NCBI GenBank assembly: GCA_965218235.1
Contig: OZ244595.1
Coordinates: 96,108 to 160,107 of the forward strand
DNA length: 64,000 nt
Direction of reading: 5' to 3'
Source of the DNA: Thermomicrobiales bacterium
GTDB taxonomy: Bacteria; Chloroflexota; Chloroflexia; Thermomicrobiales; UBA6265
Shown: positions 1 to 64,000 of the stretch, piece after piece
Layout: every line of letters begins with the position of its first letter
How positions within the stretch are numbered: position 1 is the first letter of the stretch
Translations under genes and position numbers: made by a program
The notes under the pieces: generated by a model
Database searches by the model: none
Told to the model about the DNA's origin: nothing
The model's input: the letters and a program-made list of their open reading frames with translations, nothing else

Positions 1-170
1 TGGTCCCGGAGCTCGGCCAGCATCAGGGCGTGGTGGTAGGACTGCTCGTTGGTGAGCAGCTGGGTCGCCAGGGAGCGACCGGAGCGGTTCATCAGCGTCG
101 CGACGAGCTGGAGCGCGCGGCGCTCCTCGTCGGTCGGGACGATGACCGGGATGGACTGGACAGGGTACAT
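1..170 (-). CDS. hypothetical protein, N-terminal 56 codons only (gene runs off the window start); preceded by an SOS-box promoter
   Basis: Absent from the ORF track because there is no stop codon in the window. ATG is the complement of 168-170, with GGAGG 4-5 nt upstream. Translation is MYPVQSIPVIVPTDEERRALQLVATLMNRSGRSLATQLL... Codon position 3 is almost uniformly G/C, as in the confident genes here. Confidence 0.5.
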   Translation of the reverse strand, partial: MYPVQSIPVIVPTDEERRALQLVATLMNRSGRSLATQLLTNEQSYHHALMLAELRD

Positions 171-205
171 GGCTACCTCCGCGGAGCAGAACGTCCTCGG
201 AGGAC

Positions 206-234
206 AGAATAGAACATGTGTTCCCATACTTCAA
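206..234 (-). promoter_or_regulatory. sigma70-type promoter with an embedded LexA (Cheo-type) SOS box
   Basis: On the minus strand: -35 TTGAAG (229-234), a 17-nt spacer, then -10 TATTCT (206-211). The spacer contains GAACACATGTTC (212-223), a perfect GAAC-N4-GTTC palindrome. The promoter sits about 40 nt upstream of the ATG at 170. Confidence 0.55.
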
Positions 235-264
235 CGCGAGGGCGACGGGCGTCCACGGGAATCG

Positions 265-1491
265 TCAGCTGGCCATGACCGGCACCGGGCGACCCACCGG
301 CAGCCAGACCACGATCATCAGGCCACCCTCGCGGCCCGGCGCGGCCGTTACCTGCCCACCGTGGACGACAGCGACAGAGCGGACGATCGCCAGTCCCAGG
401 CCGAAGCCAGCCGTCCGCTCCCGGACCGCCTCCGTGCCCCTGCGGAAGGGCGCGAACAGGTCGTTGATCTCCGCCTGGGCGATCGCCGGGCCGCTGTTCT
501 CGATCCGCAGCGTGGCCATGGGTGAGCTCTCGGCGGCCTCGGTCCCAACCGTGAGGGTGACCCAGCCGCCGCGCCGGTTGTAGCGGATCGCGTTCTGGAG
601 CAGGTTGGCGATCAGCCGCTCGAGCAGGGCGCGGTCGCCCCGGACCTCGGCTCGATCCAGCGACAGATCGAGACTGACCTCCTGGGCATCGGCCGCACCG
701 ACCAGCTCACCGGCGACGTCCCCGGCAAGATCGGCCAGGTCCAGTGCGACGCTGTCCCGCATCGAGCTCTCACTGCGGGATAGCGTCAGGAGGCCGTCGA
801 CCAGCCGCTCGCTCCGCATCGCGGCCAACCGGACCACGTCGGCGAGTTCGCGCTCGCGCGGCGTGGCGTCCGGTGCCGCCAGCGCGACGTCGGCCTCGGC
901 CTGGATGATGGCGAGCGGCGTCCGGAGCTCGTGGGAGGCGTGGGCCGCGAACTGGCGCTGGCTCTCGAAAGCCGCCTGGAGCCGGGCCAGCATCGCGTCC
1001 ATCGTGTCGGCCAGTTCCTTGAGCTCGTCCGGCGGACCACGCAGGGCGATCCGGTCGGAGAGCGTCGTCTCCGAGGCGAGCCGGGCATGCTGCGTGATCT
1101 GGCGCAGGGGCCGGAGCATCTGACCCGAGGCGACCCAGCCGAGCACGAGCGCGACCAGGCTCGTCACGAGGAGCGCGACCAGAGCAAGCCCAGGGATCTG
1201 ACGCAGCAGGCCGGCCCGCTCGTCCCGACGGACCTCGAAGATCCGGAGCTGGAAATCGTCCTCATTCGCGGGTAACGTTTCACCGCCATTGGGCCTACGC
1301 CCGCCACCGGTGACCTGACCGGAGGACGGACCACCGGAGTCCGGCCCGCGTGGCGGCCGGAACTCGCGGCGCAGCAGACCATAGAGCAGCAGCAGCATGA
1401 TCGCCGCGGCGATGAAGAACAGGCAGCCGTAGAGCAGCGTCAGCCGCAGGCGGACCGTCGGCCGGAACACCCCGCTCAGCCGGTCTCGCAC
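265..1491 (-). CDS. sensor histidine kinase (two TM segments, HAMP, HisKA, HATPase_c)
   Basis: H-box ASHELRTPLAIIQAE, N-box LLQNAIRYN and G-box GFGLGLAIVRSV are present. There are N-terminal hydrophobic segments. It overlaps the upstream response regulator gene by 16 nt. Confidence 0.92.
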   Translation of the reverse strand: MRDRLSGVFRPTVRLRLTLLYGCLFFIAAAIMLLLLYGLLRREFRPPRGPDSGGPSSGQVTGGGRRPNGGETLPANEDDFQLRIFEVRRDERAGLLRQIPGLALVALLVTSLVALVLGWVASGQMLRPLRQITQHARLASETTLSDRIALRGPPDELKELADTMDAMLARLQAAFESQRQFAAHASHELRTPLAIIQAEADVALAAPDATPRERELADVVRLAAMRSERLVDGLLTLSRSESSMRDSVALDLADLAGDVAGELVGAADAQEVSLDLSLDRAEVRGDRALLERLIANLLQNAIRYNRRGGWVTLTVGTEAAESSPMATLRIENSGPAIAQAEINDLFAPFRRGTEAVRERTAGFGLGLAIVRSVAVVHGGQVTAAPGREGGLMIVVWLPVGRPVPVMAS

Positions 1492-2141
1492 AGACGATAT
1501 CCCACCCCGACGACCGTCTCGATCATCGCCGGCTCACCGATCTTGCGCCGCAGGGTCATCATCGTGATCCGCACGGCGTTCGTGAACGGGTCGGCGGCCT
1601 CGTCCCAGACCCGGTCCAGCAGCTCCTCGGCGCTGACGACCCGTCCCGGCGATGCCGCAAGCACCTCCAGCACACCGAACTCCTTCCGGGTGAGGGACAC
1701 GTCGCGCCCGGCCCGGCTGACCGTGCGGCGGGACGGGTCGATCGCGAGATCGCCGACCGTCAGCCGGGGCGGCGTCATCGCGCTCGGTCGTCGCCCGAGG
1801 GCCCGGACCCGCGCGACGAGCTCGCTCATCACGAAGGGTTTGGGCAGGTAGTCGTCGGCGCCGATCGACAGACCATCGACGCGGGCGTCGACGTTGCCCG
1901 CCGCGGTCAGCATCAGGATCCGGGGCGGATCCCGGCGTGCGACAAGCTGACGACAGACATCGTCGCCGTGGATGCCCGGCAGCAGGCGATCCAGCACGAC
2001 GACATCGTAGGTCGAGACATCCACCTTCTCGATCGCCTCCTCGCCGTCCAGCGCGACATCGACCGCGAGACCGGACTGGCGCAGGCCACGGGCGATGACA
2101 TCCGCCAGCGCCTCCTCGTCCTCGACCACCAGGACCCGCAT
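1476..2141 (-). CDS. OmpR/PhoB-family response regulator (receiver + winged-helix)
   Basis: MRVLVVEDEEALADVI...VVVLDRLLPGIHG is a receiver domain. The C-terminal LTRKEFGVLEVLA...GVGYRL is a trans_reg_C domain. I prefer the ATG at 2141 (GGTGGA upstream) over the track start at 2183. Confidence 0.9.
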   Translation of the reverse strand: MRVLVVEDEEALADVIARGLRQSGLAVDVALDGEEAIEKVDVSTYDVVVLDRLLPGIHGDDVCRQLVARRDPPRILMLTAAGNVDARVDGLSIGADDYLPKPFVMSELVARVRALGRRPSAMTPPRLTVGDLAIDPSRRTVSRAGRDVSLTRKEFGVLEVLAASPGRVVSAEELLDRVWDEAADPFTNAVRITMMTLRRKIGEPAMIETVVGVGYRLCETG

Positions 2142-2195
2142 GCCTGTCCACCTCGGCGAAGAGTTTGCCACATCGCGAATCATTCTCCATTCAGC

Positions 2196-2420
2196 CTAAT
2201 AGAGCCGCCATATGGCGAGCATATGGCAAGCGTCCCCGGTGATGAACCAGAGGCCCGAATCGGGTCGAATGGTGATGATGGAGCCGTACCGGGCCATACG
2301 CTGACCATACGGCTCGATGCGTATGGTGGTCGCACCGGGCTGGAGCGAACCGTACGTCACGGTGAGCGGGACCGCCCGGAACGACTGACAGGGCAGGGCG
2401 CCAACCGGCTCCAGCCTCAT
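2196..2420 (-). CDS. small hypothetical protein (74 aa) upstream of the two-component operon
   Basis: This is the C-terminal part of track ORF 2196..2579. The ATG at 2420 is preceded by GAGGAA plus 7 nt. GC3 is high and the sequence is beta-rich (PLTVTYGSLQPGATTIRIEPYG...). No family was recognised. Confidence 0.35.
   Translation of the reverse strand: MRLEPVGALPCQSFRAVPLTVTYGSLQPGATTIRIEPYGQRMARYGSIITIRPDSGLWFITGDACHMLAIWRLY
2209..2227 (-). promoter_or_regulatory. direct repeat CATATGGC-N3-CATATGGC (11-bp register), candidate OmpR-family binding site
   Basis: The two 8-mers lie at 2209-2216 and 2220-2227. The first is part of the palindrome GCCATATGGC. They lie 25-70 nt upstream of the response regulator start. 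Confidence 0.3.
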
Positions 2421-2436
2421 CGAAAGGTTCCTCTTC

Positions 2437-2964
2437 ATGGACGACATTAGAAAGCCCATCGGGCGACGTACCGTGTTCGCCGGCGCGGCCGGTCTCGGCC
2501 TCGCCACACTGGTTGGCGGCACCATCGTTCGGGCCCAGGACACGCCGGACACCGGCGATGGCACTCCGGCGACCGACACCGACGGGACGACCGACGGGAC
2601 GTCGACGAATGAGGCGGAGGCAGGCGCCCGCTACGACGACTTCGTCAGTCGGCTGGCTGGCAATCTGGGCATCACCGATCCGAGCCAGGTCGACACCGGG
2701 ATCCGGACCACCCTGACCGATCTGGTCGACGCCCGACTCGCGGCCGGAGAGATCTCAGCGAACGACGCCGACGCGGCCCGAACGGCGATCGCCGACAGTC
2801 CCACCCCGCTCGGCGGACGCTTCAGAGTTGGCCATGGCGATGGTCCGGGCGGCTTCGGCCGCGGCCGGGGCGGCTTCGACCGTTCGGGGATGTCCGACCA
2901 GCCGGATGACGATACCGATGGCACCGACGAAACGTCCCCCGCGACTCCGGCGGCAACGGTTTAG
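2437..2964 (+). CDS. secreted hypothetical protein with a Tat-type signal peptide and D/T/G-rich low-complexity regions
   Basis: The N-terminus MDDIRKPIGRRTVFAGAAGLGLATLVGG has a twin-arginine plus hydrophobic region. Codon bias is coding-like. No family was recognised. Confidence 0.6.
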   Translation: MDDIRKPIGRRTVFAGAAGLGLATLVGGTIVRAQDTPDTGDGTPATDTDGTTDGTSTNEAEAGARYDDFVSRLAGNLGITDPSQVDTGIRTTLTDLVDARLAAGEISANDADAARTAIADSPTPLGGRFRVGHGDGPGGFGRGRGGFDRSGMSDQPDDDTDGTDETSPATPAATV

Positions 2965-3000
2965 GCTCACTCGCGCAACGCCAGGCGATCAGTTCCCCTG

Positions 3001-3051
3001 GGAGACAGGGCCACCCCGAAGCCTGATGGGCTTCGGGGTGGCCCTGTCTCC
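3001..3051. terminator. bidirectional terminator-like hairpin (23-bp perfect stem, 5-nt loop) between convergent genes
   Basis: GGAGACAGGGCCACCCCGAAGCC-tgatg-GGCTTCGGGGTGGCCCTGTCTCC. It lies between the stop at 2964 (+) and the stop at 3093 (-). Confidence 0.6.
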
Positions 3052-3092
3052 GATTTCCCGCCGGGCCAACCCGCGGCGAGCGACTTTCGAGC

Positions 3093-3992
3093 TCAGGCCA
3101 GTTGCCGCAGCCAGCCACGAAATTCGCCCGCTACCGTCAGGGCAGTCGTGAGCCGCCGGCCGGCCGGGCCAGACGCGGCTTCGATCGCGCCTTCGACCAC
3201 GGGCGGCGTTCCGGCCAGGAACTCGATGACCGTCCACAACTTCGCCAGGAACAGGTGCCGTGTCTCGATGCCTCCACCCTCACTTGACATCGAAACGTCA
3301 GCCGCTCGATAGGCGTCCCGAACACGATCGAACTCGTCCAGCGTTGGCAGACCAGGGAGGGTGATCGCGACGTCGAGCGCAGGGTGCCCGAGGCCAATGC
3401 GCTCCCAGTCCATCAGGACGAGTTCGCCGTCGCGCGCAAGGCCCCAGTTCAGCGGGTTCGGGTCGCCCGAGATCGGCCCCAGCGGGACGAACAGCGGCGC
3501 GGCCTCCTGACGCAGCGTCGCCAACCGTCGACCCAGGTCCGGATCGTTGCCGAGCCAGCGGAGCGCGGACTGACCCATCGGACCGGACCACGCTGGCTGA
3601 AACCGGGCCGGCAGGTCGTCAAGCGTCGCCGGTGGCAGGCGATGCAGACGGCGCAGCGTCGCCATCACCGCCGGGTCGGCCAACCAGCGTCCAAGGGGCA
3701 GCGGGGACGGAATGTCTTCCAGCAGCAACCAGGTCTCGTCGCCGGCCCTGACCACTCCATGGCAGTCGGGGATGCGGATCCCTCTGTCGGCGAAGACCGA
3801 GGCGAGGGTCAGGTAGACGCCCAGCTCGCTGGATGACGCGCCCACCTTGGCCACGAGCGTCCCGCCGGAACCAGCGACCCGAAAGACCCGGGCGCCACTC
3901 ATCCCGCCCAACGGATCGGTCGTCAGCGGACGGCCGACGATCTCGATGTCATGGATGCGACCGCGAACCGCTTCCGGCATCGTCCCGGTCAT
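3093..3992 (-). CDS. phosphotransferase enzyme family protein (APH/choline-kinase-like fold)
   Basis: The LVLMDWERIGLGHPALDVA region resembles the catalytic/activation segment of APH-type kinases. There is a 4-nt overlap with the upstream amidohydrolase gene. Confidence 0.7.
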   Translation of the reverse strand: MTGTMPEAVRGRIHDIEIVGRPLTTDPLGGMSGARVFRVAGSGGTLVAKVGASSSELGVYLTLASVFADRGIRIPDCHGVVRAGDETWLLLEDIPSPLPLGRWLADPAVMATLRRLHRLPPATLDDLPARFQPAWSGPMGQSALRWLGNDPDLGRRLATLRQEAAPLFVPLGPISGDPNPLNWGLARDGELVLMDWERIGLGHPALDVAITLPGLPTLDEFDRVRDAYRAADVSMSSEGGGIETRHLFLAKLWTVIEFLAGTPPVVEGAIEAASGPAGRRLTTALTVAGEFRGWLRQLA

Positions 3993-5215
3993 GCGTGGTC
4001 GGGCTCGATGTCGAGTAACGCCGGTGACACGCCATCGATGACAACGGGCTGGCCGTAGGCGATGACGGTCTGACGGACCGGCACCCCGGCGACCACCTCC
4101 GCGAGGGTCTCGGCCGCGACGAGGACGACACTGGCCGGGGCACCGACCGCGAGATCCAGTCGCGGACCGGCGTCGATGAGGTTACCCTCTCGGCCCAGGG
4201 CGACGTTGAGAGCGAGCTTGAGGTCCTCGTCGCGGACGAAGATGTTCTTCCGGGCGAGCGTGCTGGTCAGCCGCAGGATGTCACCGTCGCCGAACGGCGA
4301 CCAGAGGTCACGGATCCCGTCTGTTCCCAGACCGAACCGGATATGTCGCTCGCCAATCGCTCGCAGCGGGAGGGCTGGCTGATTGACCGGCGTGACCGTC
4401 GCGAGGGCGATGTCGGCCCCGGCGAGCTGGTCGAGCAACGGCTGCTGCCGGTCGGCCGGGAGCTGGGCAAGCGCGAATCCGTGGGAGATCGTCACCCGCC
4501 CCTGCATCCCGTGACGTAACGTCCGCTCGATGATGAGCTCGATCTGGAAGAGGCCGAGCTCGGCGGTGTCGTGGAGATGGATGTCCAGCGCGACGCCGTG
4601 CTCCGTCGCCATCCCGAAGAGCAGGTCCAGCTGCCCGGCCGGATCGCGGTCGATCGAGCCGGGGTCGAGCCCGCCGATCACGCGCACGCCGTCATCGACG
4701 GCCTGCCGGAGCAACCGGTCGACGCCCGGCCGCCGGAGGACGCCGTCCTGCGGGAAGGCGACCAGCTCGATCCGGATCGCTCCATTGAACGAGGCGACCG
4801 CTTCCCGGACGACCTCGATCCCGCGCAACCCGACGCCGGGGTCGACGTCGACGTGGGACCGGACATCGGTCGTGCCATGGCGGAGGAACTCGGCCAGTAC
4901 CCGCCGAGTCGATGTGACCGACGGGAGGCCGAGTCGATGGCGCTCCGCCCGCTCGTAGGCGATTCGGCCCTCCGTCCCGGCAGCTCCACCGCCCGAAACC
5001 CACGGCTGGCCCCACCAACTCTTGTCGACGTGGGCGTGGGCGTTGACGAAGCCGGGTAGCGCCAGCAGACCACGGCCGTCGATGATTCGGATGTCGCGGC
5101 CGGCGGCCCGGCCGGAAAGGCCCGGCCCCATGGCCGTGATCGTGTCCCCCCGGATCAGGATGTCGACGGGGTCGTCGCCCATTGGCCGGACGTTCGTCAG
5201 GAGAAAATCGGTCAT
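3989..5215 (-). CDS. amidohydrolase family protein (cytosine-deaminase-like)
   Basis: It has the metal-binding motif GFVNAHAHVDK near the N-terminus, an internal HLHD and a DGIRD-type C-terminal Asp. Length is 408 aa. Confidence 0.8.
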   Translation of the reverse strand: MTDFLLTNVRPMGDDPVDILIRGDTITAMGPGLSGRAAGRDIRIIDGRGLLALPGFVNAHAHVDKSWWGQPWVSGGGAAGTEGRIAYERAERHRLGLPSVTSTRRVLAEFLRHGTTDVRSHVDVDPGVGLRGIEVVREAVASFNGAIRIELVAFPQDGVLRRPGVDRLLRQAVDDGVRVIGGLDPGSIDRDPAGQLDLLFGMATEHGVALDIHLHDTAELGLFQIELIIERTLRHGMQGRVTISHGFALAQLPADRQQPLLDQLAGADIALATVTPVNQPALPLRAIGERHIRFGLGTDGIRDLWSPFGDGDILRLTSTLARKNIFVRDEDLKLALNVALGREGNLIDAGPRLDLAVGAPASVVLVAAETLAEVVAGVPVRQTVIAYGQPVVIDGVSPALLDIEPDHA

Positions 5216-5259
5216 GGCAAGCGCCTTCTTTCGCGAGTAACTGACACGACTCTCCAGGA

Positions 5260-5778
5260 TCAGGTCGTCGGTCGAAGTCGGGCCATGGTGTAGGCGTCCG
5301 CGTAGGCACCGGCGGTGAAGGAGAAGTCACGCAACGTGCCTTCGATCGCGAACCCGTGCCGCTCGTAGAGCCGGATCGCGTGGGCGTTCACGCACATCAC
5401 CTCCAGTTCGATCCGGTGGATGTTGAGCCACTGGTCGGCCAGATCGATCGCGGCGGAGAGCAGGGCCGCGCCGATTCCCTGGCCCTGAAACGTCTGATCG
5501 ACCGCCATCCCGAGGTCGGCGGCGTGGCGGCGCCGGGGTCGCGGGTTGACGTGCAGACTGATGCTGCCGACGACCTGGCCATCCAGCTCGGCGACGAGCC
5601 GATGGAGATCCGGCGAGAAGGCGTTCGCGTACTCCTGCCGAGATGCCAGCGGGGTGTACGGGATCTGGAGCGTCCCCGGCACGACGCCGGGCTGGGCCAG
5701 AATGCGGCCCACGGCGTCGGCGTCGCCCGGCTCCTGGCCACGAATCACGATCTCGCCCACGGTCGCCCCCTCCCCCAT
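5260..5778 (-). CDS. GNAT family N-acetyltransferase
   Basis: This is the C-terminal 172 aa of track ORF 5260..6936. The acetyl-CoA motif QGQGIGAALLSAAIDLA and RLYERHGF are present. The rest of the 558-aa ORF is antisense to hemH and was discarded. Confidence 0.85.
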   Translation of the reverse strand: MGEGATVGEIVIRGQEPGDADAVGRILAQPGVVPGTLQIPYTPLASRQEYANAFSPDLHRLVAELDGQVVGSISLHVNPRPRRRHAADLGMAVDQTFQGQGIGAALLSAAIDLADQWLNIHRIELEVMCVNAHAIRLYERHGFAIEGTLRDFSFTAGAYADAYTMARLRPTT

Positions 5779-5961
5779 CACTACGATCCTCGACGCATCC
5801 TGCCACAGGACAACCGGCGCCGGGAACGCACCACGTCGGGCAGAGCTTCCCCTGTTCCGAATCGGGTCGCCGATCCCACGTGGCACACTTCCTTCCAATG
5901 AAGGCTGGCAGGAACCGCCGGCATCCCAACACCCATCCACCAGCCCACCCGAGGACCACCC

Positions 5962-7050
5962 ATGTCGATCCAAGGTGCCCAGACGCCCGACGCCCCGCTC
6001 TACGACGAGGCGGCCCAGAGCTACGACGCGATCCTGTTCCTGTCCTTCGGCGGTCCGGAGGGACCGGACGAGGTCATGCCGTTCCTCGAGCACGTCACCG
6101 CCGGCCGCAACGTGCCACACGAGCGGCTCGAAGAGGTCGCCGGGCACTATCAGCACTTCGGCGGCGTCAGCCCGATCAACGCCCAGAACCGGGCGCTGAT
6201 CGACGCGCTTCGCGACGAGCTCGACCGGCACGGGATCGACCTGCCGATCTACTTCGGCAACCGCAACTCCGACCCGTTCGTCGTCGACACGCTGCGCCGG
6301 ATGCGGGCCGACGGCGTTCAGCGCGGGCTCGTCTTCGTGACGTCGGCGTTCAGCTCCTGGTCCGGCTGCCGCCAGTACCGCGAGGACGTAATCCGGGCCC
6401 TGGAGGCGATCGACGACGGCATCGCCTTCGACAAGATCCGGGTCTACTACAACCACCCCGGCTTCGTCGAACCGATGGCCGACAACGTCCGGGCGGCACT
6501 GGCCCGCTTCCCCGCCGAGCGCCGGGCCGGCGTCGAGGTCGTCTTCACCGCGCACAGCATCCCGCTGACGATGGCGCAGGGCTCGGCCTATGAGGTCCAG
6601 CTGGCCGAGGGCTGCCGCCTGGTCGCGGAGGCGGCCGGCACCCCGAGCTACCAGCTCGCCTACCAGAGCCGAAGCGGCTCGCCCCGGACACCGTGGCTGG
6701 AGCCGGACATCGTCGAGGCGATGGACGCGCTCCACGCCGCCGGCCGCGACGACGTCATCGTCGTCCCGATCGGCTTCATCTCCGACCACATGGAAGTGTT
6801 GTTCGACCTCGACGAGGAGGCGACCGAGCACGCCCTCGCGACCGAAATGCGGATGGTACGGGCCGGGACGATCGGGACGGACCCGCGCTTCGTCAGCATG
6901 ATCCGGGAACTCATCTCCGAGCGGATGACCGACCACCCGGACCGGGCGGCCCTAGGCAGCCGCGGCCCCAACCATGACATCTGCCCGCTGGATTGCTGCC
7001 AGCTCGGCGTCGCCCCGCCCCGGATCACGATGCGGGCGACCGCGGGGTAG
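5962..7050 (+). CDS. hemH: ferrochelatase (actinobacterial/Gram-positive coproporphyrin-type)
   Basis: ILFLSFGGPEGPDEVMPFLEHV, FTAHSIP and GFISDHMEVLFDLD are present. The C-terminus has a Cys cluster, CPLDCC. Confidence 0.9.
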   Translation: MSIQGAQTPDAPLYDEAAQSYDAILFLSFGGPEGPDEVMPFLEHVTAGRNVPHERLEEVAGHYQHFGGVSPINAQNRALIDALRDELDRHGIDLPIYFGNRNSDPFVVDTLRRMRADGVQRGLVFVTSAFSSWSGCRQYREDVIRALEAIDDGIAFDKIRVYYNHPGFVEPMADNVRAALARFPAERRAGVEVVFTAHSIPLTMAQGSAYEVQLAEGCRLVAEAAGTPSYQLAYQSRSGSPRTPWLEPDIVEAMDALHAAGRDDVIVVPIGFISDHMEVLFDLDEEATEHALATEMRMVRAGTIGTDPRFVSMIRELISERMTDHPDRAALGSRGPNHDICPLDCCQLGVAPPRITMRATAG

Positions 7051-7112
7051 CGACCCGGAGCTGGCACTGGTCCTCCGGATAGGTTGGAAATGGTCCGGGA
7101 TCGGATCGGGAC

Positions 7113-7139
7113 CGTGACGATCTCGAAGCGTCACGTTTT
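7113..7139 (+). terminator. intrinsic terminator candidate after hemH
   Basis: CGTGACG-atctcgaag-CGTCACG is followed by TTTT. A third copy, CGTGACG (7140-7146), could form an alternative hairpin. Confidence 0.45.
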
Positions 7140-7244
7140 CGTGACGTTCTGCCGCTAGGCTCGCATCTGCGTCGGCGCCGGCGTGGAATCTGCCTCCCGA
7201 CCGTCGCCGTCCCAACCGTGTCGAGAACCGAGAGAGGGCCAGCC

Positions 7245-8303
7245 ATGACCGCTACCGAGACGCACCGCGAGATCAAACCACCGGTGACGTGGCCGCAGGG
7301 GGTGTCCCTCCCCAACCAGACCGGCGACGCGCCGGTCCTGAAGGTCAGTGGGCTGACCCGCCGCTTCGGCAACATCACGGCCGTCAATGGCCTCTCCTTC
7401 GAGGTTCGGGCCGGAGAGGTCCTCGCCTTCCTCGGGCCGAACGGCTCGGGCAAGTCCACGACCGTCTCGATGATCCTCGGGCTGATCCACCCGACGGCCG
7501 GCAGCGTCGAGCTCTACGGGCACGACGTCCAGAAGGAGCCCGGCATCGTCGCGAAGAGCGCCGGGGCGATCATCGAGAACCCGGCCTTTTACCCATACCT
7601 CTCCGGCCGTGACAACCTGCGGGCCTTCGGAAAGGCACTCGGCAACGTCAGCGACGACCGGGTCGACGAGCTGCTCCAGCTGGTCCGGATGAACGAGCGG
7701 GCCGGCGACAAGTACAAGACCTACTCGCTCGGGATGAAGCAGCGGCTCGGCATCGCGCTGACACTGCTACAGAACCCTGGCCTGATCATCCTCGACGAGC
7801 CGACCAACGGCCTCGACCCAGCCGGCCAGCGCGAGATCCGCGACTTCATCCCGGAGCTCGCCCGGCGCGGCCACGCGGTCCTGCTCGCCAGTCATCTCCT
7901 CAACGAGGTCGAGCACGTCTCCGACCGGGTGATCATCATTCGCCGGGGCGAGATGGTCCAGCAGGGCCGGGTCCGCGATCTGGTCCAGAAGGGCGGCGTG
8001 ATCGAGGTCCGGGTCGAGCCGCAGGAGGTGACTCCCGCCGTCGAGACGATCCGCCGGATCGGCGGAGTGACCAACATCCAGCCTGGCGAGCAGAACGGCG
8101 ACATCGTCGTCAGCGCCGAGCCGCAGGTCGGCCGCGACATCAACCGCGCCCTGGCCGGGGTCGGAATCTGGGCGGCGGCCGTCGCGCCACGGGCGAACAC
8201 GCTGGAGAACATCTTCCTGGAGCTTACCGAGGGTAGCTCACCGGGAGAGCAGGAGACTGGTCAGCGGAATCGCGGCCGGTTCGGCCGCGGCGCAAAGGCG
8301 TGA
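7245..8303 (+). CDS. ABC transporter ATP-binding protein (ABC-2/DrrA-like exporter type)
   Basis: Walker A GPNGSGKST, signature YSLGMKQRL and Walker B LIILDEPTNGLD are present. The ATG at 7245 has GAGGG 6 nt upstream; the track start at 7218 is an alternative. Confidence 0.9.
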   Translation: MTATETHREIKPPVTWPQGVSLPNQTGDAPVLKVSGLTRRFGNITAVNGLSFEVRAGEVLAFLGPNGSGKSTTVSMILGLIHPTAGSVELYGHDVQKEPGIVAKSAGAIIENPAFYPYLSGRDNLRAFGKALGNVSDDRVDELLQLVRMNERAGDKYKTYSLGMKQRLGIALTLLQNPGLIILDEPTNGLDPAGQREIRDFIPELARRGHAVLLASHLLNEVEHVSDRVIIIRRGEMVQQGRVRDLVQKGGVIEVRVEPQEVTPAVETIRRIGGVTNIQPGEQNGDIVVSAEPQVGRDINRALAGVGIWAAAVAPRANTLENIFLELTEGSSPGEQETGQRNRGRFGRGAKA

Positions 8304-8369
8304 TCGCACAGCTCCGGACGTTTCCCTGACCGCACGAAGACCAGCCGTCCAAACCGATAGGAGCGCTTC

Positions 8370-9161
8370 ATGCTCGCCCTGCTCAACAGTGAGATCTTCC
8401 GGACCGTCAAACGTCCCGTCACCTGGGTCATGCTGGCGATTCTCGTCGTCATCATCGCGGCGTTCTACGCCATCGTCTACTTCACCGTTGGGGATCCGGC
8501 GACGAACGAAGCCCTCCGGCCCGACGCGACCCGGAACAACGGGTTCGCGATCGGCTCCGGGATCGCCACCATTCTCGTCATCGTCCTCGCCGCCCAGTCG
8601 ATGGGCTCGGAGTACGGCTGGGGCACGATCCGGGCACTCGTCTCCCGGGCGAGCGGCCGGATCCCGCTGATCCTGTCCAAGCTGATCGTCCTGACCGGGT
8701 ACACCCTGCTCACGCTCGTCGTCACGGCGGCCGCGAGTGTTGGCTTCGCCTACCTGTTCGGGTCGCTCGCCAGCAACGACACGGGCGTATCCAGGAGCGA
8801 ATGGGTCGATGTCCTCGAAGCCGTCGCGAGGGGCATGCTCTCCATCGGCGTCTACGCGATCATCGCGCTGGTCATCACGATCCTCTCCAAGTCGACGGCG
8901 GCCGGTATCGCCGGGGCGATCGCACTCAGCTTCCTGGAACAGGCGATCTGGGCCCTCCTTGGCGCCGCGTCCGACACGTTCCACACCGTCAGCGAGTACT
9001 TCATCTCCTATAACGTCACCGGCCTCACCTCGATCGGCTCCGATCAGGCTGTCGATGGCTTCGACGCGACTCGCGGCACGATCGTTCTTGCCGCCTGGCT
9101 GGTCGGCCTGCTGGCGATCGCGATCCTCGTCTTCCGGCGCCGCGACATCACCGCGAGTTGA
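8370..9161 (+). CDS. ABC-2 type transporter permease
   Basis: The 263-aa protein has about 6 hydrophobic segments and lies directly downstream of the ATPase. Confidence 0.8.
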   Translation: MLALLNSEIFRTVKRPVTWVMLAILVVIIAAFYAIVYFTVGDPATNEALRPDATRNNGFAIGSGIATILVIVLAAQSMGSEYGWGTIRALVSRASGRIPLILSKLIVLTGYTLLTLVVTAAASVGFAYLFGSLASNDTGVSRSEWVDVLEAVARGMLSIGVYAIIALVITILSKSTAAGIAGAIALSFLEQAIWALLGAASDTFHTVSEYFISYNVTGLTSIGSDQAVDGFDATRGTIVLAAWLVGLLAIAILVFRRRDITAS

Positions 9162-9499
9162 TCGCATCGTTCACGCTGTTTGCCCGAAAGCTGGACCCAC
9201 GATTGGGCCGGCTTCCGTGCCATCGGCGTTCCCCGGCCCTAAAGGAGTGGGCTCAGGAACGGTGTGGAGCATCCCATTGATACCGGCGATTCTAGAGGGT
9301 GACCGGTCGGGCGCTGATTCTGACAGTCGCTGCACGGAACGACACGCGGTCCAAACGCGAATGGGCTCCTGGCAGGGGACAGCTTTCGCATTGTTCAGCA
9401 ATGGCATACTTGGTTCGATATCTTGCCGGCCAATCCGGTACTCCGCATCGAGGCCTCCCTACCAACCCCACTGCCACCTTCGAAAGGCCCAGCCCGAAC

Positions 9500-9778
9500 A
9501 TGGTCGACTCCACGACGACGTCCGTCCCTAATCCCCTCTGCGACATCGGCCGGACTCACCCCCGCGACCGCCACCGGATGCGCCCGGTCGAGGGCCGCGA
9601 GAACGTCTGGTACTGCCCGAAGCACGACCTCTACGCCGAGGTGATCGATTCGACGACGGCCGGCGGACTGGATCGAGGCGATAGCTTCCCCCTCTCTGAT
9701 GGCACCCCTGGAACGGTCCTGCGGCACGGCGACGAGCGAGCCGGCGGGACGATCGTCTACGTCCGCTCGGAACGCTAG
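9500..9778 (+). CDS. small hypothetical Cys/His-containing protein (92 aa)
   Basis: This is an internal ATG of track ORF 9299..9778. It contains CDIG..H...WYCPKH. It ends 11 nt before the LLM gene. The RBS is weak. Confidence 0.3.
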   Translation: MVDSTTTSVPNPLCDIGRTHPRDRHRMRPVEGRENVWYCPKHDLYAEVIDSTTAGGLDRGDSFPLSDGTPGTVLRHGDERAGGTIVYVRSER

Positions 9779-9789
9779 CGGCCGCCGCA

Positions 9790-10929
9790 ATGCGTTTCGA
9801 CATCTCCCTCAGCCACCACGACCTCGCCCGCGCCCAGGCGAAGGACGAGGTGCTCGGGAGCGAGCGGGCGAGCATGACACTGACGGCGCGGGACCGGCTC
9901 GTCGCCCTCGCTCGGGCGGCCGAGGCCGGTGGGGCCAGGGCGATCTGGGTCAGTGAGGACCCAGAGGGCTGGGACGCCTTCGCCATCCTGACGCTGCTCG
10001 CGACGCAGACCAGCACGATCCGTCTCGGGACCGGTGTCACCAACCCGCTGCTCCGGCACCCCAACCAGATCGCCGCCGCGCTCTCGACGCTGGACATCAT
10101 CTCCGGCGGGCGGGCGTTCCTTGGGATCGGCCGGGGCGAGCCGGCCTGGTACCGACGGGGCCTCGGCGTCCCCGTTCCCTGGCAGCCGCTGGATGGCCTG
10201 GCCCGGACGGTCGAGCTTCTCCGGGAATGGTGGCAGCCGCCGCACCGGGTCGAAGTGGAAGGTCCGATCGACGCGCACACCGTCTTCCCCGTCCGTAACT
10301 GGGAGCGGACGATCAACCCACTTTCGGATTCGACCGCCCCGCCGATCATCATCGCGGCGGCCGGACCGAAAGCGCTACGCCTCGCCGGAGAGGTAGCGGA
10401 CGGTGTGCTGTTCAATGACCTCGCCAGCGACGCATACCTCGCCTGGGCAATCGGACTGGTCCGCGAGAGCGCGACGACGGTCGGCCGCGACCCGGCCGCC
10501 CTCCGGTTCACCTACGGCACCCGCGTCCTGATCACCGACGATCCGGCTCCGGCAATCGAGCGGATGAAATTCACCGTCGCCCTGATCAACGCGCTGCCCG
10601 GGATGGACCGGCAACTCGCTGGCGCGGGATTCAACATTCCCGATCTGATCGGCCGGATTCGGCGAACGCTGGGTAGCGACGAGCAACTCGCCCGAGGCGG
10701 CGGCTTCCCGGCACTGCGGAGCGGCGGCCGGCTCCGCGATGCCGCCCAACTGGTCCCGAGTGGACTGGTCCAACGTCTGAGCGTGATCGGGCCGGCGAAC
10801 CACGTCCGGAACCGGCTTCAGAAGCTGGCTACCCTGGGAATCGACACTGTTCTGGTCCAGTTGCCAAATGGCTCTGAACCGCCCGAAGAGCTCCGGAAGC
10901 GTCTCGAGAACCTGCATCTGTTGTTGTAG
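9790..10929 (+). CDS. LLM-class (luciferase-like) flavin/F420-dependent oxidoreductase
   Basis: It shows the luciferase-like monooxygenase pattern (ISGGRAFLGIGRGE, TIM-barrel length 379 aa). Confidence 0.8.
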   Translation: MRFDISLSHHDLARAQAKDEVLGSERASMTLTARDRLVALARAAEAGGARAIWVSEDPEGWDAFAILTLLATQTSTIRLGTGVTNPLLRHPNQIAAALSTLDIISGGRAFLGIGRGEPAWYRRGLGVPVPWQPLDGLARTVELLREWWQPPHRVEVEGPIDAHTVFPVRNWERTINPLSDSTAPPIIIAAAGPKALRLAGEVADGVLFNDLASDAYLAWAIGLVRESATTVGRDPAALRFTYGTRVLITDDPAPAIERMKFTVALINALPGMDRQLAGAGFNIPDLIGRIRRTLGSDEQLARGGGFPALRSGGRLRDAAQLVPSGLVQRLSVIGPANHVRNRLQKLATLGIDTVLVQLPNGSEPPEELRKRLENLHLLL

Positions 10930-11073
10930 TTGCATCCGGTCAACATGTACGGTCATGATCGTCGGCCAAAACCCATATAATGGAGACTGTCCGTACACCT
11001 TTCGTTAACCAGAAACTATGGAAGGTGCCAACCATCATGCGAGCGAAACCCAGCGACGTATTCGGGTTCTTCA

Positions 11074-11706
11074 ATGGCAAAACCGCGAGGCGAACTCCGC
11101 GTCACTGACGGTTTTCGGATACACTATCAGGGAGTGGAGGGGACGCCTGTGGCCTGGAATACGATAGCTGCCGGGGTCGGTATCCTGCTCCTTACCGTGG
11201 CCTGGTACGGGATGCAGGTGGCCGCGCTGCGCGACCTTCTCGTCCGGCCACGCGTCCGCGGTGGCAACAAGATCCTGTGGGCCTTCGCGATCCTCTGCGT
11301 CCCGTTCCTCGGGGCGCTTTGGTATCTCAGCATGGGTCCAATCAGCTTCCTGCCGCGTCCAGTCCGAGCGGCTCCCGGCAGCAGTGTTGCCGCCGCACCA
11401 CCTTCTCTCCGTGTCGTCGTTTCTCCTCGCGACCGTCGGGCACCCAACCTGCCGGCACTGACAACACCGGTAAACGGAACCCGCTCCCTGCGGTTGGTCC
11501 CGTCACGGAGCACAACCGCTGCCCCATCGGGGCGACCGTTCCGGCGACTGGCCATCGATCCCGTGATCGGCACCGACTCCGGTGACCTGCTCCCGACGCG
11601 GGCGTCCGTCGAGCGGAGCCGCCGGCCCAGTCCGGACGCGATCCGCTGGCCGGGGACCCCCATCCCGCAGGGCTACCACCAAGGCGACGCCAACCTGCAC
11701 GATTAG
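11074..11706 (+). CDS. membrane protein with PLD-nuclease N-terminal (PLDc_N) domain and a long disordered tail
   Basis: NKILWAFAILCVPFLGALWYL is typical of the PLDc_N small membrane domain. The C-terminal ~120 aa are P/R/S-rich and may be partly read-through. Confidence 0.6.
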   Translation: MAKPRGELRVTDGFRIHYQGVEGTPVAWNTIAAGVGILLLTVAWYGMQVAALRDLLVRPRVRGGNKILWAFAILCVPFLGALWYLSMGPISFLPRPVRAAPGSSVAAAPPSLRVVVSPRDRRAPNLPALTTPVNGTRSLRLVPSRSTTAAPSGRPFRRLAIDPVIGTDSGDLLPTRASVERSRRPSPDAIRWPGTPIPQGYHQGDANLHD

Positions 11707-11740
11707 TCCGCATTGACGGCCTCCTCAATCGGGAAGCGAT

Positions 11741-11860
11741 CTGGTAGATGGCCGACTTCCCATTGAGGAGGCGCTGGATCGCGCCCAGCTGGCCGGGGCG
11801 GAACTCGTCAAAGCGGAAGTCCCTGTTCGTAATCCGGGTGTTCGTGGCCATCGGGATGAG
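11741..11860 (-). pseudogene. remnant of a RecQ-family helicase N-terminus (about 40 codons)
   Basis: MATNTRITNRDFRFDEFRPGQLGAIQRLLNGKSAIYQIAS resembles RecQ F.FRPGQ..AI..LL.G.D...MPTG.GKS.CYQ.PA, but the segment between G-K/D and GKS is missing. No helicase similarity follows. Confidence 0.35.
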
Positions 11861-12137
11861 GGACGCACATGGAGCGCTCGCAGTGACTGGCAATCCTGTC
11901 CATTCCGTCACGACCGAGATCGGCCCTCGGGATGGTAACAACCGTCTCAGTGGACACGAAACAGGAGTCCACTCAAACGAGCGGGCCGAATCGAAGACCC
12001 AGAAGCACCGCACCGGCGGGCATCGCCGGTGACGAGTCCCGAGCGGGCGGGGCAACGCCGGAGTGCCTTCGCAGAGGCAGGTGCGGAGCCGCGATTCGGT
12101 CGACCATCCCACGAGCGAGGACGTTCCCGGCGCCTGG

Positions 12138-12180
12138 ATGACCGAGCCCGGACTGCTTCTCGCGGTCCGGGCTCGGTCAT
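12138..12180 (-). terminator. terminator-like hairpin downstream of the SDR gene
   Basis: ATGACCGAGCCCGGAC-11 nt-GTCCGGGCTCGGTCAT is a 16-bp perfect stem, 33 nt after the stop at 12213. There is no U-tract. Confidence 0.5.
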
Positions 12181-12212
12181 TCAGGCGTATCGCGTTGGTT
12201 CGAGACCAGCGA

Positions 12213-12992
12213 CTACGCGAGGCGGGGCAGGGAGTCGAGGGCACCGCCGATGACGATGGTCTCGCCGGTCCTGAGGGCGAGGTCCGTGGCTGCACCGACG
12301 ATGGCGGCTGCCATGTCATCGGTCGTCGGCAGGTCGCCAGCCCGGTCCCTCGCCTCGGCTGTCATGCCCGGCATCGCCCGCTCCAGCAGCTTGGGGGTGA
12401 TCGTGCCCTCGATCAGGTCGCCGGTGATGACCGCGAGGCGGACGTTCTGTCCGGCCAACTCGTCGAGCCGGTCGCGCAGGGCCCGCTCACCGGCGTGTTT
12501 GCTGCTCGCGACCGGGTCGTAGGCGGGCAGCTGAACGACCTCGCCATAGAGGTGGGCCCAGTGGCTGGTGACGAAGACGACGGTGCCACCGCCGGACGCC
12601 TGAGAGAGCATCGGCAGGACGGCGTCGAGGGTGGAGATCTGGGCGTCGCGGTTGATCGTCATCGGGTAGTCCGGGTTGGCGGCGACGATCTCTCGCTCCA
12701 GCCCGCCCGACGCGTTGAGGACGAGCAGGTCCAACCGTCCGGCCCAGCCGCCTACCGCCTCGGCCAGCGCTGCACGGTCCACCGCGACGGTCATGTCGCC
12801 ACCGATGGCGAGTCCGCGGCCACCGGCGGCCTCGACCTTCGCGACGATCTCCTCTGCTCGGGCGGCCTTGTTACGATACGTCACGGCGACGTCATAGCCG
12901 CGCTGGGCGAGCTGGACGGCCGTCGCGGCGCCGACCCCGCGCGAGCCGCCGGTCACGAGAGCCACGGGCCGCTGCCCATCCTGATCGGTCAT
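12213..12992 (-). CDS. SDR family oxidoreductase
   Basis: The start MTDQDGQRPVALVTGGSRGVGAA carries the TGxxxGxG motif. The upstream part of the track ORF (to 13085) lacks homology-like features. Confidence 0.85.
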   Translation of the reverse strand: MTDQDGQRPVALVTGGSRGVGAATAVQLAQRGYDVAVTYRNKAARAEEIVAKVEAAGGRGLAIGGDMTVAVDRAALAEAVGGWAGRLDLLVLNASGGLEREIVAANPDYPMTINRDAQISTLDAVLPMLSQASGGGTVVFVTSHWAHLYGEVVQLPAYDPVASSKHAGERALRDRLDELAGQNVRLAVITGDLIEGTITPKLLERAMPGMTAEARDRAGDLPTTDDMAAAIVGAATDLALRTGETIVIGGALDSLPRLA

Positions 12993-13104
12993 CTGCCACG
13001 CTCCTCTGATCGATCCTTCAACCGTCACACCGGCTCGTCGCGTCCGGAAACGCCGTATTGTCGCATGTCCACCCTGGACACCCAACCAGATGGCGGACCC
13101 GGAA

Positions 13105-14508
13105 TCAGGCCCGTGGGACAGCCGGGTCGCCGGCCGGCGCGGCGTCCATCTCCTCCCGCACGGCCGCCGAGGCGAACCGGCGCCAGGCGTAGACCGCGGC
13201 GGCGATGCTGGTCAGCCCGGTGAAGGACAACAACCCGTCCAGTGCGCCGAACCGCACCCCGGAGAACGTGACCGAGAACGATTCGCCGAGCGAACCGTAG
13301 ACGATGCCGCCACCGAGGACGCCGAGCAGCGTCGCGACGTTGATCAGCGGGTTGAGCGTTCCGCCGACCCGCCCAAGATAGGCCCGTGGCGTGACGCGAA
13401 GCAAGATCGGGGAGATGGCGATGTTTACGGCGGGGAAGACCAGCCCGAACAGGAAGATCAGCACGAGTCCGGCGGGAACCGAGGCGAGCTGGGCGTAGAC
13501 GAGCATCAGGATACCGAGCAGCGCCATGCCGGCGCAGAACATCGCCGGCATCCCGAGGCGCGTGGCGAGGACACTGAACGCGACCGCGCCGATCAGCGTC
13601 CCGGCGCCCTGGGCGGCGCCGAACCAGCCGTAGATGTCGGCCGTGCCGCCGAGGTTGAAGATCACGAAGAAGGGGTCGACGGCATTGAGGACGCCGAAGC
13701 CGGCCAGCGCGATCACCAGGCAGACGGCGATCGTCGTCAGGGTCGGGGACTGGCCGAACATCCGGAGCCCCGCCAGGAGATCGGTCCAGACGAGCCGGAC
13801 CCGGTCCCGCGGGGTCGTGGTGACGGCCGAAGGTGTGGCGACCGATTCAGCCGTTTCGTCCAGCACTGCTCCACGGGCCGCGGTCCGGACGAGTCCGGCG
13901 CAGGCGACGAAGCTGACGGCATTCAGCGTCAGCGCCCAGGTCAGGCCAAACGAGATGAACAACGGCGCGGCCAGCGGCGGACCGATCAGGATCGCGATCC
14001 CGAAGGCGACCTGGTTGAGGCTCGCCGAGCGGGGCCGGTCCGGTTCGGCGACGATGTCCCGCGAGATGATCGCGGTCGATGGCCGGATGAACTGGTTGAT
14101 CGCGCTGATCGCGACGACCGCCGCCAGGAGCACAGCCGTCTGAAGGGCCGTCGGCAGGCTCGGACCGATTCCAAACAGGTCATCGGCCAGCAGCGGCGCC
14201 AGCAGGATCGTCAGGAGCGCGATCAGGGTGCTGGACCGGACGACGACACGGACCTTGTCGCGGCCCTGATCGACGATCGTCCCGGCAATCGGCCCGACGA
14301 TGATCGTGGGAATGAGCGAGGCGACGAAGATGCCCGAGACCAGCCACGAGCCGGACTGGCCGAACTGCTGCGCGGCCCAGACGATCAACGTGAACTCGAA
14401 GATCATGTCGCCGACAGCGGAGAGCAGCGTCCCGGCCCAAAGCGTGGCGAAGCGGCGGCTGATGTAGAACTGAGCGGACGGTGCACCGGTACCGGTCGAC
14501 GGTGTCAC
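13105..14508 (-). CDS. MFS transporter
   Basis: The 467-aa protein has about 12 TM segments. The GTG start has GGGAGG 9 nt upstream. Confidence 0.85.
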   Translation of the reverse strand: MTPSTGTGAPSAQFYISRRFATLWAGTLLSAVGDMIFEFTLIVWAAQQFGQSGSWLVSGIFVASLIPTIIVGPIAGTIVDQGRDKVRVVVRSSTLIALLTILLAPLLADDLFGIGPSLPTALQTAVLLAAVVAISAINQFIRPSTAIISRDIVAEPDRPRSASLNQVAFGIAILIGPPLAAPLFISFGLTWALTLNAVSFVACAGLVRTAARGAVLDETAESVATPSAVTTTPRDRVRLVWTDLLAGLRMFGQSPTLTTIAVCLVIALAGFGVLNAVDPFFVIFNLGGTADIYGWFGAAQGAGTLIGAVAFSVLATRLGMPAMFCAGMALLGILMLVYAQLASVPAGLVLIFLFGLVFPAVNIAISPILLRVTPRAYLGRVGGTLNPLINVATLLGVLGGGIVYGSLGESFSVTFSGVRFGALDGLLSFTGLTSIAAAVYAWRRFASAAVREEMDAAPAGDPAVPRA

Positions 14509-14581
14509 GATACGCTGCCTCCCCGCGGCAGGTGGTTGGTCCCCACGATGAGCCGATTGTAACGGTAGTCCGGCTCCCTAT

Positions 14582-14766
14582 GGCCCCATCCCCAGGCTCG
14601 TCGCCCCGGTCCGATCAGCGAGTATCAATCGACCGGTTACAGCGGTGCTCAGAAAGGTTCACCGCCTCCTCCATGGAAACGACGTGGTCTCCCCCGCTCC
14701 ATCCGACGAGGATCGAAGGGACGAATCCGGGTGCCCCCTGGGCGCGGGATGGGGCCGGGGGTGGGG
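14582..14766 (+). repeat. C-rich/G-rich intergenic hairpin element, copy A (arms GGCCCCATCCCC ... GGGATGGGGCCGGGGGTGGGG)
   Basis: The arms lie at 14582-14593 and 14746-14766. Both are followed by GGCTCGTCGC. The element sits in the 560-bp spacer between the formyltransferase and the MFS gene. Confidence 0.4.
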
Positions 14767-15070
14767 CTCGTCGCTGGCGACCGGACAACGCCAGTGAATC
14801 CGGCTGTTACGTGCGCGGCCACCCGGCCGCCGGTATCCGGGTTCGCCTCGTGTCCAGTTCGCCTGGCTCGTTGGGCGTTGTGAAGACCCGTGGTCGGTAG
14901 GATTTCCTGGCGAACTGAAGGCCGTCCAAATGGCTTCAAAGACTATCTGCGCATTTGCAGGACGGCAACGATCCTGAGCCCGAATCGCTTGACCGCGGCT
15001 GCGGCGGGGCGAACCGGGCCGGGGTCCATTCGATACCGTACGACCGGTAATCAGCGGGACCTGCTACTCA

Positions 15071-16090
15071 CTACTCGCCGACCGCGGCCGGCCGGCGAGG
15101 CGCCTTGTACGACACCAGGAGGGCGTCCGGGATCACGTCATTGACCGGCTCGCCGGGCTGGACCCGGACCGGCCCGTCGCCCGCCATGACGACCAGGTCG
15201 TCGCCGTCGCGGCCGATCACCTCTCCGGCCTGGACCCCGAACCGGACGTAGGGAGCCTCCGCCTCTGGGACCGGGGCGACCATCAGGACGAGCCGGGCGT
15301 GCCCCTCGATGGCAGCGCGGGCCCGGGTCTCGACGAGGTTCAGGGCGATCGCCCGACGGCGGAGGGCGTCGCCTGGCAGCCGCCAGTCCAGCCAGTGGTC
15401 GTCGGGCGTGAATCCGGCGGCGTAGGTCGCGGCTGAGTCGTCCTGCTCCTCGCCCCGCTCGCCCCGCGCCGCGCGGGCCACGCCCTCGTCGAGTGCCGCG
15501 ACGATCAGCTGGTCGTAGAGCGCACGGACCGACTCGATCGTGGGTTCCTCGGGCAGCGGCGCCTCCTGCACGCTGAGGGTCGGCCCGGCGTCGAACTCCG
15601 GCGCCATCCGGTGAAGGGCCGCCCCGATCGTCGGGTCGCCCTCGTAGATCATCCGGTGCGGATTCGGCCCCCGGAACCGGGGGAGCGGCGCCGGATGCAG
15701 GTTGAGCGCTCCAAGCGGCGCGACACTGAGAAGTGCGTCCGGCAACCGGTACGGGAAGGTGTAGGACAGAATCAGATCGGGCTTCGCGGCGGCGATGATC
15801 GGAGTCGCCCAGCGGAAGCGGGTCGTGATCAGGATCTCCGTTCGCGGTGGAGCGGCCGCGACGACCTGGCGGTAGCCCAGATAGGTCCGTGGAGCCGGGC
15901 CTGGCGTCGTGACGAGCAAGACGATCTCATGCCCCCGCGACTCGGCCCAGTCCCGGACGAGCCGGTACGCCTCAGGCTCGACGTGGAACGTCGCGATCCG
16001 CAGCCCCTGCCGTCCGGCCCCGTTCCTCACCCCGTTACTGGCCCCGTTGCTGGAAATCGTCAACGCCCCGTACCTCAGATCCGACCGCAC
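15071..16090 (-). CDS. formyltransferase family protein (methionyl-tRNA formyltransferase-like)
   Basis: ALNLHPAPLPRFRGPNP matches the HPSLLP..RG-type motif with Asn/His, and an Asp lies in EFDAGP. A C-terminal domain is present. Confidence 0.75.
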   Translation of the reverse strand: MRSDLRYGALTISSNGASNGVRNGAGRQGLRIATFHVEPEAYRLVRDWAESRGHEIVLLVTTPGPAPRTYLGYRQVVAAAPPRTEILITTRFRWATPIIAAAKPDLILSYTFPYRLPDALLSVAPLGALNLHPAPLPRFRGPNPHRMIYEGDPTIGAALHRMAPEFDAGPTLSVQEAPLPEEPTIESVRALYDQLIVAALDEGVARAARGERGEEQDDSAATYAAGFTPDDHWLDWRLPGDALRRRAIALNLVETRARAAIEGHARLVLMVAPVPEAEAPYVRFGVQAGEVIGRDGDDLVVMAGDGPVRVQPGEPVNDVIPDALLVSYKAPRRPAAVGE

Positions 16091-16286
16091 GAATTACCCA
16101 ATATGCTGGACATGGTGACGCAATACGGGTCCCGTAACAAGTCCGGCATTGGTGGACGGCGAGCCGGCCCCAGCCTCCTCCTCAGCTCAGGTTCGTCCCA
16201 TTGATCCTCACCGGAAGGGGAGGCGGAAACAGTCCGCCGCTCAACGAGCGATTCCCGGAGAGCGGCCGCCGGACTTGTTACGGAAC

Positions 16287-16359
16287 CCTCCCCATCCGTC
16301 CTCCGAGCGAGGCGCGACGTCGTCGCGGCGAGCGAAAGACGAGATGGAGAGGGATGGGG
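16287..16359 (+). repeat. C-rich/G-rich intergenic hairpin element, copy B
   Basis: CCCTCCCCATCCGTCCTC ... GAGATGGAGAGGGATGGGG are imperfect inverted arms around a GC-rich core. Confidence 0.45.
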
Positions 16360-16366
16360 CAGAGCG

Positions 16367-18247
16367 CTACTCCAGAAGGTGCCGCTCGAAGAACGCGACC
16401 GTGTCGCCATAGGCCTTGAGCTCGTTGGACCGCTTCGTGAAGCCGTGGCCCTCGTCCTCGTAGACGTCGTACGTCACGTCGACGCCACGCTCCCGGAGCC
16501 GCTCGACGATCTGGTCGCTCTCCGGCTTCACGACGCGCGGGTCGTTCGCCCCCTGGATGACGAACAGCGGCGCCCGGATCTGATCGACATAGGTGATGGG
16601 CGAGCGCTCCATGAGGAAGTCGACCTCCGTCTCCGGATCGCCAACCCAGGCTGTCATCATCCGGCGCCACGTCGGCGGGACAGCCTTCGCGAAGGTGACG
16701 AGGTTGGACGGCCCGACGATGTCGACCGCCGCCGCCCAGTACTCCGGCAGCCGGCTGACGCAGCTCAGCGTCGCGAAGCCGCCGAACGATCCGCCGTAGA
16801 CCCCGAGGCGATCGCCGTCGACCCATTCCAGGCCGCGCAGGTACTCGGCGGCCGCCCGGAAGTCCTCCAGCTCGGCGCCACCCCAGTCGTGGTGGATCCG
16901 CTTCTGGTATCCCTTGCCGTACCCCGTGCTGCCCCGGACGTTCGGCGCCATCACGCCGATCCCCCGGCTGAGCAGGTATTGGTAGAGTCCTACGCCGTAG
17001 TTGGCCCGCTCTTGCGCCTCCGGCCCGCCGTGGATGCTGAGCACGACCGGGAATGGCCCCTGGCCGGCCGGGCGATACAGCCAGGCGGGAACTTCCAGCC
17101 CGTCGTGCGTCCGGTACCGGATCAGCTCCGGCCGGATCATCGTCGCCGGGTCGATCCCGCCGAGCATGCTCTCGGTGAGCTGCGTCAGCGTTCCCGAGCG
17201 AAGGTCGAGCGTGAAGACCTCCGGGGCGCTGTCCGGCCGGCTGAGCAGGAACGCCAGCACCGGCGCCCCGTTCGCTCCGACCAGCGTGCCGATCACGCCG
17301 GGCGGCACCTCCGGCAAGGAGACGGCGGTCGCGTCCGTCAGCGAGCCGGACGGGACGCCGCGCTTGCCAAGGTCATGCACGTCGAGGCGACTGACGCCGT
17401 CCTCGTTGACGACGATCGCGAGGTAGCGTCCGCTGGAGGCCGTCGCGACGAGTTCGACGTCCCAGTCGGGCGTGAGGAGGGGCCGTCGCTGCCCGGTCGC
17501 GATGTCGAGGAAGGCGAGGCCGGTGAACTCCCGTCCCTCGTCCGTCTGAACGAAGTACCCCGAGCTGTCGCGGGCCCAGGGACCGCCGATGAAGATCGCG
17601 TTTGCGTCGGCCGGCGTCAGGACCTGTGCGGAGCCGGATGTGAGGTCGATCACCCCCGGCCGGATGTCCATGTTGGAGTGCCCCTGTCCGTAGGCGATCT
17701 TCGTCCCGTCGGGCGACCAGCTCAACCCCTCATTGAGCTGCCCATCGGCAAGCGGTCGACCCGCCTCTGTGCCGTGCAGGTTGCGGATGATGATGTCGAG
17801 ATCGGTGTCGAGCCGGTCGTTTGCAGAAATCAGGACCTCGCGGCCAGACGGGGAGAAGGGCGACTCGGCCAGGAAGGCCTGGACGTTCTCTCGCCCAAAG
17901 ATCTCGACCGGCGCTCCCCCCGTGATCGGCAGCCGGTAGATCCGCGTGAACTCGTCGCCGGCCCGGTCGGCCGAAAACACCAGCGTCTGGCCGTCCGGCG
18001 AGCAGGCGACGAGGCGTACTGTCTGGTCCTCGAACAAGGTGAGCTGGCGGGCGTATCCACCCGTCGCCGGTTGCCGCCAGAGGTTGAACTGCCCGGAGAC
18101 GTTGGTCGAGTAGACGACCTCCGTCCCGTCCGGTGTCAATGCCAGCGTCGGCTGGTAACGCCGGGTGGCCGCGTACTGGCTGAACGGGGCGTGGGCCCGA
18201 TCTGGCGCCGCCGTTTCCGTCTGTCGCTCACTACCCCGCGCAACCAT
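16367..18247 (-). CDS. S9 family serine peptidase (prolyl oligopeptidase/acylaminoacyl-peptidase type) with N-terminal beta-propeller
   Basis: It has the nucleophile elbow GGSFGGFAT, C-terminal catalytic Asp/His regions (GANDPRV, EGHGF) and TolB-like repeats N-terminally. The ATG at 18247 has GAGGAA 7 nt upstream; the track start is at 18307. Confidence 0.9.
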   Translation of the reverse strand: MVARGSERQTETAAPDRAHAPFSQYAATRRYQPTLALTPDGTEVVYSTNVSGQFNLWRQPATGGYARQLTLFEDQTVRLVACSPDGQTLVFSADRAGDEFTRIYRLPITGGAPVEIFGRENVQAFLAESPFSPSGREVLISANDRLDTDLDIIIRNLHGTEAGRPLADGQLNEGLSWSPDGTKIAYGQGHSNMDIRPGVIDLTSGSAQVLTPADANAIFIGGPWARDSSGYFVQTDEGREFTGLAFLDIATGQRRPLLTPDWDVELVATASSGRYLAIVVNEDGVSRLDVHDLGKRGVPSGSLTDATAVSLPEVPPGVIGTLVGANGAPVLAFLLSRPDSAPEVFTLDLRSGTLTQLTESMLGGIDPATMIRPELIRYRTHDGLEVPAWLYRPAGQGPFPVVLSIHGGPEAQERANYGVGLYQYLLSRGIGVMAPNVRGSTGYGKGYQKRIHHDWGGAELEDFRAAAEYLRGLEWVDGDRLGVYGGSFGGFATLSCVSRLPEYWAAAVDIVGPSNLVTFAKAVPPTWRRMMTAWVGDPETEVDFLMERSPITYVDQIRAPLFVIQGANDPRVVKPESDQIVERLRERGVDVTYDVYEDEGHGFTKRSNELKAYGDTVAFFERHLLE

Positions 18248-18403
18248 CTCGTCGTTCCTCACGTCATCGCCCGGATATCCGCTCGCAACGTTCCCCGGTC
18301 GATTCAACCAGCAGCATACCGTGCGGAGCGAGCCAGCGGGAGTCGCCCCAGATCCCGTGATGCATCACGAACGCTCTTGGTCGGTTTGAAACCTCGTGGC
18401 CGT

Positions 18404-19234
18404 TCACGCCCGAAGCGGAAAGCCCAGCCCCAGGCGACGCAGCGAGGCGTGGCGGCCCTGGCCGATGACGAGGTGGTCGAGGACGTCGATCCCGAGGAGC
18501 TCGCCGGCGGCGACGAGCTCGCGGGTGACGGCGACGTCGGCCCCGGAGGGCGTCGGATCGCCCGAGGGGTGATTGTGGACGATCACCATCGCGACGGCGT
18601 TGTGCCTGATCGCCTCGCGGAAGATCTCGGCCGGCCGGACCGGGGCGCCGTTGACGCTGCCCTGGTAGACGGTCCGGATCGCCAGCACCTGATGCTTGGT
18701 ATCCAGCAGCACGATCCGGAGCTGCTCCTGCCCCAGCGCCGCCATCTCGACCCCGATCAGGTTGATGACATCGTCCGGCGTCGTTATCTTCGGCCGCTGG
18801 TCCGGAGCTAGCGCGGCGACGCGGGAGGCCAATTCAAAGACGGCGCGGAGCATTGTCGCCCGGGCCGGGCCGACGCCGCGGATCGCTGCCAGCTCGGTAA
18901 CGTCCTGGCGGGCCAGCCCGGCCAGCCCCCCGCATTCGAAGAGTAGCCGCTGCGAGTAGTCCAGCACCGACTCGCCCTTCATCCCGGTTCCGAACAGGAT
19001 GGCCAGCAGCTCCTGGTTGGAGAGCGCCTGCGACCCGCGCAGGACCAGCCGCTCGCGCGGCCGCTCGTCCTGCGCCATCTCCTTCAAACCAACCCGGTAG
19101 GCCGGTGTCTGGGTTGCCGCTGGAGAAGCAGGGACGGAGAGGACGTCGATCTCCTGGTCGTTCTTGCCGATCGCGGTGTCAGCTACGGTCCGCCTGCCGC
19201 GGGCGGTCGCCTTCGGCGCTGGGTAGCGGTCCAT
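18404..19234 (-). CDS. radC: RadC-family JAMM-motif protein
   Basis: ERPRERL, LSNQELLAILFGTG and HNHPSGDPTPS are present. The gene starts 3 nt after the stop of the upstream DtxR-family gene. Confidence 0.9.
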   Translation of the reverse strand: MDRYPAPKATARGRRTVADTAIGKNDQEIDVLSVPASPAATQTPAYRVGLKEMAQDERPRERLVLRGSQALSNQELLAILFGTGMKGESVLDYSQRLLFECGGLAGLARQDVTELAAIRGVGPARATMLRAVFELASRVAALAPDQRPKITTPDDVINLIGVEMAALGQEQLRIVLLDTKHQVLAIRTVYQGSVNGAPVRPAEIFREAIRHNAVAMVIVHNHPSGDPTPSGADVAVTRELVAAGELLGIDVLDHLVIGQGRHASLRRLGLGFPLRA

Positions 19235-19237
19235 TGG

Positions 19238-20014
19238 CTACCGCCCAGCCGACTCGGCCGACTCGGCCGACTCGGCGTCAGGCGATGCATCCGGCGTCAC
19301 GACGACGTAGACGATCCGGGCCAGCGGGGCGCCGATGACATGCTCCTCGGCGCCGACCAACAGACGGAACGGTCCTTCGAACGGGAGCCGCTCCCGGAGC
19401 TGGACGCGCTGACCGGGGATCAGGCCGAGCGAGCCGAGATAGCGGAGCTGCTCCGGGTCCCGGTCGGAGACCTGCTCGACCGTGGCGACCTCCCCGACGG
19501 CGAGATCACTCAGGCGGCGGTTGGACAGCGCCGGCATCTCCCCCTCCGCCGTCGGGATCGGGGCCCCATGCGGGTCGAACGTCGGGTGGCCGAGCGCCCG
19601 GTCGATGCTCCGCTCGAGCTTGTCGGAGAGCAGGTGTTCCAGCCGCTCGGCCTCTTCGTGGACCTCGTCCCACGGGTAACCCAGCGACTCGGCCAGATAG
19701 ACCTCCAGCAGGCGGTGGTGCCGCAGGACCTCGAGCGCCACCCGCTCACCGGCCTTCGTCATCACGACGCCGTGATACCTGGTGTGCTGGAGCATCTTGA
19801 GCTCATCGAGGCGCTTGACCATGTTGGTGACCGATGGCCCGGAGATGCCGAGCTCATCGGCCAGCCGCTGGGTCGTGACCGGACCACCGTCGGCGTTGAG
19901 CCGGTAGACGGCCTTGAGGTAGTCCTCCATGGCCGGCGTGATCCGGGGGCGCACCTCTGCGGGCGCACCCGTCTCGGGCTCATGCATCTGACCGATCCTG
20001 TCCGTTGACTCCAT
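19238..20014 (-). CDS. DtxR/MntR-family metal-dependent transcriptional regulator with C-terminal FeoA-like domain
   Basis: MEDYLKAVYRL, the ISGPSVTNMVKRL HTH and the HEEAERLEH metal-site region are present, with a C-terminal SH3-like LSDL..GEVATVEQV. The start is ATG 20014 or 20026. The tail (AES)x3 comes from a 9-bp tandem repeat. Confidence 0.85.
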   Translation of the reverse strand: MESTDRIGQMHEPETGAPAEVRPRITPAMEDYLKAVYRLNADGGPVTTQRLADELGISGPSVTNMVKRLDELKMLQHTRYHGVVMTKAGERVALEVLRHHRLLEVYLAESLGYPWDEVHEEAERLEHLLSDKLERSIDRALGHPTFDPHGAPIPTAEGEMPALSNRRLSDLAVGEVATVEQVSDRDPEQLRYLGSLGLIPGQRVQLRERLPFEGPFRLLVGAEEHVIGAPLARIVYVVVTPDASPDAESAESAESAGR

Positions 20015-20262
20015 GGTCCCTCGCATGGGCGTCCCATCGCGGCCCGGGCGCGGCCGAAGTGGTCTGGCCGGTGGGTGGTGGCGATAGGCGATTATCGCAT
20101 GCGTTCTCGCACCAATGCCCATCGCGGACCCGGAGGCGCGGGCGTCGCGGCCGGCCGCGATGGCCACCCCGTCCGGCGTCGCGGGCAGTTCGTCGCCGGA
20201 AACCCGCGCATCGAAACCACGCGAGCTATGTTGCGCTCTAGGTCGCGAATCAATACAATCAT

Positions 20263-20278
20263 ATGAATAACAATTCAT
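20263..20278 (+). promoter_or_regulatory. candidate ArsR/SmtB operator (ATGAAT-AACA-ATTCAT)
   Basis: This is a perfect 6-4-6 inverted repeat in an AT-rich patch, 32 nt upstream of the arsR ATG. It resembles TGAA-N-TTCA-type SmtB/CzrA operators. Confidence 0.5.
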
Positions 20279-20309
20279 CTCTGAGATTCCGTCTCACCTG
20301 GAGTTGTCC

Positions 20310-20720
20310 ATGCCACGGCCACGCAAAGCCGACCAGTTGATTCCCCCCTTCGACCTGGACAGTTGCCCGGACCGTATCGTCCATGTCGAAGCCGTGCGAG
20401 CCGCCCGGGCGTCGCTGCCCGACGGCGGAGTACTCGGGAATCTCGCCGACTTCTTCGCGGCCCTGAGCGACCCAACCCGGCTCCGGATCGTGGCGGCCCT
20501 GGCGCATCAGGAACTTTGCGTCTGCGACGTCGCGGCCACGGTTGGGATCTCGGAGTCGGCCATCTCCCACCAGCTCCGGACACTGCGCCAGCTTGGTCTG
20601 GTCCGGACGCGGCGGGAAGGGCGGCGGGTCTATTACGCCCTGGATGATGACCATGTGAGCGATCTCTACCGGCAGGGGGTCGAGCACGTCGCGCATCGCG
20701 ACGAAGGAAGGAAGAACTAG
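20310..20720 (+). CDS. ArsR/SmtB-family metalloregulator
   Basis: ELCVCDVAATVGISESAISHQLRTLRQLGLV carries the CVC metal motif and the wHTH. GGAG lies 7 nt upstream of ATG 20310. Confidence 0.9.
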   Translation: MPRPRKADQLIPPFDLDSCPDRIVHVEAVRAARASLPDGGVLGNLADFFAALSDPTRLRIVAALAHQELCVCDVAATVGISESAISHQLRTLRQLGLVRTRREGRRVYYALDDDHVSDLYRQGVEHVAHRDEGRKN

Positions 20721-23231
20721 GTGGAAACGCAAGGACGATCCACCCCGGTTCACGACCACGACCATGACTATGACTATGACGGCGCTGACGAAATCGTCGC
20801 CGCGCCCGTTGCGACGGGTGAAACGACCTGCCGGCTGGATGTCAGCGGGATGGATTGCGGTGACTGCGCCAAGACCATCGACGCATCCCTGACGAAGATG
20901 CCCGGCGTGCAAATGTCGCGGACCAGTTTTGCCGGCGGGACGGTCGATATTGCCTACGACCCCACGATCATCGAGCCGCCGGCACTGCGCGACCGGATCC
21001 GGTCGCTCGGCTACACGATCGCAGCGGAGCCTGCGAAGTCAGCAGCGAACCATCCCTGGGTGTTTGATGTCACTGGGATGGACTGCGCCGACTGCGCCCG
21101 CACGATCGAATCGGGCGTCCGTCGCCTGCCCGGCGTCGCCACGGCCGCGATCAACTTCGGCGCCGCGACGCTGACCGTGACGCCGGCGGATCTCGGTCTC
21201 CAGCGGGATGCCGTCGTCCGTGCGGTCTCGAGCGCGGGTTATCAGGCGACGCCGAGAGCTGAGACCGGCTCTGCCCGGACCAATGCCCCGGCGGACGTGC
21301 CATGGTGGCGCCAGCGGCGGATCATCGAAGTCGCTCTGGCGACCATCCTCTGGCTAACCGGATTCGTCTCCGAGCGGGCTGGCGCCAGCCTCGCCGTGGT
21401 CGCCGTTCCGTTCGTCGGTGCAATGATCCTGGCCGGATACCCGGTCGCCCGCGCCGGCTGGTTCGCGCTCAAGGCGCGCCGGGCGGACATGAACCTGCTC
21501 ATGACCGTCGCGGCCGTGGGAGCCGTCGCCATCGGTCGGTGGGACGAGGGCTCGTCGGTCCTGATCCTGTTCGCCATTGGCCTGACGCTCCAGAACCTCA
21601 CGCTCGACCGGACCCGGCGCGCCCTTCAGGCACTGATCAAGCTGGTTCCCGCCGAGGCCCGGTTGATCCGGAACGGCGTCGAGCAGCTCGTTCCGGTCTC
21701 CGATGTTCAGGTCGGCGAGAGCGTCTCGGTCCGACCAGGCGACCGGCTCCCGGTCGATGGTCTAATCGTGACGGGGTACACCTCGGTCGATCAGGCCTCG
21801 ATCACCGGCGAGTCGATTCCGGTCGAGGTCGAGCCAGGCAGCACGGTCTACGCCGGCAGCATCAATGGTGACGGCGCGATCGAAGTCCGCTCCACCAAGC
21901 CCGCCACCGACACGACCCTGTCCCGGATCATCCACCTCGTCGAGGAAGCGCAGGCGTCGAAGGCTCCCGCCCAGGCGTTCGTCGACAAGTTCGCCGCAAT
22001 CTACACGCCGATCGTCATCGCGGCGGCGGCGATCATCGGGCTGATCGTTCCCGTCTTCACGGGTGATTTCCAGCAGTGGATTTTCCGCGCGCTGATCCTC
22101 CTCGTGGTTGCCTGTCCCTGCGCCCTGGTCATCTCGACGCCTGTCGCGCTCGTCGCGGCGATCGGCTCGGCATCCCGCCGGGGGGTGCTGTTCAAGGGCG
22201 GCATGGCCATCGAGTCCCTCTCCACCGTTCGCGCGATCGCGTTCGACAAGACGGGCACTCTGACCGAAGGCCGCCCGGAAGTCGTCGATATCGTTCCGTT
22301 CGGCAACGACTCTCCATCGACGCTGCTGGCGCAGGCCGCGGCGGTCGAGCAGCAGGCTACCCATCCAATCGCCCGGTCGATCGTGACGGAGGCCGGGCGC
22401 CGCGAGATCGTCATCCCGGCCGGCCGCGAGGCGCAGACCATTCCCGGCAAGGGCGCCCGAGCGACCATCGGGAACGAGACGATCCTCGTCGGCAGCCGGC
22501 GACTGTTCGGCGGGCTGCCCGAGCCGGTCGAGCAGCGGCTCCAGGCCATGGAGCAGGACGGCAAGACCGGGATCCTGATCGGAACGGCCGACGGCGTGAC
22601 CGGCATCATCAGCGTCGCCGACCCAGTCCGGCCCCAGAGCCGCGACGCCGTTGCCCAGCTCAACCACCTTGGTCTCCGGACCATCATGCTCACCGGCGAC
22701 AACCGCTTCGTCGCCGAACGGATCGGCGGCGTGGTCGGCGTGACGGACATCCGGGCGGAACTGCTGCCCGCGGACAAGGTCACGGCCATCGACGATGCGC
22801 TCAGGCAGAGCCCGGTGGCGATGGTCGGTGATGGCGTCAACGACGCGCCCGCCCTGGCTCACTCGACCGTCGGGATCGCGATGGGCGGAGCGGGATCGGA
22901 TGTTGCCATCGAGGCGGCCGACGTCGCGCTGATGGGCGACGAACTGGACGAGGTACCATTCGCGGTCCGACTGGCCCGGAACACGATGTCGATCATCCGG
23001 CAGAACATCACCGCATCGATCGCTGTCAAGGTCGTCTTCCTGGTCCTGACTTTCACTGGGATCACCAATCTCTGGCTTGCCGTCCTTGCTGACACCGGCA
23101 TGGCGTTGATCGTGACCTTCAACTCCCTCCGTCTGCCCCGGACCACTCGCCAGCGGCCCAACTCGCCGTCGACACCGATCGCATCGTTCGAGCCGTCCAC
23201 CAGCCGGCCCCAGTCGGCGGCGGCTGACTGA
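20721..23231 (+). CDS. heavy-metal translocating P1B-type ATPase (Zn/Cd/Pb-type, CPC motif) with two N-terminal HMA domains
   Basis: There are two GMDC(G/A)DCA HMA motifs, a TM CPC (ACPCALVISTP), DKTGTLT, GDGVNDAPAL and a His/Asp-rich N-terminus HDHDHDYDYD. The GTG start immediately follows the arsR stop. Confidence 0.92.
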   Translation: METQGRSTPVHDHDHDYDYDGADEIVAAPVATGETTCRLDVSGMDCGDCAKTIDASLTKMPGVQMSRTSFAGGTVDIAYDPTIIEPPALRDRIRSLGYTIAAEPAKSAANHPWVFDVTGMDCADCARTIESGVRRLPGVATAAINFGAATLTVTPADLGLQRDAVVRAVSSAGYQATPRAETGSARTNAPADVPWWRQRRIIEVALATILWLTGFVSERAGASLAVVAVPFVGAMILAGYPVARAGWFALKARRADMNLLMTVAAVGAVAIGRWDEGSSVLILFAIGLTLQNLTLDRTRRALQALIKLVPAEARLIRNGVEQLVPVSDVQVGESVSVRPGDRLPVDGLIVTGYTSVDQASITGESIPVEVEPGSTVYAGSINGDGAIEVRSTKPATDTTLSRIIHLVEEAQASKAPAQAFVDKFAAIYTPIVIAAAAIIGLIVPVFTGDFQQWIFRALILLVVACPCALVISTPVALVAAIGSASRRGVLFKGGMAIESLSTVRAIAFDKTGTLTEGRPEVVDIVPFGNDSPSTLLAQAAAVEQQATHPIARSIVTEAGRREIVIPAGREAQTIPGKGARATIGNETILVGSRRLFGGLPEPVEQRLQAMEQDGKTGILIGTADGVTGIISVADPVRPQSRDAVAQLNHLGLRTIMLTGDNRFVAERIGGVVGVTDIRAELLPADKVTAIDDALRQSPVAMVGDGVNDAPALAHSTVGIAMGGAGSDVAIEAADVALMGDELDEVPFAVRLARNTMSIIRQNITASIAVKVVFLVLTFTGITNLWLAVLADTGMALIVTFNSLRLPRTTRQRPNSPSTPIASFEPSTSRPQSAAAD

Positions 23232-24201
23232 TGGCACACAATCACGCAAGCGCGGGCGCTCAGAACCGCGGCCGCCTGCGGATCGTCTTCCTGCTGACCG
23301 CCTCGTACATGGTGATCGAGTTCATCGGAGCCGCGATCTCCGGCAGTCTGGCGCTCCTCGCCGACGCCGCCCATATGCTGACGGACGTGGGGGGTCTCGG
23401 CCTCGCATTGCTGGCAATCTGGTTCGCCGCGCGGCCAGCGACCACGGGACACAGCTACGGGTTCTATCGGACCGAGATCCTCGCGGCGATGGTCAATGGG
23501 CTTGTCCTCCTCGGCATTGGAATCTACATCCTGTACGAGGCCTGGAAACGCTTCTCCAACCCGCCCGAGGTCGGCAGCGTCACCGTCATTATCGTCGCGA
23601 TCTTCGGCCTCACGATCAATGTGACCGGGGCGATCCTGCTCCGCAGCGGCTCGGCCGAGAGCCTGAACGTTCAGGGCGCCTTCCTCGAAGTCGTGGCGGA
23701 CCTGCTGGGCTCGATCGGCGTCATCGTCGCCGGCGTGATCATGCTGACGACCGGGTGGTGGTACGCGGACCCAATCTTCTCCATCGTCATCGGACTCTTC
23801 ATCGTCCCACGGACGTACCAGCTCCTCAAGGCGCGGTCCTCATCCTCATGGAAGGCACCCCGACCGGGATCGACCCAGTCGCGGTCGAAGCGACCATCCT
23901 CGCCGATCCAGATGTGGAGAGCGTCCATGATCTACATGTCTGGAGTATCACGTCGGGTCTTGCCGCAATGTCGAGTCATGCCCGCATTTCCTCGTCAGCC
24001 GACGGCGACGCCGTGCTGACCCGCCTGGGCTCTGCCCTGACCGAGTCGTACGATCTTCACCACACGACAATCCAGATAGAGCAATCGCCCCTGCCAGAGG
24101 AGATCTATCACGAGACGGGCAACGAACCGGAACCAGGCAGGATCACCGCGGCTCACGGGCATGACCACCCAAGGGAGTCACCTGACACCCAGACTGCCTG
24201 A
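23231..24201 (+). pseudogene. czcD: cation diffusion facilitator (CzcD-like) interrupted by a frameshift near 23831-23836
   Basis: Frame A (23231..) encodes the TM domain up to ...IVPRTYQLLK. Frame B (..24201) encodes AVLILMEGTPTGIDPVAVE...VHDLHVWSITSG, the CDF C-terminal domain. One extra G in AAGGCG(G)CGGTC would restore a single ORF. Confidence 0.8.
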
Positions 24202-24222
24202 CGCTGGGCACCATTCAGTCCA

Positions 24223-24248
24223 CCGGGCTGCGTTCCGACGCAGCCCGG
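24223..24248 (+). terminator. hairpin after the metal operon
   Basis: CCGGGCTGCG-ttccga-CGCAGCCCGG is a 10-bp perfect stem, 22 nt after the frame-B stop. There is no U-tract. Confidence 0.45.
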
Positions 24249-24390
24249 CAAGATAGGGAACCTCCCGATTGACGGGCCGAACGACGAGAACCGGCGTCTC
24301 GGCCCGCGGCTCGACCAGGGCGGTCCTGGCATGGTGTAGGCTGCCCGGTACAGCGTTGATGGGACCAAGTAGCGGCGGTCCCCGGGTCAC

Positions 24391-24617
24391 AGCGAGTCGC
24401 CGGCGGTGGGAGGGCGACACCCGGACCGGCCGTGAAGACCTCCCGGAGCGCGGCGCACAATGCCGGAGACCGTGGCGACTCGCCCGGTTTCGGCTCAGGC
24501 TCCGACGGTTCGCCTCCGTTATTGGGCCTCAAGACCGCGCCTGCTCCTCGCGCGGTGAAGTGCGGTGGCACCACGGGCCGCTCCCTCGTCCGCATGCCGA
24601 GGGAGCGATCGTTTTTT
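24391..24617 (+). promoter_or_regulatory. T-box riboswitch leader (tRNA-Asp-type) with intrinsic terminator
   Basis: The basal helix is GCGAGTCGCC (24392-24401) paired with GGCGACTCGC (24474-24483). The T-box-like core CGGTGGCACCACG (24562-24574) matches 10 of 12 fixed positions of GGGTGGNACCGCG by my count. The terminator is CGCTCCCTCG-9 nt-CGAGGGAGCG plus TTTTTT (24579-24617). The leader ends 34 nt before the aspS ATG. Confidence 0.7.
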
Positions 24618-24650
24618 CGGGACTTTCCGTCCCGGGAAAGGCGGTGTCTC

Positions 24651-25952
24651 ATGGAGCGCGTCTGGTCCACGAACCTCATCATCCACGCCGGGCGGCCCGT
24701 TCGCCTCGCGGGCTGGTTACACCGGTATCGATAGCTGTCCCACGTCGGCTTCCTCGTCCTGCGGGACGCACGAGGGCTCGCCCAGATCGTCGTCGACGAC
24801 CCGGAAACGGCGGCCCAACTCGGTCGGCTCGCCAATGAGTCGGTCCTATCGATCGCGGGACAGGCCGTCGCGAACCCCCAGGCACCGGGCGGTGCCGAAG
24901 TCCACGAGCCGGCGGTCACGGTCCTCTCGGAGGCCATTCCGCCACCGTTCGACCTGTTCCGTCCGGTGCTCGCCGCCCAGCTCCCGACGATCCTGGACCA
25001 CGCGCCGGTCGCCCTGCGGCACCCGGCGGTCCGGGCCCGGCACCGGCTGGCGGCGGTGCTGACCGAGGGATTCCGGGCAGCGCTGACAGCGGACGGCTTC
25101 ACGGAGATCCACACGCCGAAGATCGTCGCGGCGGCGACCGAGGGCGGCGCCAACGTCTTCCCGATCGACTACTTCGGCCGGACGGCTTATCTCGCCCAGA
25201 GCCCGCAGCTCTACAAGCAGGTCATGGTGGGCGTCTTCGAGCGGGTCTTCGAGACCGGTCCGGTCTTCCGGGCCGAGCCGCACGACACGCCCCGGCACCT
25301 CAACGAGTACATCTCGCTCGACGCCGAGATCGGCTTCGTCGCCGACGAGCGTGAGGTGATGGCCGTCCTCAGCCAGACACTCCGGTCAATGTTCGAGCGG
25401 CTGCCGGACCGGCTGGGCGCCGACCTCGCCCTCGCCGGCGTGACCCTTCCGACCATCCCAGACGAGATCCCGGCGATCCACTTCACCGACGCCCGCGACC
25501 TGATCTCCGGCGGCCTCGGCGACGAGCGGGAGCGGCACGAACCAGACCTCTCACCGGCCGGCGAGCGCTGGCTGGGCGAGTGGGCGCTGCGAACCCACGG
25601 CTCCGACCTGCTTTTCGTCACCGGCTACCCGATGAGCAAGCGCCCGTTCTACACCCATCCTGATCCCGATCAACCGGGTTTCTCCCGCGGATTCGACCTG
25701 CTGTTCCGCGGCCTCGAACTCGTCACCGGCGGCCAGCGCCTCCACCACCTCGCCGATTACCTCGCCGCCCTGAGCGAACGCGTAATGGACCCGGAACCGT
25801 TCGGCTGGTACCTCGACGCCTTCCGGCACGGGATGCCGCCCCACGGCGGCTTCGCGATCGGCCTCGAACGCCTCGTCGCCCGCCTGACCAGCCAGGCCAA
25901 CCTCCGGGAGGTGACGCTGTTCCCGCGGGACACCAACCGCCTCACCCCGTAG
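24651..25952 (+). pseudogene. aspS: type-2 (archaeal-like) aspartate--tRNA ligase with an in-frame TAG at codon 28 (24732-24734)
   Basis: A single frame runs from ATG 24651 to the stop at 25952 (433 codons). The N-terminus is MERVWSTNLIIHAGRPVRLAGWLHRYR*LSHVGFLVLRDARGLAQIVV (OB-fold motif). Class II catalytic motifs are FRAEPHDTPRHLNEY and GGFAIGLERL. The track shows only 24966..25952. Confidence 0.8.
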
Positions 25953-26037
25953 TCAGCTGAAAAGACTGCGGCCCATCCACTCGAGCATGAGTCTCCAACA
26001 ACCTCAAGCGGCACAGGCCTCGTCCGTAGGGACATGG

Positions 26038-26081
26038 CTCTCGCTTCGCTGGCCTGGTCCACGCCGCCAGCGAAGCGAGAG
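26038..26081 (+). terminator. 16-bp perfect hairpin downstream of aspS
   Basis: CTCTCGCTTCGCTGGC-12 nt-GCCAGCGAAGCGAGAG lies 86 nt after the aspS stop. There is no U-tract. Confidence 0.4.
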
Positions 26082-26237
26082 GTGCTGCACCGCGAAGCGG
26101 TCCCGGTCTTCAGGAACAACGTTTCTGATGTGGAAGACGCGCCAACTCTGCACGAAGTGCCTCGCGTCGCCACGAAAGGGGGTCAAGTCGCGCCCCTCGG
26201 CACAGTTCAGTGGGAAGGCGAAGCCGACCAGCAGATG

Positions 26238-26300
26238 CCCCTCTCCGGGCGGTGAAGCACCGCAGTGCCGAAACCGAGCCGGGGAGGAGTTGGGGAGGGG
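26238..26300 (+). repeat. C-rich/G-rich intergenic hairpin element, copy C
   Basis: CCCCTCTCCGGGC - short inner hairpin - GAAACCGAGCCGGGGAGGAGTTGGGGAGGGG. It is nearly collinear with copy D. Confidence 0.55.
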
Positions 26301-26399
26301 TCTGTGCGCGACCAGGGCGCCGCGATGTGACACCTCGGCTTCAATGTCGGGCCCGCAAGCCTCGCCCCATGGAAAAGCACCTTCCAGCAACAAACGTGA

Positions 26400-27200
26400 T
26401 CAGATCGCGCCGACCGACCCGGCGTCGACCCGGTAATTGGATCCATTCACGAACGAGGTCCGGTCGGAGCAGAGGAACACGATCACGTTGGCGACCTCGT
26501 CCGGGGTGCCGCGCCGCTTGAGGTCGATCCCCGGCCGCTCCTCCCGGAGGAAGCTCTGGATCGCCTCGTCAACGCCGGTCCCCTCCTCCTTCGCCCGCTT
26601 GTCCATCATCGCGTCCGTCATTGGCGTCTGGATGAAGGCTGGCGAGACGGCGTTGACCAGCACGCCCTCCGGCGCGTAGGTCCGTGACAGGCCCTTGGAC
26701 AGCGCGAGGATGCCTGCCTTGGCCGAGCAGTACGGAATCTCGTTTGGGTAGGGCTGGATGGCGTCCTCGGAGGCAATCAGGACGATCCGGCCCCAGCCGC
26801 CCGTCCGCAGTGCCGGCAGAAAGGTGCTCACCAGCCGGACCGGCCCCATCAGATCGGTCTCGATCGTCTTCACCCAGCCGGCGTCGTCGATCTCGTGGAA
26901 CATGCCCTGGGCGCCCGTGATCCCGGCGCACTGGACGAGGATGTCGATGTCGCCGATGGCTGCCTGCACCTTCTCCGAAAGCGTCGCGAGCTGATCGAGC
27001 TTCGTGATGTCGGCGGCGAAGGCGTGCAGGCTCCCCTCGGGCGCGGTGAGCTGGGCAGCCGCCGCGTCGAGTTTGCCCTGATCGATGTCAGTGACGACGA
27101 CCGTCACGCCCTCCTCCAGCAGCAGCCGGGCGGTGTGCCAGCCGATACCCGAGTCGGCGCCAGTGACCAGCGCCTTGCGTCCCTTGATTCCCAGATCCAT
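26400..27200 (-). CDS. SDR family oxidoreductase
   Basis: The start MDLGIKGRKALVTGADSGIG and the YCSAK catalytic motif are present. The track ORF extends to 27284. Confidence 0.88.
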   Translation of the reverse strand: MDLGIKGRKALVTGADSGIGWHTARLLLEEGVTVVVTDIDQGKLDAAAAQLTAPEGSLHAFAADITKLDQLATLSEKVQAAIGDIDILVQCAGITGAQGMFHEIDDAGWVKTIETDLMGPVRLVSTFLPALRTGGWGRIVLIASEDAIQPYPNEIPYCSAKAGILALSKGLSRTYAPEGVLVNAVSPAFIQTPMTDAMMDKRAKEEGTGVDEAIQSFLREERPGIDLKRRGTPDEVANVIVFLCSDRTSFVNGSNYRVDAGSVGAI

Positions 27201-27507
27201 CTGTCGACTCCCTGTCCGGTGTTCTCGCGACTCAAACACAGCGCCGATAGATGACCGGGTTGATGGTGCGCTGACGAAACGCACAGGGCAGATTCCATGC
27301 CCACCGAAAATCCCCGCTCAGCCTGACCGACTCCCCGTACCGTCCGATGACCGTCAGCGGACATCGCCCGGCGAACATCGTCCGTTGCGCCCTGTTCGTT
27401 GCTACTTGCTATAGTCACGGGCGATTGGGCTGTTCCGGTCTCGGCAGCCAGGCGCGACAGGCAAGACTGCCCGCGTCCCTTCTCACTGAATCAGGAGCGA
27501 CGACCCG

Positions 27508-28485
27508 ATGGATCCGTTCGCCCGCGTCCCGGTCGGCTCGGCCGGTCTTCAGATCACGCAACTGGGACTTGGTGCCGCCGCGCTCGGTGGCGATTTCGCG
27601 ACCGACGCCGACGCCGAGGCGACCGTCCGGACTGCCTGGGATGCCGGTATCCGCTACTTCGATGTCGCACCGATGTACGGAAATGGCGCCGCCGAACTCC
27701 GGCTGGGTCGGGCGCTGGCTGCTTACCCGCGGGATGAGTACGTGCTACCCAGCAAGGTCGGCCGGCTCATCCCCGGCCACGAGGACGGCGATGGCGTCGG
27801 GGACCGCTGGGCCTACGACTTCAGCGCCGACGGTGTCAGGCGCTCGTTCGCGGCCAGCCTAACCCGGCTCGGCGTCGACCGGATCGACATCCTGCTCATC
27901 CATGATCCGGACGACTCCTACGATGCGGCGCTGAGCGAGGCCTACCCGGCCCTCGCCGATCTGCGCGGTCAAGGCATCGTCGGCGCGATCGGGTTCGGCA
28001 TGACCCAGATCCCGCTGCCGGTCCGCTTCGTCCGCGAGACCGACATGGACGTCCTGCTGCTGGCTGGCCGCTACACGCTGCTCGACACCGAGGGCGCCGA
28101 CGAGTTGTTGCCGCTCTGTGTCGAACGCGGTGTCTCCGTTCTGAATGCCCAGTCGCTCCACGGTGGGCTGATCGAGGCGCAACCCAACCCGCGGTTTCAC
28201 TACCAGCCCGTCGACCCGGCGACGGCGGCGAAGGTCGATACCATTCGAGAGATTTGCGACCGCTACGGGGTCCCGACGGCGGCGATCGCGATCCAGTTCC
28301 CGCTTGCCCACCCCGCCGTCGCCGCCATCCTGACCGGCCCATCGACTGGCGACCAGATGGCCGGCAACATCGCCTGGGCGGGGATGGAAATCGCGGACGC
28401 TCTCTGGTCCGATCTCCGGGAGGCGGGGCTCCTGGCCATCGATATCCCGACGCCGACGCTTCCTCCTGGAAAGGGCTCCCCATGA
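27508..28485 (+). CDS. aldo/keto reductase
   Basis: GLGAAALGG, IRYFDVAPMYG and IDILLIHDPD are present. AGGAG lies upstream of the ATG. Confidence 0.88.
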   Translation: MDPFARVPVGSAGLQITQLGLGAAALGGDFATDADAEATVRTAWDAGIRYFDVAPMYGNGAAELRLGRALAAYPRDEYVLPSKVGRLIPGHEDGDGVGDRWAYDFSADGVRRSFAASLTRLGVDRIDILLIHDPDDSYDAALSEAYPALADLRGQGIVGAIGFGMTQIPLPVRFVRETDMDVLLLAGRYTLLDTEGADELLPLCVERGVSVLNAQSLHGGLIEAQPNPRFHYQPVDPATAAKVDTIREICDRYGVPTAAIAIQFPLAHPAVAAILTGPSTGDQMAGNIAWAGMEIADALWSDLREAGLLAIDIPTPTLPPGKGSP

Positions 28486-29168
28486 CCGCGATCATCCTGA
28501 CCGGCAGCGACCGCTACGCCAGCCGATGGCACGACCACGCCGCCAACGCCCAGCGGATCGCTGAGATCCTCGGGGCAGTGAGTATCGACGCCCACCTACG
28601 CGCCACGCACCCCCGCACGTTCCGCGAACTTGACCGGATCGACCTCCTGATCGTCGAGGCTGGCCGCGGCGCCGCCAGCCCGGACGACGCGACGGACGAT
28701 GAGTGGGCGGTCGCCCATGCGCAGCTGGCCGAATACGTCAGCCGGGGCGGGGCGCTGCTCGTGATGCACAACGCGATCGCCGCCTTCAGCGACCTGCCGG
28801 CCTGGTCCAACTGGGTCGGTGGCTCCTGGGTCGAGGGGATCTCGATGCACCCGCCGATCGCCGACAACACGATCGCCCCGCGCGAGACCGACCACCCGAT
28901 CGTCGACGGGCTCGGCCCGATCACCGTCCACGACGAGCTCTACAGCCACCTCGGGCGGGCCGACGACAACGTCGTCCTCGCCCACCACCGCTATGACGAC
29001 CAGAAGCAGCCGCTCGTCTGGACCCGCGAGACCGAGACCGGGCGGGTCGTCGTCGACACCCTCGGCCACGATGTCCGCTCCTACGACAGCGAGAGCCGCA
29101 ACCGGCTCCTCCAGCGGGAGGCGCTCTGGGCCATCGACTTCGACCCGGTGGTGATCCGAGGCACCTGA
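28482..29168 (+). CDS. ThuA domain-containing protein
   Basis: The ATGA overlaps the AKR stop. GGALLVMHNA, HPIVDGL, VHDELY, PLVWTRE and LGHD match the ThuA pattern. Confidence 0.75.
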   Translation: MTAIILTGSDRYASRWHDHAANAQRIAEILGAVSIDAHLRATHPRTFRELDRIDLLIVEAGRGAASPDDATDDEWAVAHAQLAEYVSRGGALLVMHNAIAAFSDLPAWSNWVGGSWVEGISMHPPIADNTIAPRETDHPIVDGLGPITVHDELYSHLGRADDNVVLAHHRYDDQKQPLVWTRETETGRVVVDTLGHDVRSYDSESRNRLLQREALWAIDFDPVVIRGT

Positions 29169-29252
29169 GCATGTGACCCGATCTGTCGTCGATCTCCTGT
29201 CGCTTTCAGCGTAGCGAGCCCTCAAGACCGACCCCAACCAGGAGTTGCCCGG

Positions 29253-29792
29253 ATGCCAGCTATCCTCTCCTCAACGATCGGATGGACGCGGTCGCGCGTT
29301 CTGATCCTTCTTGCGGTCGCGGCGATGGTCCTTGCCGGGCTTGGTTCCCCGGCGCTCGGGGCGCAACCCGACTCCACTCCGGTTCCTGGCGGCGTCGTCC
29401 GGGAAGTGCTCTCGTCGGGCGACCCGGCCAGCGCCCCGGGCGATGTCCTGGAACTCGTCCGGTACACCATCCCGGCCGGCACCAGACTCCCAGCCCATAC
29501 CCATCCCGGAATGCAGGTCGCCCAGATCGTCTCCGGCACCCTCTCCTACACCGTCCTCGAAGGGACGGTCCCGGTCACCCGGGCCGCCAGCGGGATGGTC
29601 GAGTCGGTGACGGCGGGAAGCGGCGAGGTCGAAATCAACCCGGGCGACTCGTTCTACGAGGCCGAGGGGGTCATCCACTTCGGCCAGAACGCTGGAACCG
29701 AGCCGGTGGTAATCCTGGTCGCCTCGCTCTTCGAGATCGGGATGCCGCCCGCCCACCTTGTCGGAACGCCCGTCGCGACGCCGGCCGCTTAG
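29253..29792 (+). CDS. secreted cupin domain protein
   Basis: A signal-like N-terminus (LILLAVAAMVLAGLG) is followed by the cupin motifs PAHTHPG...HFGQN. Confidence 0.75.
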   Translation: MPAILSSTIGWTRSRVLILLAVAAMVLAGLGSPALGAQPDSTPVPGGVVREVLSSGDPASAPGDVLELVRYTIPAGTRLPAHTHPGMQVAQIVSGTLSYTVLEGTVPVTRAASGMVESVTAGSGEVEINPGDSFYEAEGVIHFGQNAGTEPVVILVASLFEIGMPPAHLVGTPVATPAA

Positions 29793-30018
29793 CGATCGTC
29801 GTCGCGCGCGGAGCCCATCTCGCGGGGGAGTGAGCTACCGCGTCGCTGGCCCGATCCGGCCGCCGAGCCGGTCTCGATGAACAACCGGTCACCAAATTTT
29901 CAGCGCCTCACGGTGCGGCGGACCAGCCAGCGAAGCGGGACGCGAGAGCGCGAGCCATGTCCCTGTGACCAACCGCACACGCAACGCCCGCGAAGTCGGA
30001 CGCTGGCGTCTTCCCGCG

Positions 30019-31002
30019 TCATACACCGTCCCTCCCTGCGGCATCACGGAGGACCTCGATCGCCGGGGCGAACGCCTCCATGTCGTCCGACGAGACGACG
30101 GCGTAGCTGAACCCGAGCGCCTCCCGCCAGCGGACCATCCGACCGGCGATCTCGTCCGGCGTCCCGATCGCGACAGCCGGCATCCGGTCGACATCGTCCG
30201 GTGTGATGTTGCGCCATCCGCGGTCCGCGATCACTCGCTCGGTCTCCCCGGCCCGATCGCCGGTGACGGCCAGCGACAGCACCGTACTGAGTTCGAGCGA
30301 CTCGAACCGGTCGCCGGCCCCCTCCCGGACCCATCCGACCTGCCGGGCGACGTGGTCCTCCCGCCGGAGCAGCGGGTCGTCCTCGACGACGCCGCTTGCG
30401 ACCGACGTCGTCAGGAAGCCGACGATGTCCGCGTGCCGCCCGGCGATCCGGAGCATCCGCGGGTGCCCGGCGCCGACCAGAAGCGGCGGCCGGGGCGACT
30501 GGACCGGCCGGGGGAACAGCTCGTGGTCGGTTATCCGATAGTGCTCCCCGCTGAACGAGAACGCGCCCCCGGCGAAGAGCCCCGTCAGGACCCGGAGGCT
30601 CTCCTCCAGCCGCGACACCCGGACCCCGTTCGCGTCGAACGTCAACCCGGCCTGCTCGTACTCGTTCCGAAGCCAGCCGGCGCCGATGCCGAGCTCCAGC
30701 CGTCCGCCGGACAGCAGATCAAGCGTCGCCGCCTCTTTGGCGAGGATCGCCGGGTGGCGGTAGTCGTTGCCGAAGACCAGCGTCCCGATCCGGAGCCGCG
30801 TCGTCACGGCCGCCACAGTCGCCAGCGCCGCGATCGGGCCGAGCTGAACGCCGAAGAAGTCCGGGGCGATGTGATCCCGGATCAGCAGCGTGTGAAAGCC
30901 GAGCGATTCGGCCCGCTGCGCCAACTCGACCAGCTCCGCCCCGTCTCGGACGCGCTCCACGATCACGCCGAACCGGAACGGCCGCGTCAATCGTCTTCCC
31001 AT
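30019..31002 (-). CDS. LLM-class F420-dependent oxidoreductase
   Basis: The luciferase-like pattern LSGGRLELGIGAGW is present. Length is 327 aa. Confidence 0.8.
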   Translation of the reverse strand: MGRRLTRPFRFGVIVERVRDGAELVELAQRAESLGFHTLLIRDHIAPDFFGVQLGPIAALATVAAVTTRLRIGTLVFGNDYRHPAILAKEAATLDLLSGGRLELGIGAGWLRNEYEQAGLTFDANGVRVSRLEESLRVLTGLFAGGAFSFSGEHYRITDHELFPRPVQSPRPPLLVGAGHPRMLRIAGRHADIVGFLTTSVASGVVEDDPLLRREDHVARQVGWVREGAGDRFESLELSTVLSLAVTGDRAGETERVIADRGWRNITPDDVDRMPAVAIGTPDEIAGRMVRWREALGFSYAVVSSDDMEAFAPAIEVLRDAAGRDGV

Positions 31003-31146
31003 GATGATTCCCCGCGCTTGCTATCGTAGGCTCCCTGAACCGCGACCACAGTAGCGGGGCATTGTCGGCACGTCTCGCGGAATTCGGACCTGCAATCCAG
31101 CCCGGGACCGGACCAACGACATCGAACCAAAGGAGGCTTCTCAGAC

Positions 31147-31935
31147 ATGAAGATCTACGCGCACCGTGGCGCCTCGGCCGAGTTCCCCGAGAACACCATC
31201 GCCGCCTTCCAGCGGGCGATCGACCTGCGGGCCGACGGGATCGAGCTCGACGTCCACCTCTCGTCCGACGGCGTCCCGGTCGTGATCCACGACGAGATTG
31301 TCGACCGGACGACCAACACGACCGGCGCCGTCAACAGCATGACGGCCGAACGGCTCGGCCAGCTCGACGCCGGCCGGGGCTTCGGCGTCCCGACCCTTGC
31401 CGCGGTCCTGGACCTGATCAGCACACATCTCCACGTCAACATCGAGATCAAGAGCAACCAGGCCGGCCAGGCCGTGATCGACGAGGTCGGCCGGCGACCG
31501 AAGCTGCGCTGGGCGATCTCGTCCTTCAACTGGGACGTCCTCCGCTTCATCAAGGGCGAACTGCCGGAGGCTGACCTCTGGCCGCTGACGTACGGCCCTC
31601 GGGAGAGCATTGCCGCGACGATCGACTACGTCTCCGGCAAGGAGGATGTCTACCCCGGTGCCAGGCGCTGGGCTGAGTCGCTCCGGACGACCGGCAACAT
31701 CCTCGAGGCCGCCCTCGACCTCGGCCGTGACCTCGGCTCGACGACGCTATCGGTCGGCCAGTACGGGTTGAATGAGGACGCGATCCGGCTGGTCCACGAC
31801 CACGGGTTCGCCGCCTGGGTCTGGACGGTCGACGACCCGGAGCGAGCCGGCGAGTTGGCGAGATGGGGCGTGGACAGCCTCTGCACCGACGAGCCGGCGA
31901 TGATGCTGCGGGCCGATCTCTCCGCCGCCGGGTAA
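31147..31935 (+). CDS. glycerophosphodiester phosphodiesterase family protein
   Basis: MKIYAHRGASAEFPENT and IELDVHLSSDGVPVVIHD are present. Confidence 0.88.
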   Translation: MKIYAHRGASAEFPENTIAAFQRAIDLRADGIELDVHLSSDGVPVVIHDEIVDRTTNTTGAVNSMTAERLGQLDAGRGFGVPTLAAVLDLISTHLHVNIEIKSNQAGQAVIDEVGRRPKLRWAISSFNWDVLRFIKGELPEADLWPLTYGPRESIAATIDYVSGKEDVYPGARRWAESLRTTGNILEAALDLGRDLGSTTLSVGQYGLNEDAIRLVHDHGFAAWVWTVDDPERAGELARWGVDSLCTDEPAMMLRADLSAAG

Positions 31936-31969
31936 CACCGTCGGGCCGGTGCTGGTGACCGGCCCGAAA

Positions 31970-33004
31970 TCAGACCGAAGCCAGCCCGACCATGCTCGAT
32001 ACCGGCTGGGCCGCCCCGCCGGCCTCCAGCGATTGCGCGACCGCCAGCGCGACCCGCAGCGCCTGGGCGGCGGCTGCCGGTGTCGCCCGATCGGCCGGGC
32101 GGCCACTCGTGACGCAGTCGACGAAGTAGTCGATCTCGGCCTCATAGGCATTCGCGATCGGGACGGACAGCTGGCTGGCCGGGCCGTCGTTGGGGAACAG
32201 CCAGAGATCGTTGCGACCCGGCCCACCGTCGATGTCCGGCCCCTCGCCCCGGAACCGGTACTCGGCGGCGCCGCCCGAGCCGAGCAGGTGGAGTTCGGAG
32301 CTGAACGGGTATGAGTCCGGCATCATCATCCCGCCATCGACGACCGCCGATCGACCGCCGGCGTAGTCGAGCAGGACCTGGACCTGGTCCCAGCCCCCCG
32401 AGCGCGGGTTCCGGTGGCCCCGTGCCGTCACCTGCTCCGGGAGCCCGAGCAGCCAGTTCAGGGCGTCGAAGTCATGGACCATCATGTCCACGACCGCCCC
32501 GCCGGTCAGTTCGCTGTTGTTGAGCAGTGTCGTCCACCGCGGGAAGGACTGCCGCCGGACAGCCATCGCCGACCTGAGCTCGCCGAGCTGTCCGGACTCG
32601 GCCAGGTTGGCGATGGCGACGTACTCCGGCCAGAAGCGAAGGACATGGCCGAGCATGAACACCCGGTCCGTCGTCGCGGCGCGCGCGACGAGGGCCGCGG
32701 CGTCCTCCTCGGTCAGGGCGATCGGCTTCTCCAGGAGGACGTGCTTGCCGGCGTCGAGGGCGACCTCGGTCGCGAAGCGGTGGTCGGGTGTGGGCAGGCA
32801 GATGCTGACCGCATCGATGGCCGGGTCGGTGACGGCCCGGGCGAGGTCGTCGGTCCAGCTGGCCCCGACCTCGTCGGCCAGCGGCCCGGCCCGGCGGTCG
32901 CTGTGGGCGTAGATCGTTGCGACGGAGACGTCGGTGCGGGCGTGGAAGGCGCGGGCGTGGGTGCTGCCCATAAAACCAGCACCCAGAATTGCGACGCGGA
33001 GCAT
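31970..33004 (-). CDS. Gfo/Idh/MocA family oxidoreductase
   Basis: The start MLRVAILGAGFMGSTH is a Rossmann motif, and EKP is present. The start was placed from the track frame (codon 30 of ORF 31970..33091). Confidence 0.85.
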   Translation of the reverse strand: MLRVAILGAGFMGSTHARAFHARTDVSVATIYAHSDRRAGPLADEVGASWTDDLARAVTDPAIDAVSICLPTPDHRFATEVALDAGKHVLLEKPIALTEEDAAALVARAATTDRVFMLGHVLRFWPEYVAIANLAESGQLGELRSAMAVRRQSFPRWTTLLNNSELTGGAVVDMMVHDFDALNWLLGLPEQVTARGHRNPRSGGWDQVQVLLDYAGGRSAVVDGGMMMPDSYPFSSELHLLGSGGAAEYRFRGEGPDIDGGPGRNDLWLFPNDGPASQLSVPIANAYEAEIDYFVDCVTSGRPADRATPAAAAQALRVALAVAQSLEAGGAAQPVSSMVGLASV

Positions 33005-33312
33005 GACGAGACCTCCATGGTTCCGTGGTCTTCCCGCCCCATCGCGGAAACCCCATCGGTGATGATAGCGACTGCACGGGACTGGGCGCAAATCCCGACC
33101 GGCCCACGCCGGATCGATCCCGCGGTCACCATGCTGACCCGGAGCGCCGAAGGGGAGATGTTGTCGGTGTCACCGTATTGTGGCGATGGGTCGCGCCGGG
33201 TACGGTAGCGTTCGCTCAACGCTCGATGGACGGGGGTGATCGATCGGGCCCTCCCACCAGAGGGCCGCTCGAAGTCGACGTGACCCACCATCTCAAACAG
33301 GGAGATCAACTC

Positions 33313-34557
33313 TTGGCCACGACACTGCTGCGGAACGGAACCGTGATCGATGGCACCGGCGCCGACCCGATCGACGATGGCGGCGTGCTGCTCCGTGACG
33401 GACGGATTGCCTCGGTCGGTCGGCTGGCCGACCTGTCCGTGCCGGACGGCACCGAAGCGATCGATGTCCGGGGCGGATACATCATGCCCGGCCTGATCGA
33501 TACCCATGTCCACATGATGGTCGAGGGGATGGACACCAACGCCCATCTGACCCGGCCCTTCTCCTACAACTTCTACCGGGCGATCGGCTTCCTCCGGAAC
33601 ACGTTGGAGTGCGGGATCACCTCCGTCCGCGACGCCGGCGGTACCGACGTCGGCGTCAAGCAGGCGGTCGAGGACGGCATCATCGCCGGACCACGGATGC
33701 AGGTCAGCACCGGCGTGATCGGCATCACCGGCGGTCACGGCGACAGCTGGCACCTGTCCGGGATCACCGTCCCGCTCTGGCCCGAGTACCCTGGGATGCC
33801 GGACGGGATCGCCGACGGTGTCGAGGGCGTCCGGAAGAAGGTCCGCGAGGTCCTTCGGGCCGGAGCCGAGGTCGTCAAGGTCTGCTCGACGGGCGGCGTC
33901 CTGAGCCCGACCGACCACCCCGAGTTCACCCAGTTCACGATCGAGGAGCTCAAGGTCATCGTCCAGGAGGCGCGGTTCCGGCGTGGGCTTCGGGTCATGG
34001 CCCACGCCCAGGGGTCCGAGGGGATCAAGAACGCGATTCGGGCCGGGATCCACTCGATCGAGCACGCCATGTTCGTCGACGACGAGGTGATCGAGCTCGC
34101 CCTCGCCAACGGAACGTTCTTCGTCCCGACCCTGCTCGCGCCGCTGGCGGTAATCGAGCAGGCCGCCGCGACCGGGGCGATGCCGGAGTACGGGCTGCGC
34201 AAGGCCCGTGAGACGATCGACGTCCACCGCGAGAGCATCGCCAGGGCGTACAGGGCGGGCGTCCGGATCGCGATGGGGACCGACGCCGGCGTGATGCCGC
34301 ACGGCACCAACCTCCGCGAGCTTGGCCTGATGGCCGACGTCGGCATGAGGCCGATGGATGTCATCGTCGCGACGACGAAGGTCGCGGCCGAGTGCATGGG
34401 CTGGGAAGACCGGGTCGGGACGCTCGAGGCTGGCAAGCTGGCCGACGTGACGGTCAGCTCGGTCGACCCGCTGTCCCGGATTCACGACCTGGCCGACGTG
34501 AACAATATCGCCCTCGTCCTCAAGGGCGGCGAGATCGCGATCGACCGCCGGGGGTAG
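33313..34557 (+). CDS. amidohydrolase family protein (imidazolonepropionase/prolidase-like)
   Basis: LLRNGTVIDGTG, PGLIDTHVHM, MAHAQG, HSIEH and GTDAG are present. I prefer the TTG at 33313 (GGAGA 7 nt upstream); the track start 33025 lies in the divergent region. Confidence 0.8.
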   Translation: MATTLLRNGTVIDGTGADPIDDGGVLLRDGRIASVGRLADLSVPDGTEAIDVRGGYIMPGLIDTHVHMMVEGMDTNAHLTRPFSYNFYRAIGFLRNTLECGITSVRDAGGTDVGVKQAVEDGIIAGPRMQVSTGVIGITGGHGDSWHLSGITVPLWPEYPGMPDGIADGVEGVRKKVREVLRAGAEVVKVCSTGGVLSPTDHPEFTQFTIEELKVIVQEARFRRGLRVMAHAQGSEGIKNAIRAGIHSIEHAMFVDDEVIELALANGTFFVPTLLAPLAVIEQAAATGAMPEYGLRKARETIDVHRESIARAYRAGVRIAMGTDAGVMPHGTNLRELGLMADVGMRPMDVIVATTKVAAECMGWEDRVGTLEAGKLADVTVSSVDPLSRIHDLADVNNIALVLKGGEIAIDRRG

Positions 34558-34635
34558 CCTTCGGCGCCAACATCAAGTCCTGAAAGCGGCGCTCGGGTCC
34601 TTCGGGATCTGATCGCCGCCGACGGCAACGGCATC

Positions 34636-34663
34636 TTGACTCCATATTGAGTTCCTTTATAGT
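34636..34663 (+). promoter_or_regulatory. sigma70-like promoter candidate for the XRE-family gene
   Basis: -35 TTGACT (34636-34641), a 16-nt spacer, then -10 TATAGT (34658-34663), in an AT-rich patch 53 nt upstream of the ATG. Confidence 0.5.
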
Positions 34664-34715
34664 GGTGATCATTCCCCTATGATGTGGTCGGGCGAACGTT
34701 GAAGGACGTATCTGT

Positions 34716-35597
34716 ATGAGTGACGACTTCAATGTCGAGGCGCTCGGCCAACGGATCAGGTCACTGCGGACAGACACCGGTTTGACGATCGACGCCCTGT
34801 CTCGCCGGGCCGGGGTCAGCCGCAGCATGGTCGCGGCGGTCGAGGGCGGCGAGAAGGCGCCGACCGTCCTGACGTTGCACCGGATCGCGAACGGGTTGGC
34901 AACCTCCATGTCCAGCCTGCTCGGCGAGGAGACGCACGGCGACGTCGTCCTGCTCCGGCAGGGCGAGCAGCGGGTGGTGCGTGATCTCTCCGGCTGGGAG
35001 CGGCGCAGCCTGTCCCCGGCGCTGCCAGGTTCGGCCTTCGAGTTCATCCGAACGACGATCCCGCCCGGCATCGACACCGGCGTCTTCCCGCCCCACGCCA
35101 CCGGAACGCGGGAGATCGTCGCGGTTGAGGCCGGGTCGCTCCGCCTGACGATCGACGGGACTCCGTGGCTACTCACGGCCAGCGACAGCATCGCCTACAG
35201 GGGAGACGTCCTCCACCGCTTCGCCAACCCCGGCGATGTCGAGTGCGTCTACTACCCCGCCCTCCATCTGGTCGAGTCGCCGCGACACGTGCAGTCCCAG
35301 GAGACGGAGACGGGCCGGGAGCGAATCGCCGAGAACGATCCGCTCTGGGAACAGGCCGTCGAGGCGATTCGTGGCCAGCACTGGATCACCGCCCGGTTCC
35401 TGCGGGACCGCCTCGCGATCGACGAATCCCGCGCAACCGGGCTCATCTCGCAACTCGAACGAGCCCGGCTCGTGACTCCCGGCGACATCCCGGCGCACCT
35501 GACGATGTCGACCGCATATCCCCCGCTGGCGACGATCGGCGGACACGTCGATCCGCAAGCCAATATCAACCAGTACGGCACGGACGGGGACGCGTAG
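34716..35597 (+). CDS. XRE-family HTH + cupin regulator with C-terminal FtsK-gamma-like winged-helix extension
   Basis: The N-terminal HTH_3 is LGQRIRSLRTDTGLTIDALSRRAGVSRSMVAAVEGG. The cupin is HATGTREIVAVEAG...HRFANPG. The C-terminus DPLWEQAVEAIRGQHWITARFLRDRLAIDESRATGLISQLERARLVTPG resembles the FtsK gamma domain. Confidence 0.8.
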   Translation: MSDDFNVEALGQRIRSLRTDTGLTIDALSRRAGVSRSMVAAVEGGEKAPTVLTLHRIANGLATSMSSLLGEETHGDVVLLRQGEQRVVRDLSGWERRSLSPALPGSAFEFIRTTIPPGIDTGVFPPHATGTREIVAVEAGSLRLTIDGTPWLLTASDSIAYRGDVLHRFANPGDVECVYYPALHLVESPRHVQSQETETGRERIAENDPLWEQAVEAIRGQHWITARFLRDRLAIDESRATGLISQLERARLVTPGDIPAHLTMSTAYPPLATIGGHVDPQANINQYGTDGDA

Positions 35598-35665
35598 GTC
35601 GTCCTCCTCGACACCGTCCGGACGACAGATGCCCGGATCGCCGACGCTGTGAGGAAACTGCCTGT

Positions 35666-36187
35666 ATGACCGGATCAGCCGACCCGAACCGAGAGCCTCC
35701 CGTCGTCCGCGTGGCCGTCGCGACGCCCGACCAGGCCGTGATGGTCTATCAGGTCCTGCGAGAGGCGTTCGCCGAGCAGGCGACCCTCGACCCACCGACC
35801 GGTGTGGCCAGCGAGACACTGGAAACGATCACGGCGGCAATCGAGAGCGGCCAGACGATCGTCGCGAGCCAGGGCGGGGTCGTCGTCGGCACGATCCGCT
35901 ACGACCTCCGCCCGGCCAGCCTCTATCTTGGCCGACTCGGGGTTCCGCCCGCCCGCCGCGGCAACGGGATCGGCGGGGCGTTGATCGAGTGGTGTCAGGA
36001 GATCCTGGCCCCGGCCGAGGGGCGAACGACGATCGACGTCGAGGTCCGAGCCGAGCTTCCGGCGAACATCCGCCTGTTCGAGGATCACGGCTTCGTCGAG
36101 ATCCGCCGCTACGCCCACCCCCGTCAGTCGGCCGCCGAGGTCCGGGTGCTGCGCTGGCGGGCCGTCGGCGTCACCGCTCGACGCTGA
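35666..36187 (+). CDS. GNAT family N-acetyltransferase
   Basis: The internal ATG has GAGGAA upstream. RRGNGIGGALIEW and FEDHGF are present. The upstream 167 codons of the track ORF overlap the XRE gene and were discarded. Confidence 0.8.
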   Translation: MTGSADPNREPPVVRVAVATPDQAVMVYQVLREAFAEQATLDPPTGVASETLETITAAIESGQTIVASQGGVVVGTIRYDLRPASLYLGRLGVPPARRGNGIGGALIEWCQEILAPAEGRTTIDVEVRAELPANIRLFEDHGFVEIRRYAHPRQSAAEVRVLRWRAVGVTARR

Positions 36188-36211
36188 ACAGGTGGCGGAC
36201 GGCATCCTCGT

Positions 36212-37123
36212 CTACCGCCGGGGCCGGGGTCCCTCTCCCGCAGCGGACCGAATCAGCACGCTGACCCAGGTCCGGTACGGCGCCCACCCAGACGTGATAC
36301 TGGCGACGTTGGCTGGATCGATCGGCGCGCTCAACCCATAGGCGACCGCGAGCGCCCCGACGAAACGGCCCTCGTTGGCGGGCGGGACGTCGACGGTCAT
36401 CGCACCACGGATCAGGATCAGCTCGGCCGAGAACGGCCCGACCCCGACCAGCCGCTGCAATGACGCCAGCCCCTCGTTCGCCGGCATTGCCCGCAGCCGG
36501 TCAGCATCGAGCGTCCCATCGGCCGCGGCGATGGCGAGACCGTGAAGCCACTCGGGTTTGCGGCCGCCAAGCCCGGAGACCGACGTCAGATCGGATGTCG
36601 CGAGGACGGACGGGGACGGGAACGCCGTGAGGTCGTGACCATCGTGGTGGACGACCACCCCGAACCGCCGGGCGATCTCCGCCTTGACCTTGGCCGCCTG
36701 GGCCATTTGAATGCGATGACTCGTGATCGCCCAGACGGCGGCCTCGAACGGCGACCAGAAGCCGGTCGGCCGGAAGCCGGGATTCGCGGCCTGAAGCTCA
36801 CCGATCACCGGGTCGCGCTGGCCGATCTCCGGGTAGCCGGTGCCGTCAAGGTCCAGCGACAGCAGCCGCGCGACCTGACGAGAGACCGCCTCGATCGAGG
36901 CGGTCGTGGTGACGCCGACGTCGACGGGACCGTCCCCCTCAGCCTGGCGGATGTCGACAGCGGCGACGTCTTCGGTTCCGTCAAGGACAAACGCGAGCCG
37001 CAGGACCGGCTCATTCGTCGCCGCGACCCCGGCGGGCGGGAACGCGTCGAGGAACGCCGTCGTCGCGGCGAGCCGATACGGCCCGCGGGGCTGGATGCTG
37101 AACCGTTCAGTCGCGGTTGCCAT
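36212..37123 (-). CDS. DNA-3-methyladenine glycosylase 2 family protein (HhH-GPD, AlkA-like)
   Basis: A helix-hairpin-helix LQRLVGVGPFSAELILIRG is followed by an Asp-containing loop. The start is MATATERF at 37123. Confidence 0.75.
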   Translation of the reverse strand: MATATERFSIQPRGPYRLAATTAFLDAFPPAGVAATNEPVLRLAFVLDGTEDVAAVDIRQAEGDGPVDVGVTTTASIEAVSRQVARLLSLDLDGTGYPEIGQRDPVIGELQAANPGFRPTGFWSPFEAAVWAITSHRIQMAQAAKVKAEIARRFGVVVHHDGHDLTAFPSPSVLATSDLTSVSGLGGRKPEWLHGLAIAAADGTLDADRLRAMPANEGLASLQRLVGVGPFSAELILIRGAMTVDVPPANEGRFVGALAVAYGLSAPIDPANVASITSGWAPYRTWVSVLIRSAAGEGPRPRR

Positions 37124-37323
37124 GACACAGGATCCCTTCGTCTGGCTGGCTCGCGGACACGCACGACCCCGAGCGGTGTGTGCTATGCAGAGACTGAGTA
37201 GCCGCAACGGCCACCATCTTGCGCGCCGGTCTCATTGTGTCCGTTCAGATGGACGGAATGCGACCTCTCTGCATGAGGTCGCGCAGTTGGTGTGCAACAC
37301 ACCGGATCAGGAGCAACAACACC

Positions 37324-38286
37324 ATGCGATATGGCTTGTTCGTCCCACAGGGCTGGCGGATGGATCTCATCGAGATCGCGGATCCGGTCGAGCAGTACGA
37401 GGCCATGACCAACGTCGGCAAGGTCGCGGACGAGGGGCCGTGGGACAGCATCTGGGTCTACGACCACTTCCACACCGTCCCAAAGCCGACCGACAACACC
37501 GTCTTCGAGGCCTGGACCGCGACGGCAACGCTGGCCCGTGACACCAAGCGGATCAACGTCGGTCAGATGGTGACCTGCAACGGCTACCGCAACCCCGCGC
37601 TCTGGGCCAAGATCGCCTCGACGGTCGATGTCGCCGCTCACGGCCGGCTCTACGCGGGCTACGGTGCCGGCTGGTATGAGCACGAGTGGAAGGCCTACGG
37701 CTACGGCTTCCCGGAGACGCGTGACCGGATGCGCGCCTTCCGCGAGGGGGTCGAGATCATCCACAAGATGTGGACCGAGGACAAGCCGACCTTCAAGGGC
37801 GAGTACTACTCGATCGACGAGCCGATCAACGAGCCGAAGGGCGTGCGCAAGCCGCACCCATCACTCTGGATCGGCGGCGGCGGCGAGCAGGTCACCCTCA
37901 AGCTGGTCGCCCGGTTCGCCAACGCCTGCAACCTTGGCGGCCCGCCGGAGCAGATCGCCCACAAGCTCGAAGTCCTGAAGGGCCACTGTGAGACGGTCGG
38001 CCGGAACTACGATGAGATCATCCGGAGCTCCTCGACCAACGTCTTCCTCCTCCAGGAGGGCGACAACGCCGAGTCGGCGACCGAGAAGGCCCGCGGCGCG
38101 ATCGGCGCCACCTTCGAGGACTTCCAGAAGGACTTCGTTGTCGGCACCCCGGACAAGGTCGTCGCAGCACTCAAGGAGAAGAGCGATGTCGGAATCGACT
38201 ACCAGCTGATCTACATGCCGCGGATCGCGTATGACCACAGCATGATCCAGCAGTTCGCCGAGCAGGTCATGCCGCAACTCGGCTAG
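37324..38286 (+). CDS. LLM-class F420-dependent oxidoreductase
   Basis: MRYGLFVPQGW, GAGWYEHEW and a 320-aa TIM-barrel length. GGAGCA lies upstream of ATG 37324. Confidence 0.85.
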   Translation: MRYGLFVPQGWRMDLIEIADPVEQYEAMTNVGKVADEGPWDSIWVYDHFHTVPKPTDNTVFEAWTATATLARDTKRINVGQMVTCNGYRNPALWAKIASTVDVAAHGRLYAGYGAGWYEHEWKAYGYGFPETRDRMRAFREGVEIIHKMWTEDKPTFKGEYYSIDEPINEPKGVRKPHPSLWIGGGGEQVTLKLVARFANACNLGGPPEQIAHKLEVLKGHCETVGRNYDEIIRSSSTNVFLLQEGDNAESATEKARGAIGATFEDFQKDFVVGTPDKVVAALKEKSDVGIDYQLIYMPRIAYDHSMIQQFAEQVMPQLG

Positions 38287-38407
38287 ACGCGACCTGTCGG
38301 ACACGCCGATCGTTCCGGGACACTCCCGGCAGTGGTGCCCAGGCATCGCGGCCGGGAGTACCCGTTGTGGTCCAGTGCGCGACTGATACGGAATCCGCGT
38401 AAAGACT

Positions 38408-38487
38408 CCCCTCTCCGGGCCTGGTGAGTCGAGATCGCCTCCAGGTGATCGAGCGAACCGGGAGCCGGGGAGGGGCTGGGGGAGGGG
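38408..38487 (+). repeat. C-rich/G-rich intergenic hairpin element, copy D
   Basis: CCCCTCTCCGGGC - inner hairpin CCTGG..CCAGG - GAACCGGGAGCCGGGGAGGGGCTGGGGGAGGGG. Confidence 0.55.
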
Positions 38488-38594
38488 TCGGTTCGCCGCC
38501 CGCACCTGGCGCTTGACACCCAGAGTGTTCAACCGGATTTCGTATGAATCCAGCGGAGAGACGTCATACTGCCAGGGACCAACGCATCCCCAGA

Positions 38595-38626
38595 GCCGGT
38601 CGGCCGGTCGGCCGGTCGGCCGGTTG
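38595..38626 (+). repeat. 8-bp tandem repeat (GCCGGTCG)x3 + GCCGGTTG
   Basis: Read directly from the sequence, in the intergenic leader of the metallopeptidase gene. Confidence 0.8.
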
Positions 38627-38678
38627 CTCCCGACGTCGTCATCATCCTCGATCACGCTCTCACCGCTGGAGATTGGTT

Positions 38679-39953
38679 ATGTCCGGTCCGAGCCCGCTCC
38701 CACGCCTGCTCCTCCTGTTCGTCGTCATGGCCCTGCCTGGCGGCCTCCTCGCGCCGGTCAGTCATGGATCCGCCTCAACCCTGACACCGGCCACCCAGTT
38801 CGCGGGCCGCGTCCAACGGGCGCTGTCGCAGAGCCAGACCGGCACCGGCGAGCCAGCGATCGGGCGGTCCAAGTATGAGAGCCCGCTCGGCTTCACCCTC
38901 GACTGGGGCCGCGGCTGGGATCTGGACCGGTCGACCGCTGTCTACGGAGTGGACCTGGCCGTCTTCCAGAACGACGCGGATCTTTCCCTCCAGGTCTGGG
39001 GCTTCATGAACTTCGGTGGGGACGCCGATGTCTGCCTCGATCAGATGACGGACTTCTACCCACAGGTCTTCGACATCGCGGACCTCTCCCCGCTCCGCAA
39101 CGGGGTTGACGACCCGATCGGACCCGGTGAGGACATCGCGTTCCAGGCGTTCGAGTACACCGAATCCCCTCGTGACGAGTCGGGCCAGCGCCTCTACCTC
39201 GGCTGCCAGACACTGACGCCGGGCGAGTCGGTCATCGTCATCGGCCTGTCCAGCACGGAGGCGGACTTCGACGACAGCCTCGCGGCCGCCGATGACTTCC
39301 TGGACGACAGCCTCGCGGTCGAGCCGCAGTCGCTCGACGTCGACGGGTTCTCGGACCGGACAACAGCCGTCAGCAGGGACATCGACCGCTTCTACCGGCG
39401 GTCGCTCCGGATCGAGGGCAAGGACGACTACTCCAGGCCGGACTACGAGACCTTCACCGAACCGACCGAGTCGCCGTGCTTCTCGACGACGCTCGACGGC
39501 AGCCCACCCGACCGCAACGCCCTGCGGGACCCTGGAGTCGGACCGGCCTACTGCGGGGCCGACGAGCGGATTCTGGTCGATGCACCCTGGATGCTGACCT
39601 ACATCATCCCACGGGCCGGCGACGTCGCCCTGGCGGCGATCCTCGCCCACGAGTCCGGCCACCATCTCCAGGGTCTGACCGGCTGGGACCGTGGGTTCGA
39701 CTACGGCGATCCGAAGGACACCTTCATCGCCGAGCAGCAGGCCGACTGCCTGTCCGGCTCCTACATCCGCTCAACCGTCCTCCGCGGGATCTACCGGGAG
39801 AGCGATGTCGACTCGGTCCGCTCGCTCATGAACGACATCGGCGGTTTCGAGGCCGGGGTCGACCACGGCACGGGCGAAGAGCGCGTCGACGCGTTCAACC
39901 TCGGCTACGACGACGGCTTCGCCGCGTGTGGGTTGTACGACCGGCGCGCCTGA
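38679..39953 (+). CDS. secreted protein with C-terminal YpfJ-like putative neutral zinc metallopeptidase domain
   Basis: The signal peptide is MSGPSPLPRLLLLFVVMALPGG. HExxH lies in AILAHESGHHLQG, followed by EQQADCLSGSY, as in PF04228-type proteins. The N-terminal ~280 aa were not recognised. Confidence 0.7.
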   Translation: MSGPSPLPRLLLLFVVMALPGGLLAPVSHGSASTLTPATQFAGRVQRALSQSQTGTGEPAIGRSKYESPLGFTLDWGRGWDLDRSTAVYGVDLAVFQNDADLSLQVWGFMNFGGDADVCLDQMTDFYPQVFDIADLSPLRNGVDDPIGPGEDIAFQAFEYTESPRDESGQRLYLGCQTLTPGESVIVIGLSSTEADFDDSLAAADDFLDDSLAVEPQSLDVDGFSDRTTAVSRDIDRFYRRSLRIEGKDDYSRPDYETFTEPTESPCFSTTLDGSPPDRNALRDPGVGPAYCGADERILVDAPWMLTYIIPRAGDVALAAILAHESGHHLQGLTGWDRGFDYGDPKDTFIAEQQADCLSGSYIRSTVLRGIYRESDVDSVRSLMNDIGGFEAGVDHGTGEERVDAFNLGYDDGFAACGLYDRRA

Positions 39954-40204
39954 GCGCCGCCGAACGCGCTCGGACCCTCTACAGGTGACCGGTGCCGGCG
40001 CGGCACGATCGCGGAGCGGCTGACTCGGCCAGGCGCGCCAGCCGCTCCGTCGGATTGGGCAGGGCGGTCGTCGCCGGGCATAATTGGCGGGTTACTGTTC
40101 CTGACGGTCTCACCATCGCCGTGCTTCGACCGCCTGGCCGGCCGCCGTGCCGTCTCAAGTCGCGTCGATCTCTCGGGATCGCCGCCGCCGGAGTTCGCCG
40201 CCTC

Positions 40205-41248
40205 GTGACATCCGCCCCAGAGAAGACCGACTCCACCCGCGGCCAGCGCGCCAGCCGCTCCCGGTTCGTCAGCGGCGTCTTCCTCGTCCGGGTCCGTCGC
40301 GCCGAAGAAGACCAGTTCGCCCGGCTCCTCGTCCGGATCGCCGCCCGCCAGCGCCAGGCCGAGACCCTCGAAGAGGAGATCGTCGCCCTCCGTCAGCTCC
40401 TCAGTGCCTTCTCCAGCGCCGTCCTTGGCCGCGTCGACTCCCTGCTGACCGAAGTCCGGCAGGCCCGGATCGTCGTCTCCGACCTCGAGAACAGCCTGGC
40501 CCAGCAGGACGAGCTCTACGATCCCGAGCTGGCCGACGTCCTCGCGCGGCTGGCCGAGCAATGGACCGGTCTGCTGATGAGCGGGTCGCACCGGCTGCCG
40601 AACGATGGCGAGGCGCCCGAGGCGCCGAGCTACAACCGGACCGGAATCCCCATCGGCGGGCCGGCCGAGGAGCATGGCGGGGACGGCTCGGAGGACGAGG
40701 AGGCGCTGATGGGCCGCGGTGCCCGCCAGAGCACCCCGCAGCGCGAAGCCGCCCGTCGCGAGGCCCAGGCGCTCTACCGCGACCTCGCCCGCCGGTATCA
40801 CCCTGACTGGGCGAGCAGCGAGGACGACCGCTCCCGCCGCGAGGCGATCATGCAGCGCGTGAATGTCGCCTACGCCGACCTCGACCTCGTTCAGCTCCGC
40901 CGGTTCGCGCGCGAGATCGACCCGACGAGCGTCGCCGAGCGGACGATCGAGGACAAGATCGTCTGGGCCGAGGCCGAGATCGACCGGCTGGCCCGACTGA
41001 TCGACGGACAGCAGGACGAGCTAGCCCGCCTCCAGGACACGCGGGCCTACAAGCTCTGGCTGCAGCAACAGGCCGGCGAGGCGGTCTTCGCTCGAGTCGA
41101 GCGCGACCTGAGCCGCGAACGCTTCCGGCTTGCCCGTCGGCTCCGCGAGCTCCGCCGCCAGGCTGAGCGGAGCAAACCATCCAGTGCGCCGCCCAAGCCC
41201 GAACCACCTCGCCGCCGCCTGCTCAACGGCGTTCGCCGCCGAGCCTGA
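40205..41248 (+). CDS. J-domain (DnaJ-like) protein with coiled-coil flanks; start uncertain
   Basis: The J-domain core is EAQALYRDLARRYHPDWASSEDDRSRREAIMQRVNVAYADL (HPD motif). The track ORF starts at 39992. The GTG at 40205 (GGAG upstream) is my preferred minimal start. Confidence 0.65.
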   Translation: MTSAPEKTDSTRGQRASRSRFVSGVFLVRVRRAEEDQFARLLVRIAARQRQAETLEEEIVALRQLLSAFSSAVLGRVDSLLTEVRQARIVVSDLENSLAQQDELYDPELADVLARLAEQWTGLLMSGSHRLPNDGEAPEAPSYNRTGIPIGGPAEEHGGDGSEDEEALMGRGARQSTPQREAARREAQALYRDLARRYHPDWASSEDDRSRREAIMQRVNVAYADLDLVQLRRFAREIDPTSVAERTIEDKIVWAEAEIDRLARLIDGQQDELARLQDTRAYKLWLQQQAGEAVFARVERDLSRERFRLARRLRELRRQAERSKPSSAPPKPEPPRRRLLNGVRRRA

Positions 41249-41524
41249 CCGGCAGCGTCAATGGCACCGTAATACGGAATCCAAGGAATGCCCGTGCGGA
41301 TCCGGACGTCCATGACCGGCCGACCCAGAGGCGATCCGCGATCGCCAGGTACTCATCCGAATTCAGAATAACGCTGAGCAAAATGGGCTGTTGTCCATCG
41401 CGCTCCGGGCAACATCCCGTCCAGCTGAGCTCCCGCGAACCGGTTGACGCGGACCGGACTGGCGCGGACGATCACCACCGGAAACCGGATGGCCGCGACG
41501 ATCAGACCGAGAGGACCATCGTCC

Positions 41525-41977
41525 ATGGAATGGATCACCCGAACCGGAGCCCGTCTCGACCGCGCCGCCATGATCTGGCTGATCCGCAACCGGATCGACC
41601 CGGACGCGACGATCACCTTCCTGCCGGAGGCCGACGTCATGGCAACGGCGGAGGAGCGCGGCGCGACCGCGTTCCACCACCCGCAGGCGGAGCTGCGGAA
41701 CACCGGTCTCCGAACCGGCTTCGATGCCCTGCTCTACCGTTACGATCTGACCGATCCGGCGCTGACCACGATGTCTCTCGCCCTGCGGGGAGCCGAGACG
41801 AACGATCGGCAGCTCACGCCATGGTCGGTCGGGGTCCGGGCCGTCGGCCTCGGGCTCCGGGCACTCCACGAGGAAGACTCCGCGTTCGTCGCCGCCGTCG
41901 GCACCGTCCTCGATGGGCTCCATCAGTTCTGCGTCGAGCTGACAAACCCAGTGGCTGCTCCGAACAGGGGAAATTGA
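41525..41977 (+). CDS. chromate-resistance (ChrB C-terminal, Chrome_Resist-like) domain protein
   Basis: MEWITRTGARLDRAAMIWLIRNRIDPDATITFL matches the W.TR...DR.A..WLI.RFIDP pattern. The track start is at 41444. Confidence 0.6.
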   Translation: MEWITRTGARLDRAAMIWLIRNRIDPDATITFLPEADVMATAEERGATAFHHPQAELRNTGLRTGFDALLYRYDLTDPALTTMSLALRGAETNDRQLTPWSVGVRAVGLGLRALHEEDSAFVAAVGTVLDGLHQFCVELTNPVAAPNRGN

Positions 41978-42076
41978 ACGCGCTCCAACCCGCCCGGCCG
42001 CTACTCCCTTCCGGGCAATCGGCAATCAAAACGCCGCCCCTGGCACGCGAGGCGTCGAACGGCCGCAACCCGCAGA

Positions 42077-42105
42077 TTGACAGGCTCCCCGCGGGTCGGT
42101 ACGGT
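42077..42105 (+). promoter_or_regulatory. sigma70-like promoter candidate upstream of the BNR-repeat gene
   Basis: -35 TTGACA (42077-42082), a 17-nt spacer, then -10 TACGGT (42100-42105). It would give a ~165-nt leader. Confidence 0.4.
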
Positions 42106-42273
42106 GCTGGGTGTTAACGTCCTCAATCGTGATCGGTGGTTCGAACGCGCCGTGGCCGGATCCGGTTATCCCGCTCGCGGAACGGGACCGTGGTCTCGCC
42201 GTGAGCGGCTCATCGAATCGACCGTGCCGAATACCGGCGGCGACCTCCGGCCTCACTACCGAAAGGGTCTCTC

Positions 42274-45200
42274 GTGACCAGACTGCAGGACATTGAAGGC
42301 GTCTCCCGCTGGCGTTCCGTCGGGCCGTTCCGGGGCGGACGCGTTGTCACCGTCGCCGGGAGTTACCACGACGAGAACACCTTCTACTTCGGCGGCGTCG
42401 CCGGGGGCGTCTGGAAGACGACCGACGCCGGGCTGTACTGGAAACCGGTCTCGGACGGATTCTTCCGGACGTCCTCCGTCGGGGCCGTGGCCGTCGCGCC
42501 GTCGGACTCCAACGTCATCTACGCCGGCACCGGCGAGACGACGATCCGGATCGACGTCTCCCATGGTGACGGGGTCTACAAGTCGACCGACGCTGGCACG
42601 ACCTGGAGCCATGTCGGCCTGACGGAGACCCGCCACATCGGCAAGATCAGGGTCCACCCGACCAACCCGGACGTAGCCTGGGTCGCGGCCTTCGGGCACG
42701 CCTTCGGACCGAACCCGGAGCGCGGCGTCTTCAAGACCGAGGATGGCGGCAAGAGCTGGCGCCACGTCCTGTTCATCTCGGACAAGGCCGGCGCCGTCGA
42801 CCTCTCCGTTGACGAGTCCAACCCACGCATCGTCTACGCGACGATCTGGGAGGCGTACCGGAACTTCTGGCAGATCAGCAGCGGTGGCCCGGAGAGCGGC
42901 CTCTGGCGCAGCCTCGACGGCGGCGAGACCTGGCAGGACATCACCCGCAACCGCGGGCTGCCGAAAGGGACACTCGGCAAGCTCGCCGTCGCGGCCTCCC
43001 CGGCCAGGACCGGCCGGGTCTGGGCACTGATCGAGCAGACGAAGGAAGGCGGTCTCTACCGCTCGGACGACTACGGTGTCACCTGGGAGCTGGTCAGCGA
43101 CAACCAGAACCTGATCAGCCGGGCCTGGTACTACGTCCACCTCACCGCCGACCCGGTCGACCCGGAGACGGTCTACGTCAATAATCTCGACTTCTACCGC
43201 AGCACCGACGGTGGCCGCACGTTCAGCGACATCGTCACGCCCCACGGCGACAACCACGATCTCTGGATCGATCCGAAGAACCCGCTCCGGATGATCCAGG
43301 GCAACGACGGTGGGGCCAACGTTTCCGTCGATGGCGGCTACACCTTCAGCACGATCTACAACCAGCCGACGGCCCAGTTCTACCACCTCGGCGTCAGCAA
43401 CGAGGAGCCGTACCACATCTACGGCACCCAGCAGGACAACAGTAGCCTGGCGGTTCCGGCCTGGACCAACACGTCGTCGATCACCTGGCAGCACGTCTAC
43501 GACGCCGGCAGCGGCGAGAGCGGCTACGTCGTCGTCAAGCCGGACGATCCGGACATCATCTACGTCGGCGCGATCGGCTCGTCGCCGGGCGGCGGCAACG
43601 CCCTCCAGCGCTACGACCGCCGGACCGACCAGATTCGCCTGATCACCTCCTGGCCGGAGTCCAAGACCGGCCTCGGCTCGAAGGCGCTGAAGCAGCGCTT
43701 CGCCTGGACCTACCCGATCGTCGTCTCGCCGCACGATGTCAACACGATCTACATCGGTGGCGACCGGGTCTACCGCTCGACCAACGAGGGCCAGAGCTGG
43801 GAACCGATCAGCCCCGATCTGACCCGGGCCGAACCACACACGCTCGAACCGTCCGGTGGCCCGGTCAACAAGGACGCCCTCGGCGCCGAGACCTACGCGA
43901 CGGTCTTCTCACTCATCGAGTCGCCGCACACGAAGGGCGTCCTCTGGGCCGGGTCGGACGACGGTCTGATCCACCTCAGCCCGGACGGCGGTGCCAGCTG
44001 GCGGAACGTCACCCCGCCCCAGTTCCAGGACTGGACGATGGTCAGCGGCATCGAGCCCTCACCGACCGACCCGGCGACCGTCTACGTCGCCGCTACCCGC
44101 TACAAGACCGACGACTACTCGCCGTACCTGTTCGTCACCCGCGACTCCGGCGCGAACTGGACCCGAATCGACGACGGCATCCCGGCCGGCGAGTTCACCC
44201 GCGTCATCCGGGCCGACCCGACAACGCCGGGGCTGCTCTACGCCGGGACCGAGCTCGGGGTCCACGTCTCGACCGACGACGGCTCGACCTGGTCACCCCT
44301 CCAGCTCAACCTGCCGGTCTCGCCGGTGCACGACCTGATCGTCAAGGGCACGGACCTGATCGCCGGCACCCACGGCCGCGCGATCTGGATCCTCGACGAC
44401 CTGACGCCGATCCGGCAGCTCGCAACCGGCGTCCCGGCCGCGACGACCTACCTGATGCCGCCTCGCGACACGCTCCGGATCCTGCCGGGCATCGACTGGA
44501 CCGGCAACGTCCTGACCACGACCAACTACATCGGCCGGACGCCGGGCGCCTTCACCGCCACCGTCGATGAGAACGGTACTCCGGTCCGGACGTACCTGGA
44601 TGTCGGCGAGAACCCGCCGAAGGGCGCAATCATCACGTACTTCCTGGCCGCGGCGCCGGAGCAGCCGCTGACGCTGACGTTCGCCAACGCTGCCGAGACG
44701 GAGGTCCGCCGCTACACCAGCCGGACCGACGACGACCCGGCAATCGCGAAGGAACTGCGCGCCCCAGCCGTGGTGGGCTGGAACCGCTTCGTCTGGGACC
44801 TCCACTGGGCACCGGTTACGAAAGTCGAGGGCGACGACCCGGTAGCCAGCGAGGCGATCTCCGGCCCGTTCGTCGCTCCGGGTGACTTCACCGTCACCCT
44901 GAAGGTCGGCGGGACGGAGCTGACGCAAGGCTTCAAGGTGGTCAAACCGTCGAACCGGCCGGCGAGCCAGGCGGACCTCGATGCCCAGGAGGCGCTCCTC
45001 CTGAAGATCCACGCCCAGCTCGACCGGACCGCGAAGGCGCTCAATCGGATGCGCGACCTGCGCGGCCAGCTGTCGGACTGGAGCAAGCGCGCGAAGACCC
45101 GGGACGGCGCGGCCGACTTCGCCAGCGCCGCCGACCGACTGCGTGAGCAGATCCTCGAGATCGAGTCGACGATCGCCGTCCCGGACCTCCGGCCCGGCTG

Positions 45201-45528
45201 GGGCGACCGCAACAACGCCGGAACCAAGCTGATGGCGCAGCTGGCCGGGGTCGGCCCGGCCGTCCAGCTCGGCGACTACCGACCGACCGACCAGGCCGCC
45301 GAAGCCGTCACCGAACTGACCGCCGAGATCGAGGCGGAGATCTCTCGCTTCGAACAGGCGATCGCCGAAGCCATTCCGGCCCTCAACGCCCAGGCAGGTT
45401 CGGCGGGATTCGGCATCATCACCGACGCCAGCTGGCCGCACGCCGACCAGGCGCCAGCCACCCCTCCCGACCCGGCCATCACCGGCGGCACCGTCGAGGG
45501 CCACGAGACCACGCCACCGATCGCGTAA
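42274..45528 (+). CDS. large BNR/Asp-box repeat beta-propeller protein (sortilin/VPS10-like, often annotated glycosyl hydrolase BNR repeat)
   Basis: It has many S-x-D-x-G-x-T-W boxes: STDAGTTW, TEDGGKSW, SLDGGETW, SDDYGVTW, STDGGRTF, STNEGQSW, SPDGGASW, TRDSGANW, STDDGSTW. Length is 1084 aa. Confidence 0.85.
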   Translation: MTRLQDIEGVSRWRSVGPFRGGRVVTVAGSYHDENTFYFGGVAGGVWKTTDAGLYWKPVSDGFFRTSSVGAVAVAPSDSNVIYAGTGETTIRIDVSHGDGVYKSTDAGTTWSHVGLTETRHIGKIRVHPTNPDVAWVAAFGHAFGPNPERGVFKTEDGGKSWRHVLFISDKAGAVDLSVDESNPRIVYATIWEAYRNFWQISSGGPESGLWRSLDGGETWQDITRNRGLPKGTLGKLAVAASPARTGRVWALIEQTKEGGLYRSDDYGVTWELVSDNQNLISRAWYYVHLTADPVDPETVYVNNLDFYRSTDGGRTFSDIVTPHGDNHDLWIDPKNPLRMIQGNDGGANVSVDGGYTFSTIYNQPTAQFYHLGVSNEEPYHIYGTQQDNSSLAVPAWTNTSSITWQHVYDAGSGESGYVVVKPDDPDIIYVGAIGSSPGGGNALQRYDRRTDQIRLITSWPESKTGLGSKALKQRFAWTYPIVVSPHDVNTIYIGGDRVYRSTNEGQSWEPISPDLTRAEPHTLEPSGGPVNKDALGAETYATVFSLIESPHTKGVLWAGSDDGLIHLSPDGGASWRNVTPPQFQDWTMVSGIEPSPTDPATVYVAATRYKTDDYSPYLFVTRDSGANWTRIDDGIPAGEFTRVIRADPTTPGLLYAGTELGVHVSTDDGSTWSPLQLNLPVSPVHDLIVKGTDLIAGTHGRAIWILDDLTPIRQLATGVPAATTYLMPPRDTLRILPGIDWTGNVLTTTNYIGRTPGAFTATVDENGTPVRTYLDVGENPPKGAIITYFLAAAPEQPLTLTFANAAETEVRRYTSRTDDDPAIAKELRAPAVVGWNRFVWDLHWAPVTKVEGDDPVASEAISGPFVAPGDFTVTLKVGGTELTQGFKVVKPSNRPASQADLDAQEALLLKIHAQLDRTAKALNRMRDLRGQLSDWSKRAKTRDGAADFASAADRLREQILEIESTIAVPDLRPGWGDRNNAGTKLMAQLAGVGPAVQLGDYRPTDQAAEAVTELTAEIEAEISRFEQAIAEAIPALNAQAGSAGFGIITDASWPHADQAPATPPDPAITGGTVEGHETTPPIA

Positions 45529-45668
45529 CCTCGGCAAAGCATCCATCCCGGTCTCGGTTGTTCCGAACGAGATGATCGAGCCGCGACGGCCTGGCTCGTA
45601 AACGTCGCCCCTCCATTGCAGCACCTCAGCGGAGGGCGTTCCGCTACAGGGATATCATCGACAGCTCG

Positions 45669-45950
45669 TTACTCGCAGCGCTCCCTCAACCACCGCTGGA
45701 TCGCGGCCGTCCGGGTCGCAACTCCGAATCAACGGACGATCCAGCGGCGGTGGGCACTGACCGAAGGTGCGGGCGCTGACAAGGTGCAGGCGCTGACGAA
45801 GAGCCGGTGGGCGATGTCGGCGTTGCTCAGGCCCTCCGACAGGAGAACGATGACCTCCCGTTCCCGCGGCGCCCCCACCGGCCAGTCCCGAAAAAAGAAA
45901 TCGGGAAGGTTTCGCGGTCGCCTCACAACCGGATGGTCTGGACTTTGCAT
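45669..45950 (-). pseudogene. small LuxR/GerE-type HTH gene with an in-frame TGA and an internal 21-nt imperfect duplication
   Basis: MQSPDHP...REREVIVLLSEGLSNADIAHRLFVSACTLSAPAPSVSAHRRWIVR*FGVATRTAAIQRWLRERCE*. The GerE pattern L..RE.EVL.L...G.SN.EIA..L..S..TV..H...I..KLGV..R is recognisable on both sides of the TGA (45729-45731). Confidence 0.6.
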
Positions 45951-46025
45951 CGCTTCCGGCACACGATTCGCGGCTGCCAGGCCGCGACGCAACCTGGACA
46001 ATCCGCCAAACCGGCAGGAGCAGAC

Positions 46026-46529
46026 ATGGCCAACCAGCGACATCCCGTGACGCTGACCGTCAACGGGTCCGATCATCACCTCCTGACCGAGCCCCGCCGC
46101 ACCCTGCTCGACACCCTGCGCGAGGACCTTCGCCTGACCGGCACCAAGAAGGTCTGCAACATGGGTAACTGCGGCGCCTGCACCGTCCATATCGACGGTC
46201 GGACCGCCTACTCCTGCCTGACGCTGGCGGTCGAGTGCGACGGGCACGACATCCGCACGATCGAGGGTCTGGAGCAGCCGGAGGCGCTCGATCCGGTTCA
46301 GGAAGCCTTCATCCGGATGGACGCCTTCCAGTGTGGCTTCTGCACGCCCGGCCAGATCATGAGCCTCCGGGCGCTGCTGAACGACAACGTCAACCCGACC
46401 GAGGATGACGTCCAGGTGGCCGTCTCGGGCAATCTCTGCCGCTGCGGCGCCTACCGCAACATCATCCGGGCCGGGATGCTGGCCGCCGAGATCCAGAACG
46501 AGCGCCGCGAGAGCGAGGTGTCCCGGTGA
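46026..46529 (+). CDS. (2Fe-2S)-binding small subunit of a xanthine dehydrogenase/CoxS-family molybdoenzyme
   Basis: CNMGNCGACTV and CGFCTPG...CRCGAY are the cluster motifs. The start is ATG 46026. Confidence 0.92.
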   Translation: MANQRHPVTLTVNGSDHHLLTEPRRTLLDTLREDLRLTGTKKVCNMGNCGACTVHIDGRTAYSCLTLAVECDGHDIRTIEGLEQPEALDPVQEAFIRMDAFQCGFCTPGQIMSLRALLNDNVNPTEDDVQVAVSGNLCRCGAYRNIIRAGMLAAEIQNERRESEVSR

Positions 46530-48838
46530 CCGCGACGATGGATGTCAGCATCCAGGATGGCAAGCTCGTCCTGACGGAGCATGAGGGCGTCGATGTCTGG
46601 CCCGTGGACCGTCAGATGTCGGCCGTCGGCCAGCCGGCGACCCGGCTGGAGGGGATCGAGAAGGTGACCGGCCGGGCGCAGTACAGCTACGATGTCCGGC
46701 TGCCGAACCAGCTCTACGCCGCCGTGCTACGCAGTCCGCACCCCCATGCCCGGATCGTCCGGATCGACACCAGCCGGGCCGAGGAGCTGCCTGGCGTGCA
46801 CGCCGTGATCAGCTCGGCCAATACGCCGAAGATCCCATGGTTCACCGACAGCTTCGTCTTCGATACGACGGTCCGCTACGTCGGGGATGAGGTCGCCGCC
46901 GTCGCCGCCGAGACGGACGACATCGCGGCCTACGCTCTCCGGCTGATCGAGGTCGAGTACGAGCTCCTTCCGCACGTCATGAACGTCGAGGAGGCGATCA
47001 GGCCCGACGCCCCAAGGCTGCGCGATGAGGGCAACATCGCCGGTGACCCCAAGATCTACGACCGGGGCGATGCCGAGGCGGCGCTGGCCGGTGCCGACGT
47101 CATCGTCGAGGCGGTCTTCACCACGCAGGCCGCCCTGCACAACGCGCTGGAGTCACACGGCTGCACCGTCTCCTGGGACGGAGACGAGTTGACGGTCTGG
47201 GCATCGACGCAATCGGTCTTCACTGTCCGGCAGATGGTCTCGTCGTCTCTTGGCATCCCGGAGCACAAGGTCCGGGTGATCAAGCAGCACATGGGCGGCG
47301 GCTTCGGCGCCAAACAGGTTGCCTGGAAGAACGACATCATCGCGCCGCTGCTGGCGAAGCGCGCCGGCCGGCCGGTCCAGTTGATGCTGGACCGCCGGGG
47401 CGAGAACCTCGCCAGCGGCAACCGCAACCCGACCTGGCAGCACGTCCGGTTCGGCGCGACATCCGACGGCACGCTGGTCGGCATCTGGGCCGACATCCAC
47501 GTCAACAATGGCGCCTATCAGGTCGGCGGCGAGGCAAGCAACGTCTCCGGGATGTACCAGACGCTGTACAAGTGTGACAACGTCCACACGGAGTCGCGAA
47601 CGGTCCTGACCAACGCCGGTCCGGCCGTCGCGTTCCGGGCGCCCGGCCACGTCGAGTCGGCCTGGGCGATCGAGCAGGCGATGGACGAACTGGGCCGGCG
47701 ACTGCACCTCGATCCGGTCGAGTTCCGTCGCCGCAACTACGCGGAGCGGGACCAGCTCGAGGGCCAGGACTACTCCCTGCCGGAGGGGTTGCGGCTCTGC
47801 TACGACACGGTGACGGCGCACTTCGGCTGGGATGACTACGAGCCCTCGGCGCCCTCGGCCACGAAGCGGCGTGGACGCGGGTTCGCCGCCCACGACTGGG
47901 TCGGAGGGGCTGGGCACCCGCCCGCCTATGCCTTCGCCAAGCTGAACCCAGACGGCGGGATCGACATCGTCACCGGGACGCAGGACATCGGGACCGGCAC
48001 CCGGACCGGACTGGCTCAGGTCGCCGCCGAGGAACTGGGCGTCGGCATCGACCAGGTCCGGCTCCAGCTCGGCGACACAGCGACCGGGCCGTACTCGCCG
48101 GCCAGCTCCGGCTCCTCGACGATGGCAACGATCGGGCCCGCCGTCCGCGGCGCCGTCGCCGATGTCCGGGTGCAGCTCCTGCGGCTGGCCGCCGTCAAGA
48201 TGGAGGTCGCCGCCGAGCGGCTGACGATCAGCGAAGGCCGGATCTCGGTCGCGGGGAACACCGATCAGTCCCTCACGATCGCGGAGGTGATGGAGGACGT
48301 GGCCCCGGCCAACCTGCTCGGCAAGGGCGTTCGCGGACCGAACCCGACTGGCCTGTCAGTCCGGACCTTCGGCGCCCAGTGCATCGAAGTCGAGATCGAC
48401 ACCGCGACCGGTGAGATCACGGTCCTGCGGGTCTCGACGGCCCACGACATCGGCCGAATCATCAACCCGGCCCTGGTCGACGGCCAGATCTACGGAGGGA
48501 TCACCCAGGGGATCGGGTTCGCGCTGACCGAGGAGCGGGTCGTGGACGAGCAGCTCGGCCACGTGATGAACCCCAACCTCGAGGAGTACAGGATCCCGAC
48601 GATGCTGGACGTCCCGCCGATCCACCACGCCCACGTCGGCGTTCCCGACCTCCAGGCGAACATCACCGGCGCCAAGGGCGTCGGCGAACCGCCGCTCGTC
48701 CCGACGGCGCCCGCAATCGCGAACGCGGTCTTCGATGCGGTCGGGATCCGGGTCAACGACGCGCCGATCAGCCGGCAGCGGATGCTCGCTCTGCTGGCCG
48801 AGCAGGCCAGCGCGACCAACGGGGAGATCACCCGATGA
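46526..48838 (+). CDS. molybdopterin-binding large subunit, xanthine dehydrogenase/aldehyde oxidase family
   Basis: It is 770 aa with GGGFG, VAFRAPG and a C-terminal GVGEPP motif. The GTGA overlaps the small subunit. Confidence 0.9.
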   Translation: MTATMDVSIQDGKLVLTEHEGVDVWPVDRQMSAVGQPATRLEGIEKVTGRAQYSYDVRLPNQLYAAVLRSPHPHARIVRIDTSRAEELPGVHAVISSANTPKIPWFTDSFVFDTTVRYVGDEVAAVAAETDDIAAYALRLIEVEYELLPHVMNVEEAIRPDAPRLRDEGNIAGDPKIYDRGDAEAALAGADVIVEAVFTTQAALHNALESHGCTVSWDGDELTVWASTQSVFTVRQMVSSSLGIPEHKVRVIKQHMGGGFGAKQVAWKNDIIAPLLAKRAGRPVQLMLDRRGENLASGNRNPTWQHVRFGATSDGTLVGIWADIHVNNGAYQVGGEASNVSGMYQTLYKCDNVHTESRTVLTNAGPAVAFRAPGHVESAWAIEQAMDELGRRLHLDPVEFRRRNYAERDQLEGQDYSLPEGLRLCYDTVTAHFGWDDYEPSAPSATKRRGRGFAAHDWVGGAGHPPAYAFAKLNPDGGIDIVTGTQDIGTGTRTGLAQVAAEELGVGIDQVRLQLGDTATGPYSPASSGSSTMATIGPAVRGAVADVRVQLLRLAAVKMEVAAERLTISEGRISVAGNTDQSLTIAEVMEDVAPANLLGKGVRGPNPTGLSVRTFGAQCIEVEIDTATGEITVLRVSTAHDIGRIINPALVDGQIYGGITQGIGFALTEERVVDEQLGHVMNPNLEEYRIPTMLDVPPIHHAHVGVPDLQANITGAKGVGEPPLVPTAPAIANAVFDAVGIRVNDAPISRQRMLALLAEQASATNGEITR

Positions 48839-49824
48839 GACCCTTCGCCTATGAGCGGCCGGAGTCGATTGAGCAGGCCATGACCATGCTCGCCACCTCC
48901 GAAGCGACGAACCCGAAGATACGCCCACTGGCCGGAGGGACCGACCTGCTGACGCTGATGAAGTCCGACATCGTCATGCCGGACACCGTGATTGACCTCA
49001 AGCGAATCACCGAGCTGAACGACCGGATCGAGACGACCGCCGATGGAACGACGATCGGGGCGCTGACAACGCTATCCCAGCTGGCGCACGACCCGACGAT
49101 CAGGTCGTCCTACGGGGCACTGGCTGGCAGCGCCGGCCAGGCGGCGACCCCGCAACTGCGGAACATGGCGACGCTCGGCGGCAACGTCCTCCAGCGGCCG
49201 CGCTGCTGGTACTTCCGCGACCCCGAGATCGACTGCTGGCTCAAGGGCGGCGAGAGCTGCCCGGCGCTGGACGGCGAGAACACCCACCACGCCATCTTCC
49301 AGGAGAGCCCATGCGCCGCCGTCCACCCGTCGGATTCCGCGTCCGCCCTGCTCGCGTTGGATGCAGAGGTCCGCGTCCGGGGTTCGGCCGGGGAGCGCAC
49401 CATTCCGATCGGCGAGTTCTTCACGCTGCCGACCGATGACCACCGGCGGGAGAACCTCCTGGCACCGGGCGAGCTCATCCTCGGCTTTCGCCTGCCGACG
49501 CCAGCGCCCGGGACCCGAAGTGTCTACCTCAAGGCGATGGACCGGAAGGTCTGGGCCTTCGCGCTGGTCGGCGTCGCCGCCGCGGTGACGGTCACGGATG
49601 GCACGATCAGCGCCGCCCGGGTCGTCCTTGGCGGCGTCGCGCCGATCCCGCACCGGCTGACACGGGTCGAGGACGCCCTCCGTGGCCAGGCTCCGGTCGA
49701 GTCGCTATTCGCCCGCATCGCCGCCCTGGGTCTCGACGGGGCTGAGCCGCTCAGCCACAATGGCTACAAGGTCGACCTGTCGAAGGCGCTGATCCAGCGT
49801 GCCCTGGTCGAGGCCACCAGCTAG
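48835..49824 (+). CDS. FAD-binding subunit (CoxM/XdhB-like)
   Basis: The ATGA overlaps the large subunit. LAGGTDLL and ATLGGNV are FAD-binding motifs. Confidence 0.9.
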   Translation: MRPFAYERPESIEQAMTMLATSEATNPKIRPLAGGTDLLTLMKSDIVMPDTVIDLKRITELNDRIETTADGTTIGALTTLSQLAHDPTIRSSYGALAGSAGQAATPQLRNMATLGGNVLQRPRCWYFRDPEIDCWLKGGESCPALDGENTHHAIFQESPCAAVHPSDSASALLALDAEVRVRGSAGERTIPIGEFFTLPTDDHRRENLLAPGELILGFRLPTPAPGTRSVYLKAMDRKVWAFALVGVAAAVTVTDGTISAARVVLGGVAPIPHRLTRVEDALRGQAPVESLFARIAALGLDGAEPLSHNGYKVDLSKALIQRALVEATS

Positions 49825-49852
49825 AGGTTCCGCGACACGAGCACGGACACAG

Positions 49853-49895
49853 CCCCCAGCCCCTCGACGAGGCTATGCGAGGGGGTTAGGGGAGG
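49853..49895 (+). repeat. C-rich/G-rich intergenic hairpin element, copy E (also a terminator candidate for the molybdoenzyme operon)
   Basis: CCCCCAGCCCCTCG-11 nt-CGAGGGGGTTAGGGGAGG, 29 nt after the stop at 49824. Confidence 0.5.
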
Positions 49896-50030
49896 CGTAT
49901 CGTCACCGGGGATGGCATGGTAGAGCGTGTGGCGCGGTCTCGCCGGATCGCGTGATCGGTTGTGGCGGACGGACAGGCTGTTCCGTCCTGATCAACTCGG
50001 CTTGCCGATCATCAGGACCAGAATCGCGAT

Positions 50031-50432
50031 TCAGGTTAGGGAGAACAGCCCCGTCCCGACACGAAGGAGCGTGAGTCCTGCCGGACCAGCCCCTTCAGTT
50101 CCGATCGCCGCGAGGAGTCGACCCTGCTCCCGCTCCACAATGGCCACCTGAATCACGGCCGCGACGACGAACAGGCCGAGAGACCAACTCACCCAGGGTT
50201 GATCGAAGGCATCGATCCGGACCGCAAGGATGATCCCGAAGACCGCCACCAGGATCGACAGGAGGCCGTAGATTTTCGTCACCCGGTTCAGTACGCGGGC
50301 CACGGGAATATCACCCTGGGCGGCGTAACGGGGGAACATGCTCGCCGCTACCGTAACCGGACCGAGGAAGAGGATCGCGGTACCGATGTGGAGCGACAGC
50401 AGAATCGTGCGTTCGGTGAGCCACTCCGGCAT
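50031..50432 (-). CDS. small integral membrane protein (4 TM; DUF2269-like)
   Basis: The 133-aa protein has four hydrophobic segments and is co-oriented downstream of the DUF4267-like gene. Confidence 0.7.
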   Translation of the reverse strand: MPEWLTERTILLSLHIGTAILFLGPVTVAASMFPRYAAQGDIPVARVLNRVTKIYGLLSILVAVFGIILAVRIDAFDQPWVSWSLGLFVVAAVIQVAIVEREQGRLLAAIGTEGAGPAGLTLLRVGTGLFSLT

Positions 50433-50487
50433 CGACGGATCTCCTTCTCGCTACGTCCGACTGGCGAGCGGCGAGCGGCGAGCGGCG

Positions 50488-50895
50488 TCAAATGGCATCT
50501 TGGGCGTTCTCCTGAGCCAACAGCGCCGCCGCTCCCAGAATCATTACGGCCGCCGTCGCGCCGTGGACCCCGAATGCGACGTTGGCCGACCCGCCACAGC
50601 TCTTGACGATGCAGGCGTCGCCGATCGGAATGATGCTCGCGGCCAGCAATGCCAGCGCGGTAGCCCGGCGCTGACGATTGATCAAGAGGGTGGTCACGAT
50701 CATGCCCGTGCCAATGTCCCGAACGCCTTTGACCAACAGGAACGGGTCGGTCGCGGGTGGTGGTACCGGGACGCCGTAGGAAGGCGCGACTCCACCTGGG
50801 TCACGCAGGTATCGGCTTCCGATCCACATGATGCCCAGCCCACCCAGCGAAGCGACCGAGTAGCCGAAGTAGCGTGCGTAGTTCAGGTATCGCAT
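50488..50895 (-). CDS. small integral membrane protein (DUF4267-like)
   Basis: 135 aa. The FLLVKGVRDIGTGM pattern is present. AGGAG lies 5 nt upstream of the ATG. It is divergent from the TetR gene. Confidence 0.7.
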   Translation of the reverse strand: MRYLNYARYFGYSVASLGGLGIMWIGSRYLRDPGGVAPSYGVPVPPPATDPFLLVKGVRDIGTGMIVTTLLINRQRRATALALLAASIIPIGDACIVKSCGGSANVAFGVHGATAAVMILGAAALLAQENAQDAI

Positions 50896-50912
50896 GGTGG
50901 CTCCTGTCGGTG

Positions 50913-50969
50913 ATAGATATGCTATCTATGCTATTCGATTCCCACCCCGAAGTCTAGCACTGCTATAAT
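50913..50969. promoter_or_regulatory. divergent control region: palindrome ATAGATA-tgc-TATCTAT (candidate TetR operator) plus extended -10 TGcTATAAT
   Basis: The inverted repeat is at 50913-50929. TATGCTAT is repeated directly at 50918 and 50927. TATAAT is at 50964-50969, only 6 nt before the TetR ATG (50976). Confidence 0.5.
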
Positions 50970-50975
50970 CCGGAC

Positions 50976-51554
50976 ATGCCGAATCACAGCCGTCGTGAGC
51001 GACAACGCGAGCAGCGACGCCAACTGATTCTGGACACGGCGCGCGAGATCGCTGAATCCCGCGGGTGGGAGGCCGTCACGACTCGGCTGCTGGCCGAGCG
51101 AATCGAGTACAGCCAGCCGGTGCTGTACAGCCATTTCTCCGGTGTCGGCGCGATCATCAGTGCGGTCGCACTTCAAGGTTTCACAGAACTGGCCGGCTCC
51201 CTACGCGCCAGTGCTGCCGCTGCCAAAGATCATGCGTCGGCGCTTGAAGCTGTCGCCCGCGACTATCTCCGCTTTGCGGATCAACACCCGGCTGTCTACG
51301 CGGCGATGTTTGGCCTGCCGACCGACCTGGAGTTCGCCAGCGAGGATTCTCCCGAACCGCTCCGGGCAGCGTTCATGGTCATTCAGGATGCGCTGGCCGA
51401 AGTCACCGGCGAGTGCAACCTTGAATCACGCACCGAACTTGTCTGGAGCACGTTGCATGGGCTGGCTACATTGGGTGCCGCACAGCGACTACGTCCCGAT
51501 CCTGACGACGAGCGGCTGAAGTTGCTTATCGACCAACTGCTGGCAAAAACGTAA
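50976..51554 (+). CDS. TetR/AcrR family transcriptional regulator
   Basis: The N-terminal HTH is RRQLILDTAREIAESRGWEAVTTRLLAERIEYSQPVLYSHF. Confidence 0.9.
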   Translation: MPNHSRRERQREQRRQLILDTAREIAESRGWEAVTTRLLAERIEYSQPVLYSHFSGVGAIISAVALQGFTELAGSLRASAAAAKDHASALEAVARDYLRFADQHPAVYAAMFGLPTDLEFASEDSPEPLRAAFMVIQDALAEVTGECNLESRTELVWSTLHGLATLGAAQRLRPDPDDERLKLLIDQLLAKT

Positions 51555-51711
51555 GACCACGACCCGAATGATCTCTTACGGCTCGGTCGTGGCCCTCGCT
51601 CCCATGGCCAGGCTGTATCCGCTGGATAGAACCAGGCGCGGATACGGCTGATGGGCAACGAACCGTAGGGACTCCGGATTAGTCGGTCAATCGGCAAGTC
51701 GGTTCACATGT

Positions 51712-52689
51712 TCAGGACAGCGCCAGCGCGATGCGATCCGCGTTCTGGCGGACCATTCCCAGGTAGCGGCCCGGATAGGTGTTCCCCAGCCCGAGCCCGC
51801 TGCCGTAAAGGAGCCCGGCCAGCGGAATGACCGCGGCCGACGTCGCGGCGTGAAGGATCGCCGTCTGAATCGCGGTCGGCGACATGCTGGCGTCCGGGAA
51901 GACCGCGGATGCCTGGTTGGCGAGCAGCGCCGCCGCGAACCGGTCGACATCGGCCTCGACAGGAAACGGGACAGTGTCATCCAGCAGGGCGAGCGTCTCG
52001 AACCCGTAGCGCCGACCGAAGTAGGCGAACGTCGCGTTGGCCGTCGCCAGGATGCGCCGCTCTGCAGGGATGCGGTCGAGGCGGCGCTGGAGGTAGTCGT
52101 CGGCGAGCGCGATCTGGTTGAGATACACGACGCTGTTCCTGTCCCAGGCCGCCCGATGGACCTCGTTGTCGTCCTGATCGATCAGCGCCTGGAGAACCCG
52201 CGAGACCAGCCACGGCATCTGCGTCGGGTCCTGCCAGATATAAGGATCCGGATTTCCGCCGGCGGTCGCGATGATGGAGTCGGCCGGGATCGTCTCCGTC
52301 GCCATCACGACCGGGATGTCGCCAGCCGCGGCCAACAAACCTTCGAGTCCTGGTTCGAGCCCCAGACCATGCCGCACGATCACGTCGGCGTCGACGAAGA
52401 CGTCGCCAGCGGTCGGGCCGGGGACGAAGCGGCGCGGGTCGGCCGACGGCGGCATCATCGCCCGGACCTCGACGCGTGAGCCGCCAACCGAGCGGATGAT
52501 GTCCCCAAGGATCGGCGTCGTCGCGACGACCGTCAGCCACGGCGGCACGACCCCCGCCGCGTCGTCCTCACTCCTCCCACCGGACGGGACGCAGCCACTC
52601 AGCAGCGAAGCCGCACCGGCGGCCGACGCGGCGATGAGCACCCGGCGGTCGAACCGCCGTGCCTGGTCGGGACGCTGCTGGGCTGGCAC
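51712..52689 (-). CDS. ZnuA/TroA-fold solute-binding lipoprotein (Tat signal + lipobox) with non-canonical metal-site residues
   Basis: This is the C-terminal 325 codons of track ORF 51712..54279. The GTG at 52689 has GGAGA 8 nt upstream. The signal is RRFDRRVLIAASAAGAASLLSGC. The ZnuA-like body is TVVATTPILGDIIRSVGG..., NPDPYIWQDP, ATANATFAYFGRRYG. Confidence 0.7.
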   Translation of the reverse strand: MPAQQRPDQARRFDRRVLIAASAAGAASLLSGCVPSGGRSEDDAAGVVPPWLTVVATTPILGDIIRSVGGSRVEVRAMMPPSADPRRFVPGPTAGDVFVDADVIVRHGLGLEPGLEGLLAAAGDIPVVMATETIPADSIIATAGGNPDPYIWQDPTQMPWLVSRVLQALIDQDDNEVHRAAWDRNSVVYLNQIALADDYLQRRLDRIPAERRILATANATFAYFGRRYGFETLALLDDTVPFPVEADVDRFAAALLANQASAVFPDASMSPTAIQTAILHAATSAAVIPLAGLLYGSGLGLGNTYPGRYLGMVRQNADRIALALS

Positions 52690-52733
52690 GGCGGGGCTCT
52701 CCTGGACGAGGCTGGCCGGATCGATTCGCGTGG

Positions 52734-54104
52734 CTACTGGAGCGGCGGCAGATTCATCCCGCGAAGGGCCTTTGGCATCTTGCCCTTCTTCGTCATCTGG
52801 CCCATCTGCGTCATCATCTTCTGCATCTGCTCGAACTGGGTGACGAGCTGGTTGATGTCCTGCGTCGTCTTGCCGCAGCCCCGCGCGATCCGGACCTTGC
52901 GGCTGTGACTCCCCCGGCGGCTGGACCGGAGCAGGTCCGGCCGTTTGCGCTCCTCCGGCGTCATCGAGTAGATGATCGCCTCGATCTTCTTGTAGTCGTC
53001 GTCGGAGATCTCGGCCTTGGCCTGCCGCATCTGGGCGCCGAGGCCGGGGATCATCTCCATTAGCTGGCTGAGCGGACCCATCTGCTTGATCTTCTGGAGC
53101 TGGTCGAGGAAGTCCTCGAGGTTGAACTGCCCCTTCAGCATCCGGTCCTGGAGCCGCTCCGCGTCCTGCTCCGTCGTGAGCTCCTGCGCCCGCTCGACCA
53201 GCGAGACGACGTCGCCCATGCCAAGGATCCGGCCGGCGAGCCGCTCCGGGTAGAACGGCTCCATCGCGTCCGCCTTCTCGCCGGTACCGATGAACTTGAT
53301 CGGCACCCCGGCGACCGCCCGGATCGAGAGGGCCGCGCCACCGCGGGCGTCGCCGTCCATCTTGGTCAGGATCAGGCCGGTGACATCCAGCTGGGTGTGG
53401 AACGCCTCGGCGACGCCGACGGCCTCCTGGCCGGTCATCGCGTCGGCGACCAGCAGGATCTCGGTCGGGTTGACGGCGGCCTTGACGTTGACGAGCTCCT
53501 GCATCAGTCGCTCGTCGATCTGGAGCCGGCCGGCGGTATCGATGATGACCGGATCCAGCCCCCGCTCGATGGCGAAGCGGACGCCGTTGCGGACGATGTC
53601 GACCGGGTTGTGGTCGACCCCCTCGTCGTAGACCGGGATGTTGAGCTGCTTGCCGAGCGACTGGAGCTGGTTGACGGCGGCTGGGCGGTAGACGTCGGCG
53701 GCGACGAGCAACGGCGCCCGGCCCTGCTTGCGCGTGAACAGTGCCAGCTTGGACGCGTGGGTCGTCTTGCCCGACCCCTGGAGGCCAACCAGCATGATGA
53801 TCTGGGGACCGCCATCCGGGAGCCGGAGCGGTTCGCGCTCTCGGCCGAGGATGTTGATGAGCTCCTCGTGGACGATACCAATGACGGTCTGGGCAGGCGT
53901 CAGGCTTTGGAGGACTTCCTGCCCGATCGCCCGCTCCTTGACCGTCGCGACGAAGGTCTTGACGACCTTGAAGTTCACGTCGGCCTCGAGCAGCGCCCGC
54001 CGGACCTCGCGCATGGCCTCGTCGACGTCGGCCTCGCCGAGCCGGCCCTTCTTCGAGAGTCGGCCGAACGTCTCGTTCAGTCGATCGGTGAGTGCTTCGA
54101 ACAT
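52734..54104 (-). CDS. ffh: signal recognition particle protein Ffh
   Basis: MFEALTDRLNETFGRL, GLQGSGKTT, DTAGRL and a Met-rich M domain (MQKMMTQMGQM) are present. Confidence 0.97.
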   Translation of the reverse strand: MFEALTDRLNETFGRLSKKGRLGEADVDEAMREVRRALLEADVNFKVVKTFVATVKERAIGQEVLQSLTPAQTVIGIVHEELINILGREREPLRLPDGGPQIIMLVGLQGSGKTTHASKLALFTRKQGRAPLLVAADVYRPAAVNQLQSLGKQLNIPVYDEGVDHNPVDIVRNGVRFAIERGLDPVIIDTAGRLQIDERLMQELVNVKAAVNPTEILLVADAMTGQEAVGVAEAFHTQLDVTGLILTKMDGDARGGAALSIRAVAGVPIKFIGTGEKADAMEPFYPERLAGRILGMGDVVSLVERAQELTTEQDAERLQDRMLKGQFNLEDFLDQLQKIKQMGPLSQLMEMIPGLGAQMRQAKAEISDDDYKKIEAIIYSMTPEERKRPDLLRSSRRGSHSRKVRIARGCGKTTQDINQLVTQFEQMQKMMTQMGQMTKKGKMPKALRGMNLPPLQ

Positions 54105-54324
54105 CGTGGTGCTCCTGGGTGACCCGCGCGGCGGTCCCGGATGGCCGGAACGGGGGAACGGACCATGCCGGCGGGTGGGGAAGAATCATCGACAAGGATA
54201 ACGCACCGGGCAATGCCGTCCGCGCCTGTCGTCCGGCACGATACCCCCGCACCGTCCCGCCCGGATCGCATCCCAGCACGCCGTCGATTCCTGGCGCATC
54301 GGGACATTCGTCCCAGGCCGTGGG

Positions 54325-55293
54325 TCAGCCGAGCCCCTCGCCCTCGCCGAAGAACAGGGCGTCGACGTAGGTATCCTCGCGGAACTCGGCCATGTCCGTC
54401 GCCCGCTCGCCGGTGCCGATGTAGGAGATCGGCGTGCCCAGCTCCCGGGCGACGGCGAAGGCGATGCCACCTTTGCTCGTCCCGTCCAGCTTGGCGATCA
54501 TGATGTCGGTGATGTCGACCGACTTCGAGAACTCCTGCGCCTGGATCAGCCCGTTCTGGCCACTCGTCGCGTCAATCACCAGGAGCACTTCCTGCGGCGC
54601 GTTCTCGACCGTCCGTCGCATGACGTTCCGGACCTTATGCAGCTCCTGCATCAGGTTGGTCTTGGTGTGGAGCCGGCCGGCGGTGTCGACGATCAGGACG
54701 TCGACGTTGCGGTTGTGGGCAGCCTGCATCGCGTCGAAGACGACGGCGGCCGGGTCGGAGCCGGGTTTGTGGGCGATCACCGGGACGTCGAGCCGCTCGC
54801 CCCAGACCTGGAGCTGGTCGATCGCGGCGGCGCGGAACGTGTCCCCGGCGGCGACCATGACCTTGCGGCCGAAGCTCTGGTGGTAGTGGGCCAGCTTGGC
54901 GATGCTGGTCGTCTTGCCGACGCCATTGACGCCGACGACCATGATGACGAACGGCACGCCGCGCTGGAGGATCTTGACGGTCCGGTTGCGGGTCGCCCCT
55001 TCGAGCAGTTTGACCATCTCGTTGCGGAGGATCTCCCTGGCCTCGACCGGGTCGCGGATGCCCTGCTCCCGGACCTGCGACTGGAGCTCCTCGACCAGTT
55101 TCTGGCTGACGTCCCAGCCGATGTCGGCCTGGATCAGCAGCATCTCGAGCTCTTCGTAGAGGTCGTCGTCGAGCGTTCCGCGATCGAACAGCCGGGTGAT
55201 CTCACTGAAGACGCCCCGGCGGGTCTTGGCCAGGCCCTGCTCGACCTGGATGTCCGGCTCGGCACGGCGCTTGAACATTCTGCGGAAGACCAC
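54325..55293 (-). CDS. ftsY: signal recognition particle-docking protein FtsY
   Basis: GVNGVGKTTSIAKLA, DTAGRLH and a TKLDGTSKGG-type motif (AKLDGTSKGG) are present. Confidence 0.95.
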   Translation of the reverse strand: MVFRRMFKRRAEPDIQVEQGLAKTRRGVFSEITRLFDRGTLDDDLYEELEMLLIQADIGWDVSQKLVEELQSQVREQGIRDPVEAREILRNEMVKLLEGATRNRTVKILQRGVPFVIMVVGVNGVGKTTSIAKLAHYHQSFGRKVMVAAGDTFRAAAIDQLQVWGERLDVPVIAHKPGSDPAAVVFDAMQAAHNRNVDVLIVDTAGRLHTKTNLMQELHKVRNVMRRTVENAPQEVLLVIDATSGQNGLIQAQEFSKSVDITDIMIAKLDGTSKGGIAFAVARELGTPISYIGTGERATDMAEFREDTYVDALFFGEGEGLG

Positions 55294-55470
55294 GTTGAGG
55301 TTCCTTTCGGTCCGAACGACCGCGTTGCTGACGGATAGATGGAGAGCGGTCAGTCGGAATCGTCGCCGGATAGTCTAACGCAGCGCGATCGGCCGACCTC
55401 GGCCGGATGGAACAGGCATGTCATCGGACCGGAGACCGCGCCCCCCAGCGACCAGCGTAGCGGTGGTAGG

Positions 55471-56778
55471 ATGTCAACCAGTTTCCGTCACTTCGGGCCG
55501 CTCGACCGGACGGGCGCCCCGGTCTGGCCGCACTCCCCGAAGGAGTCCCCAACGCTGCGCAACAGGGTCGCGATCGTCGTCTACCTCCCCACCCTCCTGC
55601 TCGCCTTCGGCCAGGGCATGCTCGTCACGACGATCCCGCTGTTCGCGGCGGACTTCGGCGTCACCAGCACACTGATCGCGCTGGCCGTCAGCGCCGCCGC
55701 TCTCGGCACGCTGTTCATGGACATCCCGGCCGGGGCGTTCCTCCAGCGGATCGGGCTGCGCCGGGCGATGCTCATCGGCTCCGGAACCGTCGCGATCTCG
55801 ACCTGTCTGATCGCGTTTCCCTTCGTCAACTACGAGCTGACGATCGCCCTCCGGATCGTCGCTGGAATCGGGACGGCCCTCTGGGGAATCTCCCGTCACG
55901 CCTACATCGCCGAGAGCATCCCGGTCCGGGAGCGCGGCAAGGCGCTCTCGACCTTTGGCGGCCTGCAGCGGCTCGGCACGCTCGGTGGCCCGGCGGTCGG
56001 CGGCATCCTGATCGAGATTCTGGGCGCCCGGACGTCCTTCCTGGCCTCGGGGCTGATGGCCGCGATCGCCTTCGGTGTCGCCGTCGCCCTGATTCCGGAG
56101 ACCGCGACGCTCCGCAACCTCTCCACTCGCCACCGCTGGCTGACGGTCCGCCGGACAGTCGTCGACAACCGCCGCGACCTCGCCGCCGCCGCCGCCGCCC
56201 AGACCTTCGCGATGATGATCCGGGCCGGCCGGATGCTGCTTGTGCCGCTCTACGGCTACTCCTACCTCGGGCTCAGCGGCGGGCAGGTCGGCGCGATCCT
56301 GACGGTGGCCTCGATCTTCGACGTCGCCATGTCGATCCCGGCCGGACTGACGATGGACCGGCTGGGCCGCAAGGCGTCGATGGTCCCGTCGTTCGCGATC
56401 ATGGGCGTTGGCGTCGCGCTGATCCCGTTCGCGCACAGCTTCTGGACACTGATGGCCGCGGCGGCCGTGGTCGGCTTCGGGAACGGGTTCGGGGCCGGGT
56501 CGATGATGACCCTGGGCGCCGACCTCGCGCCACGCGGGGCCACCGGCGAGTTCCTCGGGCTCTGGCGCGTCATCGGCGATGTCGGACAGGTGACTGGTCC
56601 GCTGGTCGTCGGCATCCTTGCCGACACGCTGGACATCGCCGGGAGCGCCTACGCCCTCTCGGCGATCGGCTTCGGTGCCGCCCTGATCATCGTCTTCCTC
56701 GTTCGGGAGACGCGATCCCGGCCCGAGGAGGTGGCAACGGAAACCGTCGCCGAACCGATCGGCCGCGCCTCGGGCTGA
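55471..56778 (+). CDS. MFS transporter
   Basis: It has about 12 TM segments and an MFS signature-like GLRRAMLIG. The track start 55339 is an alternative. Confidence 0.8.
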   Translation: MSTSFRHFGPLDRTGAPVWPHSPKESPTLRNRVAIVVYLPTLLLAFGQGMLVTTIPLFAADFGVTSTLIALAVSAAALGTLFMDIPAGAFLQRIGLRRAMLIGSGTVAISTCLIAFPFVNYELTIALRIVAGIGTALWGISRHAYIAESIPVRERGKALSTFGGLQRLGTLGGPAVGGILIEILGARTSFLASGLMAAIAFGVAVALIPETATLRNLSTRHRWLTVRRTVVDNRRDLAAAAAAQTFAMMIRAGRMLLVPLYGYSYLGLSGGQVGAILTVASIFDVAMSIPAGLTMDRLGRKASMVPSFAIMGVGVALIPFAHSFWTLMAAAAVVGFGNGFGAGSMMTLGADLAPRGATGEFLGLWRVIGDVGQVTGPLVVGILADTLDIAGSAYALSAIGFGAALIIVFLVRETRSRPEEVATETVAEPIGRASG

Positions 56779-56874
56779 CCAGGGCTGTTTCGTGTCCGGC
56801 CGCTTTCCGGCACAATGGACCCCGATCTATCGCACGGGCCAGCGCAGCGCTGACCACCAGACGGGAGCATCACA

Positions 56875-57741
56875 GTGGGTATCGTCTTCGGCGCGGTCGC
56901 GCCGCACGGCTTCTCGATCATTCCCCGAATCGCCGAGGACGCGGACGGCGCCCTCGCGACGCGGGCGGCGATGGAAGAGCTCGGTCGCCGGTTCGACGCG
57001 GCCAACATCGACACGATCGTCCTGGCCGGACCACACGGCATCCGCGTCGCCGGTCACATCGCGATCAGCACCGCTCGGCGCGCGGCCGGCAAGCTGTCGC
57101 GCAACGAGAACACCGTCGAGCTGAACGTGCCGATCGACCTCGAGCTCGCTCGGGAGATCGCCTCATCGGCCGCCACCGCCGGCGTGCCGACCTCGGAGAT
57201 CAGCTGGGGAGGCAACCGGATCTCGCAGGCCGGCTACCCGATCACCTGGGACGCGATCACCCCGCTCTGGTTCATGGGCCACGGCAACCACGTGCCCGGC
57301 CATGGCGACGTGCTGGCGCCCGACCCGGACGGGCCGGACGGGCCGCCAGTCGTGATCGTCGCGCCCTCCCGCGATCTGTCACGCCAGACGATGATCGACT
57401 TCGGCCGATCCGTCGCCGACACCGCCGAGCGGAGCGGCAAACGGGTCGCCTTCATCGCCTCCTGCGACTGGGCCCACACCCACATCGAGAGCGGCCCCTA
57501 CGGAGCGCACCCGGACGCCGGGCCGGTCGACGCGAAGATCGTCGCTTCGATCCGGGACAACGACCTCAAGGCGCAGCTGAAGCTGACCGACGACGAGGTC
57601 AACAACGCCGCGATCGACGGGATGTGGCAGACGCTGATGCTGGCCGGGATTCAGGAGCGGGTCGAACTCGTCCCCGAGCTCCTGTCGTACGAGGCACCGA
57701 GTTACTTCGGGATGATCGTCGCGTCGTACACGCCGGAGTAG
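56875..57741 (+). CDS. class III extradiol dioxygenase-like protein (LigB/DODA family)
   Basis: GAVAPHGF..., LAGPHG and ASCDWAHTH patterns are present. The GTG start has GGGAG 7 nt upstream. Confidence 0.6.
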   Translation: MGIVFGAVAPHGFSIIPRIAEDADGALATRAAMEELGRRFDAANIDTIVLAGPHGIRVAGHIAISTARRAAGKLSRNENTVELNVPIDLELAREIASSAATAGVPTSEISWGGNRISQAGYPITWDAITPLWFMGHGNHVPGHGDVLAPDPDGPDGPPVVIVAPSRDLSRQTMIDFGRSVADTAERSGKRVAFIASCDWAHTHIESGPYGAHPDAGPVDAKIVASIRDNDLKAQLKLTDDEVNNAAIDGMWQTLMLAGIQERVELVPELLSYEAPSYFGMIVASYTPE

Positions 57742-58243
57742 ACGAACCGGTCGCTGGATCGAGAGGCTCTCACGAGACCGGGGCGCGACTATCCGGGTTT
57801 CGTGGGAGTCGCGATTCGGCCTTCCGAGGAATCCTCATTCCGGCTCGACGATGAACCAGAAAACGAGACAGTCCCGACGGACCATGGTTGCTGGCGAATC
57901 CCCCGTCCGAAGCTTTCCCCGTGCGACGCCCCGCAACGCGCACGCTTCCGTCTTCAGACCCGTTCGAGACCCCGGTCCCGCCGCCTGTCCCGCAACAGGC
58001 GACGCCGTTGACCCCGCCGGTGGTTCATCTCCGCTGGCCACTGCCCCTCGGAACTGTACGTACATAGTATACGAACACTATGAGCCTGTCAAGCGACCCC
58101 GCGGTCAGACGTCGAGCATCGATCAGTGGGCGGAGTGCCGACGGCGCGTCGCCGGAATCATGGCCACCACGACGAAAGGGCGACGGGGGCGTTGCACCAC
58201 CCGGCATCCTGGACACGAGATCGGCACGGCGGGAACGGAGACG

Positions 58244-58729
58244 ATGACAGACGACCTCACCCGGATCGACGCGGTCATCCGCATCACGCTGGCCGTCGTG
58301 ATCGGCAGCGTGCTGGGCCTGGAGCGCCGCAACAAGCCAGCCGGCCTCCGCACCCATGCCCTCGTCAGCCTCGGCTCCGCGCTGTTCATGTTCGCGTCGC
58401 TCCTGCTCGGGCAGGAAGCGGCCAACGCCGGCAATCAATCGTACGATCCCTCCCGGATCGCCTCGACGATCGTCCAGGGCGTCGGGTTCATCGCCGCTGG
58501 GGTGATCTTCGGGGGTGGCGGCCGGGTCCGGGGCCTGACGACCGCCGCGAGTCTCTGGGTGACCGCCGCGCTCGGTCTCCTGATTGGGGCCGGCTTCTAT
58601 GAGGTCGCGGTCATGGGTGCCATCGCCGCCTTCATCGTGCTGGACGTCTTCGCCCGCTTCGAGCCGAAGATCACCGCCGCATCGAAGAACAGCACCGATA
58701 CCCCGCCGACGCCTGACGAGACCAGCTGA
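58244..58729 (+). CDS. mgtC: MgtC/SapB family membrane protein
   Basis: RITLAVVIGSVLGLERRNKPAGLRTHALVSLGSALF is present. The internal ATG at 58244 has GGAG upstream. The upstream 131 codons of the track ORF have no MgtC similarity. Confidence 0.85.
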   Translation: MTDDLTRIDAVIRITLAVVIGSVLGLERRNKPAGLRTHALVSLGSALFMFASLLLGQEAANAGNQSYDPSRIASTIVQGVGFIAAGVIFGGGGRVRGLTTAASLWVTAALGLLIGAGFYEVAVMGAIAAFIVLDVFARFEPKITAASKNSTDTPPTPDETS

Positions 58730-58748
58730 GCCCTTGGCGCCGTCCGCG

Positions 58749-60911
58749 CTACGACGCCGGAAGCGCCTGCCGGATCGAACCGGTCCCCTCGACCAGGTAG
58801 CCATCGCCGTCGCGTCGAACGCGGACGGTCGCGTCGGCATTCCCCGCCCGAAGTCCGGTGACCTCCACCCAGTCGACCGACGCCGGCAGGGTCGGCGCGA
58901 CCGAGATCTCGCGGCCGTCGTCGGTGATCTTCAGGCCGAGCAGGCGCGTCAGCATGAACGGGATCGCCCCGGCGGCCCAGGCCTGTGGGATACAGCTGAC
59001 CGGGTACGGGACCGGCGCGGCTTCGGCGATCCCGATCCGGGGGAAGCCGCAGAACAGCTCCGGCAGCCGCCCCACCGGGTCGGTTAGCGCGGCGGCCAGC
59101 AGCGATTCGAAGACGTCCACGGCGACCGCCGTCTGACCCATCGTCGCCAGTCCGCCGACGACCAGCGAGTTGTCGTGCGGCCAGATCGAACCGTTGTGGT
59201 AGCTCATCGGGTTGTAGGTCGCCGAGGTGGTCGCCAGCGTCCGAAGGCCCCAGCCGGAACTCATCGAGGGGTGAGCCAGTGTTCGAGCGATCGTCGCCGC
59301 CCGCTCCTGGGAAGGAAGACCGGTCAACAGGAGGTGGCCGGCGTTGGAACTGACCATCGCCGTCGGCCGCTTGTCGCCGTCGAGCGCCTGGGCATACGTC
59401 CCAATCTCGTCCACCCAGAACCGGTCCTCGACCAGCGTCCGGATCTGCTCGGCGTAGCCCTCCAGTTCGCTGGCCCATTCAGCGTCACCATAGAGCCGGG
59501 CGATGTCGGCCAGCCGGCGACAGGCGGCGAAGGCATAGCCCTGGACCTCGACCAGCGCGATGTTGCCGGTCGGGACGGAGCCATCGGCGTGGTGGAGCGA
59601 GTCCCAGCTGTCCTTCCAGCCCTGATTGGTGATGTGGACGCCATCCGGCTGGCGGGTCGGGTGCTCGATCAGACCATCGCCGTCGAGGTCGCCGAACTCG
59701 CGCATCCAGCGGACGGCCGCCCGGGCGTGCGCCTCGAGCTCCCGCCAGAGCGCCTCGTCGCCAGTCCAGGCGACGGTCTCGGCGACGAGCCAGGCGAACA
59801 GCGGTGTCGCGTCGACCGTCCCGTAGTACGGCGTGTGCGGGATCCCGCCGCTCCGGGCCAACTCGCCGTAGCGGACCTCGTGGAGGATCTTGCCCGGCTC
59901 GCGGTCGCGCCAGGCGTCGTGGGTTGTGGCCTGATGGGCGGCGAGGACACGGAGCGTCGCCGCAGTCCGCCAGGGGGAGAGCGGCAGCGTCTGGAAGGCG
60001 GCGATGAGGCTGTCCCGGCCGAACGGCGCGACGAACCAGGGGATTCCGGCCGCGACGATCGAGCCCTCGTCGAACGTCGTCTGGAGCATCGCCAGGTCGG
60101 CGGTGGCCCGGTCCAGCACGGCGTTGAGCCGCGGGTCGCTGGTCCGGATCGCCCCAGGCTGGAGCGGGCCGCGGGACGGCAGCCGTGCGACCGCCGAGAG
60201 GGGCCGATCCCCGAACGTCCGCAGCCGGATCGTCAACGTCGTCTGCCAGGTCTCGCCGGGGGCAACGATGGGCCGGAACGTCGCGACCGCCGCGACGCCA
60301 GGAATGGACGTCCCCGACGGCCCGAAGACCGGCGACGAACGCGACCGGCACGTATCCTGATCGCCGGCTCCCTCGCTGGCCTCGACGATCGAGACCGGCG
60401 GCTCGGCGAAGTCGACGGAGATCCCGACCTCCTCGCCAGCCGGCGTCCGGTAGCCGAGGTCGAACGTATCGGCAGTCGACGAGACTGGCAGGTAGGTGCC
60501 CGGCTCCGGCTGGGGGAAGCCGCGAATGGCGAAGAGGTCGCGGAAGTCCGAGCCGATCGTGACGCCGAGCGCCGGCGTCAGGGACTGAAGGCCGTGGTTG
60601 CGGACCGTCAGCCGAAGCGTGACCCGGTCGGTCAGCGTCAGCTGCTGCTCGATACCGAGGCTGTGGCCGTAGACCTCGCGGGCGTCGTCCTGATACCCCT
60701 CGTTGGTGGAGACGAACAGGGCGCGGTTGGCATCTGGCGTCCGGACGGCGAGGGTGCGGAGCGGATGGCCGTTGAGATCGATATCCAGGACGCTGATGAA
60801 CCGGGTGTCCCGGGCGTAGATGCCGGTTGCGCGCTCGCCGCTGCCGTCGGTATTGACCGCTCCGGCGAGGTAGAGCTCGTCCGCCTTGAGCACGAGATTC
60901 GTATCGAGCAT
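58749..60911 (-). CDS. amylo-alpha-1,6-glucosidase / glycogen-debranching-enzyme-like protein (GDE_N bacterial + GDE_C six-hairpin domain)
   Basis: The protein is about 720 aa. GIPWFVAPFGRDSL and YHNGSIWPHDN are typical of GDE_C family proteins. The start is MLDTNLVLK at 60911. Confidence 0.8.
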   Translation of the reverse strand: MLDTNLVLKADELYLAGAVNTDGSGERATGIYARDTRFISVLDIDLNGHPLRTLAVRTPDANRALFVSTNEGYQDDAREVYGHSLGIEQQLTLTDRVTLRLTVRNHGLQSLTPALGVTIGSDFRDLFAIRGFPQPEPGTYLPVSSTADTFDLGYRTPAGEEVGISVDFAEPPVSIVEASEGAGDQDTCRSRSSPVFGPSGTSIPGVAAVATFRPIVAPGETWQTTLTIRLRTFGDRPLSAVARLPSRGPLQPGAIRTSDPRLNAVLDRATADLAMLQTTFDEGSIVAAGIPWFVAPFGRDSLIAAFQTLPLSPWRTAATLRVLAAHQATTHDAWRDREPGKILHEVRYGELARSGGIPHTPYYGTVDATPLFAWLVAETVAWTGDEALWRELEAHARAAVRWMREFGDLDGDGLIEHPTRQPDGVHITNQGWKDSWDSLHHADGSVPTGNIALVEVQGYAFAACRRLADIARLYGDAEWASELEGYAEQIRTLVEDRFWVDEIGTYAQALDGDKRPTAMVSSNAGHLLLTGLPSQERAATIARTLAHPSMSSGWGLRTLATTSATYNPMSYHNGSIWPHDNSLVVGGLATMGQTAVAVDVFESLLAAALTDPVGRLPELFCGFPRIGIAEAAPVPYPVSCIPQAWAAGAIPFMLTRLLGLKITDDGREISVAPTLPASVDWVEVTGLRAGNADATVRVRRDGDGYLVEGTGSIRQALPAS

Positions 60912-61087
60912 CGAAGTTGGTGTCCTCTGGTTGGGTGCGTCCCGAGATGGCGGAAGGAATTGCCGCGGAAAACACGACGCGAAATGAGCCGGAACCACCC
61001 GTCGATCCCAGACTGTCTCCGCGCAATCGTCCGCTTACGGCGCCAACACCGATCGCTGACTGGACAGCCTCGCCTGCCTCAGCCGGT

Positions 61088-61675
61088 TCATTCGGCGACC
61101 GACTGCCCACCGAGCGACAGGAGGAGCCGGTTGGCCCAGGCGAACATCGCCGAGGAATGGGCGATGTCGAAGATCTCGAGGTCGCTGTAGCCGGCATCCT
61201 GGAGCGGCTGAAGGTCTGCCGCCGAGACATCCCGCGGCGACTCGGCCAGCTTCGCGGAGAAGGCGACGAGTGCCCGTTCGCGCGCCGGCAACTCGGCGGC
61301 AGTGCCGTCCCGCAGGACCGCGTCGATCAGATCAGCGTTACCGGTCAGCTGGACATAGGCGCGGGCATGGACCGACGCGCAGTAGACGCAGCCGGTCGAC
61401 CGGCTCGCGGCGACGGCGGACAGTTCCAGGTCCGACCGAGGCGAACCACCCTCGTCGGCCTTGTCCCGCAGCGTCTCCGGGAAGAGGTCATGCCGGTGAC
61501 GGAGGACGTCGGCGTCGTGGGCGAGCGTCGCCCAGTAGGTCCGGCCGGTCTTTCGGTTGCCGACGATTTCCTCGACGATAGCGAGTTGATCACCGGTCGC
61601 GGCGCCGTCGTCGATCGTCTCGACCCAGGGGGTCCAGTCGACGACCTGATGGGTGAATTCGGGCAGGTGGCTCAT
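61088..61675 (-). CDS. peroxidase-related CMD (AhpD-like) family enzyme
   Basis: There is a CxxC-type motif GCVYCASVHA in a carboxymuconolactone-decarboxylase-like domain. It overlaps the upstream CMD gene by 4 nt. Confidence 0.75.
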   Translation of the reverse strand: MSHLPEFTHQVVDWTPWVETIDDGAATGDQLAIVEEIVGNRKTGRTYWATLAHDADVLRHRHDLFPETLRDKADEGGSPRSDLELSAVAASRSTGCVYCASVHARAYVQLTGNADLIDAVLRDGTAAELPARERALVAFSAKLAESPRDVSAADLQPLQDAGYSDLEIFDIAHSSAMFAWANRLLLSLGGQSVAE

Positions 61676-62184
61676 GCGGTCTCTCCAAGGGCGCGCAGCG
61701 TCGCGAGCACGCGGACCTGGAAGGCGACGAAGGCGATCAACTGGGACAGCGTGACGATCTCGAGCGTCGAGAGGCCAGCCGCTCGCAGGGCGTCGATGTC
61801 CATTGGTCCGGCGTCGACCGGGCGCTGGGCGACGAGGTCGGACTGGCGGAGGATCGCAACCTCGCGGGGCGTAAGTTGCGGCGAGACGGCCGGAAACCCG
61901 GAGACGGCGCGGACGGTCGCCGCCGTCCCGCTGGCCGCCATGAGACGCTCGGTGTGCCAGACGGCCAACCGGTCGTCCGGCGTCAGGAGGGCCACCCGGA
62001 GTGCGACCATCTCGCGCTCCTTCCGGGAGAGACTATCCCCGATGGCCGGTTCGAGGAGCGACTCGTAGCTGGCCTGGCTGAAGCGTGTCAGGTCCGGCCG
62101 CCGGGCCCGGAGGTCGGCCAGTGGCGAACCGGGCTCGACCCCGGCCAGCGTGCCGAAGACATCGGATCGAGACGGTAAGGTCAT
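61672..62184 (-). CDS. CMD-domain protein (Avi_7170-like partner of the peroxidase-related enzyme)
   Basis: The start is MTLPSRSDVFGTLAGVEPGSPLADLRARRPD at 62184. This is an AhpD-like fold without the CxxC motif. Confidence 0.65.
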   Translation of the reverse strand: MTLPSRSDVFGTLAGVEPGSPLADLRARRPDLTRFSQASYESLLEPAIGDSLSRKEREMVALRVALLTPDDRLAVWHTERLMAASGTAATVRAVSGFPAVSPQLTPREVAILRQSDLVAQRPVDAGPMDIDALRAAGLSTLEIVTLSQLIAFVAFQVRVLATLRALGETA

Positions 62185-62409
62185 CGAACGGCCCTCCGAA
62201 GGCAAACGAACTGGTGAATAGTGGACGACGGTTCGGGTGATGGGCCCTTCCCCGGCAAGGCGTCGGCCACCGGATCGCACCGCCCCTGCCCAGTCGCGTC
62301 CCCGGCCCGATCGGGGCGGGGTATAGTTGCGGCCATTCCGGCCCGGTGCGATGGCACCAGCGAACAGACTGAACGATGCCCGCGTCGCGGCGGGTGGACA
62401 AGGGTATCC

Positions 62410-63177
62410 GTGCGCGGTTTCAGCAATCTCTGGCGGGCGATCCGGGACACGTTCGATCAGATCCTGCCCTTCATGCTCGGCTCGATCCTCTGGTGGATCG
62501 CCGTCTTCATCCCGTTCATCGTCTTCGTCGCCCTCGGTGCGGCCCTGCCAACGCTCCTCGGGTACGCGCTGGTGATCGTCGGTCTCATCATCGGCGCCGG
62601 GCCGGCCACCACGCTGCTGGCGAAGTGGGTCGACCCCCGCCTGATCGTCGACCGGCCATCATGGCGCGATCTGGGTGACTGGGCGCGGGAGTATGCGGTC
62701 CGCGGCTGGATCGTCGCGGCCTTCGCCTTCACGGCGCTCGGCGTCCTGCTGCTGAACCTCGTCTTCTACGCCCAGTCGGGCAGCCTGTTCACCGTCCTCG
62801 TCCCGCTCTGGCTGTTCCTGATCGTGATTGGCGCGATCGTCGCCTTCATCTCGCTGGCAATCGTCTCGCTGACCGACGCGACGCCGCGGCAGGCCTTCCG
62901 ACGGTCCGGCTACGTGATTGCCTCAGCGCCGGGCCAGTCCCTCATCCTCGCGCTCTGGATCCTCGTCACCGTCCTGGTCGGCGCGGCGCTGGTCGTGCCG
63001 CTGGTCCTGCTGACGCCGCCGCTGATCCTGGCGGCCACCAACCGGCTCGTTTTGAACCAGCTCCAGATCCCGATCCCGGACCCGAACGCCCCGACCGACG
63101 AGCGCGAGGTCGAGCGCACGACCGGCAACCGCAACCCGCAGAAGAGCCGGGGCGGCGGGTTCTTCAACCGGGGGTAG
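62410..63177 (+). CDS. hypothetical polytopic membrane protein
   Basis: The GTG at 62410 is in frame with track ORF 62221..63177. There are 5-6 hydrophobic segments and a basic C-terminal tail. Confidence 0.6.
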   Translation: MRGFSNLWRAIRDTFDQILPFMLGSILWWIAVFIPFIVFVALGAALPTLLGYALVIVGLIIGAGPATTLLAKWVDPRLIVDRPSWRDLGDWAREYAVRGWIVAAFAFTALGVLLLNLVFYAQSGSLFTVLVPLWLFLIVIGAIVAFISLAIVSLTDATPRQAFRRSGYVIASAPGQSLILALWILVTVLVGAALVVPLVLLTPPLILAATNRLVLNQLQIPIPDPNAPTDEREVERTTGNRNPQKSRGGGFFNRG

Positions 63178-63263
63178 GCGTTAGCCAACGTGGCAACGCG
63201 CTCCGAGCATCCCGAGCGGGTAGCTGTAATAGAAAATCGGGACGCGGGCCCAAAAAGCGTGTG

Positions 63264-63401
63264 GTCCGAGCCTGAAGGGACCGGCTGAACGACATTAGTT
63301 GCGATTACTTCAACCGGGAGCACGACACCGCGATCGAGATGTCGCCCTCATCCTCCAGCGACGAATCCAGTTTCGTTCAGCCAGTCCCTTCAGGCCCGGA
63401 C
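63264..63401. repeat. 29-nt inverted repeat (2 mismatches) separated by 80 nt; the right arm is the 3' end of the phosphotransferase gene
   Basis: GTCCGAGCCTGAAGGGACCGGCTGAACGA (63264-63292) versus the reverse complement of 63373-63401, GTCCGGGCCTGAAGGGACTGGCTGAACGA. Confidence 0.75.
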
Positions 63402-64000
63402 AGGAGAGACATCGGGGCGTGGTCGCGCAGGGCGGCAATGAGGCGGCCGTCACCGATGGCGGCAAGGGTCACGCCACGTTCCCGGCCTCCGAGGTCCGCC
63501 AGTTCGGTATTCGCGAGCCAGCCGAAGACGCCGGCCAGCTGCCGGACGAGCGCGAGTCCGTAGTCCCGTTCCAGTTGCATCCGGCTGTAGTCGCTCACCC
63601 CGGCGGCGAGCAGGCCGTCGTAGTAGCTGGCGAGCAGGCCGGCTTCGACATCGGTGCGGTTGGCAACGTCCAGTGCGCCAGACAGGCAGGCCGCAAGGTC
63701 GACGACCGCCGGCCCAACACCGACCGTCTGCCAGTCCGTGATGATCGGAGTCGCCGCCGTAGTGGCGTCCCGGAAGGCGATGTTGTCGAGGTGGAGGTCG
63801 CCGTGGATCAGCGTCCGCGGGGCGGCCGACAGGGCGTCGAGCACCCGCTGGTAGGCGCCGTCCGCCAGCCAGGCAAGGAGTGCCTGGATGTCCGCCGGGA
63901 AGGTCGCGACGACGTGATCCGGCAGGCGAACGACGTTGCGCCGGAGCCGGACCTGGGCGGCGGCGTGATCGCCGGTCCAGCCCGCCAGCCACGGCATCGG
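63377..64000 (-). CDS. phosphotransferase enzyme family protein (APH/CHK-like kinase), C-terminal part; 5' end beyond the window
   Basis: It has the catalytic loop LIHGDLHLDNIAF and ITDWQTVGVG (DxD-like region). The N-lobe is missing, so the gene must continue past 64000. Confidence 0.75.
   Translation of the reverse strand, partial: PMPWLAGWTGDHAAAQVRLRRNVVRLPDHVVATFPADIQALLAWLADGAYQRVLDALSAAPRTLIHGDLHLDNIAFRDATTAATPIITDWQTVGVGPAVVDLAACLSGALDVANRTDVEAGLLASYYDGLLAAGVSDYSRMQLERDYGLALVRQLAGVFGWLANTELADLGGRERGVTLAAIGDGRLIAALRDHAPMSLLSGPEGTG

Follow-up and report, generated by a model that had tools for sequence, protein, structure and literature searches.

An aspartate-specific T-box leader upstream of an archaeal-type aspS gene with an in-frame amber codon in Thermomicrobiales

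Acquisition of an extra AspRS is rare in the bacteria surveyed so far and, where such an enzyme is present, it is a second copy (PMC4206432). Additional AspRS enzymes were reported as archaeal-type in Deinococcus-Thermus and were also found, mainly in Actinomycetales and in some Clostridia (PMC4206432). For the two cultured Thermomicrobiales, Table S1 of PMC4206432 lists one aspS each and no asnS. T-box leaders are modelled in Rfam as RF00230, with a gathering score of 93 bits, and the translational T-boxes collected in TBDB are for Ile only. For the AspRS2 enzymes of Thermus thermophilus and Deinococcus radiodurans, we know of no T-box control.

The window analysed here, a stretch of 64 kb in total, was the subject of an earlier note, which proposed a transcription-attenuating, Asp-specific T-box upstream of a type-2 (archaeal-type) aspS gene with one in-frame amber codon. 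This proposal is supported by the present analysis, with corrections to the extent of the leader and to its specifier (Table 1). The Rfam covariance model for RF00230, run in E-value mode, matched 24347-24596 over model positions 1-219 with 66.5 bits (E 2.9e-14), which is less than the gathering score. At gathering or default thresholds, Rfam gave no match in the entire 64-kb window and the T-box surfaced only in E-value mode; the cmsearch that had been proposed as a check is thus significant by E-value, but stays below the curated threshold. Among the homologous leaders, L062 (112.9 bits) and L004 (107.5 bits) scored above the threshold and L007 reached 92 bits, and six of the nine scored leaders, the one in the window included, had 40-67 bits. 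Comparative evidence settles the question in favour of a genuine T-box despite the low score. Upstream of the archaeal-type AspRS gene, the same Asp T-box recurs in genomes from the Chloroflexota and Actinomycetota, more than 60 in all, and it shows strong covariation. Judged from its sequence, the leader belongs to the canonical class-I T-box riboswitches, a known regulatory design. Homology with all relatives starts at about 24337-24350. The leader had been drawn from 24391 onwards, which overlooked 45 nt at the 5' end, with the K-turn and the first half of Stem I; its true start is 24347. A simple promoter scan identified no sigma-70-like promoter.

Table 1. Features of the leader and of the aspS2 gene (positions in the 64-kb window).
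Feature	Position	Strand	Basis
Complete T-box leader: Stem I, Stem II, IIA/B element, Stem III, antiterminator/T-box sequence, terminator	24347-24617	+	RF00230 match to 24596; terminator extends to 24617
Stem I: K-turn region, specifier loop, AG-bulge region (24388-95), distal helix (24396-401/24413-418), distal loop GGUGGGA (24405-11)	24353-24449	+	Covariance-model alignment
Specifier codon GAC (Asp), 3' side of the specifier loop (GAA-GAC-C, 24434-24440)	24437-24439	+	Covariance alignment and fold
Stem II with tip hairpin GGCG-ACU-CGCC (24474-84)	24462-24521	+	Covariance alignment; fold of 24450-24530
Stem IIA/B-like element ACGGUUCGCCUCCGUUA	24505-24521	+	Covariance alignment; fold of 24450-24530
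Stem III (ACCGCGC/GCGCGGU)	24534-24556	+	Covariance alignment and fold
Antiterminator with T-box sequence	24560-24595	+	Covariance-model alignment
Intrinsic terminator: stem 24579-88/24598-607, 9-nt loop, U6 at 24612-17	24572-24617	+	Fold, about -20 to -28 kcal/mol
Post-terminator hairpin UUUUUCGGGAC-UUUCC-GUCCCGGGAAA, overlapping the U-tract and the SD-like GGGAAAGG	24613-24639	+	Fold
aspS2, predicted archaeal-type non-discriminating AspRS, 433 codons, broken at codon 28	24651-25952	+	NCBIfam, Pfam, structure match
In-frame TAG, codon 28, from CAG (Gln) by C-to-T at 24732	24732-24734	+	Comparison with relatives
Longest ORF after the stop: GTG start, 328 aa; retains the catalytic core but not the anticodon-binding OB fold	24966-25952	+	ORF scan

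The minimum-free-energy fold of 24350-24452 had an architecture identical to that of Stem I in the covariance model. Over 64 leaders, 95.9% of the Stem I cells were paired and changes on both sides were seen in 20 of the 21 pairs, a level reached by none of 500 shuffles; slid controls gave 39-55%. The distal platform motifs are AGCGA at 24391-95 (AGVGA in the model) and the distal loop GGUGGGA (GGUGNRA in the model), both kept in relatives. The AG bulge and the distal loop motifs of Stem I would serve the docking of the tRNA elbow. A 10-bp basal helix had been proposed between 24392-401 and 24474-483. The complement is indeed perfect, but it was found only in the window and in the conspecific locus L081 and is lost in L082, L001, L002 and beyond. 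Lacking conservation, it was rejected as an element of the fold; the conserved, covarying fold pairs 24396-401 with 24413-418 instead.

The specifier loop of the window leader reads CCAAGUA/GAAGACC. Its GAC matches the amino acid of the downstream gene, AspRS, and the same position was occupied by GAC in 62 of 64 homologous leaders and by GAU, also an Asp codon, in one. The specifier had been assigned to 24467-24469, where the bases read AGA; the nearest GAC (24468-70) lies inside Stem II. The classic spacing GAA-N-GAC-A was seen in four leaders, and no spacer base separates GAA from the codon in 55 of 59 members of the subfamily. The base directly 3' of the specifier is C in the window (24440) instead of the conserved purine, and across the subfamily it was A in 28, C in 27, U in three and G in one.

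Stem II is long and aligned poorly to the covariance model, with a large insertion; its tip hairpin is kept in relatives. Two antiterminator helices, A1 (24562-65/24590-93, extendable to 24560/24595) and A2 (24573-77/24585-89), flank a 7-nt UGGN-type bulge, UGGCACC (24566-72). The T-box core GGUGGCACCACG pointed out earlier was located at 24564-24575, with UGGC at 24566-24569, and the pairing of GUGCGG (24560-65) with CCGCAU (24590-95) agrees with the covariance alignment, in which 24562-65 pairs with 24590-93. Of 82 loci, about 64 have the core GGUGG(C/U)ACC(A/G)CG ahead of the gene, and the bulge among homologous loci was UGGC in 56 and UGGU in 11.

The strong terminator of the earlier note, a 10-bp stem of about -20 kcal/mol followed by T6, was recovered in the same place and could be extended by pairing ACGG (24572-75) with UCGU (24609-12). 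It overlaps antiterminator helix A2 and its 3' strand, and the two folds are mutually exclusive. A simple terminator scan of the window found nothing, because the 9-nt loop and a 4-nt spacer fall outside the rules of the scan. A hairpin with a U-tract was present in 23 of 25 Chloroflexota leaders. In L081, L082, L001, L002 and L087 the terminator is identical or near-identical, and the hairpin that follows it has an invariant stem (CGGGAC/GUCCCG) and a varying loop.

From the established mechanism of the T-box family, tRNA-dependent antitermination would be expected at this leader. Stem I would present the Asp codon to the anticodon of tRNA-Asp. The free 3' end of the uncharged tRNA (N73-CCA, with G73) would pair with UGGC of the bulge and stabilise the antiterminator, which would block the overlapping terminator and allow RNA polymerase to enter aspS. 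A charged tRNA would be unable to stabilise the antiterminator and transcription would end at about 24617. G73 is the discriminator of bacterial tRNA-Asp; a tRNA-Asp gene in which base 73 could be read was found neither in the 64-kb window nor in 60 related loci.

The aspS2 gene is, as described before, a single frame of 433 codons plus a stop, with TAG as codon 28 in GWLHRYR*LSHVGFLVLRD. Its product matched the NCBIfam model NF003483 (aspartate--tRNA(Asn) ligase) with 532 bits against a cutoff of 353 and scored slightly under the cutoff of TIGR00458 (aspS_nondisc; 363.2 versus 368.4). The match to NF005052, archaeal asparagine synthetase A, had an E-value of 5e-39, although its 134 bits fall short of the cutoff of 368. 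By Pfam, an OB fold (PF01336) covers aa 17-91 and tRNA-synt_2 (PF00152) aa 115-427, without the bacterial GAD insertion. The best match among solved structures was T. thermophilus AspRS2 (1n9w, E 3e-115), which aligned end to end. His24 and Pro79 are as in this non-discriminating enzyme; T. kodakarensis AspRS has Trp26 and Lys85. At these two anticodon-loop positions, which may bear on discrimination, the sequence gives a hint of non-discriminating activity; a literature search on the role of W26H/K85P in specificity gave no match. The aspS2 product is predicted to be an archaeal-type non-discriminating AspRS, which would charge tRNA-Asp as well as tRNA-Asn, the charged tRNA-Asn feeding GatCAB. 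No gatCAB was found in the window, and neither the window nor the Thermomicrobiales loci contained a second AspRS or class-IIb synthetase. The best 120 matches included no named Sphaerobacter or Thermomicrobium orthologs.

Codon 28 is CAG in a 97.4%-identical relative, and L081 has C at the equivalent of 24732. All 12 closest orthologs have Gln at this codon and are intact and full length. Among the orthologs as a whole, the codon is highly variable (Q, R, E, L, V, H, M, K, D, A, P, I). A stop at codon 28 was seen in none of about 160 orthologous loci, and a metagenome scan for a second TAG allele gave nothing closer than L081. The AspRS frame of the window is interrupted by this TAG and, as written, the gene would yield a peptide of 27 residues. 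TAG ends about 17 of the 41 high-GC3 ORFs in the window, aspS itself included, so the code is not reassigned. Code reassignment and Pyl-type recoding were rejected, since TAG is a common stop here and no ortholog shares the internal one. Programmed recoding or reassignment would leave a stop conserved in orthologs or TAG unused as a terminator, and neither was observed.

The earlier note had offered three explanations for the stop, of which recent inactivation and a sequence error are both viable. The favoured reading, in which our confidence is evenly balanced, is that TAG at codon 28 is a genuine and very recent loss-of-function in a dispensable copy, whose leader and remaining gene have not decayed. 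Dispensability in this organism and a correct base call are presumed here. The window is otherwise clean, so a high error rate does not explain the stop. Across the 64 kb, no stop other than the aspS TAG interrupts a continuous coding signal, and the only split gene is a cation-efflux gene with a 1-bp frameshift in a homopolymer (GGG to GG, 23828-30). With these two lesions only, a generally error-ridden assembly was rejected. Missing downstream ADH and TetR genes were considered as a third lesion and rejected, as L086 has the same arrangement; this is, from the loci compared, a gene-content polymorphism.

The type of change also fits recent inactivation, C-to-T being the commonest spontaneous change. 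The aspS2 gene can be lost, because a syntenic Thermomicrobiales ortholog (L087, about 84% nucleotide identity) is a true pseudogene, with an internal TAG and a large serine recombinase gene in place of its 3' end. About nine of 163 loci have a disrupted gene, isolate genomes among them. In L066 both AspRS types are adjacent and the bacterial-type copy is the broken one, and the extra AspRS of other bacteria is likewise a second copy (PMC4206432). On the other hand, the 64-kb window holds no second AspRS, the gene would be essential if the single aspS of the cultured Thermomicrobiales encodes the archaeal type, and two lesions 902 bp apart could point to a local problem of assembly quality. 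A dN/dS comparison on the window branch (10 N and 11 S substitutions) gave no clear sign of relaxation; the numbers are small, and a tract of recombination that spans the 3' half of the gene confounds the comparison.

It is possible, and we put this forward tentatively, that T at 24732 instead arose as an error of sequencing, polishing or consensus calling, or that a minority allele entered the consensus of a metagenome assembly. The T-box and the gene would then be fully functional, and the deletion in the cation-efflux gene perhaps has the same origin. One base would account for the stop, the rest of the gene and the leader are intact and near-identical to L081, and the closest relatives are metagenome assemblies. 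The sole other lesion in 64 kb, in the cation-efflux gene adjoining aspS, lies 902 bp upstream of the TAG, a spacing with a chance of about 3%, and this clustering suggests a locally weak stretch of assembly. A real knockout would moreover be lethal if the single aspS of cultured Thermomicrobiales is of archaeal type. However, no further genes in the window are broken, stop-creating substitution errors are rare in consensus sequence, and aspS2 has truly been lost in L087. No motif-linked pattern was seen either: a base-calling artefact at CAGCTG was rejected, with four of six sites unchanged.

Suppression or read-through, the third explanation, is without positive support, because TAG is a frequent genuine stop in the window, the stop at codon 28 is absent from the orthologs, and no tRNA gene, suppressor or otherwise, is present in the 64 kb. 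It is improbable that the TAG is real and that some full-length enzyme is made by near-cognate read-through, for example by tRNA-Gln, or by a suppressor tRNA encoded elsewhere, with T-box derepression as compensation. Nearly any inserted residue should be tolerated at a codon as variable as this one, and the leader and the remaining ORF carry no additional damage. The stop stands in the context TAG-C, which Poole and co-workers reportedly found in 1995 to be the weakest termination context in E. coli. Basal read-through is typically well under 1%, however, and with no stop at codon 28 in the other loci nothing suggests a programmed event. The more specific proposal of a real amber buffered by low-rate UAG-C read-through, possibly with tRNA-Gln restoring Gln, and of an Asp T-box whose derepression partly compensates the charging shortfall, is similarly improbable. 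If true, a natural population could retain a nonsense allele of a synthetase under riboswitch control. A restart at GTG 24966, giving a catalytic core that has taken on a tRNA-independent function, for instance AsnA-like asparagine synthesis, is hardly credible: the ORF is open and archaeal asparagine synthetase A is a distant relative of the AspRS core (NF005052, below cutoff), but the N-terminal domain codons flanking the stop are intact and conserved, which argues against an evolved state, no relative has this architecture, and close orthologs are all full length. From 24735 onwards, GTG 24966 is preceded by no in-frame ATG, GTG or TTG.

The locus thus combines a known regulatory design with a known enzyme. 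It is of little importance in itself, with a textbook T-box and a one-base stop that shows no sign of programming. The practical value lies in the annotation of a GC-rich Asp T-box subfamily, which is unannotated because it falls mostly below the Rfam gathering threshold. One homologous sensor domain is joined to two expression platforms: in the Chloroflexota it is followed by a terminator, whereas the Actinomycetota use SD sequestration, and the latter adds an Asp example to the translational T-boxes. If the stop is real, the window gene and L087 document an ongoing loss of a second AspRS in Thermomicrobiales.

With the T-boxes of RF00230 the leader shares the K-turn Stem I, the specifier loop with its S-turn (AGUA/GAA), the AG-bulge, the distal-loop motifs, a Stem IIA/B-like element, Stem III, the 7-nt UGGN bulge and an overlapping terminator with U-tract; GAC is also the preferred Asp specifier in TBDB. 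It differs from canonical members in its sub-gathering score, in the spacer between GAA and the codon that the subfamily usually lacks, in the non-purine after the codon and in its long Stem II. Its host belongs to the Chloroflexota, not to the Firmicutes. The Actinomycetota homologs have an anti-SD (..CACCUCC..) opposite GGAGG and no U-tract, like the actinobacterial translational ileS T-boxes (e.g. Mycobacterium, Nocardia), whereas the window leader is of the terminator type. Unlike the shortened Stem I of the ileS leaders, that of the actinobacterial AspRS2 leaders is full-length with an internal specifier loop.

Clostridium acetobutylicum also has a T-box over an extra non-discriminating AspRS in a tRNA-dependent Asn pathway, as cited in a passage of PMC4206432. 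The window differs in its Asp specifier, its single-gene unit and the lack of gatCAB. The C. acetobutylicum leader, in the work of Saad et al. from 2012, is said to respond to tRNA-Asn and to control a multi-gene AspRS/GatCAB operon. The AspRS2 enzymes of T. thermophilus and D. radiodurans (1n9w, 3kfu) share with the window gene the absence of the GAD insertion and the His and Pro at the two anticodon-loop positions; they are intact, whereas the window gene is stopped at codon 28.

A T-box leader ahead of aspS2, the gene for an archaeal-type aspartyl-tRNA synthetase (AspRS2), had been proposed in an earlier note from the sequence, and this was borne out by a match to the Rfam T-box family RF00230 at 24347-24596 on the forward strand. 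The match spans the full model (positions 1-219; 66.5 bits, E = 2.9e-14, laxer filters on 24150-24750), though its score lies below the gathering score of 93; at Rfam default thresholds the whole 64-kb window gave no matches. The minimum-free-energy fold of 24350-24452 alone has the same Stem I architecture as the covariance-model alignment, and this agreement places the predicted specifier, GAC, as listed in the table.

Features of the T-box leader of aspS2 (window positions)
Feature	Position	Sequence or detail	Basis
Stem I	24353-24449		covariance-model alignment
K-turn region		part of Stem I	covariance-model alignment
Specifier loop	24365-71 vs 24434-40	CCAAGUA vs GAAGACC	covariance-model alignment
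Predicted specifier	24437-24439	GAC	alignment and isolated fold
AG-bulge-like element	24391-95	AGCGA	covariance-model alignment
Distal helix	24396-401 / 24413-418		covariance-model alignment
Distal loop		GGUGGGA, Stem I	covariance-model alignment
T-box bulge	24566-72	UGGCACC	
First antiterminator helix (A1)	24562-65 / 24590-93		
Second antiterminator helix (A2)	24573-77 / 24585-89		
Terminator stem	24579-88 / 24598-607	10 bp	
Terminator U-tract	24612-17	U6	
Post-terminator hairpin	24613-24639	UUUUUCGGGAC-loop-GUCCCGGGAAA	

The note had read the specifier at 24467-69, where the bases are AGA; the nearest GAC, at 24468-70, falls within Stem II. Its 10-bp helix (24392-401/24474-483) is a perfect complement, as described, and is not part of the conserved fold: among the leaders compared, those of the window and of L081, its conspecific, are the only ones to have the complement, and in L082, L001, L002 and every more distant one it is lost. 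It was ruled out as a leader element, 24474-84 forming the conserved Stem II tip hairpin instead. The T-box sequence, antiterminator and terminator were recovered as proposed. The terminator stem folds at about -20 kcal/mol with a possible ACGG/UCGU extension, and its 5' arm shares bases with helix A2, so terminator and antiterminator are mutually exclusive. The hairpin directly after the terminator pairs the U-tract with a Shine-Dalgarno (SD)-like GGGAAA; its stem is invariant and its loop different in each of L081, L082, L001, L002 and L087, and it might also affect translation.

The anatomy and conservation of the leader are read here from sequence, and we infer the tRNA-dependent steps because the mechanism of the T-box family is established. 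By that analogy, the leader should work in the known manner. Uncharged tRNA-Asp would be recognised by GAC in Stem I and its free 3' end would pair with UGGC, stabilising the antiterminator so that the polymerase runs through the terminator (about 24617); with charged tRNA, the terminator would be free to form.

Relatives of the AspRS2 protein were collected from genome and metagenome collections (163 loci). Upstream of the gene, about 64 of the 82 genome loci carry the core GGUGG(C/U)ACC(A/G)CG, and most others have a variant core. With a Stem I covariance model built on five close relatives, 64 leaders were recovered at E < 1e-4 (65 at E < 1e-3), all on the coding strand and just upstream of the gene. 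Across these 64, standard pairs fill 95.9% of cells and 20 of 21 Stem I pairs show changes on both sides, in an alignment that had been fitted to the model; none of 500 shuffles matched this pairing, and sliding the partner columns reduced it to 39-55%. Of the 64, 62 have GAC as the specifier triplet and one has the synonymous GAU; the classic spacing GAA-N-GAC-A is seen in four. Just 3' of the codon, 28 leaders have A, 27 have C, three have U and one has G, so the subfamily departs from the canonical purine there. There are 56 leaders with UGGC and 11 with UGGU. Rfam scores of homologous leaders run from 112.9 (L062) and 107.5 bits (L004), both above the threshold, through 92 (L007) to 40-55, a span which indicates that the low score of the window reflects divergence in GC-rich lineages and is no argument against T-box membership. 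In one leader (L068, 5630-5735) the specifier loop is GAAGAACC and not GAAGACN; under classic spacing it could present AAC (Asn), and it might sense tRNA-Asn.

The expression platform varies by phylum, the window belonging to the terminator class. In 23 of 25 Chloroflexota leaders there is a stable hairpin and then a U-tract, as there is in only 3 of 41 from Actinomycetota and other groups, where the SD is at least 75% paired in 23 of 41. Actinomycetotal loci (L012-L074; Micromonospora, Nonomuraea, Actinoplanes, Streptosporangiaceae and others) carry the same Asp T-box with full-length Stem I and an SD-sequestering platform, ..CACCUCC.. opposite GGAGG, lacking a U-tract and located some 60-75 nt ahead of the AspRS2 start. 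Translational T-boxes in the T-box database (TBDB) are catalogued for Ile only, in contrast to Asp here, and such leaders may be under-described.

The gene is, as the note stated, a single frame from ATG 24651 to 25952, with an amber at codon 28 (24732-24734) within GWLHRYR*LSHVGFLVLRD; it has 433 sense-codon positions and a terminal TAG. The ortholog alignment it had suggested for identifying the replaced residue gave Gln in each of the closest 12, which are 72-96% identical and all uninterrupted at 433-435 aa. L081, from a 1.86-Mb metagenome contig, is syntenic with the window and 97.4% identical to it over 14928-25952; it has CAG at codon 28 versus TAG in the window, a C-to-T change at 24732; the leader differs by a single base, at 24389. 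Over about 160 loci, the residue at position 28 is Q, R, E, L, V, H, M, K, D, A, P or I, and none of these loci has a stop there. TAG terminates about 17 of 41 high-GC3 ORFs of the window, aspS included, and is therefore an ordinary terminator here. By these comparisons the stop is a lineage-specific CAG-to-TAG change.

With about even confidence, we read it as a genuine and very recent inactivation of a dispensable copy. Substitutions polarised between the window branch (10 non-synonymous, 11 synonymous) and the L081 branch (7 and 16) gave no clear relaxation of constraint, the counts being confounded by a divergent patch over the 3' half of aspS. The window differs from L081 in a mosaic fashion, with patches of 4-15% on a background of about 1%. 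Patches of 5-15% lie at 17500-18000, 25000-25952 and 29500-31000, with eight differences clustered at 25658-25679; they look like recombination tracts.

aspS2 has been lost in at least one close lineage. The syntenic Thermomicrobiales ortholog in L087 (4001-6654; about 84% nucleotide identity, leader kept) has an internal TAG (AGC-AAG-CGC to CGC-TAG-CGG). In place of its last ~78 codons there is an oppositely oriented gene for a large serine recombinase (551 aa, Resolvase + Recombinase + Zn_ribbon_recom). This ortholog is a true pseudogene, and its 3' end points to integration of a mobile element into the gene. About 9 of the 163 loci are disrupted, isolate genomes among them. In L066, an Anaerolineae MAG, an intact AspRS2 is directly followed by a bacterial-type AspRS (both within 1767-4950) in which a conserved Trp position is occupied by an in-frame stop (..LACC*VIDFPLFEW..); this mirrors the window, where AspRS2 carries the stop. 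In the metagenome contig L136, the gene directly after AspRS2 is a second full-length class-IIb synthetase (2411-3700), about 30% identical to AspRS2 and possibly an AsnRS. The 64-kb window contains no second class-IIb synthetase.

A base-call or consensus error is a less probable reading. The aspS TAG is the only stop that breaks continuous coding signal in 64 kb in a reference-free scan, and a check of same-strand ORF pairs that overlap showed one gene to be genuinely split, the cation-efflux (CDF) gene at 23231-24201, immediately upstream of the T-box. Its Cation_efflux and ZT_dimer domains fall in successive ORFs in different frames. These two lesions apart, the window is thus clean. The frameshift arises from GGG-to-GG at 23828-23830 relative to L081, where the gene is intact (323 aa). 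The lesions lie in adjacent genes, 902 bp apart, with no other broken gene in 64 kb. A systematic C-to-T pattern at CAGCTG sites was not seen. Neither a recent knockout nor such an error would surprise a specialist. Functional read-through of the stop is improbable, and a truncated catalytic-core product, for which the first in-frame ATG/GTG/TTG past the stop is GTG 24966, very improbable indeed.

Homology to all relatives restarts at about 24337-24350, exactly where the T-box begins. The preceding ArsR/P-type ATPase (836 aa)/CDF metal-efflux cassette (20310-24201) is a variable island, present in the window and L081, absent in L086 and replaced by a ZnuA/ABC-3 transporter cassette in L082, L001, L002 and L087. 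ADH and TetR genes stand downstream of aspS in L081 and L082 and are absent in the window and L086; this shared absence was ruled out as a lesion and is a gene-content polymorphism. In their place is a 449-bp non-coding spacer (25953-26401; 64% GC, no Pfam match) with a perfect 16-nt inverted repeat (26038-53/26066-81). Further away, at 50000-52000, GC falls to 62-64% versus ~68% window-wide, with ORFs lacking the strong GC3 signal of their neighbours.

Acquisition of an additional AspRS was rare across 547 genera surveyed (PMC4206432); any such enzyme is a second copy, archaeal-type in Deinococcus-Thermus, with other cases mainly from Actinomycetales and some Clostridia. Table S1 of that survey gives one aspS, no asnS and one gatCAB for both Sphaerobacter thermophilus and Thermomicrobium roseum. 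The nearest relatives of the window protein are Thermomicrobiales (Chloroflexota), not Actinobacteria, and no named isolate proteins occur among the best 120 matches to a Sphaerobacteraceae ortholog. The product has an OB-fold anticodon-binding domain and a class IIb catalytic core (Pfam), scores 532 bits with NF003483 (aspartate--tRNA(Asn) ligase; cutoff 353) and falls just under the cutoff of TIGR00458. Its residues His24 and Pro79 are at positions which we take to set discrimination, a literature search giving no support for this. Among solved structures the top match is 1n9w (end-to-end alignment, E 3e-115), the AspRS2 of T. thermophilus, a non-discriminating enzyme sharing both residues, whereas T. 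kodakarensis AspRS has Trp26 and Lys85 there.

Follow-up and report, generated by a model that had tools for sequence, protein, structure and literature searches.

A Thermomicrobiales XRE-cupin regulator with a divergent FtsK-gamma-type winged helix at its C-terminus

XRE-cupin transcription factors, such as PuuR and SutR/YdcN of E. coli, PsdR of Pseudomonas and the protein of PDB entry 1y9q, combine an HTH_3 with a cupin_2 domain and are described as specialised repressors with a local range, their targets being metabolic genes close by (PMC7901475). The gamma domain of FtsK/SpoIIIE (PF09397; PDB entries 2ve8, 2ve9, 2j5o and 2j5p) is a small domain with a three-helix winged-helix fold. To our knowledge, studies of it have so far been confined to chromosome pumps, in which it reads KOPS and activates XerD. 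Three gamma domains bind each 8-bp KOPS, with monomers binding poorly (PMC3384302), and a single H2-H3 surface serves both DNA and XerD, the latter being contacted by Q1288, R1289, R1292, I1293, G1294 and N1296 and activated by a peptide, 1289-RQFRIGYNR-1297, which is sufficient for this purpose (PMC5052618). A gamma fusion has also been published for the phage small terminase (Sam46/Sam112; PMC8190038).

The 64,000-nucleotide stretch of a Thermomicrobiales genome analysed here (the window) contains, at 34716..35597 on the forward strand, an ORF of 293 aa in which an XRE helix-turn-helix and a cupin_2 domain are followed by an FtsK-gamma-type winged helix (residues 206-264). The XRE-type helix-turn-helix domain (residues 1-70; 34716..34925, +) and the cupin_2 sensor and dimerisation domain (residues 100-185; 35013..35270, +) lie where the initial annotation had placed them: HTH_31 (E 1.2e-10, 41.9 bits, gathering score 27) and HTH_3 (E 3.4e-8, 33.8 bits, gathering score 23) match residues 9-66, and Cupin_2 (E 5.4e-9, 36.1 bits, gathering score 27.2) matches residues 113-179 in Pfam. 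The helix-turn-helix segment SRSMVAAVEGGEKAPTV is nearly invariant among homologues, the cupin region is modelled by AlphaFold2 as a confident beta-barrel with beta strands (pLDDT 76-95), and PDB entry 1y9q is matched at E 2.6e-12. The alignment to the PuuR equivalog covers residues 7-177, and NCBIfam sees the XRE and PuuR-like part only, without a match to the C-terminal 103 residues; neither Pfam nor NCBIfam finds the FtsK_SpoIIIE motor (alpha/beta) domains in the protein, the N-terminal part of which consists of helix-turn-helix and cupin. An extra C-terminal part of ~85 residues had also been noted, and it is present, but the length after the cupin is ~108 residues, made up of a 20-aa linker (residues 186-205; 35271..35330, +), the 59-aa divergent FtsK-gamma-type domain (residues 206-264; 35331..35507, +; peptide DPLWEQ...VTPG at nt 35337-35483) and a 29-aa tail (residues 265-293 and the stop codon; 35508..35597, +). 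The linker is fast-evolving and probably disordered (pLDDT <50 at residues 187-204), and its length and sequence differ among homologues; the tail is not conserved in the alignment and is also modelled at pLDDT <50.

As in the described XRE-cupin factors, the regulator gene adjoins a presumed metabolic target gene, at least in its ancestral setting. The order in five related loci (L001-L004 and L086) is a GFO/IDH/MocA oxidoreductase (-), an amidohydrolase (+), the regulator (+), a decarboxylase (+), a GNAT acetyltransferase (+), a protein of ~300 aa (-) and a luciferase-like monooxygenase (+); except for the missing decarboxylase, this order is found in the window, L087 and L085 as well. Judged by synteny, the GNAT gene of the window (35666..36187, +; Acetyltransf_1 E 1.4e-11) closes the ancestral unit of regulator, decarboxylase and GNAT. 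The decarboxylase, a group II PLP-dependent enzyme, is intact in L001-L004 and L086 (at 6832-8310 in L004) and deleted in the window, L085 and L087. A remnant of the 3' end of the deleted gene, corresponding to its last ~45 codons and carrying an internal stop, can still be recognized in the window at 35514..35665 (+), where QANINQYGTDGDA*VVLLDTVRTTDARIA aligns with RANIIHYGTTDDDLQVLIDAVRAVGGRLA, the decarboxylase C-terminus in L001, L002 and L004. The codon following M264 (35508-35510) is TCG in the window and TAG in the close relative L085, the protein of which ends ...HLTM; the disordered 29-residue tail is thus explained by the loss of the ancestral stop codon, with translation reading into the decarboxylase remnant.

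Two neighbouring genes deserve a brief comment. The 510-aa amidohydrolase ORF (33025-34557, +) probably starts near 33313, which would give a protein of 414 aa as in the homologous loci; the ~96 codons before that start lie over the divergent GFO/IDH/MocA gene of the opposite strand, and its nearest NCBIfam model, Xaa-Pro dipeptidase, is matched under its cut-off. The product of 36212-37207 (-), of ~300-330 aa, has a weak match to AlkA_N (E 5.7e-4, under threshold); its homologues have no Pfam assignment, and its gene adjoins the GNAT gene in all three-domain loci.

The association between regulator and decarboxylase extends well beyond the three-domain proteins. The search for orthologues with two domains yielded ~80, which belong to Thermomicrobiales, Methylomirabilota, Acidobacteriota, Gemmatimonadota, Streptosporangium and further groups, and ~50 of them, in several phyla, have the orthologous decarboxylase (43-70% identity) directly downstream. 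The closest relatives of this decarboxylase are aromatic amino acid, DOPA and tryptophan decarboxylases, which suggests that the ligand of the cupin may be an aromatic amino acid or amine.

The third domain sets the protein apart from all these factors, being absent from the ~80 two-domain orthologues and from all other clusters among 1.84 billion representatives. Its resemblance to the FtsK/SpoIIIE gamma pattern had been seen by eye. In Pfam, where the helix-turn-helix and Cupin_2 models exceed their thresholds, PF09397 does not: residues 206-255 are matched at E 5.4e-4 and 20.1 bits when the full protein is scanned, and the isolated C-terminus reaches 22.5-24 bits (24.0 at most), under the gathering score of 30.6, so that on the basis of the window sequence alone the third domain would be a lead and nothing firmer. 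The four best matches of the C-terminus among PDB sequences are, however, all FtsK gamma. Moreover, 11 clusters of homologues (263-293 aa, 63-98% identical) share the C-terminal domain in a single ORF, while ~14 shorter homologues (about 195 aa) end after the cupin, and PF09397 is the best Pfam family for 11/11 members of the family (best E 1.4e-7). A profile of the 59-residue domain built from the 11-member family retrieves 2j5o and 2ve8 first from the PDB (E 1.4e-6), the next four matches being further FtsK entries, and its comparison by hhalign with 17 genuine FtsK gamma domains, cut from full-length translocases, gives a probability of 99.3% and E 1.5e-20 over 52 columns. When the profile is run against 1.84 billion representatives, 227 matches are found at E <=1e-3, and PF09397 is carried by 146 of the best 147 non-self matches scanned with Pfam. 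The family profile settles, at the level of sequence comparison, that the third domain is a true homologue of FtsK gamma and that the sub-threshold match of the single sequence is not due to chance.

The predicted structure is in keeping with this assignment. In the full-length AlphaFold2 model, based on a 17-sequence family alignment, the gamma region shows three helices and no wing at pLDDT 56-74; given this weakness of the family-only model, the domain was modelled separately with a deeper alignment. Residues 198-266 then give three helices with a core pLDDT of 78-86, and the Foldseek comparison with FtsK-gamma structures returns 2ve8/2ve9 (P. aeruginosa FtsK gamma) as best matches, with TM 0.66-0.75 and rmsd 1.2-1.9 A over 50-53 residues, values to be read bearing in mind that the input alignment contained FtsK-gamma homologues and that the Foldseek E is ~0.1 for so small a domain. 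The domain shares with FtsK/SpoIIIE gamma its size, the three-helix winged-helix fold and the core DPL(W/Y)..AVE...(S/T)...L...L.I...RA...L...E...(I/L)V.P. The wing appears to be shortened in comparison with FtsK: the Pfam and hhalign matches end at model column 52, the ancestral protein ends 9 residues past LVTP, the domain model contains no strands and the wing Arg, which is R in 16/17 FtsK sequences, has no counterpart in the family.

The fusion itself is genuine and kept by selection. At least six loci from independent assemblies have the gamma domain in frame, and dN/dS (Nei-Gojobori) is 0.20-0.36 in the gamma region, with one pair at 0.62, against 0.06-0.25 in the helix-turn-helix, 0.14-0.27 in the cupin and 0.33-1.17 in the linker (residues 186-203). 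This contrast, together with the linker pLDDT of <50, indicates a gamma domain under purifying selection joined through a nearly neutral, flexible linker. A tblastn search of 84 loci and the window found no stand-alone gamma-like donor gene near the two-domain orthologues or in the window. The architecture read from the window sequence is, therefore, that of one ORF conserved through the 11 clusters, and the C-terminal part is not a separate or frameshift-fused ORF, the only exception being the 29-residue tail; a frameshift or mis-fusion of the gamma domain was considered and is rejected in view of the conserved ORF and its dN/dS values.

The combination of domains is unusual, as had been supposed: all its members found among the 1.84 billion representatives fall into a single cluster at 50% identity, and it occurs in 1/185,579 species-representative genomes, that of an uncultured Thermomicrobiales MAG. 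Less tenable is the rarity of PF09397 outside FtsK/SpoIIIE implied by the initial annotation, since most of the nearest relatives of the domain are not FtsK proteins. Indeed, the FtsK_SpoIIIE motor is found in only 27 of the best 147 relatives (of 227 matches); the others among those 147 are tandem gamma-only proteins or fusions to TIR, Mrr, RdgC, ParB, STAND NTPases, RNase_T or terminase small subunits, and in the Pfam census of the same 147 the gamma domain is never paired with an XRE, a cupin or any other domain typical of transcription factors. Many of these relatives are small proteins (110-330 aa) in which two or three FtsK-gamma domains in tandem make up the whole chain, an arrangement that mirrors the three gamma domains per KOPS; others join two gamma domains to TIR_2, Mrr_cat, RdgC, ParB or a STAND NTPase and look defence-related or DNA-sensing. 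In all of them, as in the regulator, a portable domain has been recruited outside FtsK, but there it is usually present in 2-3 tandem copies with near-canonical IGYNRAAR helices and nuclease, NTPase or packaging partners, whereas the ligand-sensing repressor has received just one copy, and a divergent one.

How far the domain has diverged is best seen on the surface that FtsK gamma uses for its partners, which was compared in 17 FtsK and 11 family sequences with contact residues and E. coli numbering from PMC5052618. Position R1289 is R in 16/17 FtsK sequences and D, T, S, A, Q or N, never basic, in the family; R1292 (K or R in 13/17) is replaced by A, S, E, V or D, G1294 (G in 15/17) by an invariant D, Y1295 (Y in 16/17) by E, A or S and R1300 (R or K in 16/17) by G, R or E, while the positions of N1296 (N in 13/17) and E1303 (E or D in 14/17) are variable. 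Sivanathan et al. reportedly found in 2006 that N1296A, R1300A and E1303A are KOPS-blind. Only 2/9 identities to RQFRIGYNR are left in the family, and the net charge ranges from -6 to +2 (median -2) in the family versus -3 to +3 (median +1) in FtsK gamma. The structural core is kept (DPL(W), A214, E216, L229, I235, R239, A240, E248, L252 and P255), and R239 and A240 (FtsK R1297 and A1298) as well as R232 are conserved on the H2-H3 face. The H1-H2 'TEKRKA' loop, also considered as a XerD contact, was dropped, as the 2016 structure puts the contact at the H2-H3 loop (PMC5052618). The third domain is, thus, by fold and family a genuine gamma domain, yet with the contact residues replaced it cannot, judging from the residues it presents, read KOPS or activate XerD in the way that FtsK does, from which the present protein also differs in having no translocase motor, an apparently shorter wing, a more acidic domain and one copy of it per chain.

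The comparative evidence for a palindromic predicted operator in the regulator's own promoter is a further feature shared with the XRE-cupin factors. A sigma-70-like promoter, TTGACT-16-TATAGT, with 10/12 matches, precedes the gene at 34636..34663 (+) and is conserved in the homologous loci; two promoter-like sites were found, against 0.1 expected in shuffled sequences. The -10 hexamer is overlapped by predicted operator box 1, CCTTTATAGTGG (34654..34665, strand not assigned), which has 2 mismatches to the palindrome CCACTATAGTGG and is the sole match to it with <=2 mismatches in the window. A degenerate predicted box 2, TCCCCTATGATGTGG (34673..34687, strand likewise not assigned), follows box 1 at a distance of 20 bp; L001 and L002 have kept this second box in good condition, and it has decayed in the window, L085 and L004. 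In orthologous promoters of several phyla CCACTATAGTGG usually occurs in two copies 20-21 bp apart, and 60/79 of its matches (<=2 mismatches) across 87 loci and 915 kb fall within 200 nt upstream of the regulator, a region that makes up ~2% of the sequence; in L006-L066 the distance from the palindrome to the regulator gene that follows it is ~25-135 nt. The two-box layout is alike in the three-domain loci and in the two-domain orthologues lacking the gamma domain. Taken together, these observations fit a core protein that would be a widely conserved autoregulator of the adjacent PLP decarboxylase, and it is from them that we infer binding and repression. In some Acidobacteriota/Terriglobia loci (L045, L048-L051, L054 and L061) the variants ACACTATAGTGT and GCACTATAGTGC are found downstream rather than upstream of the regulator, ~840-1120 nt and ~4077 nt past its start, a placement that suggests a different promoter arrangement or extra targets.

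The explanation that best accommodates these data, to which a probability of about one half is assigned as a whole, is that of a local XRE-cupin repressor of the PuuR/SutR type with an accessory, low-specificity DNA-contact module. By analogy with that family, the protein would bind CCACTATAGTGG as a cupin-mediated dimer through its N-terminal helix-turn-helix; with the two boxes 20-21 bp apart overlapping the -10 box and transcription start, binding would repress its own promoter. The ancestral targets would also include the downstream decarboxylase-GNAT genes, acting on a substrate of the aromatic amino acid type, and repression would be lifted once the cupin has taken up a small molecule. 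One Thermomicrobiales lineage has gained the divergent FtsK-gamma winged helix on a flexible tether of ~20 residues, most likely as an accessory that makes a low-specificity DNA contact beside the operator, thereby raising occupancy or helping to bridge both boxes. The mostly DNA-acting partners of non-FtsK gamma domains (Mrr, RdgC, ParB, terminase small subunit, RNase_T) fit such a portable DNA-contact module. Against this explanation it must be considered that, in the sequences compared, the surface used by FtsK gamma for DNA is remodelled and more acidic, and that the window genome has lost the decarboxylase, its presumed main target.

Among the other roles considered, a protein-protein module ranks next after accessory DNA contact or bridging, although it is itself improbable. 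The remodelled H2-H3 face would dock a partner, which could be a second regulator dimer (so that a tetramer spans both boxes), the helix-turn-helix or cupin of the regulator itself (autoinhibition) or another protein. This would extend the use that FtsK gamma makes of one surface for both DNA and a protein partner (PMC5052618), and would agree with the now acidic surface and the family-specific invariant residues W223, D236, H261, R219 and T225; two operator boxes on one helical face would also suit dimer-dimer bridging. The two-domain orthologues, however, have the same two-box layout without the domain, and no gene co-occurs specifically with the three-domain loci.

Bipartite DNA recognition, which the initial annotation had drawn from the presence of a second DNA-binding module, comes third and is unlikely. 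Here the gamma-like domain would read a second motif, the composite operator consisting of the XRE palindrome and a gamma site. Its homology to a sequence-specific reader and its position near DNA on a flexible tether speak for this role, and the decay of box 2 in the lineage of the window, L085 and L004, with CTATGATGTGG staying conserved, could mean a changed recognition requirement. Nevertheless, with the KOPS/XerD contact residues replaced and the wing apparently shortened, such recognition finds no support, and the operator layout is unchanged where the domain is missing. Within the domain, variation among proteins 63-98% identical is greatest at the equivalents of N1296, R1300 and E1303, which set specificity in FtsK, in contrast to the operator boxes, which are conserved across phyla; the seven three-domain promoters show no conserved motif beyond the two boxes, G-rich and KOPS-like or otherwise, in a sample too small for exclusion; and FtsK itself needs three gamma domains for an 8-bp site that monomers bind poorly (PMC3384302). 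Finally, it is very unlikely, and already largely refuted, that the gamma-like part is a passenger without function or stems from an error of annotation or assembly, be it as an insertion in decay, through a frameshift fusion or as an ORF of its own, since the truly accidental read-through of the last 29 residues and the sub-threshold Pfam score of the window sequence by itself are outweighed by the in-frame conservation in independent loci, the lower dN/dS than in the linker, the invariant core residues and the two-domain orthologues without a nearby separate gamma-like gene.

What is new in this protein is an architecture assembled from known parts, in a narrow lineage and with a putative function, and the effect of the added domain may be modest. 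Should the gamma-type domain aid operator binding or oligomerisation, the known uses of this domain would become wider, and repressors that have or lack it on one and the same operator would make a small natural system for the change of target of a winged helix; otherwise, the fusion would represent a lineage-restricted domain accretion of modest general importance. It is doubtful that the gamma module has become a working part of the transcription factor in the fuller sense, either as a DNA reader of new specificity or by bridging or clamping two operator-bound dimers; if this were true, a gamma domain would for the first time be seen to function in gene regulation, and nature would have supplied an example of its dual DNA/protein surface being re-specified. 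Independently of this, the palindrome CCACTATAGTGG together with the regulator-decarboxylase pair provides a usable regulon prediction across several phyla for a widespread XRE-cupin family.
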